From the NCBI RefSeq assembly GCF_039654945.1, contig NW_027361840.1:8742001-8806000 (forward strand): 64,000 nt of DNA, given 5' to 3'. How positions within the stretch are numbered: the first letter of the stretch is position 1; the number at the start of each line of letters is the position of its first letter. Shown piece by piece: positions 1 to 64,000 of this stretch. Origin of the DNA: Dendrobates tinctorius. Taxonomy: Eukaryota. Both the position numbers and the translations under genes were made by a program. The notes under the pieces were generated by a model. It was not told the origin of the DNA. It ran no database searches and worked only from the letters and a program-made list of their open reading frames with translations.

Positions 1-1287
1 CTTTGACCAGCTTTTCCATGTCCTCCGTTGGGAAACATGGACGGCCGCCTATATCGCTGTCCGAGGAGGATTCTGAGGACTGAGCAGAGGAAGAGGAGGT
101 TGAGGGGGACAAGGATCTATCCCGCCCCTTCTGCCTTGGCGAGGCCTCTGAATCGGAGCTCCTTCTATTATCTTTCTTTTTAAGGGCTGCCTTTAGAGAA
201 CCTTTCACCTCCTGTTGTATTAACTCTTTAAGGCTAGTCACCAAATCAGGGGTCTCCTCCTGCATAGTTTTGTTTATACAGTCAGCGCAGAGGTCTTTCT
301 GCCACTGATCTGCTAGCGGGTGTTTGCAAAGGGCGCATTCTCTATTCTTGGTTTTGCTGCTAGCCTTCCTCGACCCCTAGTGATCAAACAGAGAAAATGG
401 AACCCCGTTACCATAAGGGTGACATTCACGTAGATCACTCACCACCGCTGTCAATCAGGGGTACCGATCTCGGAGGCTCCTCAGATGCACTCGTGACGTT
501 TCTCCTGGATGTCTCAGAGTCATGCCGGTTGCGTTTATGACTGACGCTCCCACCAATCGAGCGACTGCTCCTAGCATGCTGGCGGCTCGGCCTGGCATCT
601 GGCGAGAGGTCTTGCTGCTGACGCTGCTGTTGCTGACGCTGCTCATCTTGCCCCACTTCCATCATGAAGCCTTGGGCATGAGTGCGTCTTCTGTGGTCAT
701 CCCCCTTATGTAAGGGGGATCCACTGCACTCTCCGCCTCCTCCGGTTACCCCCACAGCCCTCCCCCCTCCTGCCATGCCGCCGGGATCTCCTTTCGCCGG
801 CCGGCGTTGTTTGCTATGGGTGCCGCCATCTTGGATCACCGGCGCCGCCTCCCAATGCCACGCGGGCACGCCCCTTTCCCAGCGTGCCCTGCGTGTGACG
901 TCAGAGGTGCGCGACCCAGAAACGGCCGCTCCCTGACGCTCCTGCGCTGCTTCTGGACGCGGCAGAGGGGGAGAGGGCGGCGCGGCAGCCACGGCAGAGC
1001 CCCAGGACCCCAGCCGTGCTGCTTCTGTGCCCGCTCGGACGCTGAGCCCCCGGGGGACCCGCGGACGGCGCTTCCCCCTCCCGACACACAGCGCTCAGGA
1101 ACCAGCCTGATCTTCCACGCCGGCACGAGAGAGGGGCATGTATGTGATCTTCAGAACACGGGTCCCTGTCAGGACAGGAAACCCAACTGAAGCGGGAGAG
1201 GTACCGCCCCTTTTATCTTCAGTAGGGTTCCTGTCCTGACTGGGTGGATCCCCTCTCTCATGTGTGCCGTCATGGGAGACGGGAAAA
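1..1287 (-). mobile_element. 5' portion of a DIRS-like (tyrosine-recombinase) retrotransposon inserted into the Gypsy pol
   Basis: Minus strand 376->1 is open (GSRKASSKTKNRECALCKHPLADQWQKDLCADCINK...), with a CxxC-x11-CxxC motif followed by coiled/Ser-rich sequence like DIRS ORF1/gag. There is an inverted repeat at 1168-1190 / 1219-1240. The terminus reads TTTTCCCGTCTCCCATGAC on the minus strand at 1287, where Gypsy pol homology starts abruptly. Family assignment is from resemblance, not a search. Confidence 0.65.
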
Positions 1288-4226
1288 CTTTGCTGGCCCA
1301 AATGCTGCGAAAAGGAGTGATACGGGAAAGTCAAAGCCCCTGGGCGGCCCCAATCGTGTTGGTCCGGAAGAAAAATGGTACACTACGATTCTGTGTGGAT
1401 TATCGTAAACTGAATGCTTGCACTATTAAAGACTCATACCCACTGCCCCGCATAGAAGAATCCCTGTCTGCCTTGGGGAAGGCAACATATTTTTCGACCC
1501 TGGACTTGGCCAGTGGGTACTGGCAGGTGCCCATGTCAGAAGAAGATAGAGCCAAGACGGCGTTCATAATGCCCATGGGACTGTTTGAGTTTTATCGGAT
1601 GCCATTCGGGCTGGCCAATGCCCCCGGGACCTTTCAGTGATTGATGGAGCGATGTCTATGGGATCTCAATTTTAAGGCCACGTTGATCTACCTGGACGAC
1701 ATCATTGTCTATGCCGCCACCTTCGAGGACCACCTGAAGCGGTTGGGACAGGTACTCAGCCGGTTGCAAAAGTACGGGTTGAAGGTGAAGCCTCAGAAAT
1801 GCCACCTATTTTGCTCTCAGATTGAGTATCTGGGTCATGTCGTTTCGGCAGAGGGTGTGAGGCCATCCCGAGAGAAGGTTGCTGCTATCCAGGAATGGCC
1901 TACCCCCGAGACGGTGAAAGATGTGTGGGCTTTTCTGGGGTTGGCCGGATATTACCGTTGCTTCGTAAAGAATTTTGCATGTCGAGCTCGAGCCTTGCAC
2001 GACCTGCTGAAGGGGACTCCCGCTGGGGCCAATGGGCGAAGAATCCAGTGGCAACACCCTCAAGAAGAGGCCTTCCGAGACCTCAAGGCTGCGCTTTCGG
2101 ATGCCCCAGTGTTGGCTTTTGCGGATTTCTCCCAACCGTTCATCTTGCACACTGACGGGAGTCTTCACGATCTGGGGGCTGTGTTGTCACAGGTTCAGGA
2201 TGGCCAGGAGAGGGTGATCACATATGGAAGTCGCTCACTCCATGACTCCGAGCGTAACCCTGACAATAACAGCTCCTTTAAGCTCGAGCTCCTCGCAGTG
2301 GTGTGGGCTATGACGGAGAGATTCGCAGAGTACCTAGCGGGCTCCGAGGTGGTAGTGCGAACTGACAACAACCCGCTGGCTCATTTGGAACACGCCAAAT
2401 TGGGGGCTCTGGAACAGCGACGGGTGGCCCGGATGGCGAAGTACAATTATAAGATTATCTACAAAAGAGGGGTCGAGAATGTCCATGAAGACGCCCTCTC
2501 CAGAATTCAACATACAACTCCAGGACGGAATCGAGACGAAGAATTAGAAGGAGAGGAAATACCGTTCGCTCTCACTGCTGCCGTGCTCACAACTGACAAT
2601 AAAAAAATATCTTCCTCTGAGACCCCGAGGGGCATACTGGAACAATCCCGGGATAAGTGGATACAACAGCAACAAGAAGACGAAGAGGTTGGCCTTCTCA
2701 GGACATGGGTCGCCGCTGGGCAATTACCCCCTGACTTTCAACGGCAAAATTTGACTCAAGACCTGTTGCTTATGCTGCGACAATGGGAGAGGTTGGTTAT
2801 CCGAAATGGATTATTGTATCGTAAAATAACATCACAAACAACCTCAATGACGGTTTTGCAGGTGGTTACGCCAGGAGCCCAACTTCACGTACTGGCTCGG
2901 GAGGCTCACAAAAAAGGGGCCCATTTCGGAACAAAAAAAACTTTGCAATGGCTGCACCCGCGCTTGCCGGCTGTTGTGGACGAAATTTGCCGGACCTGCC
3001 GCTTGTGTGAATTAGCCAAACCACCCGCTCAGCGAGCCGCAACACAGACTATTGTGACCTCAGCGCCCCTTGAGCTCCTGACGGTGGATTATCTGACCAT
3101 TGGGCCTGCATTTCAGGGATACGAACACTGCCTCGTCATGGTGGATCACTTCACCAAGTTCGCTGTGGTCACCCCCACTCGGGATCAGACTGCAGAGTCA
3201 GCTGCCTCCGCAATTTGTAGAAACTTTATACAAATATACGGCTGTCCTCAACGAATACATTCTGATCAGGGAGCATGTTTTTTGGGAAAAGTCATGGAAG
3301 AACTACATCACCTCTATGGAACTGACAAATCCCGGACCACACCGTATCACCCGCAAGGGAATGGGGCTTGTGAACGATTTAATCAGACATTGATTCAGAT
3401 GTTGCGCACTCTGGAGAGTGACAAGAAGGCCCGTTGACCCGAATATGTTTCTGAATTAGTTTGGGTTTATAACAATAGGGTACATCGAGTGACTGGCTAT
3501 ACCCCCTATTCCCTGTTGTTCGGACGAGAAGGTAAAGGGATCACGGAGGTGGAGTTAGACCCCAAAGAACCTCAGCCCTGGACTGGAGTGTCGTCTTGGG
3601 TCCAAAATCATCGCCACCGGCTGCAAACTCTTCACCGAATTGTACACACCAAGCTCCGAGACTGGGAGCACCCAGGGAAGAATGCAACCCCAGCTCCTCA
3701 CCTCCAAAGCGGGGACCGGGTGCTTGTACTAGATCAACGCCCCCAGAACAAACTGGAGCCGCGTTGGGAAGAAAGTCCTTATCGGGTCTTACGCCGTATC
3801 CATACAGACGGACCGGTGTACGAAATACGACCTGAGGAGGATGAAACACTGCCCACTCGTATTGTGCATCGTAATATGTTACGCCCATGTACTTCCTCCG
3901 ACCCGAAGCAACCGGAGCCTACCCCGTCGACATCCGAACCGTCTTCCATATGTTGGGACCCGGACGACGACGAAGATTGTCTCCCAGGACACAGAGGCCC
4001 TCCACTCAGTAATGAATCATATGACACAATTAGCCCGCCCGCACCAATCAGCCCACCGATGTCCACCACCCCAGACGACTCTGCCCCAGTTGAACTTAGA
4101 CGCTCCAAGCGGTCAACAGCCGGCAAACCCCCTGAACGATATGAGCAAGATCAATTCATATGGCAACGAACATTGAAACCCCTACAGACCGATCTCAATA
4201 GACTAAGGCCCTCGCCCGAGGACTGA
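1288..4226 (+). pseudogene. Ty3/Gypsy pol (RT-RNase H-integrase), disabled by two in-frame stops
   Basis: RT motifs SPWAAPIVLVRKK, CVDYRKLN, MPFGL, YLDD; RNase H LHTDGS...TDNNPL; integrase VDY...HSDQG...YHPQGNGACERFN. One frame, broken by TGA at 1638-1640 (expected CGA/Arg) and at 3435-3437 (expected TGG/Trp). Confidence 0.95.
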
Positions 4227-4247
4227 TGAGCTTACAGGGTGGGGGAG

Positions 4248-5354
4248 TGTGGGGAGGAGGACTCCCAGACAGTGACCGGGCAGGTACCCAGGGGACCGCC
4301 ATCAGGGTTCCTAAGGGAACGATACTGGGAGGACATTAAAGGGAGAGACTTGACTAAAGTTGTCAGGGAAACGGGGCGGGGCAAGGATAAAAGGAGCAGG
4401 GGGCGCGCTGAAGTGGCAGTTGGGAGAGAGTGTGACAGGAGTCAGGAAGCCGGGTGACTTGGAGGGACACCGACAGGAGCCTGTGAGGAGGATACTGCGC
4501 ACTCACCGACAAGGGAGACGTGAGAGACTTTTACCGGAGGCCACTTCCCGCCCCCGTTCGCAGAGAATCACGCCCGCCGCCCCCTGCCTTTGTGAGACTG
4601 ATCCCTTACCTCAGGTCGCAGCTGTGACTACACGTAAACCGGCCACAGAGGCCTGGACACTGCCCCCCGGCCTTCTCCCACCGCAGCAACCCTATAATCA
4701 TCGGCCTCAGGGGACACCACCTCGTCCTAGGCGACATTAGAGTCCCATTTCCCGGCTGTGGAGGGACCCTTATCAGAGGACAGCTACTGGTCATTTGGGG
4801 AACTGCGCTATTACCGCGCCCCACCGACATCGTTTCTTCAGGGCCTGTTGCGCCCCACCATCATCGTTTCTTCAGGGCCTGTTGCGCCCCACCAGCATTG
4901 TTTCTTCAGGGCCTGTTGCGCCCCACCGACATTGTTTCTTCAGAGCCTGCTGCGCCCCACCGGCATCGTTCTTTCAGGGCCTGTTGCGCCCCCACCGACA
5001 TCGTTTCTTCAGGGCCTGTTGCGCCCCACCGCCTTCGTTTCTTCAGGGCCTGTTGTGCCCCACCGGCATCATTTCTTGAGGGCCTGTCGAGCCCAAATCT
5101 TCCCGGGATATCGAGGCGTCAAGACAGCCGCATCAACAGCCACGTTCTGGCTTTCTACACCCGGACTAGCTGGGTACTCCCAGTTTCCTTAGAAAAGTAT
5201 TGTTTGTTTTATTGAGTCCCTGCGAGGACAGATGTGTTTACCCCTTTCTGCCTGTTCAGCATGGCCCTAGGGGCTCCCATTTATAAAAGTTGATTATACA
5301 AGTTATACCCTGTCTCGTGTCTCGTCACTGCATCCTGAGAATCTGCTGGTCACA
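4248..5354 (+). mobile_element. 3' LTR of the Gypsy element (about 1.1 kb)
   Basis: A polypurine tract AGGGTGGGGGAG (4236-4247) directly after pol is followed by TGTGG. The putative end is ...GGTCACA at 5354. The partner LTR is outside the window, so the 3' edge is inferred. Confidence 0.75.
4820..5085. repeat. 34-bp tandem repeat inside the LTR (about 8 copies)
   Basis: Unit CATCGTTTCTTCAGGGCCTGTTGCGCCCCACCGA recurs at 4828, 4862, 4896 and onward. Confidence 0.9.
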
Positions 5355-5410
5355 ACATGAGTGTCGGTGGTCTCCACAGTATCCCCCCTTTTATACATTC
5401 TTGGACATAC

Positions 5411-5548
5411 CGGATCCAGTGCCGCCACACAGGCTGTGCAGCATCACCGCGCCGCTGTAACAATCCCGCCTCTCCACCTCTCTCCGGACAGCCTCCATGG
5501 TTCTGTGCAGCAGACTCTCCTCCGCGCTGCTCGTAATCTCCTGGTATC
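5411..5548 (-). CDS. Zeta (cryptic)-tubulin-like gene, coding exon 4
   Basis: tag|...|gtatgt, 138 nt, phase 1-1. Encodes (G)YQEITSSAEESLLHRTMEAVRREVERRDCYSGAVMLHSLCGGTGS(G), which carries the tubulin signature GGTGSG. Confidence 0.92.
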
Positions 5549-5829
5549 CTATTAATCAAGTGGAGAACGGCAACATGAGTGATGGCGGAGCTATATTATA
5601 GACACTACGTGGCCACACACATGGCAGCGGGCCCTGGGCCGTCCTGTGCGTAGCCCCTGCTCTGGACGGCTCCTTCTGCAAAACCCTGAGATGAGGGCTA
5701 CACAACAACGTGAGTCTCTGGCATCAGAGGTGATGATTCTCCATGGTGCCACATTGGGAACTTCGTCCTACGGTAACTGCAGGACTCTGTCCCATATACT
5801 TCACTGCATGTCACATGCGACCACAGCTC

Positions 5830-6250
5830 CATGACACATGCATGATGCAACTGTGCTACAGCGTGCTGCAACTGCTACAATGTGCGACAACTGTGCTACA
5901 GCGTGCTGCAACTGCTACAATGTGCGACAACAGTGCTACAGCGTGCTGCAACTGCTACAGCGTATTGCCACTGTGCTATAGAATGCATCAACTGCTACAA
6001 CGTACAACTGTGCTACAGAGTGCTGCAACTGCTAAAACGTGCAGCAACTGTGCCACAACGTGCTGTACCTGCTACAGTGTGCTTCTACTGTGTTACAACG
6101 TGCGGCAACTGTGCTACAACTTGCGAGAACTGCTACGACAGCGTGCTGCAACTGTGCTACAGAGTGCTGCAACTGCTACAACTATGCTACAACGTGCGGC
6201 AACTGTGCTACAACGTGCGGCAACTGTGCTACAACGTGCGGCAACTCCTA
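5830..6250. repeat. Irregular minisatellite (GTGCTACA/GCAACT motifs) in a tubulin intron
   Basis: Repeating tgtgctacagcgtgctgcaactgctacaa variants; this explains the Cys/Ala/Thr ORFs in three frames. Confidence 0.85.
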
Positions 6251-6294
6251 TAACTTGCCGTATACAGTACACAGCACCCCTGCCATCTTCTTAC

Positions 6295-6356
6295 CATACG
6301 CCCAGTTGTTGCCTCTTCCTCTCTGTCCCACGATGACATTGGAGTCTCTGAAGTAT
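6295..6356 (-). CDS. Zeta-tubulin-like gene, coding exon 3
   Basis: ttcag|...|gtaaga, 62 nt, phase 2-1. Encodes YFRDSNVIVGQRGRGNNWAY(G), the tubulin GxGNNWAxG motif. Confidence 0.92.
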
Positions 6357-7471
6357 CTGAATGAGAAGACACAAACGTTAGTCACAGCTGGACGAGGGTC
6401 GCGGTGCAGACCCCGGTGAGGACACCAGGGAGGGGGCTGCAGCATGGAGGCAGTGACGTCTGACGGTAATTATACCCCCACTTGGTGGGGATTTCCCCCC
6501 TTAGTGGGCTGTCCTAGTAAAGGTCTACGGAGGCGATATAGGGAGAGACGCCATTCTGGGCTGATTGCTGTATAACAAGTGACCTCCTCTGAGAACATAA
6601 GATGAGGACGCACTCGCCCCACAGCAACAATCAGAGCCGCTGAGCCCAGTGATTGGCTGCAGCAGTGATGCATGCTGCAACACGTCATCACCGCTGCAGC
6701 CAACACAAAGAGAGCAGACAAGGGAGGGCGAGTGCCGTTGTTATTTTACATGGTTGCCGGTGCTTGGGGTCCAGTGTAATTAACATGGGAAACCTCTCCT
6801 AGGGGCTGTCTATAGCCCCTTACTGCTGTGGCGCAGACGTCCGTCATGCTGATTCTATCGGGTATTGGTTCTGCATCCGTGCGATTAGCTGTCACTGATC
6901 AGCGAGCACACAGATCCCTACAGCTTAACCCTTCACATGCTGCAGTCAGTAGCGACTGCGCCGTCAGGTTCGCTATAGAAAAGGCGGAAGCCCACCGGCT
7001 GCATCTGATAATCACTGCAATGCAAAGGTATTAAATGGGGGATCGGGACCATTCAAGAACAAGTACCCAAGATGGACTACAATAAGATAAGAAAAAAGAA
7101 ATTATATAAAAGTAGGAAAATATAAAAATATCAAAATTTGGCATCGCTATGATTGAACTGACCCAGTTACCTTATCACGTATCCCGCACAGTAAACACTG
7201 CAAAAAAAATGCAGAATTGCTGTTTTCTCCCCATTCAGTCCATGAGAAAATATTAAATGTTTTTCAACACATTAGATCTTCCCAGAAATTATTCCATTAC
7301 ATTAGAATTTGTGCAGCAAACAAAAAACACTCGTGGCATCAGCTGATGAGTAATAAAAAACTAAAATAGCTGTGTCCTTTTAAGGGTGAACTTTACTGTT
7401 GCAATAGTATACACACCCAGGTACAGCTCCCCAGACCCCCGGTGATCAGCCATCGTGGGAACCCTACTTAC

Positions 7472-7567
7472 CCCCTCTTCACTTGCTGGCGGAGTTTTCG
7501 GATAACTTTAGGTTCTGTGTCCACACAGATGGCGTTAATGAATCCATCACGTGAGAAATACGGATAC
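7472..7567 (-). CDS. Zeta-tubulin-like gene, coding exon 2
   Basis: ctcacag|...|gtaagt, 96 nt, phase 2-2. Encodes YPYFSRDGFINAICVDTEPKVIRKLRQQVKR(G), the tubulin VDxEP motif. Confidence 0.92.
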
Positions 7568-7959
7568 CTGTGAGAGATGAGAATGCAGCACGCTCAGCTC
7601 ATCCGTACATGTGATCATTGGCAGCCGCTCCGCTTCAGAGCCGGAAGACCCCTCAGAAAATGGTCGAGGGGTAGGACAATATGGGATACGATGACTAAAT
7701 ACCTTTGGTCTGAAACGCGTCTGCCAGTGTGAACTCTCCTCTATAGGGTTAGTGGCTACTATGCTGTTATAATGGATTTTAAAAAATTTCAATAAACATT
7801 CATTTTATGGGATTTCTGCAGCTGGATCCTTTTTTCTTCACTCACCTGAAGACCCCTTCTCCCATAAATCAGCGGATACCATTAGGGGGCCACGGCCATT
7901 CTATTCCCTTAAAAGAGACTTACTGGAAAAAAACAGGCACAAGATGGTGGCCATCTTAC

Positions 7960-8054
7960 CGGTCAGCGTCGGCGAGGTTGCTACTGAGGATTTGCCACCA
8001 TTCCTGTCCGATCTGGTTGCCACATTGTCCAACCTGGAGCCAGATCAGCGACAT
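7960..8054 (-). CDS. Zeta-tubulin-like gene, first coding exon (exon begins at 8060, ATG at 8054)
   Basis: ttttttcccag|CTGGAAATG...CG|gtaaga. Encodes MSLIWLQVGQCGNQIGQEWWQILSSNLADAD(R), with the tubulin N-terminal GQCGNQIG motif. Confidence 0.93.
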
Positions 8055-8222
8055 TTCCAGCTGGGAAAAAAATGGATTAATTCTCACAGATTTTGGGGGT
8101 AAATGGATTAAAAACGGTAAAATTTTGATGTGTCAATATCGAATACTCAAGATTGCTGGACGGGCAACAGAACAGGAACATGAAGGAAGCATGCCAAATA
8201 TACAAAGGGTTTTCTACAGCCT

Positions 8223-11070
8223 TTAACCCCTTCAAGCTCTATGACATATCTGTAGCGGGCTCAAGATCCTTCATAGACAGCCAGCATCTGCCGGTAACAG
8301 CAATGAGCGAGCATTTAAGTCAGGGGCACACCAACATAACCGTGATGTACTGATAGGTTGTCGTGAGCTTGGGGACCTACTGGCGTCTTCCATGGCAGGT
8401 GTGGACGTACTGACGGTTTCCACGGCAGCTGAGAGCCTACTGACGGCTTCCACGGCAGCTGGAGACCTACTGACGGCTTCCACCGCAGCTGGAGACCTAC
8501 TGACGGCTTCCACGGCAGCTGGAGACCTACTGACGGCTTCCACGGCAGCTGGAGACCTACTGACGGCTTCCACGGCAGCTGGAGACCTACTGACGGCTTC
8601 CACGGCAGCTGGAGACCTACTGACGGCTTCCACGGCAGCTGGAGACCTACTGACGGCTTCCACGGCAGCTGGAGACCTACTGACGGCTTCCACGGCAGCT
8701 GGAGACCTACTGACGGCTTCCACGGCAGCTGGAGACCTACTGACGGCTTCCACGGCAGCTGGAGACCTACTGACGGCTTCCACGGCAGCTGGAGACCTAC
8801 TGACGGCTTCCACGGCAGCTGGAGACCTACTGACGGCTTCCACGGCAGCTGGAGACCTACTGACGGCTTCCACGGCAGCTGGAGACCTACTGACGGCTTC
8901 CACGGCAGCTGGAGACCTACTGACGGCTTCCACGGCAGCTGGAGACCTACTGACGGCTTCCACGGCAGCTGGAGACCTACTGACGGCTTCCACGGCAGCT
9001 GGAGTCCTACTGACGGCTTCCACGGCAGCTGGAGACCTACTGACGGCTTCCACGGCAGCTGGAGTCCTACTGACTGCTTCCACGGCAGCTGGAGTCCTAC
9101 TGACTGCTTCCACGGCAGCTGGAGACCTAATGGCGGCTTCCACGGCAGCTGGAGACCTACTGGCGGCTTCCACGGCAGCTGGAGACCTACTGGCGGCTTC
9201 CACGGCAGCTGGAGACCTACTGGCGGCTTCCAAGGCAGCTGGAGACCTACTGGCGGCTTCCACGGCAGCTGGAGACCTACTGGCGGCTTCCACGGCAGCT
9301 GGAGACCTACTGGCGGCTTCCACGGCAGCTGGAGACCTACTGGCGGCTTCCACGGCAGCTGGAGACCTAATGGCGGCTTCCACGGCAGCTGGGGACCTAA
9401 TGGAGCTTCCACGGCAGCTGGGGACCTACTGACGGCTTCCACGGCAGCTGGAGACCTAATGGCGGCTTCCACGGCAGCTGGAGACCTAATGGCGGCTTCC
9501 ACGGCAGCTGGAGACCTAATGGCGGCTTCCACGGCAGCTGGAGACCTAATGGCGGCTTCCACGGCAGCTGGAGACCTACTGGCGGCTTCCACGGCAGCTG
9601 GAGACCTACTGGCGGCTTCCACGGCAGCTGGAGACCTACTGGCGGCTTCCACGGCAGCTGGAGACCTACTGGCGGCTTCCACGGCAGCTGGAGACCTACT
9701 GGCGGCTTCCACGGCAGCTGGAGACCTACTGGCGGCTTCCACGGCAGCTGGAGACCTACTGGCGGCTTCCACGGCAGCTGGAGACCTACTGGCGGCTTCC
9801 ACGGCAGCTGGAGACCTACTGGCGGCTTCCACGGCAGCTGGAGACCTACTGGCGGCTTCCACGGCAGCTGGAGACCTACTGGCGGCTTCCACGGCAGCTG
9901 GAGACCTACTGGCGGCTTCCACGGCAGCTGGAGACCTACTGGCGGCTTCCACGGCAGCTGGAGACCTACTGGCGGCTTCCACGGCAGCTGGAGACCTACT
10001 GGCGGCTTCCACGGCAGCTGGAGACCTACTGGCGGCTTCCACGGCAGCTGGAGACCTACTGGCGGCTTCCACGGCAGCTGGAGACCTACTGGCGGCTTCC
10101 AAGGCAGCTGGAGACCTACTGGCGGCTTCCAAGGCACCTGGAGACCTACTGGCGGCTTCCACGGCAGCTGGAGACCTAATGGCTGCTTCCACGGCAGCTG
10201 GTGACCTAATGGCGGCTTCCACGGCAGCTGGGGACCTAATGGAGCTTCCACGGCAGCTGGAGACCTACTGACGGCTTCCACGGCAGCTGGAGACCTAATG
10301 GCGGCTTCCACGGCAGCTGGAGACCTAATGGCGGCTTCCACGGCAGCTGGAGACCTAATGGCGGCTTCCACGGCAGCTGGTGACCTAATGGCTGCTTCCA
10401 CGGCAGCTGGTGACCTAATGGCGACTTCCACGGCAGCTGGAGACCTACTGATGGCTTTCACGGCAACTGGGGACCTACTGACGACTTCCACAGCAGCTGG
10501 AGACCTACTAATGGCTTCCACGGCAGTTGGAGACCTAATGACGGCTTCCATGGCAGCTGGGGATTTACTGGCGGCTTCCATGGCAGCTGGGAATTTACTG
10601 GCGGCTTCCATGGCAGCCATCTTGGGCCTGCTGTGAAGCTGCAGGCTGAACTCCATAGAAGGCTGCGTACTGCAGGGTCCAGAACAGATGACCGCAGAAT
10701 CCAGTCCCCTATGGGGTCTAAAATAAAGTCAAATACAAAAAAAAAGAAAGAAAGGAAAAGGTTTTTGCTGTTAATCGCTGTTCTTTGCTCAGCGCAGCCA
10801 CCTCCACCCAAAAAAAAAGTAAAAGGCGACCGGAATGCTCTATGCGCCACGCGGAGGACGCGCCTCGCAGAAACACATTTTTTCACCATCACATTAGGAA
10901 TTGTTTCCTCTTTCTCGGTACATTATATGGTAAAACTGAAGCAGCCATTCACAACTATGACACTTCCTACAAAAGTGAAAAACAACAACAGGCCTCATGA
11001 GGCGAGAGAGGGAAAAGGAAAGAGGTCCTGGCTTCAAAAACGGAAGTTGTCTGTGTCCTTCAGCAGTTAA
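8223..11070. mobile_element. Degenerate TTAA-type (piggyBac-like) non-autonomous element hosting the 30-bp array
   Basis: Starts TTAACCCCTT at about 8223. The right end (...gtccttcagcagttaa) resembles the ...aaggggttaa ends of the copies at 36106 and 40118. Confidence 0.4.
8372..10618. repeat. 30-bp tandem array (about 75 copies) in tubulin intron 1
   Basis: Unit GGAGACCTACTG(A/G)CGGCTTCCACGGCAGCT; homogeneous core, degenerate edges, two 29-bp units. Confidence 0.98.
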
Positions 11071-11130
11071 TAATTATCAATTTATTTACGCTAAAAACCA
11101 CTGGACACAATAAGTTAATGTTATTGATAA

Positions 11131-11448
11131 GTTTCCCATAGCAACCAATCATATTTCCATCAATGGCTGCTGTCACACCTGCTTCTGTATTGTATAAATA
11201 AAGTTTATTGAAAGACAGACAATGGAGTCCATAGCAACCAATCAAAACATGTCTTTCATTCCGTATTCTTCAACGGCAGCAGAAGAGCTGGATTCGGATT
11301 GGTTGCTGTATGCGGGCGCTGTACTAACTTTCATTGTGTATAAATAAAGTTTATGGAAATTATTCGCGACCAATCAGTACGCTTCTTACATTTTCTAACT
11401 GAAGGGAAAAATATATGAGCTGGCATCTGATTGGTTGCCATAGGTAAC
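11131..11448. promoter_or_regulatory. RFX X-box-like motifs coupled to CCAAT boxes
   Basis: GTTGCCATAGGTAAC (11434-11448) fits GTNRCC-N0-3-RGYAAC; GTTTCCCATAGCAAC (11131-11145) is a near match. Both have an adjacent CCAAT/ATTGG. Confidence 0.45.
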
Positions 11449-11479
11449 AGGACTAGCTCTGAATAACATCGGGGCTGTG

Positions 11480-11930
11480 TGAGGCCCGGTTGGCGGCCAC
11501 GGAGCCCCGAGAGTCGTGCGCTCACCTGTGTGCGGGGCCGTGCGCTGTCCTCGCCGCTGGGGGTGCAGTCTCCTCCCCTCCCCGTGTTACAGTTGTGACT
11601 GGAGGAAGTGGACGAGTTTGCGCCATTTCCGCTCCGTGTTCTGGGGAGGAGGAGCCGATCAGCCGGAGGCCGCAGAGCCGCGATCCTGCCGGGAAACCTT
11701 GCACCTTCCTCCGGCCTAGACTGGTAACTTGTCCCCGTCGTGTCTGCGGCCCTAACAACTCCGGACAAGCCGCGGCCTGTGGTAAGCGCGCAGCCCGAAA
11801 CACTCTCCAAGTAGGCGGCCTTCCTAGAAAGCGGGAGCCGGGGACGCACAGGAGTGAGAGGCCGGAGGGAGAGCAGCGGCATCATGGCCTGAGAGCGGAG
11901 GACGGAGCCGCCGCCGCCATTGTCCATCCT
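11480..11930. promoter_or_regulatory. CpG-rich bidirectional promoter with putative non-coding first exons of the tubulin gene (-) and setd2 (+)
   Basis: Non-repetitive CpG-dense patch. Minus-strand donor CAG|GTGAGC at 11526/11525; plus-strand donors CTG|GTAACT (11724) and GTG|GTAAGC (11782). ETS GGAAGT at 11604-11609 and YY1-like CGCCATTT at 11621-11628 lie between them. Both first coding exons are preceded by splice acceptors, which implies upstream UTR exons. Confidence 0.7.
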
Positions 11931-11979
11931 GTCTGCAGCCCAGAATCACTGCTGAAAGGGGGAAGCCCTGCTAAAGACC

Positions 11980-12950
11980 GTGCACCCGCGGAGTCACTGC
12001 ACGCCAGTCTCTGCACCCCCAGAGTCACTGCACCCCCGGATTCACTGCACCCCAGGTCTGTGCACCCCCCGGATTCACTGCACCCCTGGTCTCTGCACCC
12101 CCGAAGTCTCTGCACCCCCGGTCTGTGCACCCCCGGTCTGTGCACCCCCGGTCTGTGCACCCCCGGTCTGTGCACCCCCGAAGTCTCTGCCCCCCGGTGT
12201 CTCTGCACCCCCGAAGTCTGTGCACCCCCGGTCTGTGCACCCCCGAAGTCTCTGCACCCCCGGTCTGTGCACCCCCGAAGTCTCTGCACCCCAGGTCTGT
12301 GCACCCCCGAAGTCTCTGCACCCCAGGTCTGTGCACCCCCGAAGTCTCTGCACCCCCGAAGTCTCTGCACCCCCGAAGTCTCTGCACCCCCGAAGTCTCT
12401 GCACCCCCGAAGTCTCTGCACCCCCGAAGTCTCTGCACCCCCAGAGTCACTGCACCCCCAGATTCTCTGCACCCCCGAAGTCTCTGCACCCCAGGTCTCT
12501 GCACCCCCGAAGTCTCTGCACCCCAGGTCTGTGCACCCCCGAAGTCTCTGCACCCCAGGTCTGTGCACCCCCGAAGTCTCTGCACCCCAGGTCTGTGCAC
12601 CTCCGAAGTCTCTGCACCCCAGGTCTGTGCACCACCCCCAGAGTCACTGCACCCCCAGGCCTGTGCACCACCCCGAAGTCACTACATGCTCAGGTCTGTG
12701 CAACACCCAAAGACACTGCACCCCAGTTCCGTGCTCCCCCAAAATCACTGCTGGAAGGGAGAAGCTCTACTAACGTCGCTGCACCCCAGAGTTACTGCTG
12801 CAATGGGGAAGCCCTGCTAGAGTCTGTGCACCGCACCCCAAAGTCACCACCAGCCAATGAGAGGGAAGCCCTGCTAAAGTCTGCACCCCCAAATCACTGG
12901 TGGAACGAGATAAACTCCTTCTGAAATCTGCACCCCCAAAGTCAAGGACT
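11980..12950. repeat. 16-17-bp minisatellite in the first setd2 intron
   Basis: Unit GTCTCTGCACCCCCGAA / GTCTGTGCACCCCCG, decaying towards about 13.2 kb. Confidence 0.95.
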
Positions 12951-13784
12951 GATGAGAGGGGAGACTTGCTGGAGACTGCACCTCAGGTCAGTGCATTCCC
13001 AAAATCCCTGGAGCCGTGCTGAAATCTGCACCCAAAGTCTCTGTTCCCCAAAACCACTGCTGAAAGCAGCGCCCTGCTGAAAAGTCTGCACCCCAAATCT
13101 GTGCACTGTCACCAGCGGCTGATGGAAGGAGAGGGAGGCTGCACCCTAAAATCACTGATGGAAGGAGGGGATCTCTATTGAGCAACACTTCTGCACCATA
13201 ATATCTAGGAAAATCTATTGTGCCCCCCAAAGTCATCAGGACCTTTGTCAGATTGTAGTTGAGGGCCTTGAACACAAATCTTTAGGGAACCCTGCTGTGT
13301 GCACCCTGATATCAGGAATTAATCCTTTTGTAAGCACCTTAATATCTGGAACTCCTTCACCCCGATACCTTAAAGCTGTTTGCAGTTCGCTGCGCTCAGT
13401 CTCTAGAGGCTCTCTGTGTGCACCCTAATATTTGCCATTGATAAGGACTTCTTCACTCTCTTGAAGCTTCAGCATCCCTCTGAAGGTGTTTTTCCTGCAC
13501 CCACCCAGTCTGAGGATATGTGAGCCCCCCCAATATCTGGAGATAACATTATCTGGAGCTCCTTCACCCCAATATCTTTGGATCATCTTATCTGGAGTTA
13601 TTTTCTGCGTGAACCCCAATATTTGACATTGACGACGTCTCTAGGATCTGTTCTCCCTCTGGATCCCTGTTTCCAGGGGTGTCCGGTGATTGACCCATTT
13701 GAAGTCCTCCTTTCCTGCACCCCGTCTCTCTGGAGTCGCTCCCCCACCTCTCCACAGGCTGGATGCCTTGCTCCACCACTGACA

Positions 13785-13819
13785 ATGGGGGATTTCTATG
13801 ATCCTGAACACCCAACTGA
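13785..13819 (+). CDS. setd2: SETD2 first coding exon (exon 13758-13819)
   Basis: ccacag| at 13757. ACAATGG in strong Kozak context encodes MGDFYDPEHPT(E), matching the vertebrate SETD2 N-terminus; donor GA|gtaagt. Confidence 0.92.
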
Positions 13820-14439
13820 GTAAGTATATCTCGCCTGTCTGTTAGTCGCACCCCAAAATGATCAGGGGCCTGCCCCCTCCATATCACTCCGTGATCCACC
13901 TCTGAAGGTTCACAGTGTTGTATGGAGGGGAGATATGTATGATGATTATAAGCCTGCGATGGGTGTGTATTTGTGGGGTATTAATGATCTCCCCCCCCCC
14001 CCCCTCACTTCCTGCCCCGACATGTGAGACCGTTATCTCCGAGCCGCACCTCATCTCTGCTACATTCCTATGTATCCCTAACTATCTAATATTAACTACA
14101 ACTCCCAGCATGACTTGCCTGCCTTCTGGGATTTGTAGTGACCCACAGAGGCATGTTAGTGTCCTCAGCTGATGGAAATGTATGATTGTAAGAAGTGGCC
14201 CACGGTCACCTGTAATATACTGTGTATGTGATAAGAGTAGAGTGTGTGCAGAACGCCATAGATGTGATACAACATGGGGGCGCTCATATTTACTTAGTGA
14301 CTTATAAGCTCGGTGTATCCAGCTGCCCTCGGTCTCAGTGGATAAGTGCAGATTCCAGCGGTCATCCATCCATTATGCCGGCCTTCCTGTTAGGTGTAGT
14401 TGTCAGCGGTCAGGCTGATAGCTGATGTGAATGGGGGTT

Positions 14440-16080
14440 AAGATAGGAAAATAATGACCCTATAAAATATATAGTGGCCTCCAAATCGGGACATTTTTTA
14501 TCTTTAACAATGCAATATGCGTTTAGTCAGCACCAGCAAAAGCATTCTTATTACCCCGGACAATGAGATATCGACTACAAGTCTTGTCAAAGCAGTAAAA
14601 AGTTCAAAGTGCAATGAATTAGTGATGCCTAGATTATCCAATGTAACATCAATATTCAGTCAATACAACTGGAAGGGGGAAAGGGAAGAAAGAGGAAGGG
14701 GGAAAGGCAGAACAACATCTTCTTAAGCCAACATGGTGACAGTCGTCCCATGCAGCCCAGTTACGGTTAAATGAATGAAGCCCGCTTGGAGCGTCTCCAT
14801 CTGCCTGGTCTCCATGATCCTCGCTGGTGCTCCTTAATAATGGGAGCAGATGTTTTCTCCCATTGGGAGGCAATAAGGCATTTAGCCGTTGTTCATATAT
14901 AGAGGAGCAGCCTGGCAGGATGTTTTCCCATAGAGCGAGGAGGTACATTGAGCAGGGAGGTCAGAGGATCTAGCACCAGGAATTAATTTCCTGGAAGAAG
15001 TCGGGGACATTATGTCTATACAGAGACTCAAAAGACCCCATTATAAAGACACCAAGGTATTTGCGTTTGTCTCTCCAGGCGAATTTAAGTTTTCCTCGTG
15101 GGACCCGCACTGCTGAGTGAGGTTATTGGGGGGGGGGGGGGGGGGGCTTCAGTTTTTGTAGTTTTTACTTTATATCCTGAAATGCTCCATATTCCATTAA
15201 AGTAGCATGTAATTGGGTAAGGAGACTTGTGGATTGCATAAAGTGAGAAGAATGTCGTCTGCTAAAAGACAACTTGAAGTCCTACCCCTTTACTGGGAAT
15301 CCCTGAATGTTCTGGTTATACCTTATGTTGCAGGCCAAGGGGAGATGGGGGCATCACTGTCTAGATCCATTAAAAATATTATTACGTGAGGGAGCGTAAC
15401 TACTTAACTGGGTGAGGAGTAGAGCGTTATGGCTTAGAGCAAAGGACCCGAGAAACCGGATCTGTTTAAAGGCGCAAATCAAGACGGCCACTTCAGCCTA
15501 TCAGGCACCTTCAAAGCAGCGAGACTGAAGGCCCCGTCACACATAGCGAGATCGCTGTAGCGTCACCGATTTGGTGACGCGACCTCGCCAGCGATCTCGC
15601 TAAGTGTGACATGTAGCGGCAACCAGGCCCCCGCTGTGATGTCGCTGATCATGCTGGAATGTCCTGCGCCATTTTTTGATCGCTGTTGACCCGCTGGCCA
15701 GCATGCATCGCTGTGTTTGACACCGACGAGCGACCTCGTTAGCGACTCAGAAATCGTGGACGCAGGTGGGAGTCGTCAGAATCGCTGCTGTGTGACAAGG
15801 TCCCAACGACCGCCGAGGTCATTATATGGATCGTTGCTGCATTGTTGAATAAATCTGCCTTTTTGACGGCCATGTAGCGACGGACCAGCGATCCTTACCA
15901 GGTCGTATCATTGTCAGGATCGCTGGTGCGTCGCTTAGTGTAACGGTACCTTAAGTAAAAGACCAGACCGTTCGCATCTTTTAAGAACATCAGCTCAGTA
16001 GTGAGCGTGGACATGTAAAAGCTGAGATCCAGAGATTAGGAACAGGACATTTACAGGACATTTCATAGCTTTCCCATCTT
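14440..16080 (-). mobile_element. Degraded L1-type LINE ORF2 (RT) fragment, interrupted by a MITE
   Basis: Minus strand near 15270 reads LLADDILLTLCNP (RT xADD motif); many stops and frameshifts. Confidence 0.55.
15530..15950. mobile_element. PIF/Harbinger-type MITE
   Basis: Imperfect TIRs GGCCCCGTCACACATAGCGA ... TCGCTTAGTGTAACGGTACC and an internally palindromic body; related to the copies at 31.1 kb and 60.5 kb. Confidence 0.7.
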
Positions 16081-16663
16081 TCATAAAAACCCCTTACATC
16101 ACATCCTGCAGTGTCGGAGGCAGTCCATTTTACTTAGAATCCACCAAAATGGACACTGACTCCGAGACTCCCGACTCCACAGCCCTGGAAGGCACATAAG
16201 TATAAATCTGATCATACGCTTGGGGATTGGTGTAAATATGGGGTGTAGTAATTGTGACCCAAGCCAGATGTGTATGAGGAGGACTGACACCGACTTGCCA
16301 GGGTTCTCGCCTTTTGTTTGGTGCACACATCATCAGCATTGTAGATAGGGTTTAGTAGAGTGTCATCCGTGTGCTGCTGAAAAAATCCAGGGGAAGAGGA
16401 AACCCGCAGCCTTTCCATCAGTGTGGATTTTTATTGCAGTAATTCACACTTGCTGTCTGGTTTACCAGCAACAGGAGCAGAATTTCCGCCCTCATTAGCT
16501 CCACGTGGTCGTCCCCTTAGAGCGCAGCGTAGCCCTGTATATATGTGAGTGGATATAACTGTCTGCTCAGGCTCTGTGGACCTGCCAAGTGCAGGTCCTG
16601 GTCCAGTCTCCTGTACATAAAGCTCTCGGGTTCTCCGGCATCATCGCGTGCCCGTCCACATTA

Positions 16664-17147
16664 GGCCTGTTTCACACATCAGTTTTTTCAACAGTTAAAA
16701 TCCGCCAAAATGGCGGACAACGGATCCGTTCCTGTACTGACCACAACGTTTGGCACCGGACCGTTGTTTTAACGGATCCGGTGAAGGAGGAATTTTAAAG
16801 GAACCGCTTCCCAGGGAAGAGAGAGAGAGAATTTTTTTTCAGACGCCAGAACTGAGTTTAGGGTTAAATTACCGACACAGGCATTTCTCCCGGGCATGCG
16901 CAGTAGAAAATGCGGAGCCGGCCGGGGAAAAAACATTTCATTGTCCTTCCTGCCCGCTCAGCGGACGGCAAAATCTTGGCGGATCCGTTAAAAAACGGAT
17001 CGAACGGATGACCATCCGTCAAGATCCGCCGTTAATACAAGTCAATGGGGAAAAAACGGTTCCGCCAAGAAAAATGGCGGATCCGTTTTTTTTGCAAAAC
17101 GGCAGATTTTGACTGATGGGGGGAAAAACGGATGTGTGAAACAGGCC
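16664..17147. mobile_element. PIF/Harbinger-type MITE with TTA target duplication
   Basis: TTA-GGCCTGTTTCACACATC ... GATGTGTGAAACAGGCC-TTA. Confidence 0.88.
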
Positions 17148-19657
17148 TTAGGAGGTGACCGGCGCAGATGGACATGCAGCGGCAGATTCTCGCCAGGACA
17201 GGAGGCACACACATTCTTGCGGGAATCTGCCGATGCAGCGCCATCCGCGCCTGTCACCTCCCAATGTGGATGTGCCGGGATCCCTATATCATTGTGCAGT
17301 GAAAGGTTGACTTTGGCTATGTACGCACATTAAGTATTTGCTGCGGTTTTTTTTCTTTACAGATTTGCCACAAAAACTGAAGCATTTCCTTGTGCCAGCA
17401 AAGTACTGAGATCCCTGTAGCCTCGTGCACACCGCACTTAGTTGCTTATCTTGCAGATTTGAAGCAGTTTCATTTCTGCAGCCTCAGTCCTTTCAGCATA
17501 TTTGCAGCATTTTTCACTATTCTAATGGGGAAAAATGCTTCAAAAAGCCACGTATTTTTTGCTGTGTTTTTCTACCAACACATCAGAATTTACAGCTGAT
17601 GTTTCTGCTGCACGTACACACTGTGGGGAACTTATTAAAGGGATCCTGTCACCAGTTTTGGCCGATATAAGATACGGCCATCACCTTTCAGGGCTGATGT
17701 ACAGCATTCTGTAGTGCTGTAGATAAGCCCCATATCTTACCTGCAAGAGAAGAAAAATGAGCTTCACTATTCTCACCTGTGGGGCGGTCCGGTCTGATGG
17801 GTTTCGCTCTTCTTGGTCCAGCGCCTTCCATCTTCTTGCGATGCCGCCGTCCTGCTTGCTTCATGTGGATGACGCGTCCCTGCATCATCCACACAGGCGT
17901 ACTTCTCTGCCTTGTTGAGGGCAGAGCAAAGTACTGCAGTGCACAGGCTCTGGGAAAGGTCAGAGAGGCCCAGATTGGTAGAGATCTCAGCTGTCAGACA
18001 CCAAATTATCTGGGGGGCCTCTGCTATTCTGTGGATCGGTGATTACATGATCTTAATGGAATACCACTTTAAGCTTAGAAAACTTTGTAGCTGCCTCTGG
18101 TCTATGCAGTGGGCGCTACGTCAGACCTCCCCCAAAAGGCTGGTGCTAGGGTGAGGATGTGAATCACGAGGCCGTTGGGACCATTGATGGCAGCAATTGG
18201 GTTCAGATTCATCAAGATGAGTGATCCTGTGGCGGTAAATTAGATCAGTCCCGTCACTCCCAGATCCTGCAGTCGGGGTTGGCGTCCTGGCTGTACATGG
18301 CAGTAGAGGGAGACCCTTGATCTTGATTTGGGGGACCACCTTTAAGGTCCTTTTACACAGACAAACCATTGGCACAATATATGATGGTCAATCAGTAAAC
18401 TTCTAGGCAGAGAGTAAATGATGCACACTGTAGTAGATCGCTCCGCGCATAGGCCGCCGTTGTTCTTGGGAGCGCATAGAGGATGATGCTCGGACGTGAG
18501 CGAATATCCCTTATGCTGCACAGAAGATTGTTTCATCCGATGAGCGAGTGTTTTGCTCATTCATCTGGTGCTCGGCAGCCTGTTTATATGGCAAGATAAT
18601 CGTGAAATGTTTTTCGCCATGAACGTTTTATTCAGTGTAAATTCCCCTCTAGGGTCCAGGCGGTCATGCACTTTGACCTCCCGGATGACATTGGTATGTA
18701 TAACTGATAATCGGCCACCGATGATGGGCAGACGGGCTCTGGGCCGGGGAGAGTTGTTAGTCCAGTCCAGGGTGGACGTCGTCAGTTGGATCAGGGTTAT
18801 GCACTTAAAGGTCTGCAGAATTGTGACACATCTTGCTTTATCCTGCAGTTGCTCTGGGGAAGGGGCGCGTTTATACTGCCGTCCATGAATGATGGGTTTC
18901 AGGCCTGTCCTCCTTCTCCGGACTCCCTGGATGGGTCCGGCACTCGGCTGTTCTACTCGCATCGCTCCTCGGCCGCTGTCTTAGATGCTTAACATTGCTG
19001 AGCAGCAGTCAGCAAGGCTTTTAATAGCTTGTGCCTTAAGCGACTGGTCCAACAACTGGATCTCAGGGTCGTCCATGGATGAGCCGAGAGAAATGTCCAT
19101 TGTAGATCACATCAATGGTTTGCAATCATGGCAGCTCGTCATAACCCAAATGCTATGGGTAGCTCCATTGTATTGTCGTGGAGAGACTCTGTGCTTCCTA
19201 TACTTTATACCTCCATGGAGAGAGAAGTGTAACACCTGTTTGTATCCTTCACCCTCCTGTGACAGAGCGACGTTGCAGGAGAGGCACTCTGATGACTACA
19301 GGTTGTGTCTTATGGGAGTTGTAGTCCTGTAGGGTCGGCAGAGCACTCGAGCCCCCCCAGCGTCTCGTGACCTCAGATGATCACAGTCACTTAGTGTAAA
19401 GTCTGCAGCTGTAACGGGGGCCAACGTGACCCCATAGACGTAAGATAATCTGCTTAACCCAGAGCCGCAGCTGAATATCTGATGTGATTATCTGATAGGT
19501 AGCAGTTGAGGAGGAAGAGGATGGGACATATTTAATTTCAGCATGCTCCATCCATTTTTTCCTTTGGCGATCTGTCTGGCAACGACTTATCCTCCATTGC
19601 ACCTTGTAGAGACCGATCCGCTGAACCCGATGTGAATAACGGGATCGGGAGGAATTG

Positions 19658-20965
19658 CTGAACTCCCCACAAACCCCAAATAAACAGCAGTCTGTGTCTC
19701 CATGTATATGACTGAGCCCGGAGCTGAACTCCCCATAAACCCCAAATAAACAGCAGTCTGTGTCTCCATGTATATGGCTGAGCCCGGAGCTGAACTCCCC
19801 ATAAACCCCAAATAAACAGCAGCCTGTGTCTCCGTGTATATGGCTGAGCCCGGAGCTGAACTCCCCATAAACTCCAAATAAACAGCAGCCTGTGTCTCCC
19901 TGTATATGGCTGAGCCCGGAGCTAAACTCCTCACAAACCCCAAATAAGCAGCAGCCTGTGTCTCCCTGTATATGGCTGAGCCTGGAGCTGAACTCCTCAC
20001 AAACCCCAAATAAAAAGCAGCCTTTATCTCCCTGTATATGGCTGAGCCCGGAGCTAAACTCACAAACCCCAAATAAGCAGCAGTCTGTGTCTCTATGTAT
20101 ATGGCTGAGCCTGGAGCTGAACTCCCCATAAACCCCAAATAAACAGCAGCCTGTGTCTCCCTGTATATGGCTAAGCCCGGAGCTGAACTCCCCATAAACC
20201 CCAAATAAAGAGCAGCCTGTGTCTCCATGTATATGGCTGAGCCTGGAGCTGAACGCCCCATAAACCCCAAATAAACAGCAGCCTGTGTCTCCCTGTATAT
20301 GGCTGAGCCCGGAGCTAAACTCACAAACCCCAAATAAGCAGCAGCCTGTGTCTCCCTGTATATGGCTAAGCCCGGAGCTGAACTCCCCACAAACCCCAAA
20401 TAAACAGCAGCCTGTGTCTCCCTGTATATGGCTGAGCCCGGAGCTGAACTCCCCACAAACCCCAAATAAACAGCAGCCTGTGTCTCCCTGTATATGGCTG
20501 AGCCCGGAGCTGAACTCCCCACAAACCCCAAATAAACAGCAGCCTGTGTCTCCCTGTATATGGCTGAGCCCGGAGCTGAACTCCTCACAAACCCCAAATA
20601 AGCAGCAGTCTGTGTCTCCCTGTATATGGCTGAACTCCCCTCAAACTCAAATAAATGGCAGCCTGTGTCTCCCTGTATATGGCTGATCCCGGAGCAGTAC
20701 TCTCCACAGACCCCCGACCCCCCCCCCCCCCCCCAAAAAAAAAAAAAAAGAAGAAAAAGCAGCCTGTGTCTCCCTGTATGTGGCTTATTCCGGAGCTGAA
20801 CTCACTCCCCACAAACCCCAAGTAAATGGCAGCTTATGTCTCCCTGTATAGGACTGAGCCCGGAGCTGAACTCCCCACAAACCCCCCCCCCCCCCCCCCC
20901 CTCGAAAAAAAAGAAAAAAAGTCAGCCTGTGTCTCCATGTATATGGCTTAACCCAGAGCTGGACT
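19658..20965. repeat. About 66-bp tandem repeat
   Basis: Unit AAACCCCAAATAAACAGCAGCCTGTGTCTCCCTGTATATGGCTGAGCCCGGAGCTGAACTCCCCAT; 22-aa period in the spurious ORF. Confidence 0.95.
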
Positions 20966-21459
20966 TGCTGTATTGTGTCCCTTACCTGTCATCAGCCCAT
21001 GGCAGCATTCACTATATAGAACCATGTCGGATGGCCCTCAGGTCGCTGCACAGCCATTAGCACTGTTATATTAGGGGCGTGAACACTTTTTTTTTTTTTT
21101 TTCACTTTTACCCTTTAAATCATGCGGCTTGTATTCTTAATGTGTGTGTATTTGTCTTTCAGGGCAGAAAAAGATGATGAGACAGAACAGGAGGAATCGC
21201 AGAGGCCTCCTGACCAACAGTAAATGCACTTGTTTGTGACTATACATATATGTGACTACATCATTATCTGCAGTCTCTGCACCCCCCACCCCAGTACATA
21301 AGGGGAAGGGGAAAGACGCCACAATGGAGGCCCCTGCTGTGTCTGATAAGGCCTGTGGTTTCTGTCATCCATATGTGTAGTAATGGGGCGTTCTTATTTA
21401 GCGGTTTTCTACCCAGCGTGTAATAAGTAGAGTCCATAAAACCTCCCATAGATCAGAAT

Positions 21460-22170
21460 CCCAGAGCTGTACTCGCTGTTCTGCTGGTGCAGTTACTGTG
21501 CACATACTTTACCTTACTTATTCTGTACTGATCCTGAGTAACATCCTGTATTATACCCCAGAGCTGCACTCACTATTCTGCTGGTGCAGTCTCTGTGTAC
21601 ATACATTACATTACTGATCCTGAGTTACATCCTGTATTATACCCCAGAGCTGCACTCACTATTCTGCTGGTGCAGTCTCTGTGTACATACATTACATTAC
21701 TGATCCTGTGTTACATCCTGTATTATACCCCAGAGCTGCACTCACTATTCTGCTGGGACAGTCACTGTGTATATACATTACATTACTGATCCTGAGTTAC
21801 CTCCTGTATCCCCAGAGCTGCGCTCACTATTCTGCTGGTGCAGTCACTGTGTACATACATTACATTACTGATCCTGAGTTACATCCTGTATTATACCCCA
21901 GAGCTGCGCTCACTATTCTGCTGGTGCAGTCACTGTGTACATACATTACATTACTGATCCTGAGTTACATCCTGTATTATACTCCAGAGCTGCACTCACT
22001 ATTCTGCTGGTGCAGTCACTGTGTACATACATTACATTACTGATCCTGAGTTACATCCTGTATTATACTCCAGAGCTGCACTCACTATTCTGCTGGTGCA
22101 GTCACTGTGTACGTACATTACATTACTGATCCTGAGTTACATACTGTATTATACTCCAGAGCTGTACTCT
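21460..22170. repeat. 86-bp satellite-like tandem repeat
   Basis: Unit CCAGAGCTGCACTCACTATTCTGCTGGTGCAGTCACTGTGTACATACATTAC...; period 21595->21681. Confidence 0.95.
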
Positions 22171-22242
22171 GTAGTTTTCAACTTCTGAGGTGAAGTCTTC
22201 CATTATTTGCTGTTTGTTCGGTGTCTGCACATTGTGTGTTCG

Positions 22243-23420
22243 GGACGGGGTCTCTCTGTGTAGCTGCTTGCTGAGCGGTGAGGACGGGGTCTCTCCGTGT
22301 CGCTGCTTGTTGAGCGGTGAGGATGGGGTCTCTCCGTGTCGCTGCTTGCTGAGCGGTGAGGACGGGGTCTCTCCGTGTCGCTGCTTGTTGAGCGGTGAGG
22401 ACGGGGTCTCTCCGTGTCGCTGCTTGCTGAGCGGTGAGGAGGGGGTCTCTCCGTGTCGCTGCTTGCTGAGCGGTGAGGACGGGGTCTCTCCGTGTAGCTG
22501 CTTGCTGAGCGGTGTGGACGGGGTCTCTCCGTGTCGCTGCTTGCTGAGCGGTGAGGGCAGGGTCTCTCCGTGTAGCTGCTTGCTGAGCGGTGAGGACGGG
22601 GTCTCTCCGTGTCGCTGCTTGCTGAGCGGTGAGGGCGGGGTCTCTCCGTGTTCCTGCTTGCTGAGCGGTGAGGGCAGGGTCTCTCCGTGTAGCTGCTTGC
22701 TGAGCGGTGTGGACGGGGTCTCTCCGTGTCGCTGCTTGCTGAGCGGTGAGGACGGGGTCTCTCCGTGTCGCTGCTTGCTGAGCGGTGAGGACGGGGTCTC
22801 TCCGTGTCGCTGCTTGCTAAGCGGTGAGGGCGGGGTCTCTCCGTGTCGCTTTTTGCTGAGCGGTGAGGGCGGGGTCTCTCCGTGTCGCTGCTTGCTGAGC
22901 GGTGAGGGCGGGGTCTCTCTGTGTCGCTGCTTGCTGAGCGGTGAGGGCGGGGTCTCTCTGTGTCGCTGCTTGCTGAGCGGTGAGGGCGGGGTCTCTCTGT
23001 GTCGCTGCTTGCTGAGCGGTGAGGGCGGGGTCTCTCTGTGTCGCTGCTTGCTGAGCGGTGAGGGCGGGGTCTCCGTGTCGCTGCTTGCTGAGCGGTGAGG
23101 GCGGGGTCTCTCCGTGTCGCTGCTTGCTGAGCGGTGAGGGCGGGGTCTCTCCGTGTCGCTGCTTGCTGAGCGGTGAGGGCGGGGTCTCTCCGTGTCGCTG
23201 CTTGCTGAGCGGTGAGGGCGGGGTCTCCGTGTCGCTGCTTGCTGAGCGGTGAGGACGGGGTCTCTCCGTGTCGCTGCTTGCTGAGCGGTGAGGGCGGGGT
23301 CTCTCCGTGTCGGTGCTTGCTGAGCGGTGAGGACGGGGTCTCTCCGTGTCGCTGCTTGCTGAGCGGTGAGGGCGGGGTCTCTCCGTGTCGCTGCTTGCTG
23401 AGCGGTGAGGGCGGGGTCTC
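22243..23420. repeat. 39-bp tandem repeat (about 30 copies)
   Basis: Unit GGGGTCTCTCCGTGTCGCTGCTTGCTGAGCGGTGAGGAC/GGC. Confidence 0.97.
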
Positions 23421-26403
23421 TTCTGGGCGGACCTCCCTCCTGATCCTGTGATACCGTTGGTCCAGGCCCGTTTTGCGGTTGTGTATTACGGCTCTTGTGA
23501 CTCTGGCTTCGTGGAGCTGTGTCTGGCTGGTTTTGGGGCCGCCGTCTGCTGTGTCTTCTGCTTGTTGGGCTCCGGCTTTTGGTCTGGATACATTTTTCTG
23601 GACTCTATTTTTCTACTTCTTCGGGGCTTGTGCACACGTCGTAGGTTTGATGCGGTTTTGCCATGCAGATTTGCTAGCATAACCTGAGGCAATCCTGATG
23701 CCAGCAAAGTGAATGAGAAACCTGGAGTGTCATGCACACGCTGCTTACTTGTGCCTTGCAGAAAATAATCTGCAGCGTCGATTCATTTTTGCAGCATTTT
23801 TCACCATTGACTTCACTCAAATTAGTCAAAAGTGCAGGAAAAAGCGCATCAGAACATGGCAATAACACGCGTTTTTGAAGCAGCATTTTTCCTGCCAAGA
23901 GCTGCAGAAAGTTCTCTATCTGTTTCCTCGTGGTGCGCACATAGCTGCTGACATCTGCTGACCACATGGTAACGCCTCCTCTGTGTACGCCGTCCCCCAT
24001 ACATGACGTGTGATCTGACCTCTCGGACTCGTCTTGAACCTTGAACCCGACCGTCCCCTCGTGTCGGAGGCTGCACTTTCTTATAGACCTTTTCTCTCTT
24101 GTGCCAGAACTCGTTTTTTTTTCTGCTGGATGTTTCCTTAAATAAAATGCATTTTTGCATCGACATTTGGGTGGGAGTCAAGTACCACCTGCCGCCTCCT
24201 GGCTCTGGCATCACTGAAAATTCCCTGTTGCTATGACGACAGTCGCCCGTCCGTCACGGGGTGCAGTATAATGCCAGCTCTGTGATTTAGTGGAATTGCT
24301 GATGTCACCATGCGAGCGCAGGCGGGGAGAGCGTCCATCTGTCAAGGCCGTAGAGGGTTAATCCTGGGTTCATTACCCATCAGTGTTACTGAGGGCAGAA
24401 GTCTACAATGCCCACCTTACTCCAGCACTTGTGATCTTGTGGGGGAGATGTTAGCGACTCCTGGTGACTTTTGGGTTGTTGGCAGCTCGCCCTATGGCAG
24501 GATTCAGGTGAGGTGGAAAAACTAAACTTGCGCTCGGTGTCAGATCCATTGCAGGGTCTCACAGGAAGCTCAAAGGATGAGAAAGGGGCACCATTACATT
24601 TGGCTAAAAATCATTTTTAAATTAGGTTTTATTATAAATATTGTGGAGTTTGTCTTCTACATCTAATATGCATCATTGTGCATGGCAGACTGCAGAGCGA
24701 GTTACCGGTGGTCGCTCAGTGAGCTCATTCTCAGGTCTGTAATGTGGATCTCTATCCTCTGTGTATCACCATGCATGGCAGGTACAGAGCGGGTCACCAG
24801 TGATCAATCAGGTAACTGTCACAGAACAGATGAGATCACTGGTGGCTCATTCTGCTGCTGCTATGTACAGTAATGCATAGCGGATGTAGAAGAGAGATAA
24901 GTCACTGACTGGAAGCTAGTGCACTGTCTGACTAGTAACCCATTCTATGTACAGTGATACAGAAAAGATGTAGAATTGAAATTGTCCAAAAAATTTTATC
25001 AAAACCCCTTTTTGCCAAAGTATTAATGGAATTGCCAATTAAAGACGACCAAAAAACGCGTTGAGGCAGCAGATGAGAAAGGTGTCAGACTCTGGGAAAT
25101 CCGGAAACCACGAAGGCCCGTCTCCTTCCACTTCTCAGGACATTCTCCATCTGGCATCAATGTGTTGTCAGATTGTTAAAAGAATTGTCCACACTCATAT
25201 TATTTTTTATTTTTTTTTTTTTTTTAGTCTGCAGGCATACTTCTTCAAAAAAAAAAAAAGTAGTGAAATTGTCTTTACATACTCGCTGCTGCCCCTAGTT
25301 TCTGTGTATTTGGCTGCTGTGGTGAAAATCCATCTACAGCACATGATCGTCTGCAGCGGTCAGATGCTATAGTCGTGATGTCACCACAACAATCTCAACA
25401 AGACTAGTTGGGCAGCAGTGAGGCATCACTGGGATGTCGTGGAAGTACGGCTGATTGTCTTTAAACCTTCGACTAAAAAACATGAAGTTGAAAACCCCTT
25501 TAATCTGTAGTCCACAGCAGATGTCTGATGGCTGCCCTCACCTGGCCTAATGCCGCACCATGGCAAATAGCCGTTCACCTGCCATATTGAGTTTCTTTAT
25601 TTTTCTTTTATGGACGCTGTTGTGGAAAGACTGTTCATAGCGAATGACCACTGTGCGTCTTATCATTAGCCGCCCAAACCACGGGTCACTGCGGAGAGCA
25701 GTTCATCATGGTGTCCAAAGTGTCATCGGTGGCCAATACACCAACCCTGAACGACTAGAAGAAGTGACCGCAGTGTGTACGTGTGGTGGGGAGGCGCCAT
25801 TGAGGCCCTCTGTGGACAGCGGGTGACGAGAAACACACAAGGGCAAGAAGCGCAAAGGCCTGGGTTGAACTATAGGGACACCCCACTTTTTTGGCTCAAA
25901 TAGGTTGGTTGGTTGTGGTATCTGTACGTGGAAGATCGGCTAAAGACGTCGTATCAGCAGTTTCTGGATATCTCCGGTGTGCTCCAATAATATGTTCGAG
26001 TCCCTGCAGCTGTCAGACGTGCGGGATTGCCTAACAAACAGGCAATCCCCACGTGTGTTGGATAACTCTTGAGCGTGCTCGGATGACATAATATCCGAGC
26101 ACGCTCGCTCATCACTTGTCATCAAAAATCAGGAAATTGTCTGATCGCTTCTGGACAATGACCACCAAAGTCAGGGTGGTCTGTCTGCAGTCAGAAGACC
26201 TGCAACAGATGGTGTATCCTCCACTGAGCCTAAATATGGCTGCGGTGAGGCCGTAACGACCAAGGCCACGTGTGGAGATCAGACTCTGGATCCGTGAGCT
26301 GCAGCCGAGAGTAATACATCTTGACAATTTTTGTACTTTGTGCCATTCTGAAGCGTCTTCAGCATATCGCTCCACACCTGACTTTTCAGGACAAGTCCTC
26401 AAA

Positions 26404-28675
26404 CAGTTGTGTGAAAGAGTTCACCCCTTTACTATTCTTCTGCATGTTTGTCACACTTTACATGTCTTATGTTTGTCTAATATTTACATTTGTTTGATGA
26501 TCTGAGACATTAATCACAAAATGCAGTTTATAAATGAACGTCTTTATTATTAATCTAAAAAGAAATCCAACCCTACAGAGCCTGTGTGAAAAAGTGATTA
26601 CACCCCTCCTTTTAAAATATATTAATTGGTTTATCACATCTTTGGGAAGCTGAGGTCACATCCCCTATCCACACCCAGGCCTGATTACTGCCATACCGGT
26701 TCTCAATCAAGAAATCACTTAAATAGGAAGTGCCTGACAAAGTGAAGTAGACCAAAAGATCCTCAAAAGCTAGACATAATTCCACAGTCTTGATAAATTC
26801 TAGAACAAATGAGAAACCAAGTACCATATTTTTCGGACCATAAGACGCACTTTTTTCCCCCAACATTTTGGGGAAAAGTGGGGGGTGCGTCTTATGGTCG
26901 CAATGTACTAACCTCCGAGGCTGGTGCGGGGGCTCTGTAGTGCAGTGGTGGCAGCAGGCTGTGACCCGGTGCAGGGGTAGCGGCTCTCTGTGCTCCGGTG
27001 CAGGGGCGGCGGCTCCGCCGGCATTTCCTCCAAGACCGGAGGCCCCCCGCACATCCCTTGCTGGCCGCCGCCATGTTGCGGTGGCCTCCGGGAACATGGA
27101 CGCTGGGAAGATGGCCGCCGGTCCAGGGACGGCGCATGCGCAGGTTCAGATCTCATCCCGAGATCTCGGGTGACGAGATCTCATTGCCGAGATTTGAATC
27201 TGCCCAGCTGCCCCAACCCAGCTTCCCCAGCCCGAGCACAGCCCATCTGCCCCAGCCCACCTGCCCCAGCACAGCCCAGCTGCTCCAGCACAACCAACCT
27301 GCCACCACCGCACGAGCCTGGAGCACTTAATGACCCCTGTGACCACTCCTCCACCTGTGACTGATCCCTTCCCAGGTAAGCTGAATTCGGACTGTAAGAC
27401 GGACCCCCATTTGACACATTATTATTTTTTTCCCTATTTTCCTTCTGAAAATTGGGGTGCGTCTTATGGTCCGGTGCGTCTTATAGTCCGAAAAATACTG
27501 TAATTGAGATCTATTAGTCTGGAAAAAGTTATAAAGCCATTTCTAAAGCTTTGCGGCTCCAGCGAACCACAGTGAGAACCATTATCCACAAATGGTAAAA
27601 ACATGGAACAGTGGTGAACCTTCCAAGGAGTGGCCAGACGACCAAAATTACCCCAAGAGCACAGCGCAGACACATCCAAGAGGTCACAGAAGACCCAACA
27701 ACAGCATCCATAGAACTGATCCATAGAACTGCAGGCCTCACTTGCCTCAGTTAAGGTCAGTGTTCATGACTCCACCATAGGAAAGAGAGCCGGCAAAAAT
27801 GGCCTGCATGGCAGAGTCCCAAGATGAAAACCACTGCTGATCAATAAGAACATAAAGGTTTGTCTCCGTTTTGCCAGAAAACATCTTGATGATCCCCAAG
27901 ACTTTTGGGAGAATACTCTGTGGACTGGCGAGACCAAAAGTTGAACTTTTTGGAAGGTTTATGTCCCATTACATCTGGCGTAGAAGTAACAGCATTTCAG
28001 AAAAGGAACATCATACCAACAGTAAAATATGGTGGTGGTTGTCTGTTTTTCCACTTCAGGACCTGGAATGGTTGATGTGGAAAATGGAACCTTGAATTCT
28101 GCTGTCTACCAAAAAATCCTGAAAGAGAATGTCCGGCCATCTGTTCCTGACCTCAAGCTGAAGCACACTTGTGTTATACAGGACAATGATCCAAACACAC
28201 ACCTGCAAGTCCACCTTTGAATAGCTGAAGAAAAACGAAATTAAGACTTTGGAGTGGCCTAGTCAAAGTTCTGACCATAATCCTATTGAGATGCTGTAAT
28301 GACCTTAAAAAAGCGGTTCATGCTCAGAAACCTCCAATGTGGCTGAATTACAATAATTCTGCAGAGATGAGCGGCCAGAATCCCTCCAGAGCGTTGTAAA
28401 AGCCTCATTGCAAATTATAGCAAACACTTGGTTGCAGTTGTTGCCGCAAAGGGCAGCCCAACCAGTTATTAGGTTTAGTGTGCAAAGACTTTCTCACACA
28501 GGGCCCTGTAGGTTTGGATTTCTTTTTCCCTCAATAAAGACCTTCATTTATAAACTGCATTGTGTTATCTTTGTCTAGTATTTACATTTGTTTGGTGATT
28601 GGAAATATTTAAGTGTGACAAACATGGAAAAGAAAAGGAAATCAGGAAGGGGGCGAACACTTTTTCACACAACTG
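26404..28675 (+). mobile_element. Tc1/mariner transposon, decayed
   Basis: TIRs CAGTTGTGTGAAA ... TTTCACACAACTG-TA; transposase remnants (QDNDP, WPSQS-like) with frameshifts. Confidence 0.9.
26824..27500. mobile_element. TA-flanked MITE (pogo/Tigger-like) nested in the Tc1 ORF
   Basis: TA-CCATATTTTTCGGACCATAAGACGCAC ... GTGCGTCTTATAGTCCGAAAAATACTG-TA; the flanks rejoin as Tc1 coding sequence. Confidence 0.85.
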
Positions 28676-29444
28676 TACGTGTAAATTGTGATGGTCCATA
28701 GACGCCCAGGAGCCCAGAGATCTCTCAGCGAGTCGCTGCAGGACATTCACAGGGTGAGGATTTGCAAAAGCAAATTCCATGGTGGATTTGTGGTGAAATC
28801 TGCAGCTGCTGTTCGGGATTGATGTTCCTGGTCTGGATTGTAAAAGCCACGTCCCGGTCTTAAGTATTTGCAGATCATCTGAAATGTGGGATAAAAAAAA
28901 ATTCTCATACGTCGTCAGCAGAATCCTTTGTGTGAACGTGGCCTTAGTGACTTCTGGCAGCTTTACTGAAAGCTTTCACAAGCCGAACGATCCCAGGGTA
29001 TTGAAGCCATTGGATCTCTATGCCATAGACCTGGCGCTGCATAGATGGACCGATAAATGTATCTGCATCATCCTGAATGAGCTTCTCCGGGGGCCACATA
29101 TAGCTGCATGGCTATTATACCGCCATACCCTCCCGCATGAGCCGCAGGACTTCTGTGGGGGATATGGAGGCTAGGAATTAGGTTAGGTGCTTTACATAAG
29201 CCGGTAATTTCCAACACTCAACTTAGCAAAAAGTTTTCATTTTAAAGTGACAGCATAAAGTTGTGACAGATTCTGATTGCAGCCACTTCTGTCACATGTT
29301 CGATGTCCTGCAGGCGATGAAGTCGCCCTGTATTGGCTGCAGCGTGACCCCCCCCCCCCCATCTTATCGCTGATTTGACCGTTTTCTCTCTAATCTGTGG
29401 ATGTTAGCTGTCTGCGGCAAGGGGGGCGAGTAGCAAGAAAATAG

Positions 29445-29781
29445 AGCAGACTGCTGGACGCGCTCGCTCGCCTTTGAGCAGACTGCTGGGCGCGCTCGCT
29501 CGCCTTTGAGCAGACTGCTGGGCGCGCTCGCTCGCCTTTGAGCAGACTGCTGGGCGCGCTCGCTCGCCTTTGAGCAGACTGCTGGGCGCGCTCGCTCGCC
29601 TTTGAGCAGACTGCTGGGCGCGCTCGCTCGCCTTTGAGCAGACTGCTGGGCGCGCTCGCTCGCCTTTGAGCAGACTGCTGGGCGCGCTCGCTCGCCTTTG
29701 AGCAGACTGCTGGGCGCGCTCGCTCGCTTTAGAGCAGACTGCTGGGCGCGCTCGCTCGCCTTAGAGCAGACTGCTGGGCGC
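29445..29781. repeat. 32-bp tandem repeat
   Basis: Unit GAGCAGACTGCTGGGCGCGCTCGCTCGCCTTT, about 10 copies. Confidence 0.95.
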
Positions 29782-31124
29782 TGCCATACGTAATCGCCAG
29801 AGCTCAGTTCACACCTCAGCTGCTGTTTTATGAAAACTGCAGTGAGACATCTAGCAAGTGATAAAGCCCCAGGCGGCTGCCTAAACCTGGCCACAGATTC
29901 CCTCTACAGATCTTAGTTTGGGTTTGCAGCTGACTGGTCTGTCTCCATGGTAACAGACAACAAAACAGGCTGCGTAGTCTGATCCTGCTCTACTTATTAA
30001 TACAACACGTGTGTTACAATTAATGAGGAGGTGAATGGGCAGGAGCGGGCGTGCAGAAAAAGGTGTACACCATAAATAGATGTATACCTGTGTGCTAGTA
30101 TGTCCTTCCCAGGAACACGTAGGACCCATAACAAGTGTGCTAAATTACAGAAAATGTTACGTATATATGTAAATCCACACCAATGCAAACAAAAGGCTGT
30201 ATATGTGCACTGTACACTCGATAGCAAGCTTAGGGGTAGGTGACAAACCGGAGCACAAACAGGTAATCTATAAATATAGGCGTATGGAGGTCAGCCTAGT
30301 TTGCCCAATCTGCCATCATAGCTTACGTGCCAATATGTATCTGGTTACACGGTAAAAAATGCAACAAACCTAGTGCGAAACACTGTACAGTAACAAAGTA
30401 ATTACCATATTCACCGCTCTGCAGTCCAGCAAAGTTCTTAGTGGCATCCACTGTAAAGAAGAGTCGCAGGACTAGGACTGTCGATCGTGGACTGCGTGAC
30501 GTCACACGCTGCTGTACCTGTGACCGCATTACCCTGTATTTGTGCGTTCAGCCACCCCACCGGCCGGGGCCGCCAGTCTGCTACGTCGCATCTCTACTTG
30601 CGTCATTATTTGGCCAGGGTCCTCCGCACGTTAGCTGCGATGTCATGGTGGGAAAACTGATCTCCTTAGGTATTTTATTAAAAAAAATAGAAGTGTTTGT
30701 AGCTTTTTTCCCATACGCTGTCCTTCTCTGAAGGATTTTAGCACAGGCGTCTCTCGTTTGGTGTCTGTTACCGTATTACTCAGCTCAGCAACCGTGGATG
30801 CGGAAAAAAAATTTATAAAGTAATTCTTTTTTTTTTTTTTTTTCAGTTTGACAAAACACTTCCCCCACCCCGACCACATATATGGGGCCTGCAGGAGATT
30901 AAAATGTGAAGCCATTGTCACATACCCGCTTCTTGGCACGTGACTTGGGGTTGCGCCTGCAAGGGTTAATCTATCTCCTCTCACTCAGTCCAGCATTCAA
31001 CCTCTGTCCTATGCTGCAATGGGAGCATAAATCACACCCCGACACAGATCACACACCGAATACACAGGCGATGAGTCCCAGAAGTACCACTCTACTGTCT
31101 GCCAATCCCCAGGATCACACACTA

Positions 31125-31483
31125 AAGTTACTGTCACACTTAGCGATGTACCAGCGATATGACGCGGTCAGGATCGCTGGTACATCGCTAAGTGGTCGCT
31201 AGTGAGCTGCCACACAGGCAGATCTCACCAGCGACATCGCTGGGGACGGGGGGTCGCTACTTACCTGTCACACTAGGCGATCCTGACGTCCTCCCGCCCG
31301 GCTCCACACTCGTCTCTCCACAGGAAGCTGACGACGAGAAGCGGTCCTGAACGTTCTCGCGCGATCAGCGATAACCAACGGGTCGTAGGTAAGTATCACA
31401 CACAGCGATATCGCTAGCAATATCGCTATGACGGCACTAGTTATAGCGATATTGCTAGCGATATCGCTTAGTGTGACAGTACC
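31125..31483. mobile_element. PIF/Harbinger-type MITE
   Basis: TIRs TACTGTCACACTTAGCGAT ... ATCGCTTAGTGTGACAGTA. Confidence 0.8.
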
Positions 31484-32331
31484 TTAAGGCTATGGATTCT
31501 TTAGAGCATACAAGGTTCAAACTTATTAAAGTTTTAAGCTTTAATAGGATGTGGAAATAAAAAGTGACATACAAACATGCAAAACAGTTATAAAAATAAA
31601 AGGGAGAAACTTACCGAAATATCAAAACTTTGCAGTCTGGTATTCTGCTCCCTGAGGGGGGAGGAATATGAAATGGATTACACCAGCTTGACTGTCCCTC
31701 AGTCTGTGAACATCTTTCTTTGTGTAAAGGCCTAATTTATAGATTTAGCCTGGAGATCAGATTTCTAGACCAGCCTCTCATGTTAATAATCTAATTCCTG
31801 GTTTGAGACTGGACCATGGCTACTTATCAATGAATACATTTAGGTTCTTGTCTTAGATTGTCAGGCTGCAAATAGGTCTCATTTGTCTTCTGTCTTCAAG
31901 GGATCCCAGGTGTGAAATGTTTCCAATTTTGTGTGTTCCCAGGAAAGCCCCCTGGGGTCTGAGACCAGGAAAACTACCTTTTCTCAGGATAATATGTTAT
32001 CACCTTTGTGAGACCTGCAGCTTAAGGACAGATGCTAGTTAACTGCCGGACATATATCACCTACAAACACATTTCCACTACATCCATCAATACATTTTAT
32101 ATCTTCTATCTGTTGCTGCATTCCTGAGAATTTGGTGTTTTCATTCATGTGCAAATGATCAGTAAGTGCTCTGGGTGTGGTCAAGAACTTCCCAACACTC
32201 TACCTCCACAGGGAAATCACTTTGGGAGACAGTGACTCCTTAAGTGCTGTCACACCCTTTACAAAGGGTTTTCTAGTACCTGGACAGCCACCTTTGAAAA
32301 TAAAAGCTCCTCCTATCCCCCCACTTGCATA

Positions 32332-32921
32332 GTTCCAGCGATGTTGGAGCCCGTGTGGCGCATCGTTCCAGCGATGTTGGAGCCCGTGTGGCGCATCGTT
32401 CCAGCGATGTTGGAGCCCGTGTGGCGCTTCGTTCCAGCGATGTTGGAGCCCGTGTGGCGCATCGTTCCAGCGATGTTGGAGCCCGCGTGGCGCATCGTTC
32501 CAGCGATGTTGGAGCCCGCGTGGCGCATCGTTCCAGCGATGTTGGAGCCCGCGTGGCGCATCGTTCCAGCGATGTTGGAGCCCGCGTGGCGCATCGTTCC
32601 AGCGATGTTGGAGCCCGCGTGGCGCATCGTTCCAGCGATGTTGGAGCCCGCGTGGCGCATCGTTCCAGCGATGTTGGAGCCCGCGTGGCGCATCGTTCCA
32701 GCGATGTTGGAGCCCGCGTGGCGCACCGTTCCAGCGATGTTGGAGCCCGCGTGGCGCACCGTTCCAGCGATGTTGGAGCCCGCGTGGCGCACCGTTCCAG
32801 CGATGTTGGAGCCCGCGTGGCGCACCGTTCCAGCGATGTTGGAGCCCGCGTGGCGCACCGTTCCAGCGATGTTGGAGCCCGCGTGGCGCACCGTTCCAGC
32901 TATGTTGGAGCCCGCGTGGCA
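32332..32921. repeat. 33-bp tandem repeat (about 18 copies)
   Basis: Unit GTTCCAGCGATGTTGGAGCCCGCGTGGCGCATC. Confidence 0.97.
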
Positions 32922-33229
32922 CTGTCCGTTATTGGGCAGAGGCATTCTCTTGATTGAGCCTTGGACAAGCAGAAGTAACTCGGCAGCCCCATCAGTGTCT
33001 GATTGGCCGCAGCGCCCACGTGGCAGAACATTGCCGCAGGACACCTGACGACACCATTGCTGTAGACACGCTGTGTGGGAAGTGGGTATCTGTTATTTTA
33101 TGACTACTTTTATAAAGAGGTTCTCCAGGGAGACTCATTTGCACATGACAGAAAATGCTAAGGACTCAGGAAGCAGCAACATTTGATCTAAAGGTGTTGA
33201 TGAATTTACATTTCACATACCTTCATGCC

Positions 33230-33410
33230 CCTATATTTGGAGTGTGGGAGGAAACTGGAGAACCCGGAGGAAACCCAGGAAACATGGGGAGAACATACAA
33301 ATTCCTTGCAAATGTCCTTGGGTTGGATTTAAGCACAGGACCCCAGCGCTGCAAGGCTGTAGTGCTTACCACTGAGCCGACGACTGCTAATCACTGAGCC
33401 ACCGTGCTGC
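33230..33410 (-). mobile_element. tRNA-derived SINE (V-SINE-like) fragment
   Basis: Minus-strand head GGCTCAGTGGTAAGCACT...GCAGCGCTGGGGTCC, followed by the conserved-looking core GGGTTTCCTCCGGGTTCTCCAGTTTCCTCCCACA. Confidence 0.7.
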
Positions 33411-33537
33411 TCATCTTACTGATGTATACCCTTTAATTTATTGGATAAGAACCTGAGCATTTCTAGACCATTTGTGAAGGTTTGTGGAGCGTTGATGTGA
33501 TTCTGTGCGGGGTTTTCCTTTTCCCTGCAGCCACATA

Positions 33538-34889
33538 CAGGTGCTTCTCAGAAAATTAGAATAGTGTTTATTTCTGTTAATGTTGAGGATTATGGCTTAC
33601 AGCCACTGAAAACCCAAAATTCATTATCTCAGTAAATTGGAATACTTTATTACACCAGCTTGAAAAAATAATTGTAAAATCCGAAATGTTGTTCTACTCA
33701 AATGTATGTAAATGTACTTGGTCGGGGCTCCTACTGCATCAATTCCTGTATCAATGCGGCGTGGCATGGAGGCGATCAGCCTGTGGCACTGCTGAGGGGT
33801 TATGGAAGCCCAGGTTGCTTTGATAGCAGCCTTCAGCTCGTCTGCATTGTTGGGTCTGGTGTCTCTCATCTTCCTCCTGACAATACTCCATAGATTCTCT
33901 ATGGGGTTAAGGTCAGGCGAGTTTGCTGCCAATCAAGCCCAGTGATACTGTTGTGTGTACACCAGGTATTGGTACTTTTGGCAGTGTGGACAGGGGCCAA
34001 GTCCTGCTGGAGAATGACATTTCCATCTCCATAAAGCTTGTCAGCAGAGGGAAGCACGAAGAGCTCTAAAATGCCCTGGTAGACGGCTGCGCTGACTTTG
34101 GTCTTGATAAAACACAGTGGACCTACACCAGCAGATGACATGGCTCCTCAAACCATCACTGATGGTGGAGACTTCACACTAGACCTCCAGCAGCTTGGAT
34201 TGTGGCCTCTCCACTCTGAGTCTTCCTCCAGACTCTGGGACCACTGACAACAGTCCGGTTCTTCGTTTCCTTGGCCCCGGTAAGACGCTTCTGGCGTTGT
34301 CTATTGGTCATGAGTGAGTGACCCAAGGAATGTGACACTTGTAGCCCATGTCCTGGATACGTCTGTGTGTGGTGTGAAGCAATGATTCCAGCAGCAGTCC
34401 ACTCCTTGTGAATCTCCCCCACATTACTGAATGGCCTTTTCTTAACAATCCTTTCCAGGCTGCGGTTATCCCGGTTCCTTGTGCACCTTTTTCTACCACA
34501 CTTTTTCCTTCCACTCCATTTTCCATTAATCTGCTTGGATCCAGCACTCTTTGAACAGCCGGCTTCTCTAGCAATGACCTTTTGTGGCTTCCCCTCCTTG
34601 TGGAGTGTGTCAGTGACTGCCTTCTGGACATCTGTCAGGTCAGCAGTCTTCCCCATGATTGTTGAGCTACTGAAACAGACTATGGGGCCTTTATAAACAC
34701 TTGGGAAGGTGTTTTTTTTTTTTGTTAATTATTCTAATTTCCTGAGATAATGACTTTTGGGTTCTCATTGGCTGTAAGCCATAATCACCAACATTACCAG
34801 AAATAAACCCGTGAGATAGATCACTCTGTGTGTAATGACTCGATAGAATAGAGGAGAGTCACTTTTTGTATATTGTGAGAAGCTTCCTG
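33538..34889 (-). mobile_element. Tc1/mariner transposon, decayed
   Basis: TA-CAGGTGCTTCTC ... GAGAAGCTTCCTG-TA. Fragments MGKTADLTDVQKAV..., QQDLAPVH and ANSPDLNPIENLW lie in three frames. Confidence 0.92.
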
Positions 34890-35146
34890 TATCAGTAACA
34901 TGTGGATGGTTGCACATGAGTACAGGTCTCCCTCGTGTGACCACCACTACCCTCCTGTGTAATGATCGGCTCCGATAAGGTTTTATTTGTTCCTGGAGAG
35001 AACTAATCCCATTTGCGGTGAAATGAGCTGAGTCAGCTGAAATGAACAACGGTGAAATGTGGCGGGAAGTGTGAATACTGTATCAGACCGGAGGCCTGAG
35101 TTTTTAGCAGGCTTGTACTAAACGCTTAGTCAGGGGTAACCATTAT

Positions 35147-36106
35147 CCCCTTAGTGATGGGGACAAATTTTTGAAATCTGATCAATGTCACATTGTGCTA
35201 ATATCTCTTGAACACTTCAACAAATCCCAGTGGTTTTGAGATTTTTTTTTTCGTGGCACATTATGTTTTATGATAATGCTAAATTTAGGTTGATATGTTT
35301 TGTGTTAGGGTTATTCACAAAAAATATCAGAAATTTGAGAAAAAATGTTAAAAAATTAGCAATTTTCAAACTTTGATTATCTCTTTAATCCAGATAGTCA
35401 TACCATAGAAAAACCTTAATAAATAACATTTTCTCCATCTCTGCTTTACATCAGCACCATTTGTAAAATGTTCTTTTATTTTGTTAGCATTTCAGGAAGT
35501 TTCAAAATGGAGCAGCAATTTTTCGTTTTTTCAAGGAAATTTACAAAAATTTATTTTTTTAGGGACCTATCCAGGTTTGAAGTGACTTTTAGGGGTCCTA
35601 TATATTGGTAAACCCCCAAAAGTGATAGCATTTTAAAAACAGCACCCCCTGATGTATTGAAAACTGCAGTCAGGTAGTTTATTAACTCTTCAGGTAATTT
35701 TCAGGAATTAATACAAAGTGACATGACCGGAATGAAAAAAGTGTTTTTTATCACCCAAATGTCGGTAACTTCTGAACAGGTCGTTACAGCTGACAGACTC
35801 TAAGGCCGCTATTTGGCCAAGAATTGCCACTGCAAACATCAGGACCACACAATCATGATCTCGGTGCAGATTGGGATAAAGAGAAAGCGCCCACACTCTG
35901 TTAACCATTTATATGATGTAATCACTATTGACAGCAGCATTTAATGGGGTGAACAGATGTGGTCGGTGCCAACACTGATCGTGGCTGATGCAGCAAGTTG
36001 TCAGCTGTAGTGGACAGCCAACAGCTGCTGGATTGTCCCTTGTATGGGGAGGCTATTCTCTTATATCTCAGGTCAGTAAAAAGACGTATTGGCGGTCATT
36101 AAGGGG
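35147..36106. mobile_element. TTAA-type (piggyBac-like) non-autonomous element
   Basis: ttat-CCCCTTAGTGA ... TCATTAAGGGG-ttaa. Confidence 0.65.
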
Positions 36107-36259
36107 TTAAATCTGTGCCTGGACCAGTGCATCTGGGGCACTCCTGGTGTGGCTGGTATCTGTCAGTGATCACAGGACCCATTGTGTACCAGCGAGCGAG
36201 GCCCTATAAATCTTATGTTCACTCATTGCATAGAAAAGTTTACAGCTCCCATGCAGACC

Positions 36260-37156
36260 TGTTATGAATGGGTCACCGAGGAGGATAGCAGGGCCAGGCT
36301 AAGCCACAGAAAACCAGAGAGGTTGGTAACTAAGCGGATGCAGACCCCTGATCCTATCCACACAACTAGCAGTAGCCGTGGAGCGTACCTACGATGCCTT
36401 AGACGCCTCGGCACAGCCGGAGAGCTAACTAAGCCTAAAGCAAGAAAGGGGAAATCTAAACTGCCCCTGAGCAGACTCCAAAAGGAATAGATAGCCCCCA
36501 AATACATATTGTCGGTGAGACAAGATGAAAGCACAAACGCAGGCAGAAAAATAGACTGGGCAAACGATGGGGCCCACACTGACTAGACAGGAAAGGAAAG
36601 ACACTGTCTGCAATCACGCAAAAAACTCTGCAAAAAGGTCCAACACATCTGATGCAAAAACACTGAAGTCACACGACTTCGCCCCCCACTATATCAGCAC
36701 TCTGGTATATTCTGAAAGCAAAGCAAAAAGAGACCAATATAAAAGGGGACAAAACAAACTGGCACATGCAGTAACATATGGGCGGTGATTCAGCCCCAGC
36801 CGGAGCTAGCTGACCCGCACAAAGCAGAGATAAAACCAGATCAAATGCAAACAGAATAGCAAATGAACCACTTAGCTGAACATGCAGGGAAAGAGCAGGA
36901 GACATCAGACCTCAGGACGCACAGGAAAAAAAAATCACCAGCAGGGATAGAGGGAGTCAGCTGTCTTAAATCCCAATCAGAAACCCCAGATCTCCAATCG
37001 TCTTGCTCATTATCAGGTGGCAAGCCTCTGTTAGTCACATCAGCTCCACTGCCTCCAGTAACCACCAGAGGGAGCCCAGAAAGAGAACTCTCAATCTGAC
37101 CAGCTCCACTATCTTCAGTAATCACCAGAGGGAAGCCAGAGAGAGAATTCACAACA
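36260..37156. mobile_element. Solo LTR (897 bp) with 6-bp target-site duplication
   Basis: CAGACC-TGTTATG ... TTCACAACA-CAGACC; TGTT/AACA termini; no internal coding region. Confidence 0.85.
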
Positions 37157-37364
37157 CAGACCTGTCGGTCTCCAAAGAGACACCATAAACTTTGCACCTC
37201 CCTCTGTTTCCCTCTACAATTGATATTCACACAATGCCCAAAGCAAACAAACTACAAAAGTTTGTTTCCTGTCAACTAGCGCGGAGATTCAGGCTGTGTG
37301 CCCACGTAGCGTTTCTTTTTAAGCGTTTTTGATGCGTTTTTCGGGGTCAAACCGCATCAAAAAC

Positions 37365-38225
37365 GCTGCCTGGTTCCCCACTGGTCTCTGTACCTCCTCT
37401 TATTGAGCCCCGCAGCACCTCTAATAACTCTGCCTGGTTCCCCGCTGGTCTCTGTACCTCCTCTTATTGAGCCCCGCAGCACCTCTAATAACACTGCCTG
37501 GTTCCCCGCCGGTCTCTGTACCTCCTCTTGTTGAGCCCCGCAGCACCTCTAATAACACTGCCTGGTTCCCCGCCGGTCTCTGTACCTCCTCTTATTGAGC
37601 CCCGCAGCACCTCTAATAACACTGCCTGGTTCCCCGCCGGTCTCTGTACCTCCTCTTATTGAGGCCTGCAGCACCTCTAATAACGCTGCCTGGTTCCCCG
37701 CTGGTCTCTGTACCTCCTCTTATTGAGCCCCGCAGCACCTCTAATAACACTGCCTGGTTCCCCGCCGGTCTCTGTACCTCCTCTTATTGAGGCCTGCAGC
37801 ACCTCTAATAACGCTGCCTGGTTCCCCGCCGGTCTCTGTACCTCCTCTTATTGAGCCCCGCAGCACCTCTAATAACGCTGCCTGGTTCCCCGCCGGTCTC
37901 TGTACCTCCTCTTATTGAGCCCCGCAGCACCTCTAATAACGCTGCCTGGTTACCCGCCAGTGTCTGTACCTCCTCTTATTGAGGCCTGCAGCACCTCTAA
38001 TAACGCTGCCTGGTTCCCCGCTGGTCTCTGTACCTCCTCTTATTGAGCCCCGCAGCACCTCTAATAACACTGCCTGGTTCCCCGCCGGTCTCTGTACCTC
38101 CTCTTATTGAGCCCCGCAGCACCTCTAATAATGCTGCCTGGTTCACCGACGGTCTCTGTACCTCCTCTTATTGAGCCCCGCAGCACCTCTAATAACGCCT
38201 GGTTCCCCGCCGGTCTCTGTACCGC
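37365..38225. repeat. 64-bp tandem repeat (about 13 copies)
   Basis: Unit CTGCCTGGTTCCCCGCCGGTCTCTGTACCTCCTCTTATTGAGCCCCGCAGCACCTCTAATAACA. Confidence 0.96.
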
Positions 38226-38495
38226 CTCTCCTGGCCGTATAGATATGTTACCTCTGCAGCCAGTCACTCCCCAATCAGAGGAAGTCCAGAGACCGGCAGG
38301 AGAGTCGCAGAAAGGTAAGTCTTTGTCACCATTGTTCTTGTGAAAGCTGCAGCCGCCGTACAGATACATGTGAGGACATGGCGGCTTTTGTTAATACATG
38401 AGAGTAACCAGAAATCTTTCTTTATTTCCTATAATAATTACATCTTTTTTCTTTTTTTTTTTTTTTTCCATGTTTTTCTCCTTGAATGACGACAG

Positions 38496-38514
38496 AGAAG
38501 AGGACGACAATGAG
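38496..38514 (+). CDS. setd2: SETD2 19-nt microexon
   Basis: Long U tract, then gacag|AGAAGAGGACGACAATGAG|gtgaga. Phase 2-0 joins ...PT(E) to AKSD... as EEEDDNE, matching mammalian EEEENE. Confidence 0.88.
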
Positions 38515-38669
38515 GTGAGACTCCTAAATCTCATAACTACGTACCTTGATGTAGCCCTTCAGTTCTCAATGCAAATCTGTTATCTGCAATTAGATTCCAG
38601 TTGTTACAAAAATTCCCACTTAGTGTTAGTTGTGATTTATTGTTTTGTAGCATAGTATGGAGGAGTATA

Positions 38670-41600
38670 ATATTTATTTATTATTATAGCGCCATTTATT
38701 CCAATGGTGCTTTACATGTGAGGAGGGGTATACATAATAAAAACAAGGACTATAATCTTAATACAAGTCACGACTGGTCCAGGAGGAGAGAGGACCCTGC
38801 CCACGAGGGCTCACAATCTACAAGGGATGGGTGAGGATACAGTAGGTGAGGGCAGAGCTGATCGTGCAGCGGTTGGGTGGATCGGTGGTTACTGCAGGTT
38901 GTAGGCTTGTCGGAAGAGGTAGGTCTTTAGGTTGCTTTTGAAGGTTTCTATGGTAGGCGAGAGTCTATGTTTGGGTAGAGAGTTCTAGAGTAGGGGGGAT
39001 GCGCGGGAGAAATCTTGTATGCGATTTGTGGGAGGAGGAGATAAGAGGGGAGTACAGGAGGAGATCTTGTGAGGATCAGAGGTTGCGTGCAGGTAAGTAC
39101 CGGGAGACGAGGTCACAGAATTATGGAGGAGACAGGTTGTGGATGGCTTTGTATGCCATGGTTGAAGGGGTTGTCAAGTACTAAGGCAACCCCTTTTAAC
39201 CTTTTTCCACAACAGACGTAATAGTACGGCGATGTCTGACTTCCCCTGTTTGGTGCGGGCTTCGGCCCTGGAGCCCACACCTTTCCAGGCACATGACAGC
39301 TGATCTATACAACTGACATGTGCCTGCAACAGCCGTAGATGGAATCACTATCCAACCGTGGCTGTTAACTAGTTAAAAGCTGCTGTAAATTTCTGACAGC
39401 AGCATATTACAAAAATAAAAATGTAAAAATCATCCCCCTTTTGCCCCATTCAAAATAAAACAATTTAAAAAAAAATCAAATATACACATTTGGTATCACT
39501 GTGTTCAGAATCGCCCGATCTATCAATTTAAAAAAAAAAAAAAATTAACCCGATGGCTAAACAGCGTAACTAGAAAAAACTCAAAATGCCAGAATGACTT
39601 TTGTTTGGTTGCCCCAACATTGCATTAAAATGCACTAATGGGCGATCAAAAGATCGTATCTGCACCAAAATGGTGTCAATAAAAACATCAGTTCAGCGAA
39701 CAAAAAATAAGCCCTCACTCAACCCCAGATCCCGAAAAATGGAGACGCTACAGGTCTTGGAAAATGTTTTTAATTTTTTTTTTTTTTTTTTTAAATCAAA
39801 CTTTGGAATTTTTTCCACCACTTAAATAAAAAAAGAACCTAGACATGTTTGATGTCTGTAAACTCGTAATAACCTGGAGGATCATAATGGCAGGTCAGTT
39901 TTAGCATTTAGTAAATATGGTAAAAAAGCTGTGGAATTGCACTTTTTTTTGGAATTTTTTTCCCGTTTTCCAGTACACAATATGTTAAAAGCAATGGTGT
40001 CGTTTGAAAGTACAACTCGTCCCACAAAAAACAAGCCATATTGACCGAAAAATAAAAAAAGTTATGGCTCTGGAAAGGAGGGGTCGCAAAATTCAAAATA
40101 CCTCTGGTCGTGAAGGGGTTAAATGTTCACCCTCAATAAAATAACGCTTATCCTCTCCTCCCATGCCGGTTCCGTTCCTGGGGCTGTGATGCGGTGTTGT
40201 GACATATATCGCTGGTGCCCAATCAGCGCTGGCGTCATTGTCTCCACCTTTGGACAACCTGACATGAAGAGGAAGCCGGGGATCAGCCGTAGTCCAGACT
40301 TCCTCTTCATGTTCTGCTTGTCCGAAGGTGGAGACAGGGAGGTAAGTATAGGCTTTATTTTATTGGCACCAAACATTTGGTTTAAGGGGGGGTTGTCCTA
40401 GTAGTGGACAATCCCTTTAAGCTTTTGAACTGCACTCTCTGGGAAATTGGGAGCCAGAGAAGGTATTGACAGAGAGGAGAGGCATGGAATAGTGGGTGGA
40501 TAGATGTGTTAGGCAGCAGAGTTTAGGACTGATTGGAGGGGTGCAAGAGTGTTAAAGGGGAGGCCACAGTGCAGGAGGTTGCAGTAGTCGAGGCGGGAGA
40601 TGATGAGGGCAAGCACTAGTATTTTTTTTGCAGATTCTTGGTTCAGGAATGTGCGGATACGGGAAATATTTTCTGTTGTAGTCGGCAGGAGGTAGAAAGG
40701 TCTTGGATATGTGATCTGAAGGTGAGATCAGAGTCCAGGGTTCCCCTGAGGCAACGAGATTGCGGGACTGGGGAGAGAAGGCAGCCATTGACTTTGATGG
40801 ATAGGACGGGTCCGTTGGGGGGTCGAGTGAGATGGGGGGGGGGGGAGATGATGAATTCTGTTTTATCCATATTAAGTTTTAGAAAACTAGCGGAGAAGGA
40901 TGAGTTAGTGGACAGACGTGGGATTCTGGTTAGTAAGGAGGTGATATCAGGTCCAGAGATGTAGATGTTTGTCATCAGCATAGAGGTGATACTGCAAGCG
41001 GTGGGACTCTATCACTCTGAGCTGTTCCAGGCCGAAGGTGTAGATGGAGAAGAGCAGGGGCCCTAAGACTGAATCTTGGGGAAACCAACAGATAGTGGGT
41101 GAGATGAGGAGGTGGTGTGTGAGGGGGAGACGCTGAATATCCGGTTTATTAGGTATGACGAGATCCAAGATAGGGCCAAGTCTGTGATGCCAAGAAATGA
41201 GGGTCTGTAGCAATAGTGAATGGTCCATTTTGTCAAAGTCAGAGGACCGGTACAGGAGGAAGAGGACAGAGTAATATAAAAGGCAGAGTACAGATCCAGG
41301 AGGAGGAGGACAGAGTAATAAAGAAGGCAGAGGACATGTCCAGGAGGAGGAGGGCAGAGTAGTGTTGCTTGGCTTTGGTTTCAGTGAAATTATGGTTTCA
41401 GAAGACAGATTGTAAGCGGTCAGAGGGAGCAGGAGGAGAGGTGGGAAGACAGTTCAAGATGGATGTGTTGTTCCGCTATTTTTGAGGCATAGGGGAGAAA
41501 TAATATGGGGCGATAGCTAGACACACAGCATGGGTTAAGGGAGGGCTTTTTGATGGGATGGGTGTGATCGAGGCATGCTTTAAGCAAGAAGGGAAGACAC

Positions 41601-43000
41601 TAGTTGTTGGTAACAGGTTGAAGACATGGGTTAGGGTTCTAATGAAGACGACTGCGGTTTGGGATGAGGTAGGACGGAATCGGGTCAAGAGAACAAGTTT
41701 TGTGATGTGATCTGGAGAGTAGAGCGGAAAGTTGATCTTTAATGGAGGGAAGCTGGTTTTGGAAGAGATTAGTTATCAGGAGGGGTTTTGGGGACTGTAG
41801 GTCAAAACTTTGTCTGATGTTATCAATCTTCTGCTTGAAGAATGAGCCAAAGTCTTCAGCTGAGAGGAGTGGCTGTTTAGGGTTGTGAGACAGGGAGGAA
41901 ATGAAATATGAGAAGTTTTGTTTTGCAGCAGCGAGTGTGGCCTTGAAAGTAGTGAGGGACTGTTTGAATGTGATGAAGTGCTTGTTGGAGTGTGATCTTT
42001 TCCATCTCCACTCAGCAACCCTGGAAGGCTGCTTCAGTTCTTTAGTCACACTGGTGTGCCAAGGTTGCCTGTTGATTGTGCTTGCTTTGGTATGTGTGGA
42101 GAGGGTAACCGATTTGAGAGCTGCCGCTGTTGTGGAGTGATATGAAGCGGCAGTAGCATCTGCATTGTGTAAGGAACTTATGTCAGCAAGAGGGAGAAGG
42201 TATTCAGAGAGTGAGTGTAAATCAAGGTGTTTTGAGATTTCTGCGATGGTGTGAAAGTTTTAGTGGAGATTGTGCACCTGGAGAGGGAAGGTAATGTAAG
42301 TGAGTTGTGGTCAGAAAAGGGCAGAGGTGAGTTGGAGAGGTTAGATAGGGAGCAGAGGCGGGTGAAGATGAGGTCCAGTGTGTGGCCATCTTTGTGAGTG
42401 GCTGCAGAAGACCATTGCTTGAGACCGAAGGAAGAAGTGAGAGACGCTTAGAGACAGCTGAGTGAGAATTATCAATGGAGATGTTGAAGTCACAAAAGTT
42501 AATAGTAAGGATGTCAGCGGAAAGGAAGTTAAATAGCCAGGTGGTGAAGTGGTCAAAGAGAGGTGGTGGCTGACCCTGGGGGTGGTGAATGACAACCAGT
42601 TGGAAGTTTTAGAAGAAGTAGATGCCCACATAGTGCACCTCCAAAAGACAGAAGGTTAACGGAAGGTGGCAGTGGAATTTGGGTGAAGGAGCAGTTATCT
42701 GACAGGAGAAAACCAACTCCTCCACCATGCTTGCTGATGAGACTGGTGGTGTGGGAAAGGTGGAATTCACCATAAGAAAGTGCAGCTGGAGAGGCTGTGT
42801 CAGAGGGGGTGAGCCAGGTTTTGGTGAGGAATGAAAGTTTGTTAGTAATGAAAAGATCATGGATGTAGGAAAGTTTGTTGCAGACGAGCGAGCGTTCTAC
42901 AGACCTCCTGTTGGCGGGACTGGGGAAGCGGGAGTGGTGCGAATGAGTATAAGGTTAGAAAGGTTGTGGAGATTTTTGTGCACCGGGTTCTATCACTTTT
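38670..43000 (-). mobile_element. L2-type LINE, decayed, interrupted by nested MITEs
   Basis: Minus-strand RT remnants QDSVLGPLLFSIYT, HLYADD, LKLNMDKTE, plus CSLDPIPS and endonuclease remnants; AT-rich 3' tail at about 38670-38690. Confidence 0.85.
39166..40416. mobile_element. TTAA-type (Kolobok/T2-like) MITE containing a piggyBac-like MITE (about 39200-40118)
   Basis: ttga-AGGGGTTGTC ... GACAATCCCT-ttaa; the L2 flanks rejoin across the site; the inner element is ttaacc...gaaggggttaa. Confidence 0.65.
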
Positions 43001-43059
43001 CTATAATGTGATTGAGTCCTGATTCTCCCACTACCAAAAATGATTGACAACTCTACATA

Positions 43060-44830
43060 TATACGCTGGGAAGCCAAGACTCTCTGGCTTCCTCTATAAG
43101 TAGGAGGAGCAGGACTCTCAGGCTGTTTCATGAGTAGGTGGGATGAGGAGGACTCTCAGGGTTTCTCTGAGTAGGGGAGAAGATCAGGATTCTCCAGCTT
43201 TCTTTGTGTGTATGCAGGAGGTGCAGGACTCTCAGGCCTTCTCTGTGGGTAGGCGGGAGGAGCAGGGGGGTCTCATGGCTTCTTTCAGTATGCGAGATGA
43301 TCAGGACTCAGGCTTTCTCTTTGAGTAGGTGGGAAGAGCGGGACTCTCAGGCTTTCTCTATGAGTAGACGGGAAGTGCAGGATTCTCCAGGTTTTCTCTG
43401 TGAGTAGGTGAAATGATCAGGACTCGGGCTTTCTTTGTGAGTAGTTGGGATGAATAGGTCTCAGGCTTTTTCTGTGAGTAGGTGGGATGATCAGGATTCG
43501 GGCTTTCTCTGTGTGTAAGCGGGAAGAGTAGGACTCTCAGGCTTTCTCTGTGTGTAAGCGGGAAGAGTAGGACTCTCAGGCTTTCTCTGTGTGTAAGGGG
43601 GAAGAGTAGGGCTCTCAGGCTTTCTCTGTGTGTAAGCGGGAAGAGTAGGGCTCTCAGGCTTTCTCTGTGTGTAAGCGGGAAGAGTAGGACTCTCAGGCTT
43701 TCTCTGTGTGCAAGCGGGAAGAGTAGGACTCTCAGGCTTTCTCTGTGTGTAAGCGGGAAGAGTAGGACTCTCAGGCTTTCTCTGTGTGTAAGCGGGAAGA
43801 GTAGGACTCTCAGGCTTTCTCTGTGTGTAAGCGGGAAGAGTAGAACTCTCAGGCTTTCTCTGTGTGTAAGCGGGAAGAGTAGGACTCTCAGGCTTTCTCT
43901 GTGTGTAAGCGGGAAGAGTAGGACTCTCAGGCTTTCTCTGTGTGTAAGCGGGAAGAGTAGGACTCTCAGGCTTTCTCTGTGTGTAAGCGGGAAGAGTAGG
44001 GCTCTCAGGCTTTCTCTGTGTGTAAGCGGGAAGAGTAGGACTCTCAGTCTTTCTCTGTGTGTAAGCGGGAAGAGTAGGACTCTCAGGCTTTCTCTGTGTG
44101 TAAGGCCTCTTTCACACTTCAGTTTTTTGCATCAGTTCAAATCCGCCAAAAAGTCATACAAGCGGATCCGTTGTTAACTGATGTGAACGGATGGCACAGG
44201 ATTCGTTTTTAGACGGATCCTGAAAATGCGGAAATTGAGAGAGAGAGAAAGCGAGAGAGAGAGAATTTTTTTTTTTTTTTTGTCCGGCACCCAGAAAGAA
44301 TTTCGGGTTAAATGAGTGTCTGGAGGATCCGCCAGAGGAAAAAACGTTACAAGCTCCCTTTTTAAATCTTTGAGGATGTTGGCGGATCCTCAAAAAAAAC
44401 GGATGCAACGGACAGCAATCCGCCATTAATGCAAGTCAATGGGGAAAAAAACGGATCCTCAAAAAAAATTTGAGGATCCGTTTTTTCAAAACCTGGCGGA
44501 TTGTGACTAATTGTAAAAAACGGAAGTGTGAAAGAGGCCTAAGCGGGAAGAGTAGGACTCTCAGGCTTTCTCTGTGTGTAAGCGGGAAGAGTAGGACTCT
44601 CAGGCTTTCTCTGTGTGTAAGCGGGAAGAGTAGGACTCTCAGGCTTTCTCTGTGTGTAAGCGGGAAGAGTAGGACTCTCAGGCTTTCTCTGTGTGTAAGC
44701 GGGAAGAGTAGGACTCTCAGGCTTTCTCTGTGAGTAGGCAGGATGTGTACTACAGGAGTCTCCAGGCTTTCTCTGTGAGTAGTCAGGACTCGGGCTTTCT
44801 CTGTGATTTAGCAGGAGGAGTAGGACTCTT
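43060..44830. repeat. 39-bp tandem repeat (homogeneous core 43501-44735)
   Basis: Unit GCTTTCTCTGTGTGTAAGCGGGAAGAGTAGGACTCTCAG. Confidence 0.95.
44104..44539. mobile_element. PIF/Harbinger-type MITE inserted in the 39-bp array
   Basis: TAA-GGCCTCTTTCACACTTC ... GAAGTGTGAAAGAGGCC-TAA; same group as 16664-17147. Confidence 0.9.
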
Positions 44831-45394
44831 AGGATTTCTCAGTGTGTAATCTAAGGAAGTGGGACCCTCAGACTTTTTATATATGAGTATTGGGCTTTTT
44901 TCACTGCCTTCCAGCTTTTCACATGAAAATCCAGAAAAATCTTAGAATCTATATATCCTCAAACTCGTCATCTGCCCCTGTTTCCTGTGGTGCTCTTCGA
45001 TAGACCCGACAGAGCTGTTATTAGTAAGATAAGATCAGTATACTCCTGTCATGCAAATATCTGTGCTGCTGTATTTTCCCTTTGTCCATTCACAGGATGA
45101 GGACATGGGCCACTTGGGACCCAGTTACTTCCTGCATCATTGCATCCAATATGTGTATGGAAAATACAGTGAAAAAATATTGCAGCGTGCCCTAGTCTGA
45201 TTGGATTAATGGAGCAGGCGAGGGCTTGGGAGGAGCAGGCGAGGGCTGGGAGGTGCAGGCAGCTGTTACACTCCATCTTGCAGTTTCATTGTGAAGCCTT
45301 GTGAGCCATGTCCGCGTGCATTGGGGGTCTCTGTCCTCTCCGTGTGCATTGCAGGGGTGTGTCCATATCACTCATTGGTTTTCTTCTTTTGTAG

Positions 45395-48300
45395 GCCAAG
45401 AGCGATGGATCGTCAAAAGGGTTTGGAAAATCGGCAGGCGCATTTAAGGGTATTTCCTCAAGTAGATTTCTACCTAAAGGAACCAAATCAAAGGTGAACT
45501 TGGAAGAACAGGGGAGGCAGAAGGTGTCCTTCAGTTTCAGCTTCACAAAAAAAACCTTCCAGAACAGATTACTGACACCTTTAGTCAGCGACAAGCAAAA
45601 TGAGCCGCAGAGTAATCCGCTCGCACTCGGCTCCGCAGAGCAAATCTCAAAGCTCAAGATGGACTTTGTGGAATCTACTGGTGGAGTCATGGAAGTTTCT
45701 CCACCAAAGCCCAAGGTGGAACTGGGAAAAATTCATTTCAAAAAGCATCTTCTAAGCGTTACAAGCAAACTACCAGCACCCCAATCTCCTCCACCCCCAC
45801 CTCCGCCACCTCCTCCTATAATATCTGCCCCCATATCCCACTCACACTCACCCCAAGAGGCACAGATAGAACGCATGAAATCCTCTCCAGATGTTGAAGT
45901 GGTGCCATTTCCAGCAAACACATCTTTCACAAAGTCACCGTTGAAAGAACATACAAGCTCTGCTTCCTCAAAAGAACGGTTATCGCCATCCCCATCATCA
46001 AGCAGAACTGGCACAAAGGAAAGCAGAGAGTGGTCTTTAATTTCTGTTGTAGAAATCCCGAGCACTCAGATGGTCGTCGACAAAGTGGAGACGACTGCGA
46101 TAAAAGAATATTCCCATATTGGGAAGGAAGAGAAGAGTTATACCAGTGTGCAAAGCGTCAAATCTAATCCTAGCCCAGAAAAACCCAGATCCAAATCGTC
46201 TCACTCAGAAACTATAGTTGTTGGCTCAGAGTCTGATGAAGATTCAGTCCAGACCTCCTCCAGCCATCGCTCCCATGAGTTAAAACACGCTTCCAGTAAA
46301 GAAAGGGACTCTAAAAGGTGCTCTATGTCCTTGAGAAGCGAGGACAGTGGGAAGTATACGTCATCAAGATCGAGGTCTGGAAAGGATCAGAAACATTCTG
46401 GTTATTCCAGGTCAGACAGAGACTCCAAATATTCGTCGTCTTATTCTCACTGTAGGTCAGACCGTGAACGCAGGAGAAGCAAATCCCGTTCCAGGTCACG
46501 ATCAAGGTCTAGATCGGACAGAGGTCCAAGAAGTAGCTTATCATTTTCTAGATCTGAACGTTCACATCATTACGAGTCTGAGCGGAGATATCACAGGAGT
46601 TCTCCTTATCGAACGAGATACTCACGCTCCTATGCAGACAGTAGGGCCAGGGACAGTTCTGATTCTGAAGATGATTATCGAAGATCCTATTCCAGACCTA
46701 GCGATTCCCGACATCCTCCATCATCTTCTCATTCTTACAGAGAAACCAGGATGATATCGTCTTCACACTCAAAATACGACAAAGATCTCAAATTCGATTC
46801 TTCGCATTATTCTGATCGCAGAGGAACTACGACGTCCAGCAGAACTGGAAAAGATAGCAAGTCTCCTGCCGGAGAATCTTCTAGGAGAGGTTCTCCTCCA
46901 AAAGAAGCGAACATTAAACATGGGTCCTCACATTGGAGGGTCGAGAACTTAAAGTCCATTTTCCCAAAATCCTCAGATTCCAAATCGGACTCTGTGACTT
47001 CAGGAAGAAAAATTTCTAAATGGGATTTGGAAGAAAGACCGGTCCCGAAAGATGAGCGTAAAACGGTCAAAAAAGATGAAAGTTCCCCATTGAACATACC
47101 CGTCCACAAGAAGGCAGCTTCTCCTCTCTTTTATAGGCATAAGGTGACTTCTACCATCGAAAACAAAATGGTGACTAGTTTTGATCCTAACTTGGAAGAC
47201 ACTGAGCAGTTTATAGATGATCAGCAAAGTAACAGTTCCCCCCGAACCAACGATGATCTCCCCCATGGGCGAGGATGGCATTTCGTTACTCTCAGTTCTA
47301 CGGAAAATTTTCACTCTGAGGATCCGAACGAAACACCCGACTCTGAAAACTGTAATTCAGACGTTCCTGAAATGAGCTTTGATAGCAGTGAAACTGAACA
47401 ACTTGATAAGTCTGATGAGGACCTCGGGGCGCATGCGCTTAGCAGGCTGTATGCCGTCTCAGAAGACGGTGAGAAAATCCCTCCAAGTGAAGCACATCGC
47501 TGTTATGTTACAGTGCATGAAGATTCCATGTCGCCATCAGAGTCAAAAAACCACCTAGAAAGCATTACCAAAGACTCACGTCCTTGTCATGATTCCAACG
47601 AGACGGACTGTAAAACACCGGACCCCGGGGACGAATTCTGTCATTCCACGGGCCGGGAGCAAATCGGTGACAATCACACTTCTGTAATTCACCTTCAGCC
47701 TGAGCCTCGAATAACAAACTTAATTTTGCAAAAGTCCAGTCTAGCTATGAGCTTCTTTGCTGAGCGGGATTTACCTTCTGAAACTACTGCCCCCAAAATC
47801 TGTTATCTACAAAGTACACACAGTGAGGCGCCAGCTGAAGAAACCCCAGAGAAGAACAAAACTAGTGACAAAAATGACTGTGTCCCCAATGAAGTGACTG
47901 TGGGAGAAGTCCTGCCGTCGTCACCACAAGTTTGCAAATCAAAAAATTCTTTAGCGATCAAAAATTCTTCAACAGGTAATGTGGAAGAAAACGAAAAGTC
48001 TTCTGCTTCTCTTGAAATTGCGGCTGAATGGATCGAAGTCCATGTAGAAAATGAGTTTTCCAAGCAGGAGCTCGACACGTGTGAGGTCCTCCACACTGAG
48101 GCAGTGGAGGAGACTATTAATGATGGATCACAGTTACCCTCTGACAGCATGGTGCCGTCCATGAACTTCATCAGCGCCGTCCAGGCGTATTACTCTGACA
48201 GCGAAGAGCGTGAAAGCGCCAATAGTGAATCGGAGGATACAGATTCTGATGACAGTGGCCTCCCCAGGAATCGTTTGCAATCGGTCGTGGTGGTTCCTAA

Positions 48301-50667
48301 AACCTCTATACTAACCATGGAAGAATCTATAATGTCTCCAGTCGCTCCAGAAGAAGGTCAGCAGTTTACATTACTCATGGAGGAAGGTCAGACATCTATA
48401 ACTATCAAAGATGGTGAAATGTCGTCAATGTCCGTGGAAGTAGCGGAACCTTCTGCAATTAACGCGGATGATGCAAACCTAGCTGAATTTAGTATGAATA
48501 GTGCTAAAATACCTGCAGTGACCATGGAAAAACTTTCTATATTTACCATTGAAAGCATGAATCCAGCTGCGGTGACCATGGAAGATGCAGGACCAGCTGC
48601 GGTGACCTTGGAAGGTGCAGGACGAGCTGCGGTGACCTTGGAAGGTGCAGGACGAGCTGCGGTGACCATGGAAGGTGCAGGACGAGCTGCGGTGACCATG
48701 GAAGGTGCAGGACAAGCTGCGGTGACCATGGAAGGTGCGGGACCAGCTGCGGTGACCATGGAAGGTGCGGGACCAGCTGTGGTGACATTGGGAGGTTCAA
48801 AACTGGCTGCAGTGACCAAGGAAGGTGCACGACCCACTGCAGTGACCACGGAAGGTGCACGACCCACTGCAGTGACCATGGAAAGTGCACGACCCGCTGC
48901 AGTGATCATAGAAGATGCAAAACCAGCTGCAATAACCAAGGAAAGTGCACGACCCACTGCAGTGAGCATAGAAGCTGCAATAACTAAGGAAAGTGTAGGA
49001 CCAGAAGCAGTGACCATGGAAGGATTGAGACCAACAGCAGTGACTATAGAAAGGTCAAGACCGACATCGGTAACTATGGAGGATGCAGGCCTTGCTGTAT
49101 TGAGCGTGAAGGGCGCCAGACCGACTGCGTTGGCTGTGGAGGGCAAAAAACTGACATCACTTATCATTGAGGGTGAAGGCCTGGCTGCTGTGACCATAGA
49201 AAGTGTGAGACCGGCTACGGTGACCATGGAAGGTTCAATACCGACTGCAGTAATCGTAGATGATGCAACACCGGCAGTGGTGACAATGGATAGTGTGACA
49301 CCGGCCGTGGTAACCATGGAAGGGGCAAGACCAACTCTAATATCCACAGAAGAAGAAAAGCCATTGGCATTGATCATGGATGAAGTGAAGTCATTATTAC
49401 GGATCATGGATATTAAACCATCGGCATTATCTGCCAAGGAAGCACAAACGTCATCCTCATTCAGGGAAGGTGCAGATCTGTCTCCGATAACCATGGAAGA
49501 ACCTAAAATCCATATATTATCCATTGAGACAATTCAAAATGATCATAATCTTCAAGAAAGCAGATCAGAACACTTTAAGGAGAGAAACTCTGTGCACATC
49601 CCTATCCCCAGCACGCCTGCCATACTGGAAGATAACAGAAAGAACGTTCCCGTTCCAAAAACAGAGAACCAGCACCCTTCTTCCGATTCCAATGTCAGCA
49701 CCAGCCGTCCTGTACCCATAAAACCTAAAAACAAAGGCAAAGCCCTCATAGAGGGTAACGCAGCACAAGAGAGCCAAATGCTTGGCCCAGCCAAACCCAA
49801 GGAGCCAGAAAAGCCTGCAACGCCCGCCGCTCCGTCCATACACCCCACAGTAGAAAAGCAGCTGGTGGCGAGCTTTGTAGAGAGGCCGGACAGTCGGCAC
49901 CAGGGACCCGGATACAATCGAGCCCCCGGGCACGGAGACTACTCGCGAGTGGATGGATTCCAGGCAGCAGAAGACTTGTCTGACCTAGGATGGGACTTCT
50001 CTCAGCCTGAAAAGCCGAGCAGCACTTACCAGCCCCCGGACAGTAGCTACATGTACTTTTGCTACCAACAAGGAAGCAGCGGCCACGATCCTTCACACAA
50101 TTATGTCGGTGACAACGGATATTGGAATTCTAGCTACCCCAGCAAGCACGACGACAAGTACAGCAAGCCGTCCGGCCAACTCCCCGACTCCGTCACCCAC
50201 TGCTATAATGAAGATGACGACGATGAAGAGTACGATTACTCCTGGAATAAGGATCACATGCACGAGATCGGACACCATCCTAAAGCTTTCCCCAATAAAT
50301 CCAGGGAGAGCAGCTCGGTGCAAGCGCATGAGATCAGCAGCAACTCCATAAAGGACCACGGACCGCGCACTGACAAGAGAGAGACGCTGGCCCGCGAGCG
50401 GTCAGACATGAAGGAACGAGGACCACCTAAGAAAAGGAGGCAGGAGTTAGAGAGCGACTTGGAGAACGATGCTGAAGCGCTAGAGAGAAGGAAAATGAAG
50501 GCTGAAGCCGGTCTAGTGGACTCGCCAGCCTCAAAGCATGGCCACACGGGACCCATCTGCTGCATGGAGGACTTCAGGGACCCACAGCACTGGAAGGATT
50601 GCTACAAGCTGGGGAAGATGCCGACATACTTCGACCTGATAGAGGAGAATGTCTACCTGACTGAGAG
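45395..50667 (+). CDS. setd2: SETD2 giant exon (5,273 nt; N-terminal disordered region up to the start of AWS)
   Basis: ttttgtag|GCC... open to ...ACTGAGAG|gtatgg. SETD2 motifs include RFLPKGTKSKVNLEEQGRQKVSFSF, ELGKIHFKKHLL, GSESDEDSV, the RS region, RNRLQSVVVVPK, GWDFSQ and YFDLIEENVYLTER. Confidence 0.97.
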
Positions 50668-50712
50668 GTATGGCCAGCACTTACTGCACCTACCCCAAAT
50701 CTGCTGATTGTG

Positions 50713-51095
50713 TCTCTGCAGAGCATCGCTCCTCACCTCCTGACAGTGATATATCCTGCAGATTATTACACCACTGACCTCTCTGCAGAGCATCGCTCCT
50801 CCACCTCTTGACATAGTGATTTATCCTGCAGATTATTACAGCACTGACCTCTCTGCAGAGCATCGCTCCTCCACCTCCTGACAGATACATAGTGATATAT
50901 CCTGGAGATTATTACACCACTGACCTCTCTGCAGAGCATCGCTCCTCCACCTCCTGACAGATACAGTGATATATCCTGCAGATTATTACACCACTGACCT
51001 CTCTGCAGAGCATCGCTCCTCCACCTCCTGACAGATACATAGTGATATATCCTGCAGATTATTACACCACTGACCTCTCTGCAGAGCATCGCTCC
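50713..51095. repeat. About 70-bp tandem repeat filling the intron after the giant exon
   Basis: Recurring CCTCTCTGCAGAGCATCGCTCCTCCACCTCCTGACAG...GATTATTACACCACTGA. Confidence 0.9.
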
Positions 51096-51177
51096 TTCAC
51101 TTGCTTCATATTACACACTGACTTCTCTCCTTCCCCGTTGCAGACTATCTGTCCCTACTGTGATTTCTGTTTTGTAG

Positions 51178-51309
51178 GAAGAAGAATAAAAGTCACCGGG
51201 ATATAAAGCGAATGCAGTGCGAGTGCCCGCTGCTGTCTAAGGAGGAGCGGTCTCAGGGCGAGGTGGCCTGCGGAGAAGACTGTCTCAACCGCCTGCTCAT
51301 GATTGAATG
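51178..51309 (+). CDS. setd2: SETD2 exon (AWS domain), 132 nt
   Basis: KKNKSHRDIKRMQCECPLLSKEERSQGEVACGEDCLNRLLMIE(C); ag/gt boundaries in phase. Confidence 0.97.
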
Positions 51310-51550
51310 GTAACTGCTCCTGTGCCCGGCACAATCTCGCCATCTGTAGATCTGCACCTCTGACCACTGTTTTCTGTAGAGTCAATCTGTCCGCGCTTGA
51401 CCAGTGTGCACATGTCTGTAAAAATTCGGGATTGCCATCAGTCCCCAAATAATTTTGTTCAAAAAACTGGAAATCACCAATGAGGAGAGAAGGGGATGCG
51501 GCTGCAGCTTCTCATTGTGAGATGAGCTAAGCATTCTGTGAGAGGGAAAC

Positions 51551-52637
51551 GGGGAGAAGGCATCGCAGGCCGGGGTGCTGGGCGCAGGCCGTGGGGAGAA
51601 GGCGTCGCAGGCCGGGGTGCTGGGCGCAGGCCGTGGGGAGAAGGCGTCGCAGGCCGGGGTGCTGGGCGCAGGCCGTGGGGAGAAGGCGTCGCAGGCCGGG
51701 GTGCTGGGCGCAGGCCGTGGGGAGAAGGCGTCGCAGGCCGGGGTGCTGGGCGCAGGCCGTGGGGAGAAGGCGTTGCAGGCCGGGGTGCTGGGCGCAGGCC
51801 GTGGGGAGAAGGCGTCGCAGGCCGGGGTGCTGGGCGCAGGCCGTGGGGAGAAGGCGTCGCAGGCCGGGGTGCTGGGCGCAGGCCGTGGGGAGAAGGCGTC
51901 GCAGGCCGGGGTGCTGGGCGCAGGCCGTGGGGAGAAGGCGTCGCAGGCCGGGGTGCTGGGCGCAGGCCGTGGGGAGAAGGCGTCGCAGGCCGGGGTGCTG
52001 GGCGCAGGCCGTGGGGAGAAGGAGTCGCAGGCCGGGGTGCTGGGCGCAGGCCGTGGGGAGAAGGCGTCGCAGGCCGGGGTGCTGGGCGCAGGCCGTGGGG
52101 AAAAGGCGTCGCAGGCCGGGGTGCTGGGCGCAGGCCGTGGGGAGAAGGCGTCGCAGGCCGGGGTGCTGGGCGCAGGCCGTGGGGAGAAGGCGTCGCAGGC
52201 CGGGGTGCTGGGCGCAGGCCGTGGGGAGAAGGTGTCGCAGGCCGGGGTGCTGGGCGCAGGCCGTGGGGAGAAGGTGTCGCAGGCCGGGGTGCTGGGCGCA
52301 GGCCGTGGGGAAAAAGCGTCGCAGGCCGGGGTGCTGGGCGCAGGCTGTGGGGAGAAGGCGTCGCAGGCCGGGGTGCTGGGCGCAGGCCGGGGTGCTGGGC
52401 GCAGGCCGTGGGGAAAAGGCGTCGCAGGCCGGGGTGCTGGGCGCAGGCTGTGGGGAGAAGGCGTCGCAGGCCGGGGTGCTGGGCGCAGGCCGTGGGGAGA
52501 AGGCGTCGCAGGCCGGGGTGCTGGGCGCAGGCCGTGGGGAGAAGGTGTCGCAGGCCGTGGGGAGAAGGTGTCGCAGCCCGGGGTGCTGGGCGCAGGCCGT
52601 GGGGAGAAGTCGTCGCAGGCCGGGGTGCTGGGCGCAG
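51551..52637. repeat. 42-bp G-rich tandem repeat (about 25 copies)
   Basis: Unit GCAGGCCGGGGTGCTGGGCGCAGGCCGTGGGGAGAAGGCGTC. Confidence 0.97.
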
Positions 52638-53325
52638 GGATATCAGAAGTGCATGTGGCCAAGAGAACAAGCAACTCATCAGCTGGAGCCAGTAGGTCTG
52701 GCAGCATGGGGGTCTCTGCACAAAGCAAGAGAAGGTACCCCAATGTATTCAAGGTTATGTTCACACGTAGGGTTTTTTCATGTGGCTTTTAGTGGTTTGC
52801 ATGAAACATATAGGCTATGACCAGAAAGCTGCAACAGAAGTTTTAAGTGTGTTTTGGTGCTAACACATTTTTGATCTCCATGGTGTAAAACTGCAGTAAA
52901 AACACTCCTAGAATTGCTTTGCTGCTTTAAGAAAAAAAAAAAAGCACCACAGGTCACAAACCGCAAAGGAAAAAATCCGCCTTGTGACTCAGACTTTATA
53001 GAATTGTTTCAGATTGCAGCTGCTGTAAACCGCTTTTTATTCCGCATTCAAAAACGCTGTGTGTGAACAATCTCTTATTTCCTGTCTCACCGGGGGTATT
53101 AATATGAAATCTGCGTCTGGTGGGGGATGCGAGACACTGCGCTCAGCGAGGAGGCCCCCCGAGAGCGACAGCTAGGGTCTGCAGTTGTATATTACAAATG
53201 AAGCCCATTATAAGGACTTATTAGGAATTAGCGGATTGTTGTAGATCTGCATGCGCATGAGGGAGAGCCGAGCATATGGATCTGTGTGCCGCTCGTCTCA
53301 TGACTCTTCTCCTGTTATTTCCCAG

Positions 53326-53454
53326 CTCATCGAGGTGCCCGAATGGAGATTATTGCTCCAACCGACGTTTCCAGAGGAAGCAACATGCCGACGTTGAATG
53401 CATCCTGACTGATAAGAAGGGCTGGGGCCTCCGAGCCGGCAGAGACCTAAAACC
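53326..53454 (+). CDS. setd2: SETD2 exon (AWS/SET), 129 nt
   Basis: [42 protein letters not shown](P). Confidence 0.97.
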
Positions 53455-54053
53455 GTAAGCTTATGGTAGATCCACCTGCCCTGAGGGGTTAACAGGGCCC
53501 GGCTGGTATTGGGGTTGCTAGCCAAAGTTGTCTGCCATTTCTGCATTCTGAAGAGCCGCCTGATCTCACCCATGGAACATTCGATTTGGTCTCAATCTTC
53601 ATCTAATTACTTCCAGTCCACCCGTAGACTTACAATGTTTGGGTCAGCCGCATGTTACTCAGCAACGATGATCTGAAGCATCACCGCCTAACAAGCGGTG
53701 GCCTGAGATCGGAGCGGGGAGCCGCTGTCAGACACAGCCAGACTCCACATAGAGAAAGCAGAGAGGCTTTATTATCACCTCTGCCTTCCTGGTCACGCTA
53801 TACACCACGCTGGACAAGCGTTCCTTCTCCAGACCAAGCAATCGTGTGATCGCCAGGTGCTTGGGGGGGCGCAGGAGCAAATTATTACAAATGTTAGGCC
53901 CCACGCATGATGACAAAAAAAAACCACAAAAATGATTTATGTATATTCAAAGGAGAAAAATATTAAATCTCATGAAAACCGCAAAAAACATCAAAATGTA
54001 CCAGGAACGAGGAAAATGTCTGTCTTGGATGATTCTGGATTTCCTTCCCACAG

Positions 54054-54177
54054 GAACACGTTTGTGCTGGAGTACTGCGGAGAGGTACTGGACCACAAGG
54101 AGTTCAAAGGCCGCGTGAAGGAGTATGCCCGCAGCAAGAACATCCACTATTATTTCATGGCTCTGAAAAATGATGAG
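54054..54177 (+). CDS. setd2: SETD2 exon (SET), 124 nt
   Basis: NTFVLEYCGEVLDHKEFKGRVKEYARSKNIHYYFMALKNDE. Confidence 0.97.
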
Positions 54178-54209
54178 GTGAGAGGAGTAGTCTGGGGGGC
54201 AGTAATAGA

Positions 54210-54680
54210 GGGAGGATGGACGCGACGGAGTGTGTAGGCGAGGATGGAGTCGATGGAGGGGGCGGCAGAGCAGGCAGGGGAGGATGGAGGTGGCATGGCG
54301 GAGGGGGCGTGCAGGTGAGGATGGAGTCGGCGGCGAGGCGTGCAAGGGAGGATGGAGTCGGCGGCGGGGCGTGAAGGGGAGGATGGAGTCGGCGGCGGGG
54401 CGTGAAGGGGAGGATGAATTTAGGGGCTAGCAGAGGAGAATGGAGGTGGCGGGGCGTGGAGGGGGCGCGCAGGCGAGGATGGAGTCTGCGGCGGGGCGCG
54501 CAGGCTAGGATGGAGTCTGCGGCGGGGCGCGCAGGCTAGGATGGAGTCGGCGGCGGGGCGCGCAGGCGAGGATGGAGTCGGCGGCGGGGCGCGCAGGCGA
54601 GGATGGAGTCGGCGGCGGGGCGCGCAGGCGAGGATGGAGTCGGCGGCGGGGCGCGCCGGCGAGGATGGAGGGGGCGGGCA
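54210..54680. repeat. About 31-bp G-rich tandem repeat
   Basis: Unit GCGCGCAGGCGAGGATGGAGTCGGCGGCGGG. Confidence 0.88.
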
Positions 54681-54790
54681 TGTGAGTATATGCTGCTCAC
54701 GTCCATCCTGGGGCAGCGGCCATCTCTCCCAGACAGTCCAATCTCTTCCAGCGATGTCTTCATTGATCACGTTCTGTGTTTTTCCCACAG

Positions 54791-54868
54791 ATTATTGACG
54801 CAACGCAGAAGGGAAACTGTTCGCGCTTTATGAATCATAGCTGTGACCCCAACTGTGAGACACAGAAG
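54791..54868 (+). CDS. setd2: SETD2 exon (SET, NHSC motif), 78 nt
   Basis: [26 protein letters not shown]. Confidence 0.97.
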
Positions 54869-54956
54869 GTGAGGCTGGAGCTGGGGGGCACGAACCATCG
54901 TGCCTGCAGCTGGGTGGATCCTGACCTAATGTCACTCTGCTTTCTGCCCTGTGTAG

Positions 54957-55054
54957 TGGACGGTTAATGGACAGCTCAGGGTGGGCTTTTTTACCACCAG
55001 ACTGGTGCCAGCTGGCGCTGAGCTGACATTTGACTACCAGTTCCAGCGATACGG
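54957..55054 (+). CDS. setd2: SETD2 exon (SET, ELTFDY motif), 98 nt
   Basis: [32 protein letters not shown](G); follows an 88-nt intron. Confidence 0.97.
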
Positions 55055-55352
55055 GTAAGGACCACTCTTATAACATACCATAGAAAATTCAATATTATTT
55101 ATACTTTTTTTTGTTTCTCTCTTTGGGACCTCATGTTGGTTTCCAGCACCAAATGACTGGGTGCTTTTTGTCCTTGCAATATCGGAGGGATAGCCAGACC
55201 CATATCCTCCGTCGCCCCTGTGGTGTTCACCTTACAGGGCTGCTCCCATCCTGTTCTCCGCTCCTGTATGGCAACCATATTGGCTTTCTGGCTCATGTAT
55301 TTCAATGCTCTTAGCGATTGTAATAATTCCCATTCTCTCTCATATGTTGCAG

Positions 55353-55479
55353 TAAGGAGGCTCAGAAATGCTTCTGTGGATCGGCGAACTGCAGAGGATA
55401 CCTCGGAGGGGAGAATCGTGTCAGTGTCCGAGCAGCTGGGGGCAAGATGAAGAAAGAAAGGTCCCGCAAGAAGGATTCT
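55353..55479 (+). CDS. setd2: SETD2 exon (post-SET), 127 nt
   Basis: KEAQKCFCGSANCRGYLGGENRVSVRAAGGKMKKERSRKKDS. Confidence 0.97.
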
Positions 55480-55767
55480 GTGAGTGTCCCGTGTACTGGA
55501 GAGAGAGCCTCAGTGTAATGATGGTCCCTTATTTCAGCACCAGTCCTCTTATCCCACCATGTGGAAGGTCCTGACAGGACTTCTGTAGCCTCATTGCCTG
55601 GCGTCTGTGTCCCTGTACATTGTAGGCCCCATCGTAGAGATGTCAGACTCCTCACATAAGTGTATCTGTGTGCATCCAAAGTTCTGATAGTCCAGAACTC
55701 TTAGTGTTCTGGATTGTGCCGGATTTTCAGAATGTCACATCACATTTCCTCTCTGCTGTGAATCCAG

Positions 55768-55902
55768 GTGGACGGAGAGCTGGAGGCCCTGCTGGAGAAC
55801 GGAGAAGGTCTGTCGGACAAGAACCAGGTGCTCAGCTTATCGAGGCTCATGGTCCGAATTGAGACTTTAGAGCAGAAGCAAACCTGCCTGAAGCTGATCC
55901 GG
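55768..55902 (+). CDS. setd2: SETD2 exon, 135 nt
   Basis: VDGELEALLENGEGLSDKNQVLSLSRLMVRIETLEQKQTCLKLIR. Confidence 0.97.
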
Positions 55903-56446
55903 GTGAGAATCCAGAACGGCTCCGCTGTTATAGGAGTGTGCGGCTGTTACTGAACACGGGGCGTCCACATTGTGTGTTAAATAACATCAGAGTTTATTCC
56001 GAGACCGCAGCATTTCTGCACAGTTTGGGAAATAGTTGACCAAAAAAAGCATCACACAACTGCCTTGTGAGGCTGTGCCATCAGCCCAGGAGACCCCCCC
56101 CCCCGAGGTCCAGATACACCCACCCGGTCCGAGCTCAGCCCATTTTCTCTTGCCCCAAGGGATTGTGCACAGTGGGATATATTTACCATGCACAAGTAAT
56201 TGTTCCAACACTAGCAAGCAAGTCGTGCACCTGATTAGTCTGGAGGTTTAGACACTTCATACACCTCCTTGGATATGTCAATCAGTAGGGTGTGAAGCAC
56301 ATGGCTGCACTCTCCCCTCTAGTGATAGGGGTCCACTGCTCTGTACCCCACCAATTACCTCTGTGGTGATGTATACATATGGTTTATGTGCTGCAGATTA
56401 TGGCCGTCGGCTCCAGGTTCACCCTCTGCCGCTTTTCTCTCCTCAG

Positions 56447-56575
56447 AATACACAGTCTCAGTCCTGCCTCAAGTTTTTCCTGGAGTGTCACGGATTGTCG
56501 CTCTTGTGGATCTGGATGGCCGAACTTGGAGACAACCAGGGGAACACAAGTTCCAGCATCCGGCTGCAGCTAGAG
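56447..56575 (+). CDS. setd2: SETD2 exon, 129 nt (last one seen in the window)
   Basis: NTQSQSCLKFFLECHGLSLLWIWMAELGDNQGNTSSSIRLQLE|gtcagg. Confidence 0.95.
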
Positions 56576-56914
56576 GTCAGGGCTCTGTGAGCACTTTATT
56601 TATTAATCTTCTACCTATGCCTTATTATGTCTGGTCTTTTACTCCAGTCACACCAAAAGCTGCACCAGATGTCACCGCCAATCCCTGATCTTTCTATCTG
56701 GCACTTGCTGCTTGGGATCTTGGCTTTATTAGCAGAGTTGTGAATGCTGCTCTGGAAATTGCTGAAGCAAACATCCTGTGCAGTATCCGTAAATGTCGGG
56801 CTCTATTCATATGATCTGCAGTTTCTGCGATAGAAATTCCCCCTGACCTATATGCCCAATGCACTAATAGACTTAATGAACCAATACACAAGAGTATCGT
56901 GGGGTAGAGTATTT

Positions 56915-57446
56915 CTGAGTGCCCGACGTCCACAGATGGGGGTTGTGCTTACAGCCCAACACCATGCAGGACACTTGGCATTTGCCACAGCACACCAGGA
57001 TTGGCAAATTAGCCACTGGCGCCCTGTGCTCTTCACAGATGAAAGGAGGTTCACACTGAGCACATGTGACAGACGTGACAGAGTCTGGAGACGCCGTGGA
57101 GAGCGCTCTGCTGCCTGCAACATCCTTCAGCATGACCGGTTTGGCAGTGGGTCAGTAATGTTGTGGGGAGGCATTTCTTTGGAGGGCCACACGGTGTTGG
57201 GCTATGAGCCCAACCCCCATCTGTGGACGTCAGGCACTCAGACCATCCTCATGGAGTTGGTTTCTAACCGTTTGTGCAGATACATGCACATTTGTGGCCT
57301 ACTGGAGGTCATTTTGCAGGGCTTTGGCAGTGCTCCTCCTGTTACTCCTTGCACAAAGGCGTAGGTAGCGGTCCTGCTGCTGGGTTGTTGCCCTCTTACG
57401 GCCCCCTCCACGTCTCCTGGTGTACTGGCCTGTCTCCTGGTAGCGG
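56915..57446. mobile_element. Rearranged Tc1-like transposase fragment (two segments in opposite orientation)
   Basis: Plus-strand WRPVLFTDERRF...SVMLWGGIS (56915-57190), followed by the upstream part of the ORF on the minus strand (57190-57446). Confidence 0.75.
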
Positions 57447-58580
57447 TTAAAAAAGGCGCCCTGTTAGTCTGTGGGGACTTTAACATCACCCTTTGCCCCA
57501 ACATTGACAAATCGGTACCCCCTCAAAAGAAACAAAATACCTGATCACTCTCTCAGACCCTCCTAGCGGAAGAACTCTGGCGGGTTCTGCAGACTCTGAG
57601 TGGGATTACACCTTCTACTCACACTCACATAGTTTATTCCAGAACTGATCTAATGGTCACAGATAAATGGTTATTACAGGACATCCAAAAGGCCACGATA
57701 GGGAACATCACCTGGTTGGACCACGCCCCAGTCTCCTGCCAAATTACAGAGGGATACAACTACCCGACATATTCCCCATGGAGAGTGAATAACTATCTAA
57801 TCGCGTCCCATAAAATTATGCCCCATTTACAGGACGTACTAACAAAATTCTTCACAATTAATAACACACCTGATGTGCCCACATCTACAGTATGGTGCGC
57901 CCACAAGGCCAGCATCCGGGGTAAACTGCTCCAAATAGCGTCCCAAAATAAAAAAAGTGAGACTACACCAAATAGAGGAAATTAATCAAAACATAACCGC
58001 AATAGAAGAGACACACAAACATAGCGCCACAAACACAATATTCCAAGAATTACAGAAACGAAAGTATGAATTATACCAAATGCTCCAACATGAATATGAG
58101 CACAATCTACGGAAAAGGAAAGCCAAATATTACTGGCCGGGTAACAAAGCGGGCAAAATATTAGCCAACAGAATTACTCCCAAAATGACCACACAACGGT
58201 TATCCCACATACAGAACAACCAAAAAATAAAATGTATAACCCTAAGGAGATCGCTAGTACCTTCTCACATTATTACTCCTCCCTCCATAATCTGCAGGAA
58301 AATACCGCAATACCACAACCCACCCCCCAACTAATAAATCAGCTCTTAGAGAGTGTAAAACTGCTTAAAATACCAGAGGACACAATTACATACAGTGGGT
58401 ACGGAAAGTATTCAGACCCCTTTAAATTTTTCACTCTTTGTTTCATTGCAGCCATTTGGTAAATTCAAGAACGTTCATGTTTTTCTCAACCCATCTTAAC
58501 TGATAAAAAAAAACAAATGTAGAAATGTTTGCAAATTAATTAAAAAAAAACAAAAAACTGAAATCTCACATGGTCATAAG

Positions 58581-59080
58581 TATTGTGTCCAGTTTTGGGC
58601 ACCACATTTTAAAAAAGACATCAACAAACTGGAGCAAGTTCAGAAAAGAGCGACCAGAATGGTGACCGGTCTGCAAACCCTGTCTTATGAGGAAAGGTTG
58701 CAGGATTTGGGAATGTTTAGTTTGCAAAAGAGAAGACTGAGAGGAGACTTAATAGCTGTCTACAAATATCTCAAGGGCTGTCACATTGTAGAAGGATCAA
58801 CTTTATTCTCATTTGCACAAGGAAAGACTAGAAGCAATGGGATGAAACTGAATGGGAGGAGACACAGATTAGATATTAGAAAAAACTTTTTGACAGTTAG
58901 AGTGATCAATGAGTGGAACAGGCTGCCACGAGAAGTGGTGAGTCCTCCTTCAATGGAAGTCTTCAAACAGAGGCTGGACAGACATCTGACCGGGATGATT
59001 TAGCGAATCCTGCTTTGAGCAGGGGGTTGGACCAGATGGCCCAGGAGGTCCCTTCCAACTCTACAATTCTATGATTCTAT
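58581..59080 (+). mobile_element. 5'-truncated CR1 LINE (3' end)
   Basis: LSYEERLQDLGMFSLQKRRLRGDLI...WNRLPREVV; 3' UTR ending in an ATTCTATG-type tail. Confidence 0.93.
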
Positions 59081-59220
59081 TCAGTCTCTTTGCTCAGACA
59101 CGCATATGTAAGTCACATGCTGTCCATTTCCTTGTGATCCTCCTTGAGATGGTTCTACTCCACTGGAGTTCAGCTGTGTGTAATTACACTGATAGGACTT
59201 GATTTGTAAAGGCGCACACC

Positions 59221-59271
<51 letters not shown>

Positions 59272-59275
<4 letters not shown>

Positions 59276-59687
59276 AGTTTTACATTTGCGTCTTTGTGCG
59301 CAAGTAGAAACGCATGCAAAAACGCACATGCGCTTTTGTTTTGTTAAAACGCTTGCGCATAAAAAACGCAGTTTCTAGACATGTTTACTCTTGAAACGCA
59401 TGCATATGCATGTCCATGCGCACATCTGCGTTCCCATAGACTGTAATGCGTTGTTTTGACGCATTCCGTGCACAAGCGTACGCATGCGTTTTTTTGACGC
59501 CTTTGGGCGGACCCAAAAATGCAACATGTTTCGTCCTGCGCGTCTAGACGCACACCTGGAAAAAACGCATGCGCACGAAAATGCAGACAAACGCATGCAA
59601 ACACAAGACCATGCATACGCCATGTTAAACATAGGTACGCATGCGCACGGATGCGCTGCGCACAAAAACGCTAATGTGAAACCAGCC
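59272..59687. mobile_element. Palindromic MITE next to a (TA)n tract
   Basis: ...TACATTTGCG ... CGCTAATGTGAAACCAGCC-TAA; internal inverted symmetry. Confidence 0.7.
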
Positions 59688-60474
59688 TAAGACCTCACAG
59701 CTCACAGTGCATATCACACCAAATGAGAATAATGAAGTCAAAGGAACTGGCCAAGGAGCTCAGAGACAGAATTGTGGCAAGGCACAGATCTGGCCAAGGT
59801 TGCAAAAGAATTTCTGCAGCACTCAAGGTTCCTAAGAGCACAGTGGCCTCCAAAATCCTTACATGGAAGAAGTTTGGGACCACCAGAAGTCTTGCTAGAC
59901 CTGGCCGTCCAGCCAAACTGAGCAATCGTGGGAGAAGAACCTTGGTGAGAGAGGTAAAGAAGAACCCCAAGATCACTGTGGCTGAGCTCCACAGATGTAG
60001 TAGGGAGATGGGAGAAAGTTCCACAAAGTCAACTATGACTGCAGCCCTCCATCAGTCAGGCCTTTATGGCAGAGTGGCGCGACGGAAGCCTCTCCTCAGT
60101 GCAAGACATATAAAAGCCCGCATAGAGTTTGCTAAAAAAAAACACATGAAGGGCTCCCAGACTATGAGAAATAAGATTCTCTGGTCTGATCAGATGAAGA
60201 TAGAACTTTTTTGTGATAATTCTATGCGGTATGTGTGGAGAAAACCAGGCACTGCTCATCATCTGCCCAATACAATCCCAACAGTGAAACATGGTGGTGG
60301 CAGCCTCATGCTATGGGGGTGTTTTTCAGCTGCTGGGACAGGACGACTGGTTGCAATTCAAGGAAACATGACTGCGGCCAAGTACAGAGATATCCTGGAT
60401 GAAAACCTCTTCCAGAGTGCTCTGGACCTCAGACTTGGCCGAAGGTTCACCTTCCAACAAGACAATGACCCTAA

Positions 60475-60823
60475 GGGTCCAGTTTCACTTAGCGACGCAC
60501 CAGCAATCCCGACAACTATACGACCTGGTAAGGATTGCTGGTGCGATCCTCGGCGGTCGTTGGTACCTTGTCACACAGCAGCTTTTCTGAACGATTCCTG
60601 CCTGAGTTCTGCGTCGCCAACGAGGTTGCTCGTCGGGTCAAACACAGCGATGCGCGCTGGGAAGCGGGACACCGACGATGAAAAAATGGCCCAGGACATT
60701 CGAGCACGATCAGCGATATACAGCGGGGGGGCCGGTCGCCGCTGCGTGTCACATGTAGCGAGATCGCTGGCGCGTCACAAAATCGATGACGCTTCAGCAA
60801 TCTCACTATGTGAGACTGGGGCT
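60475..60823. mobile_element. PIF/Harbinger-type MITE inserted in the Tc1 catalytic domain
   Basis: TAA-GGGTCCAGTTTCACTTAGCGA ... CTATGTGAGACTGGGGCT-TTA; the flanks rejoin as GACCCTAAGCAC (DPKH). Confidence 0.82.
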
Positions 60824-61855
60824 TTAGCACGCAGGTAAAATAACAAAGGAGTGGCTTCACAACAACTCTGTGACCGTTCTTGACTGGCCCAGCCAGAGCC
60901 CTGACCTAAACCCAATGGAGCATCTCTGGAGAGACCTGAAAATGGCTGTCCACCAACGCTCACCATCCAACCTGACGGAACTGGAGAGGATCTGCAAGGA
61001 AGAATAGCAGAGGATCCCCAAACCCAGGGGTGAAAAACTTGTGGCCTCATTCCCAAGAAGACTCATGGCTGTACTAGCTCAGAAGGTGCCTCTCCTCAAT
61101 ACTGAGCAAAGGGGCTGAATACTCATGGCCATGTGAGATTTAAGGTTTTCTTTTTTAATAAATTTGCAACAATTTCTACACTTCTGTTTTTTTCTGTCGA
61201 GATGGGGAGCAGAGTGTAGATTTATGAGAAAAAAACTTTTTTGAATTTACCAAATGGCTGCAATGAAACAAAGAATGAAAAATTTAAAGGGGTCTGAATA
61301 CTTTCCGTACCCACTGTATATTAAACCAACCAATATCCCAAACAGAAATACAGCAAACAATTAGAGAAATAACAAATCCCCCGGCCCTGATGGACTAACG
61401 AGCAATTAATTCAAAACATTTCAAGACCTGCTAATCCCTCACATGACGTCAATTTTCCCAAATTTTATGCAAACCGGGAAAATTCCAAAAGAGAGGATAC
61501 AGGCAACAATTATACCCGTCCCCAAACCAGGGAAAACCCCTGATCGGACCTTCAATTTTAGGCCGATTTCATTATTGAATTACAGACCTTTAAAATTTAT
61601 TCCAAAATCCTAACCAATAGGATCTCAGAAATAATCCCGGCGTTAGTGCATAAAGACCAAGTGGGATTTGTTAACTCTTGACAGACCCTGGATAGTACGA
61701 GGAGGATGATTGATATCATCCATATGGCTGGAGGGAGACAGACCCCTCTATATTACTCTGTTTAGATGCCAAAAAGGCGTTCAATCGTGTGCATTAGAGG
61801 TTTTTATTCGAAGTGCTGTCCAGATTTGGGTTTGACAGTAATATACTTCGAGCGA

Positions 61856-62192
61856 TCGCCCCTCTACACTCCGGCCGGTCGCCCCTCTACACTCCGGCCG
61901 GTCGCCCCTCTACACTCCGGCCGGTCGGCCCTCTACACTCCGGCCGGTCGCCCCTCTACACTCCGGCCGGTCGCCCCTCTACACTCCGGCCGGTCGCCCC
62001 TCTACACTCCGGCCGGTCGCCCCTCTACACTCCGGCCGGTCGCCCCTCTACACTCCGGCCGCTCGCCCCTCTACACTCCGGCCGGTCGCCCCTCTACACT
62101 CCGGCCGGTCGCCCCTCTACACTCCGGCCGGTCGCCCCTCTACACTCCGGCCGGTCGCCCCTCTACACTCCGGCCGGTCGCCCCTCTACACT
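61856..62192. repeat. 23-bp tandem repeat inside the L1 RT region
   Basis: Unit TCGCCCCTCTACACTCCGGCCGG, about 14 copies. Confidence 0.96.
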
Positions 62193-62869
62193 CTAACCCA
62201 TCAGCCTCCGTTCTTATTTCAGGAATGATGTCAGATACATTTGATATCACTAATAGAACAAGGCAGGGGTGCCCACATTCTCCTCTAATATTTGTGCTAA
62301 GAATCAAACCCTTAGCTAAAAAAATTAGATCACATCCTGAAATAACCAGTATTGAAATTGGTAATACAGAGCACAAAATCGGGTTTTTTGCTGACGACCT
62401 TATTTTATCCCTTATCAATCTCGAAGAGTCGCTCAATTGAGTAATGGAAGTGATTTAGAATCCTTTACCCAAGTATCATATTAAAAATTGAATGTCCCTA
62501 AATGCCAAATTCGGAATCTAACGCCCTCCATACCACACCCTGTAAACCTAAAACCTAAGTACCTCTTTAAGTGGGATAATGAAAATATAACATATCTTGG
62601 AATCCGCTTGGCCTCCTCAGTAAATATAATGCTGTCATTAAATGATGAAGCTCTCAGATAAAAGATCAAAGGCGACATGCTGCGCATGAAGCAGCACGAC
62701 ATGTCCTGGTTAGGAACAACAGCGTCCGCAAAAATGTCCATATTCCCTCAAATATTGTACGTATTCCTCAATCTTCCTATCACAGTCCCCATGAAAATAC
62801 TCAAAGAATTACAAAGAATCATATTAAAATAAATGTCAGGAAAAACAACACAGTTAAAGCAGATATACT

Positions 62870-64000
62870 ACTATATATCCCAATAACAGAAGGAGGACTG
62901 GGCTGCCCCTCAGTGGTGAGATACTATAGAGCAGCCATATTATACATCCCAATAACAGGAGGACTGGGCTGCCCCTCAGTAGTGAGATATTATAGGGCAG
63001 CCATACTATACATCCCAATAACAGAGGGAGGACAGGGCTGCCCCTCAGTGGTGAGATATTATAGGGCAGCCATATTATACACCCCAATAACAGAGGGAGG
63101 ACTGGGCTGCCCCTCAGTGGTGAGATATTATAGAGCAGCCATATTATACATCCCAATAACAGAGGGAGGACTGGGCTGCCCCTCAGTGGTGAGATATTAT
63201 AGGGCAGCCATATTATACATCCCAATAACAGAGGGAGGACTGGGCTGCCCCTCAGTGGTGAGATATTATAGAGCAGCCATATTATACATCCCAATAACAG
63301 AGGGAGGACTGGGCTGCCCCTCAGTGGTGAGATATTATAGAGCAGCCATATTATACATCCCAATAACAGAGGGAGGACTGGGCTGCCCCTCAGTGGTGAG
63401 ATATTATAGAGCAGCCATATTATACATCCCAATAACAGAGGGAGGACTGGGCTGCCCCTCAGTGGTGAGATATTATAGGGCAGCCATATTATACACCCCA
63501 ATAACAGAGGGAGGACTGGGCTGCCCCTCAGTGGTGAGATATTATAGGGCAGCCATACTATACATCCCAATAACAGAAGGAGGACTGGGCTGCCCCTCAG
63601 TGGTGAGATATTATAGGGCAGCCATATTATACATCCCAATAACAGAGGGAGGACTGGGCTGCCCCTCAGTGGTGAGATATTATAGGGCAGCCATACTATA
63701 CATCCCAATAACAGAGGGAGGACTGGGCTGCCCCTCAGTGGTGAGATATTATAGGGCAGCCATATTATACATCCCAATAACAGAAGGAGGACTGGGCTGC
63801 CCCTCAGTGGTGAGATATTATAGGGCAGCCATACTATACATCCCAATAACAGAGGGAGGACTGGGCTGCCCCTCAGTGGTGAGATATTATAGGGCAGCCA
63901 TATTATACATCCCAATAACAGAGGGAGGACTGGGCTGCCCCTCAGTGGTGAGATATTATAGAGCAGCCGTACTATACATCCCAATAACAGAGGGAGGACT
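62870..64000. repeat. 69-bp tandem repeat derived from L1 ORF2; runs off the window
   Basis: The unit translates on + as YIPITEGGLGCPSVVRYYRAAIL, continuous with the upstream L1 relic. Confidence 0.95.

What the first reader, a model, noticed from the sequence alone, without database searches (positions are those of the whole stretch)
5411..8060. Hidden zeta(cryptic)-tubulin-like gene assembled from four small minus-strand exons
Seen: four GT-AG exons (95+96+62+138 coding nt) with matching phases splice to MSLIWLQVGQCGNQIGQEWWQILSSNLADADRYPYFSRDGFINAICVDTEPKVIRKLRQQVKRGYFRDSNVIVGQRGRGNNWAYGYQEITSSAEESLLHRTMEAVRREVERRDCYSGAVMLHSLCGGTGSG with no stop. Known: these are tubulin GTP-binding motifs; the sequence is not alpha, beta or gamma and diverges strongly from delta as I recall it. 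Zeta-tubulin belongs to the delta/epsilon/zeta centriolar module, is present in frogs and is lost in placental mammals. Inference: this is zeta-tubulin, a gene easily mis-annotated as delta-like.
Basis: partly seen in the sequence, partly recalled or inferred. Interest (0 to 1): 0.8.

Follow-up and report, generated by a model that had tools for sequence, protein, structure and literature searches.

The report
Poison-frog zeta-tubulin gene, first exons
The four small exons are real and are spliced in RNA. They encode the start of the frog's zeta-tubulin, a known centriole and basal-body tubulin that public annotation already lists under the misleading name "tubulin delta chain-like", so the find is correct but ordinary.

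Summary
Observation confirmed. Four minus-strand GT-AG exons (8054-7960, 7567-7472, 6356-6295, 5548-5411) give 391 nt and 130 codons without a stop. All three junctions occur exactly in assembled contigs of three public runs from two organisms.

Interpretation supported.
- The peptide matches residues 137-266 of RefSeq XP_073407275.1, "tubulin delta chain-like" of Dendrobates tinctorius, at 130 of 130 positions. Window 1-21927 is 100% identical to that assembly.
- It is 74-75% identical to Xenopus zeta-tubulin. The X. laevis protein is named "zeta tubulin L homeolog".
- In a maximum-likelihood tree it lies in the zeta clade (100/98), apart from true TUBD1 (100/97) and epsilon (100/94). An AU test rejects a grouping with delta (p 0.0002).
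- Exon structure matches X. tropicalis zeta. The divergent SETD2 neighbour is the same in both frogs, and KIF9 lies downstream as in a marsupial.

- The gene is not hidden. It has a full public gene model that is only misnamed.
- A 5' exon lies at about 11927-11526.
- Coding exons 5-10 lie 9.6-13.6 kb beyond the left edge of the window, past a 15-kb intron that holds a gypsy-type retroelement remnant.

Zeta-tubulin in frogs has been described since 2015, so this is already known and of low interest. Another first-stage note on this same window (s1-369573) covers the tubulin-SETD2 pair.

The parts
11526..11927 (-). 5' exon of the gene. The public model reads it as 134 extra N-terminal codons, but it is more likely 5' UTR. 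The donor GT is at 11525-11524. The transcription start was not determined.
   Evidence: The loose end of the X2 contig beyond 8063 maps to 11529-11558 with one mismatch. The sequence shows CAG|GTGAGC at 11526|11525. Residues 1-134 of XP_073407275.1 map here.
8061..11525 (-). Intron between the 5' exon and the first coding exon. It holds a 30-bp minisatellite at 8370-10617.
   Evidence: The junction 11526|8060 follows from the contigs. Tandem Repeats Finder reports 75 copies with 95% matches.
7960..8060 (-). First coding exon. The acceptor AG is at 8062-8061 and the conserved start codon is at 8054-8052. It encodes MSLIWLQVGQCGNQIG..., which includes the T1 GTP-binding loop GQCGNQ.
   Evidence: The junction 7960|7567 is seen in X1 and X2. 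Nearly all orthologues from sharks to marsupials align from their residue 1 here.
7472..7567 (-). Coding exon 2 (96 nt).
   Evidence: Both of its junctions are seen in contigs of X1 and X2; X17 shows its junction to exon 3 (6356|7472) but keeps intron 1.
6295..6356 (-). Coding exon 3 (62 nt). It encodes ...GQRGRGNNWAYG, with the GNNWA motif.
   Evidence: Both junctions are seen in X1, X2 and X17.
5411..5548 (-). Coding exon 4 (138 nt). It ends in the T4 tubulin signature GGTGSG. The donor GT is at 5410-5409.
   Evidence: The contigs run on about 500 nt into exon 5, reading GSG-LGSRLCEEIR.
1..5410 (-). First 5.4 kb of the roughly 15-kb intron 4. Exon 5 is not in the window; it lies 9.56 kb to the left of position 1.
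   Evidence: The 30-mer of exon 5 is absent from the window. It is found at L001 31489, which corresponds to window coordinate -9561.
1260..4226 (+). Remnant of a Ty3/gypsy-type retroelement pol gene (reverse transcriptase, RNase H, integrase). It lies inside intron 4, antisense to the gene, and is not part of the gene.
   Evidence: ORFs. Pfam RT_RNaseH_2, rve, RVT_1 and Integrase_H2C2 match.

Best explanation
The region holds the 5' exon and the first four coding exons of the single-copy zeta-tubulin gene of the dyeing poison frog Dendrobates tinctorius. This gene is the orthologue of Xenopus tubz1.

Shown here:
- They encode the N-terminal nucleotide-binding part of a tubulin-fold protein: the T1 loop GQCGNQ, the GNNWA motif and the T4 signature GGTGSG.
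- The gene continues through six more coding exons left of the window, to a core protein of 422 residues.
- The gene lies head-to-head with SETD2 and tail-to-tail with KIF9.

Inferred from orthology and from published work on Xenopus:
- The protein is one of the three delta/epsilon/zeta centriolar tubulins.
- It binds GTP like other tubulins.
- In cycling cells it is cytoplasmic, associated with the TRiC/CCT chaperonin.

The public name 'tubulin delta chain-like' is an artefact of automatic naming.
For: - Exons, phases and open frame.
- Pfam Tubulin on exons 1 and 4.
- Exact junctions in contigs of three runs from two organisms, with 0 differences in organism A. The contigs continue into exon 5 and into a 5' exon.
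- The peptide is 130/130 identical to XP_073407275.1 (D. tinctorius), 125-126/130 to Ranitomeya, 98/130 to X. laevis NP_001082326.1 'zeta tubulin L homeolog' and 96/130 to X. tropicalis 'Zeta tubulin' A0A803JL53.
- Window 1-21927 is 100% identical to GCA_039654945.1 contig JAYMGB010000185.1. All 11 exons of the model are found there.
- X. tropicalis zeta has the same ten coding exons, with matching boundaries at residues 32, 64/65, 85, 131 and 239/240.
- Synteny: SETD2 (SET, AWS, WW, SRI) is the divergent upstream neighbour in both frogs, and KIF9 is the convergent downstream neighbour in D. tinctorius and in a possum.
- Tree of 51 rows: zeta clade 100/98, delta clade with Pongo TUBD1 100/97, epsilon 100/94. 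The peptide lies inside an anuran clade (100/100) and the branching follows the species tree. Gracilinanus has one protein in each of the delta and zeta clades, and two Centroberyx species supply one each.
- AU test: holding the peptide with delta costs 64.4 log-likelihood units, p 0.000245, with the dendrobatid rows left out.
- Family range: sharks, ray-finned fishes, lungfish, coelacanth, amphibians, reptiles and marsupials. No placental mammal or bird is among the 120 best hits. That matches the published range of zeta (PMC4202323).
- Function in Xenopus: PMC4741028 and PMC11156431, both citing Turk et al. 2015.
Against: - Nothing found contradicts the assignment.
- The run kinds are only guessed as RNA. 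However, exact GT-AG removal in the contigs is hard to explain otherwise.
- Contigs cannot give expression level, tissue or transcript start.
- Some contigs keep intron 1, which gives a stop at once (CGG TAA), so part of the RNA is unspliced or non-productive.
- The delta and epsilon rows in the tree are N-terminal fragments or short isoforms of at most about 350 residues. No frog TUBD1 row was available.
- Function was not tested in this species.
- The primary paper (Turk et al. 2015) could not be read here.
Confidence: 0.95

Rival explanations
1. It is the frog's delta-tubulin (TUBD1), as the public name 'tubulin delta chain-like' suggests.
For: Automatic names from NCBI and UniProt say so. 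The nearest Atlas cluster is named 'Tubulin delta chain'. Delta is the nearest paralogue family, and delta plus zeta together have 99/95 support.
Against: True TUBD1 proteins (Pongo TUBD1, rat, rabbit, platypus, hummingbird, fish) form their own clade at 100/97, apart from the clade that holds the peptide at 100/98. The AU test gives p 0.000245. A marsupial carries both a TUBD1 and a member of this family. No placental mammal is among the 120 best relatives, although placentals have TUBD1. The 45-residue exon-4 search found only zeta-type proteins among the hits whose sequences were read (42 of 56), apart from two beta-type sequences (P0015, P0018) and three not recognisable as tubulin (P0007, P0016, P0054), and no delta among them.
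Confidence: 0.02
2. It is a decaying or unexpressed relic: a pseudogene fragment with only its N-terminal exons left.
For: The window holds only four coding exons and then a retroelement. Exon 5 is absent from the window. Some contigs keep intron 1.
Against: Spliced contigs continue about 500 nt into downstream exons. All remaining exons lie intact 9.6-13.6 kb further on in the same contig, and the model is full length. The peptide shows 96-97% identity to Ranitomeya and 85% to Bufo, with all motifs kept.
Confidence: 0.02
3. It is a lineage-specific extra copy (paralogue) of zeta-tubulin, not the orthologue of Xenopus tubz1.
For: Only one window of a very large genome was read, so other copies cannot be excluded from here.
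Against: It has the same SETD2 neighbour and orientation as X. tropicalis zeta, and the same KIF9 neighbour as in a possum. The tree follows the species tree with one row per species. Published surveys found no species with duplicated delta, epsilon or zeta tubulins (PMC4202323).
Confidence: 0.03

Closest known systems
Xenopus zeta-tubulin (tubz1; X. laevis NP_001082326.1 'zeta tubulin L homeolog'; X. tropicalis A0A803JL53)
   Same: It is the orthologue. Identity over the 130 residues is 74-75%. Both start at MS..W, have ten coding exons with matching boundaries and have SETD2 as the divergent neighbour. They share the anuran clade in the tree.
   Different: It comes from another frog family (Dendrobatidae). 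The introns are far longer: the gene spans 25.5 kb against 13.4 kb, and intron 4 is about 15 kb with a retroelement. Function has not been studied in this species.
RefSeq XP_073407275.1 'tubulin delta chain-like' [Dendrobates tinctorius], and its Ranitomeya counterparts XP_069585251.1, XP_077123992.1 and XP_077123993.1
   Same: It is the same gene: 130/130 identity and the same genomic DNA.
   Different: The D. tinctorius model adds 136 N-terminal residues, 134 from the 5' exon and two from the start of the first coding exon. These are not conserved in frame among frogs. The name points to the wrong subfamily.
Delta-tubulin (TUBD1)
   Same: It is the nearest paralogue family. The tubulin fold and the motifs GQCGNQIG, GNNWAxGY and GGTGSG are shared, and both belong to the delta/epsilon/zeta centriolar module (PMC4202323, PMC11156431).
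   Different: It forms a separate clade (100/97 against 100/98). The two delta fragments found with the peptide (P0259, P0266) are 33-39% identical to it over this region. Delta is present in placental mammals, whereas this family is not seen there. Delta is needed for triplet microtubules, whereas zeta is linked to appendages (PMC11156431).
Epsilon-tubulin (TUBE1)
   Same: It is a third member of the same co-conserved module and has the tubulin fold.
   Different: It is the outgroup to delta plus zeta (100/94 for epsilon, 99/95 for delta plus zeta). Identity to the peptide is 26-35%.

Membership tests
Tubulin superfamily (Pfam PF00091) | Tubulin/FtsZ GTPase domain with the T1 loop GQCGNQ and the T4 signature GGTGSG | tested here: met
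   Pfam matches exons 1 and 4. The motifs are read directly in the translation. The full-length protein of the same gene matches PDB beta-tubulins over residues 3-417 at E 4e-32.
Zeta-tubulin (TUBZ1) | Falls in the zeta clade, apart from delta and epsilon, in a phylogeny of the superfamily | tested here: met
   zeta 100/98, delta 100/97 and epsilon 100/94, with the peptide inside the zeta clade; a grouping with delta is rejected by the AU test (p 0.000245). The AU test against epsilon did not finish.
Zeta-tubulin (TUBZ1) | Orthology to the experimentally studied Xenopus zeta-tubulin | tested here: met
   Identity is 98/130 to NP_001082326.1. That protein shares a 90% cluster with the X. tropicalis protein. 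The SETD2 neighbour is the same, the exon boundaries match and both lie in the anuran clade at 100/100.
Zeta-tubulin (TUBZ1) | Phyletic pattern: kept in marsupials, reptiles, amphibians and fishes, absent from placental mammals | tested here: met
   The 120 best relatives include seven marsupials and many reptiles, amphibians and fishes, but no placental mammal. This agrees with PMC4202323. Absence was judged from the listed hits only.
Zeta-tubulin (TUBZ1) | Intact, transcribed, full-length gene | tested here: met
   Spliced contigs occur in three runs. All exons are present and open in the assembly. Exons 5-10 lie outside the window.
Zeta-tubulin (TUBZ1) | Localisation at the basal foot of multiciliated cells and association with TRiC/CCT | not testable with these tools
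   Known for Xenopus only, from literature (PMC4741028, PMC11156431).
Delta-tubulin (TUBD1) | Clusters with TUBD1 orthologues | tested here: not met
Epsilon-tubulin (TUBE1) | Clusters with TUBE1 orthologues | tested here: not met
   In the tree, epsilon is the outgroup to delta plus zeta. The AU test was not finished.

The most novel reading that the evidence does not exclude
The divergent SETD2 and zeta-tubulin pair is seen in two distant frogs. In this window the zeta 5' exon lies at most 1.9 kb from the SETD2 start codon. The pair might be a conserved bidirectional unit that co-regulates a histone/tubulin methyltransferase with a centriolar tubulin. Separately, hyloid frogs might make an N-terminally extended zeta isoform from the 5' exon. 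Neither reading is excluded, and neither is supported beyond adjacency and an open frame.
Probability: 0.1. Interest if true: 0.35.

Novelty: already known. Interest (0 to 1): 0.12.

Why it matters
It matters little for discovery. Zeta-tubulin is a described family, known in frogs since 2015, and this gene already has a complete public model.

The practical value is in annotation.
- Automatic pipelines name zeta-tubulins "tubulin delta chain(-like)", "tubulin beta chain-like" or "uncharacterized" across vertebrates. Comparative studies of the delta/epsilon/zeta module that rely on names will therefore miscount delta and zeta.
- The case also shows that the D. tinctorius model probably carries a false N-terminal extension.
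- The locus lies between SETD2 and KIF9. From my own memory, these two genes are neighbours in human. If so, this marks where placental mammals lost the gene.

Tried and rejected
- PDB sequence searches with exon 4 and with the full-length Ranitomeya protein listed only beta-tubulins among the 60 hits shown. They therefore gave no help with the subfamily.
- The phmmer search of the 45-residue exon 4 against the 1.84 billion representatives gave 56 hits. Among the 42 whose sequences I read I recognised no delta. It served only to reach full-length relatives.
- The Atlas look-up gave cluster names without ids.
- Turk et al. 2015 (PMC4546511) is not held, so function rests on two reviews that cite it.
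- The shark protein has no locus on record.
- The turtle locus shows no called gene within 10 kb upstream.
- The 2933-residue divergent neighbour in gar has no Pfam record. My tblastn with window ORFs did not confirm it as SETD2, so the age of the SETD2 pairing beyond frogs stays open.
- The AU test of the peptide with epsilon did not finish in the time allowed.
- I did not type the 130-residue peptide into any tool. Once the identical stored protein was found, it was referenced as P0204:137-266.

Full report
**What is in the sequence**

On the minus strand, four segments each begin after an AG and end before a GT:
- 8054-7960 (95 nt from the ATG)
- 7567-7472 (96 nt)
- 6356-6295 (62 nt)
- 5548-5411 (138 nt)

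Joined, they give 391 nt. Pfam's Tubulin/FtsZ GTPase model matches exon 1 (profile positions 2-24) and exon 4 (positions 88-124) when each is scanned alone. The translation carries the T1 loop GQCGNQ, the GNNWA motif and the T4 signature GGTGSG.

**Transcript evidence**

I laid the assembled contigs of four public runs on 5300-8200.
- Runs X1 and X17 (organism A) have no differences from the window in the exons. Run X2 (organism B) has about 1-2% differences.
- All three contain contigs that skip exactly 5549-6294 and 6357-7471.
- X1 and X2 also skip 7568-7959.
- All skipped parts have GT..AG ends on the minus strand.
- Run X18 (organism C) covers the introns and looks like genomic DNA of a relative. 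It does not show these joints.

The spliced contigs run on for about 500 nt beyond 5411. Their first 30 letters there read GSG-LGSRLCEEIR in frame. That 30-mer is absent from the window, so exon 5 lies outside it.

At the other end the contigs continue past 8060 into letters that map to 11529-11558. The sequence there shows an exon ending CAG|GTGAGC at 11526|11525.

Some contigs keep intron 1 (X17 record 11, X1 record 5). That reading gives CGG TAA, an immediate stop, so these are unspliced or non-productive forms.

The run kinds are only guessed as RNA. Contigs say nothing about level, tissue or transcript ends.

**Which genome and which gene**

A phmmer search with the 45 residues of exon 4 reached full-length relatives. 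A word search with the shark member then listed 120 named relatives.

| Protein compared | Identity to the peptide |
|---|---|
| XP_073407275.1, 'tubulin delta chain-like' [Dendrobates tinctorius], residues 137-266 | 130/130 |
| Ranitomeya proteins | 125-126/130 |
| X. laevis NP_001082326.1, 'zeta tubulin L homeolog' | 98/130 |
| X. tropicalis entry that UniProt calls 'Zeta tubulin' | 96/130 |

Fetching the locus of XP_073407275.1 showed that window 1-21927 is 100% identical, in reverse, to contig JAYMGB010000185.1 of GCA_039654945.1. The window is therefore D. tinctorius, and the gene already has a public model.

That model maps as follows:
- a 5' exon at window 11927-11526
- the four exons of the finding
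- six further coding exons, 9.56-13.59 kb to the left of window position 1

Intron 4 is about 15 kb. Its part inside the window contains a Ty3/gypsy-type pol remnant on the opposite strand at 1260-4226.

**Zeta, delta or epsilon**

Names do not help. Nearly all members of this family are called 'tubulin delta chain(-like)', and some 'tubulin beta chain-like' or 'uncharacterized'.

To obtain true delta sequences I searched with the peptide itself, referenced as P0204:137-266. This turned up two short proteins that looked like delta to me. One of them, P0266, then retrieved proteins named TUBD1 or tubulin delta chain from orang-utan, rat, rabbit, platypus, a marsupial, a hummingbird and fishes.

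I built a careful maximum-likelihood tree of 51 rows (LG+C20+F+G4, beta and gamma as outgroup). Support is given as ultrafast bootstrap / SH-aLRT.

| Clade | Support |
|---|---|
| delta | 100/97 |
| epsilon | 100/94 |
| delta plus zeta | 99/95 |
| zeta | 100/98 |

- The zeta clade holds the window peptide, the X. laevis zeta tubulin, and members from a sponge, a sea anemone, an oomycete and an amoebozoan.
- Inside it the vertebrate rows follow the species tree. The peptide sits with D. tinctorius, then Ranitomeya, then Bufo, within an anuran clade at 100/100.
- The marsupial Gracilinanus has one protein in each of the delta and zeta clades, and two Centroberyx species supply one each, so the two families are paralogues.
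- With the three dendrobatid rows left out, forcing the peptide into the delta clade costs 64.4 log-likelihood units (AU p 0.000245). The same test for epsilon did not finish.

**Independent support for orthology**

- X. tropicalis zeta has ten coding exons, with boundaries at the same residues as the frog gene here.
- In both frogs the upstream neighbour, on the opposite strand, is a protein of about 2900 residues with AWS, SET, WW and SRI domains, that is SETD2.
- Downstream of the D. tinctorius gene, convergent, lies KIF9. The same is true for the zeta gene of a possum.
- The 120 best relatives include sharks, ray-finned fishes, coelacanth, lungfish, amphibians, turtles, lizards, a gharial and seven marsupials, but no placental mammal. 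This is the published range of zeta-tubulin (PMC4202323).

**How it most likely works**

Shown here: the gene is intact and spliced, and it encodes a tubulin-fold protein with the nucleotide-binding loops.

Inferred from orthology and literature: it belongs to the co-conserved delta/epsilon/zeta module found only in organisms with centrioles and cilia. In Xenopus multiciliated cells zeta-tubulin is a component of the basal foot. [quoted passage not shown] In cycling cells it is cytoplasmic, with the TRiC/CCT chaperonin (PMC4741028, PMC11156431, both citing Turk et al. 2015, which I could not read). None of this was tested in D. tinctorius.

**Corrections and side points**

- The public model starts at an ATG in the 5' exon (11927) and adds 136 residues before MSLIW.
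- Nearly all orthologues from sharks to marsupials align with the peptide from their residue 1, at MS.
- The extensions in other frog models are not alike, except for a short stretch, MAQT(H/R)PLPPVTTVTRGG. In D. tinctorius this starts at 11626 and is 107 nt from the main ATG in the spliced RNA, so it is out of frame with it (my reading).
- The extension is therefore more likely 5' UTR with an upstream ATG than coding sequence.
- The true 5' end of the gene is about 3.5-3.9 kb closer to SETD2 than the first coding exon. The SETD2 start codon is at 13785.

**Verdict**

The gene is neither hidden nor new. It is the annotated D. tinctorius orthologue of a described gene. Interest is low; the use is in correcting names and a probable false N-terminus.

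Noticed in passing
window 8370-10617 (annotated ORF 8271-10620, minus strand): A 30-bp minisatellite (75 copies, 95% matches) fills most of the intron between the 5' exon and the first coding exon. The GenBank annotation of the assembly calls a 753-residue product with no Pfam domain from it (L001 11308-13657). This is probably a spurious ORF made by the in-frame repeat.
   Followed up: partly
window 11526-11927, with an upstream ATG at 11626-11624: The RefSeq model's 136-residue N-terminal extension is not conserved among frogs. A short stretch, MAQT(H/R)PLPPVTTVTRGG, recurs in the Ranitomeya, Hyla and Bufo models. In D. tinctorius it is out of frame with the main ATG (107 nt apart in the spliced RNA). 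It is more likely a 5' UTR with an upstream ATG than coding sequence.
   Followed up: partly
window 7568-7959: Contigs of X17 (record 11) and X1 (record 5) keep intron 1 while other introns are removed. Read through, the frame stops at once (CGG TAA). These are unspliced precursors or a non-productive isoform.
   Followed up: no
window 1260-4226 (+): A Ty3/gypsy-type pol remnant (part of the reverse transcriptase, RNase H, integrase) is broken into at least three ORFs. It lies in intron 4, antisense to the tubulin gene.
   Followed up: partly
window 5846-6246: A 21/40-bp tandem repeat lies in intron 3. The relative in run X18 lacks 49 and 72 nt there, so the array varies in length between species or individuals.
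   Followed up: no
window 5300-5358, 6632-6703 and 7690-7800: Very high summed contig depth in the DNA run X18 (up to about 49,000), together with many loose ends, marks short dispersed repeats inside the introns.
   Followed up: no
window 11927-13785 and L001/L002/L003: The gene order SETD2 (divergent), zeta-tubulin, KIF9 (convergent) is seen in D. tinctorius. The SETD2 pairing is also seen in X. tropicalis, and the KIF9 pairing in a possum. G+C-rich 17/32-bp repeats at 11980-12751 lie between the two 5' ends. From my own memory, SETD2 and KIF9 are direct neighbours in human, which would mark the place of the loss in placental mammals.
   Followed up: partly
protein P0372 (UniProt A0A0K8RF30, 'Tubulin delta chain', Ixodes ricinus): In the tree this tick entry is sister to rat TUBD1, inside the placental mammals (97/90). 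It looks like host (rodent) contamination of a tick transcriptome.
   Followed up: no
proteins P0214-P0231: A set of unnamed ENA/Logan fragments begins MSTVFLHVGQCGNQLGQ.FWEE, carries a long Ser/Pro-rich insert before the first conserved block and ends in HSIAGGTGSG. They are zeta- or delta-like proteins of unknown organisms and were not placed in the tree.
   Followed up: no

Follow-up and report, generated by a model that had tools for sequence, protein, structure and literature searches.

Bidirectional CpG-island promoters, which are common in vertebrates, serve head-to-head gene pairs; as reported by Trinklein et al. (2004) and Lin et al. (2007), their two start sites are separated by less than 1 kb, they are enriched in GABP/ETS, YY1 and NF-Y/CCAAT sites and they mostly lack a TATA box. 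The pair of genes studied here, a tubulin gene (minus strand) and SETD2 (plus strand), resembles them in that it diverges around one CpG island, with ETS-type, YY1-type and CCAAT motifs, a TATA-less core and conservation across species. It differs in that RNA links only one of the start zones to its gene, in the 5.7 kb that separate the two start codons, and in that the transcribed zones may overlap. Since bidirectional CpG-island promoters are common, the architecture is unsurprising; it is a shared promoter of the ordinary kind, set within an old gene pairing. More specifically, we regard the zeta-tubulin/SETD2 region as a probable bidirectional CpG-island promoter, one half of which is proven. 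The locus lies in a stretch of 64,000 nucleotides of Dendrobates tinctorius DNA (hereafter, the window) and is a defined place at which to ask how a cilia-biased and a broadly expressed gene use one promoter.

A head-to-head pair of a probable zeta-type tubulin and SETD2

The divergent pair named in the original prediction exists, with exons on opposite strands and the 5′ ends facing each other. The window covers exons 1-5 of the tubulin gene, i.e., the first 130 codons of a protein of about 420 residues, the remainder lying beyond position 1. Exon 2 (7960-8060, with the ATG at 8054-8052) is bounded by AG at 8062-8061 and GT at 7959-7958, and its acceptor is proven by RNA (see below); coding exons 3 (7472-7567) and 4 (6295-6356) were delimited by their AG/GT boundaries and by tblastn, and exon 5 (5411-5548), which encodes the GGTGSG loop region, by AG/GT boundaries, in-frame translation and tblastn to frog orthologues. 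Exons 2 and 5 match the Tubulin/FtsZ GTPase domain (Pfam PF00091; E 4e-8 for exon 5), and the assembled 130-residue N-terminus contains the GQCGNQIG and GGTGS motifs. This N-terminus is 96.9% identical to a Ranitomeya variabilis protein and 74% identical to an X. tropicalis protein (P0136); the database name of the family, carried by the R. variabilis protein, is "tubulin delta chain-like". The tubulins in the PDB match it only at about 1e-31. The 120 best relatives come from sharks, gar, frogs, reptiles, marsupials and invertebrates, and no placental mammal is found among them, a distribution that agrees with the one described for zeta-tubulin (PMC4741028; PMC11156431). Because of this distribution, we take the gene to be, in all probability, zeta-tubulin: membership of the P0136 family of about 420 residues, the absence of placental mammals and the adjoining SETD2 mark it as probably zeta-type, a name that rests on species distribution and synteny.

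On the plus strand, the gene has the hallmarks of SETD2, the H3K36 trimethyltransferase: the conserved MGDFYDPEHPTE at its start, a giant exon and, matching SETD2 chains of the PDB, a SET-domain exon. The ATG exon (13758-13819; ATG at 13785), which encodes MGDFYDPEHPTE, is preceded by a long pyrimidine tract with AG at 13756-13757 and followed by GTAAGT. The giant exon (45395-50704) is an open frame of 1,770 codons, recognized by an ORF scan, its acceptor and matches to N-terminal fragments of pangolin SETD2. The SET-domain exon (54052-54183) matches the SETD2 chains of the PDB with an E value of 3e-22 in phmmer, against only 2e-5 for the next-best methyltransferase. Moreover, the neighbour of the tubulin gene in X. 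tropicalis encodes a 2,997-residue AWS/SET/WW/SRI protein and shares its first coding exon with the gene found here. The frame of the ATG exon does not continue into that of the giant exon, so that a small coding exon must lie between them. The acceptor ahead of the ATG exon, which sets the frog gene apart from SETD2 as usually described, implies a non-coding first exon for SETD2. Three hyloid frogs keep the acceptor at 13757, and in X. tropicalis no AG is found within about 85 nt upstream of the SETD2 ATG. Thus, both ATG exons have the acceptors expected of them, that of the tubulin gene being shown by spliced RNA contigs and that of SETD2 being read from the sequence.

The first exon of the tubulin gene starts within the CpG island

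The 5.7 kb between the two ATGs hold a single CpG island, at about 11400-12000 (GC 0.60-0.68; CpG observed/expected 0.68-0.96). It is the sole non-repetitive CpG-rich patch, in agreement with what had been predicted, and is flanked by two minisatellites (8370-10617 and 11980-12751); the wide spacing of the ATGs is due to non-coding first exons in both genes and to gaps filled by the minisatellites. In assembled RNA contigs (Logan) from two runs of two studies, X21 and X4, position 11526 is joined directly to 8060: past 11526, the contigs carry 30 letters that are found once in the window, at 8031-8060. The tubulin gene therefore has a non-coding exon 1 in the CpG island, with a minimum extent of 11526-11559 as judged from contig pieces and loose ends, and a first intron of 3,465 nt with GT..AG ends (8061-11525), both on the minus strand. 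The minus-strand donor at 11525, CAG/GTGAGC, had been named beforehand and is proven by these contigs; it is the top-scoring minus-strand donor in 10600-12100, and the block that contains it (11522-11534) is invariant across three frogs. A single X4 contig spans the tubulin coding exons through 11526 and up to 12007, and five further runs, with word shares of 0.74-0.80, fit coverage from 11526 to 11960. In X4, X21 and X9, no contig lies in the unique intron sequence to the left of 11526; with 11526-12007 covered and the intron bare, the material is thereby marked as RNA. It is thus proven that the first exon of the tubulin gene starts within the island. For a centriolar tubulin that is poorly annotated, RNA evidence now settles both the first exon and the first intron.

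A case that would have told against the original prediction, a tubulin start site beside 8060, is contradicted by this splice. Such a start could be rescued if the junction between 11526 and 8060 were an assembly artefact, produced by chimeric contigs or by DNA contamination; Logan contigs can be chimeric, and the assignment of the runs as RNA is a guess. However, the same canonical GT..AG junction occurs in both runs and the donor block is invariant. Moreover, the NCBI models of R. variabilis, Hyla and Bufo independently place a first exon in the same island, and the acceptor right before the tubulin ATG is kept in seven species. We find this explanation barely credible. The long N-terminal extensions of several "isoforms" in the databases probably reflect 5′ leaders that were mis-annotated.

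A conserved core within the island

Within the island, a segment of 126 bp (11585-11710) is 96.8% identical in Ranitomeya and 91.5% identical in Bufo, to which its flanks show only 39-49% identity. The ETS (GGAAGT) and YY1-like motifs that had been predicted for the patch are both present in this core, at 11604-11609 and, as CGCCATTT, at 11621-11628, and both are invariant in three hyloid frogs; like all transcription-factor sites reported here, they are consensus matches only. The second site reads AAATGGCG on the tubulin strand, which is the sense orientation of a YY1-type motif for the tubulin gene, and an upstream ATG at 11626, with an upstream ORF, lies inside it. No TATAAA is found in 11450-12000. 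In X. tropicalis there is likewise a single CpG patch between the tubulin and SETD2 ATGs.

RNA from the island on the SETD2 side

Two further contigs, X5 (11645-11868) and X9 (11648-12007), which come from different organisms and different studies, start within 3 nt of each other and without a loose end. From these two ends, plus-strand initiation probably occurs near 11645, which would make 11645-12007, with the strand inferred, a putative first exon of SETD2 or the zone transcribed at its 5′ end. The contigs carry no strand information, so that an extended tubulin exon 1 could also account for the RNA to the right of 11645. Over 10600-12100, no contig holds a splice or read that connects the island with 13758, the acceptor of SETD2. 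That SETD2 also starts in the island is likely but unproven.

The plus-strand donors that had been proposed for SETD2 at 11724 and 11782 did not hold up: a GT is present at each, but contigs X5, X4 and X9 run unbroken through both, and neither is conserved in Bufo. A second conserved block, with no strand assigned (11835-11873), contains two runs that are invariant in three frogs, 11835-11847 and 11854-11873. The GT that opens the latter (GGA/GTGAGA) is a candidate donor for SETD2 exon 1; it too is read through by all three contigs. With contigs crossing 11724, 11782 and 11854, no SETD2 exon 1 donor is identified. The original prediction had further placed both first exons and both start sites within 200-260 bp. 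Tubulin exon 1 does lie in the patch, but the RNA contigs span 11526 to at least 12007. With a transcribed zone of at least 480 bp, the tubulin and SETD2 units are more likely to abut or overlap than to stand back to back.

The same data bear on a different reading, with two separate promoters, in which the island drives the tubulin gene only, from an exon 1 that can start at or beyond 12007, SETD2 starts near 13758 or in or after the second minisatellite, and the RNA of 11645-12007 is tubulin leader or promoter-upstream antisense. The X4 contig that leads from the tubulin coding exons, by way of 11526, as far as 12007 is what this reading would produce, as is the first exon of the Bufo gene model, which reaches the equivalent of about 11880; moreover, none of the contigs is spliced out of the island on the plus strand, and similarity to Bufo reaches about 60 nt upstream of 13758. 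Yet X5 and X9 begin at 11645 and 11648 and do not run leftward into the rest of tubulin exon 1, where an exon of the tubulin gene alone would show no break. The region at 12760-13757 is CpG-poor (by eye) and ends in a strong, conserved acceptor, the gap between the genes is only 0.5-1.6 kb in Bufo and gar, and SETD2 is broadly expressed, a kind of gene that usually has a CpG-island promoter. Separate promoters thus appear rather unlikely.

We favour, with fair though by no means full confidence, the island as a TATA-less bidirectional CpG-island promoter for both genes. SETD2 would then initiate on the plus strand within the island, probably near 11645, with its ATG exon at the acceptor at 13758, and the 126-bp core, with its ETS-type GGAAGT and YY1-type CGCCATTT nearly unchanged across hyloid frogs, would drive both arms, the two initiation zones probably abutting or overlapping by tens of bases. 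That the pair forms a co-regulated chromatin-cytoskeleton module is speculation; neither this idea nor the link of SETD2 to tubulin methylation gains support from the present analysis.

The arrangement in other vertebrates

In R. variabilis, Bufo gargarizans, X. tropicalis and the spotted gar, the tubulin gene and SETD2 likewise stand head to head. Their annotated coding starts lie 0.5-2.6 kb apart, and in all four the same SETD2 ATG exon faces the tubulin gene. In Bufo, the SETD2 ATG is only 455 bp from the coding start of the tubulin model, which is located in the island. In turtle, gharial and possum, on the other hand, the 10 kb that precede the tubulin ATG contain no SETD2 ATG exon and no CpG island; the SETD2 start is farther off than that or missing. 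Conservation of the divergent arrangement, on which the original prediction depended, is thus borne out in gar, Xenopus, Bufo and Ranitomeya but not, within 10 kb, in the other three; kept as it is from gar to frogs, the arrangement does not suffer from the lack of conservation that would have counted against it. Judged from these genomes, the pairing with SETD2 is no younger than the common ancestor of gar and frogs. The locus is also a starting point for following the fate of the promoter once placental mammals lost zeta-tubulin.

A predicted X-box/CCAAT element and repeats around the island

X-box/Y-box (RFX and NF-Y) composites are known from ciliary-gene X-boxes and from MHC class II promoters. 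Similarly, a palindromic X-box-like site (GTTGCC ATA GGTAAC, of the form GTNRCC-N3-RGYAAC) is fused to a CCAAT box at 11429-11448, beside a cilia-related gene; it is the only match to the X-box consensus in the window and is conserved in the alignment of three hyloid frogs. Unlike the known composites, the predicted element lies not upstream but within the first intron of the tubulin gene, about 90 nt inside (80-95 nt), and belongs to a tandem array of repeats of about 130 bp. A motif scan found four CCAAT-type GATTGGTTGC motifs, of alternating orientation, at 11131-11448; these are all of the matches in the 64 kb, against 0.34 expected, and the cluster recurs at the same place in Ranitomeya (three copies) and Bufo (nine copies). 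Hypothetically, the composite and the CCAAT array may supply the tubulin side with an input from cilia or cell-cycle programmes, which would let a cilia-biased and a broadly expressed gene share one core promoter. Conservation singles out this element and the 126-bp core as reporter-ready targets.

Taken further, a common core promoter may be what has kept the pair in its divergent arrangement for over 400 million years, from gar to frogs, with the X-box/CCAAT composite and the CCAAT array as a directional switch. Through it, RFX-type factors, ciliary or cell-cycle, would raise the output of the tubulin arm alone, in a promoter that otherwise serves housekeeping; we consider this extension unlikely. 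The island could also be essentially that of SETD2, with a tubulin gene that has no core promoter of its own, uses the divergent (upstream antisense) initiation of the SETD2 promoter and owes its tissue specificity solely to the intronic X-box/CCAAT element and splicing. The compactness of the conserved core and the location of the composite and the array, which are conserved in hyloid frogs and lie solely on the tubulin side, are in line with this, as is the sense orientation of the YY1-type motif for the tubulin gene. However, the motifs are not shared at the sequence level by X. tropicalis and gar, and the proposal refines the bidirectional promoter more than it excludes it; we hold it to be quite improbable.

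Both minisatellites were detected by TRF. The 30-bp minisatellite (75 copies; 8370-10617) lies inside tubulin intron 1, and the segment that holds it, 8294-10741, has no counterpart in Ranitomeya variabilis and is unaligned in Bufo; by this comparison it is specific to this lineage, and its 2.2 kb swell the intron. The 17/32-bp minisatellite (11980-12751), which separates the CpG patch from the ATG exon of SETD2, is much shorter in Ranitomeya, and the RNA contigs break at its edge.

A probable zeta-type tubulin gene lies head to head with SETD2

The tubulin gene, on the minus strand, has its ATG exon at 8060-7960 (7960 being the last base), followed by coding exons at 7567-7472, 6356-6295 and 5548-5411, all with canonical AG/GT borders. 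Joined, these four exons encode the N-terminal 130 residues of a tubulin, in which the motifs GQCGNQIG and GGTGS are present; Pfam Tubulin matches two of the exons. When exon 5 was run with phmmer against the whole library, the best near-full-length matches were proteins of about 420 aa, mostly named "tubulin delta chain-like" at source. The best 120 relatives, found by a word search with a shark member as query, came from sharks, Polypterus, gar, coelacanth, caecilians and many frogs including X. tropicalis, as well as from turtles, lizards, a gharial, seven marsupials and many invertebrates; placental mammals were absent from these 120. The same distribution has been described for zeta-tubulin, a tubulin of the basal foot in multiciliated cells of Xenopus (PMC4741028, PMC11156431), and from this match in species distribution we infer that the gene is of the zeta type. 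The assembled N-terminus is 96.9% identical to that of Ranitomeya variabilis, 85% to Bufo gargarizans, 74% to X. tropicalis and 58% to spotted gar; the non-coding DNA of the window is about 77-84% identical to that of R. variabilis where aligned, as would be expected of another hyloid frog, probably a dendrobatid-like one. Database look-up found no recorded gene for the Hyla, Pseudophryne, Mustelus, Microcaecilia and Anolis tubulin proteins.

On the plus strand, the SETD2 ATG exon (13758-13819, 13819 being its last base; ATG at 13785) encodes MGDFYDPEHPTE, and a giant exon of 1,770 codons (45395-50704) matches pangolin SETD2 N-terminal fragments. The SET-domain exon matched PDB chains of SETD2 at E 3e-22, the next methyltransferase following at 2e-5. 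Searches of the proteins predicted from RNA contigs gave only four distant matches and no frog fragments for the N-terminal 300 aa of the giant exon, and nothing at E <= 10 for the open frame that surrounds the ATG exon. The ATG exon ends in phase 2 (at 13819) and the open frame of the giant exon starts in phase 0 (at 45395); joined directly, they would run into a stop after 33 codons. From this mismatch and the stop, a small coding exon of length 3n+1 is predicted, and must lie, in the 31.5-kb gap between the two; it was not found by tblastn.

The divergent arrangement is conserved from gar to frogs. SETD2 is head to head with the tubulin gene in R. variabilis (locus L001, annotated coding starts 1.4 kb apart), Bufo gargarizans (L005, 455 bp apart, the tubulin model starting in exon 1), X. 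tropicalis (L002, 2.6 kb apart, the neighbour having AWS, SET, WW and SRI domains) and spotted gar (L006, 1.6 kb apart). Since it is found in both gar and frogs, the pairing is, on this distribution, older than the split between ray-finned and lobe-finned vertebrates. The 10 kb upstream of the tubulin ATG contain neither a SETD2 ATG exon nor a CpG island in turtle, possum and gharial. An acceptor precedes the tubulin ATG by 3-20 nt in all seven species. A literature search found no published link of tubz1 to SETD2 or to a bidirectional promoter. The gene downstream of the tubulin varies by lineage (L002 25288-33392; L004 43350-52262; L007 24451-32715; L006 23810-29295): KIF9 lies tail to tail with it in possum and gharial, cathelicidin genes are found in X. 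tropicalis, and a F5/8-type-C gene and an ankyrin-repeat gene in gar.

Transcripts from the CpG island between the two genes

The original prediction was of a tiny bidirectional promoter shared by the two genes. Both ATG exons are indeed preceded by acceptors, at the coordinates predicted, and a single non-repetitive, GC-rich and CpG-rich patch (about 11400-12000) lies between them, with GGAAGT at 11604 and CGCCATTT at 11621. Within the region, CAG/GTGAGC at 11525 is the top-ranking minus-strand donor; on the plus strand a donor at 12987 ranks first and the GT sites at 11724 and 11782, which had been proposed as SETD2 donors, rank second and third.

Assembled Logan contigs of four sequencing runs (X4, X5, X9 and X21), chosen for words of the patch and of the tubulin exons, were placed on 10600-12100. 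In X21 and X4, two runs of separate studies, the match of the contigs to the window breaks off at 11526, and the 30 letters that follow, unique in the window, are those of 8031-8060. This proves the predicted donor at 11525 and defines tubulin intron 1 as a GT..AG intron at 8061-11525 on the minus strand; the X4 contig continues for 426 letters beyond the junction, which amounts to exons 2-5 (397 nt) and a little more. The tubulin gene has a non-coding exon 1 inside the patch. The unique intron sequence left of 11526 carries no contig from X4, X21 or X9, and the material of these three runs therefore behaves as RNA. In X5, a 243-nt contig at 10600-10687 covers the right edge of a 30-mer array in tubulin intron 1; it is intron-derived RNA or library DNA, and X5 may not be pure mRNA. 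The word share of X5 (0.39) is that expected of its 224-nt contig in the island, and five other runs, with shares of 0.74-0.80, are consistent with coverage of 11526-11960. Over 11699-11977, the contigs of X4 and X9, both from one organism, match the window except for five substitutions, an insertion of 10 nt after 11890 and a deletion of 3 nt at 11907; their source would then be a close relative or a member of a divergent population rather than the sequenced individual.

The SETD2 side is less direct. The contigs of X4 (11526-12007, unbroken), X9 (11648-12007) and X5 (11645-11868) all read through 11724 and 11782, so that neither proposed SETD2 donor is seen to splice. The X5 and X9 contigs, from different organisms and studies, start 3 nt apart and have no loose ends, which fits a plus-strand 5' end near 11645, the contigs being unstranded and a single one possibly merging overlapping transcripts of the two genes. 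If a plus-strand start does lie at about 11645, the unbroken X4 contig means that tubulin exon 1 must reach at least about 11675, and the tubulin and SETD2 units would overlap or abut. Among the contigs placed on 10600-12100, none ties the island to the SETD2 acceptor before 13758.

The gene pair, the island and its motifs are confirmed, as is the tubulin half of the promoter model. That SETD2 also starts in the island is likely, and we hold it with some confidence, because two contigs begin at 11645 and 11648, the interval has only one CpG island, the acceptor at 13757 is conserved, and the corresponding interval is compact in both Bufo and gar. The architecture is probably that of a standard bidirectional CpG-island promoter, and the tubulin/SETD2 case is therefore another example of a kind already known; the results have no bearing on a functional link between SETD2 and tubulin.

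Conservation of the promoter core and of exon 1

In an alignment of three frogs (the window, R. variabilis and Bufo; identities relative to the window), the core of the island (11585-11710) is 96.8% identical in R. variabilis and 91.5% in Bufo; the left flank (11440-11521) shows 45.1% and 38.7%, respectively, and the next ~100 bp to the right (11711-11812) 95.1% and 49.0%. GGAAGT and CGCCATTT each fall within invariant runs, as does the donor block of the tubulin (11522-11534). R. variabilis retains the GT sites at 11724 and 11782, and Bufo does not, which again speaks against them as SETD2 donors. A second invariant run (11854-11873) opens at a GT that is, by conservation alone, a candidate SETD2 donor, one through which the contigs read. 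Alignment of the intergenic DNA to X. tropicalis matched only the SETD2 ATG exon, and the motif-level conservation shown is therefore that among hyloid frogs.

Read on the strand of the tubulin gene, the YY1-type motif is AAATGGCG, which includes an ATG (11626). NCBI models of R. variabilis, Hyla sarda and Bufo are translated from this ATG or from further upstream, giving "isoforms" of 453-546 aa. In the window, however, the ATG at 11626 opens a 38-codon upstream ORF that is out of frame, and the frame in which the conserved exon 1 DNA is read in the window's long open frame differs from that of the Bufo model. We therefore rejected exon 1 as a real N-terminal extension; judged by these frames, it is the DNA of exon 1 that is conserved, and the exon is a non-coding leader. 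Four database tubulin proteins (P0137, P0142, P0147 and P0127) have 30-125 extra N-terminal residues that are the translated GC-rich first exon (11526-11927, minus strand), in frames that vary from species to species, and frog "isoforms" with such extensions are probably annotation artefacts.

A CCAAT/X-box-like element on the tubulin side

The CCAAT-type element GATTGGTTGC occurs four times in the window (0.34 expected), every time within 11141-11438. R. variabilis has such a cluster of three copies at the same place, and Bufo one of nine copies whose orientation alternates; the rest of those two loci is free of them. Fused to the copy nearest exon 1 is a palindromic X-box-like site (11434-11448), the sole match to the X-box consensus in the 64 kb. 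With about 0.8 matches expected per 64 kb, such a match is unremarkable by itself, and its weight comes from position and conservation: the X-box/CCAAT composite, about 80-110 nt into intron 1, is nearly invariant in a second alignment of the three frogs. It is a reasonable candidate for a cilia- or cell-cycle-side input which, if acting, would let the tubulin and SETD2 differ in expression.

Tandem repeats at the locus

Most of tubulin intron 1 is filled by a 2.2-kb array of 75 near-identical 30-mers (8370-10617). As R. variabilis has about 10 bp where the window has 8294-10741, the array is a recent, lineage-specific expansion, adjoining a promoter. In Bufo this intron carries a minisatellite of another kind (L005 11571-11816), just upstream of exon 2, with units of 22-23 bp and CCAAT in each. 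A 17/32-mer minisatellite occupies 11980-12751 of the window. Tandem repeats are unusually abundant at this locus, and long minisatellites in the SETD2 introns are seen as repetitive open frames (20264-20683, 22175-23095, 32236-33045, 43491-44174, 51526-52817, 61766-62437 and 62649-63998). A SETD2 intron also holds, at 59675-60835, an open frame of 387 codons with HTH domains of a Sleeping Beauty/Tc1-type transposase (Pfam HTH_SB and HTH_Tnp_Tc3_2).
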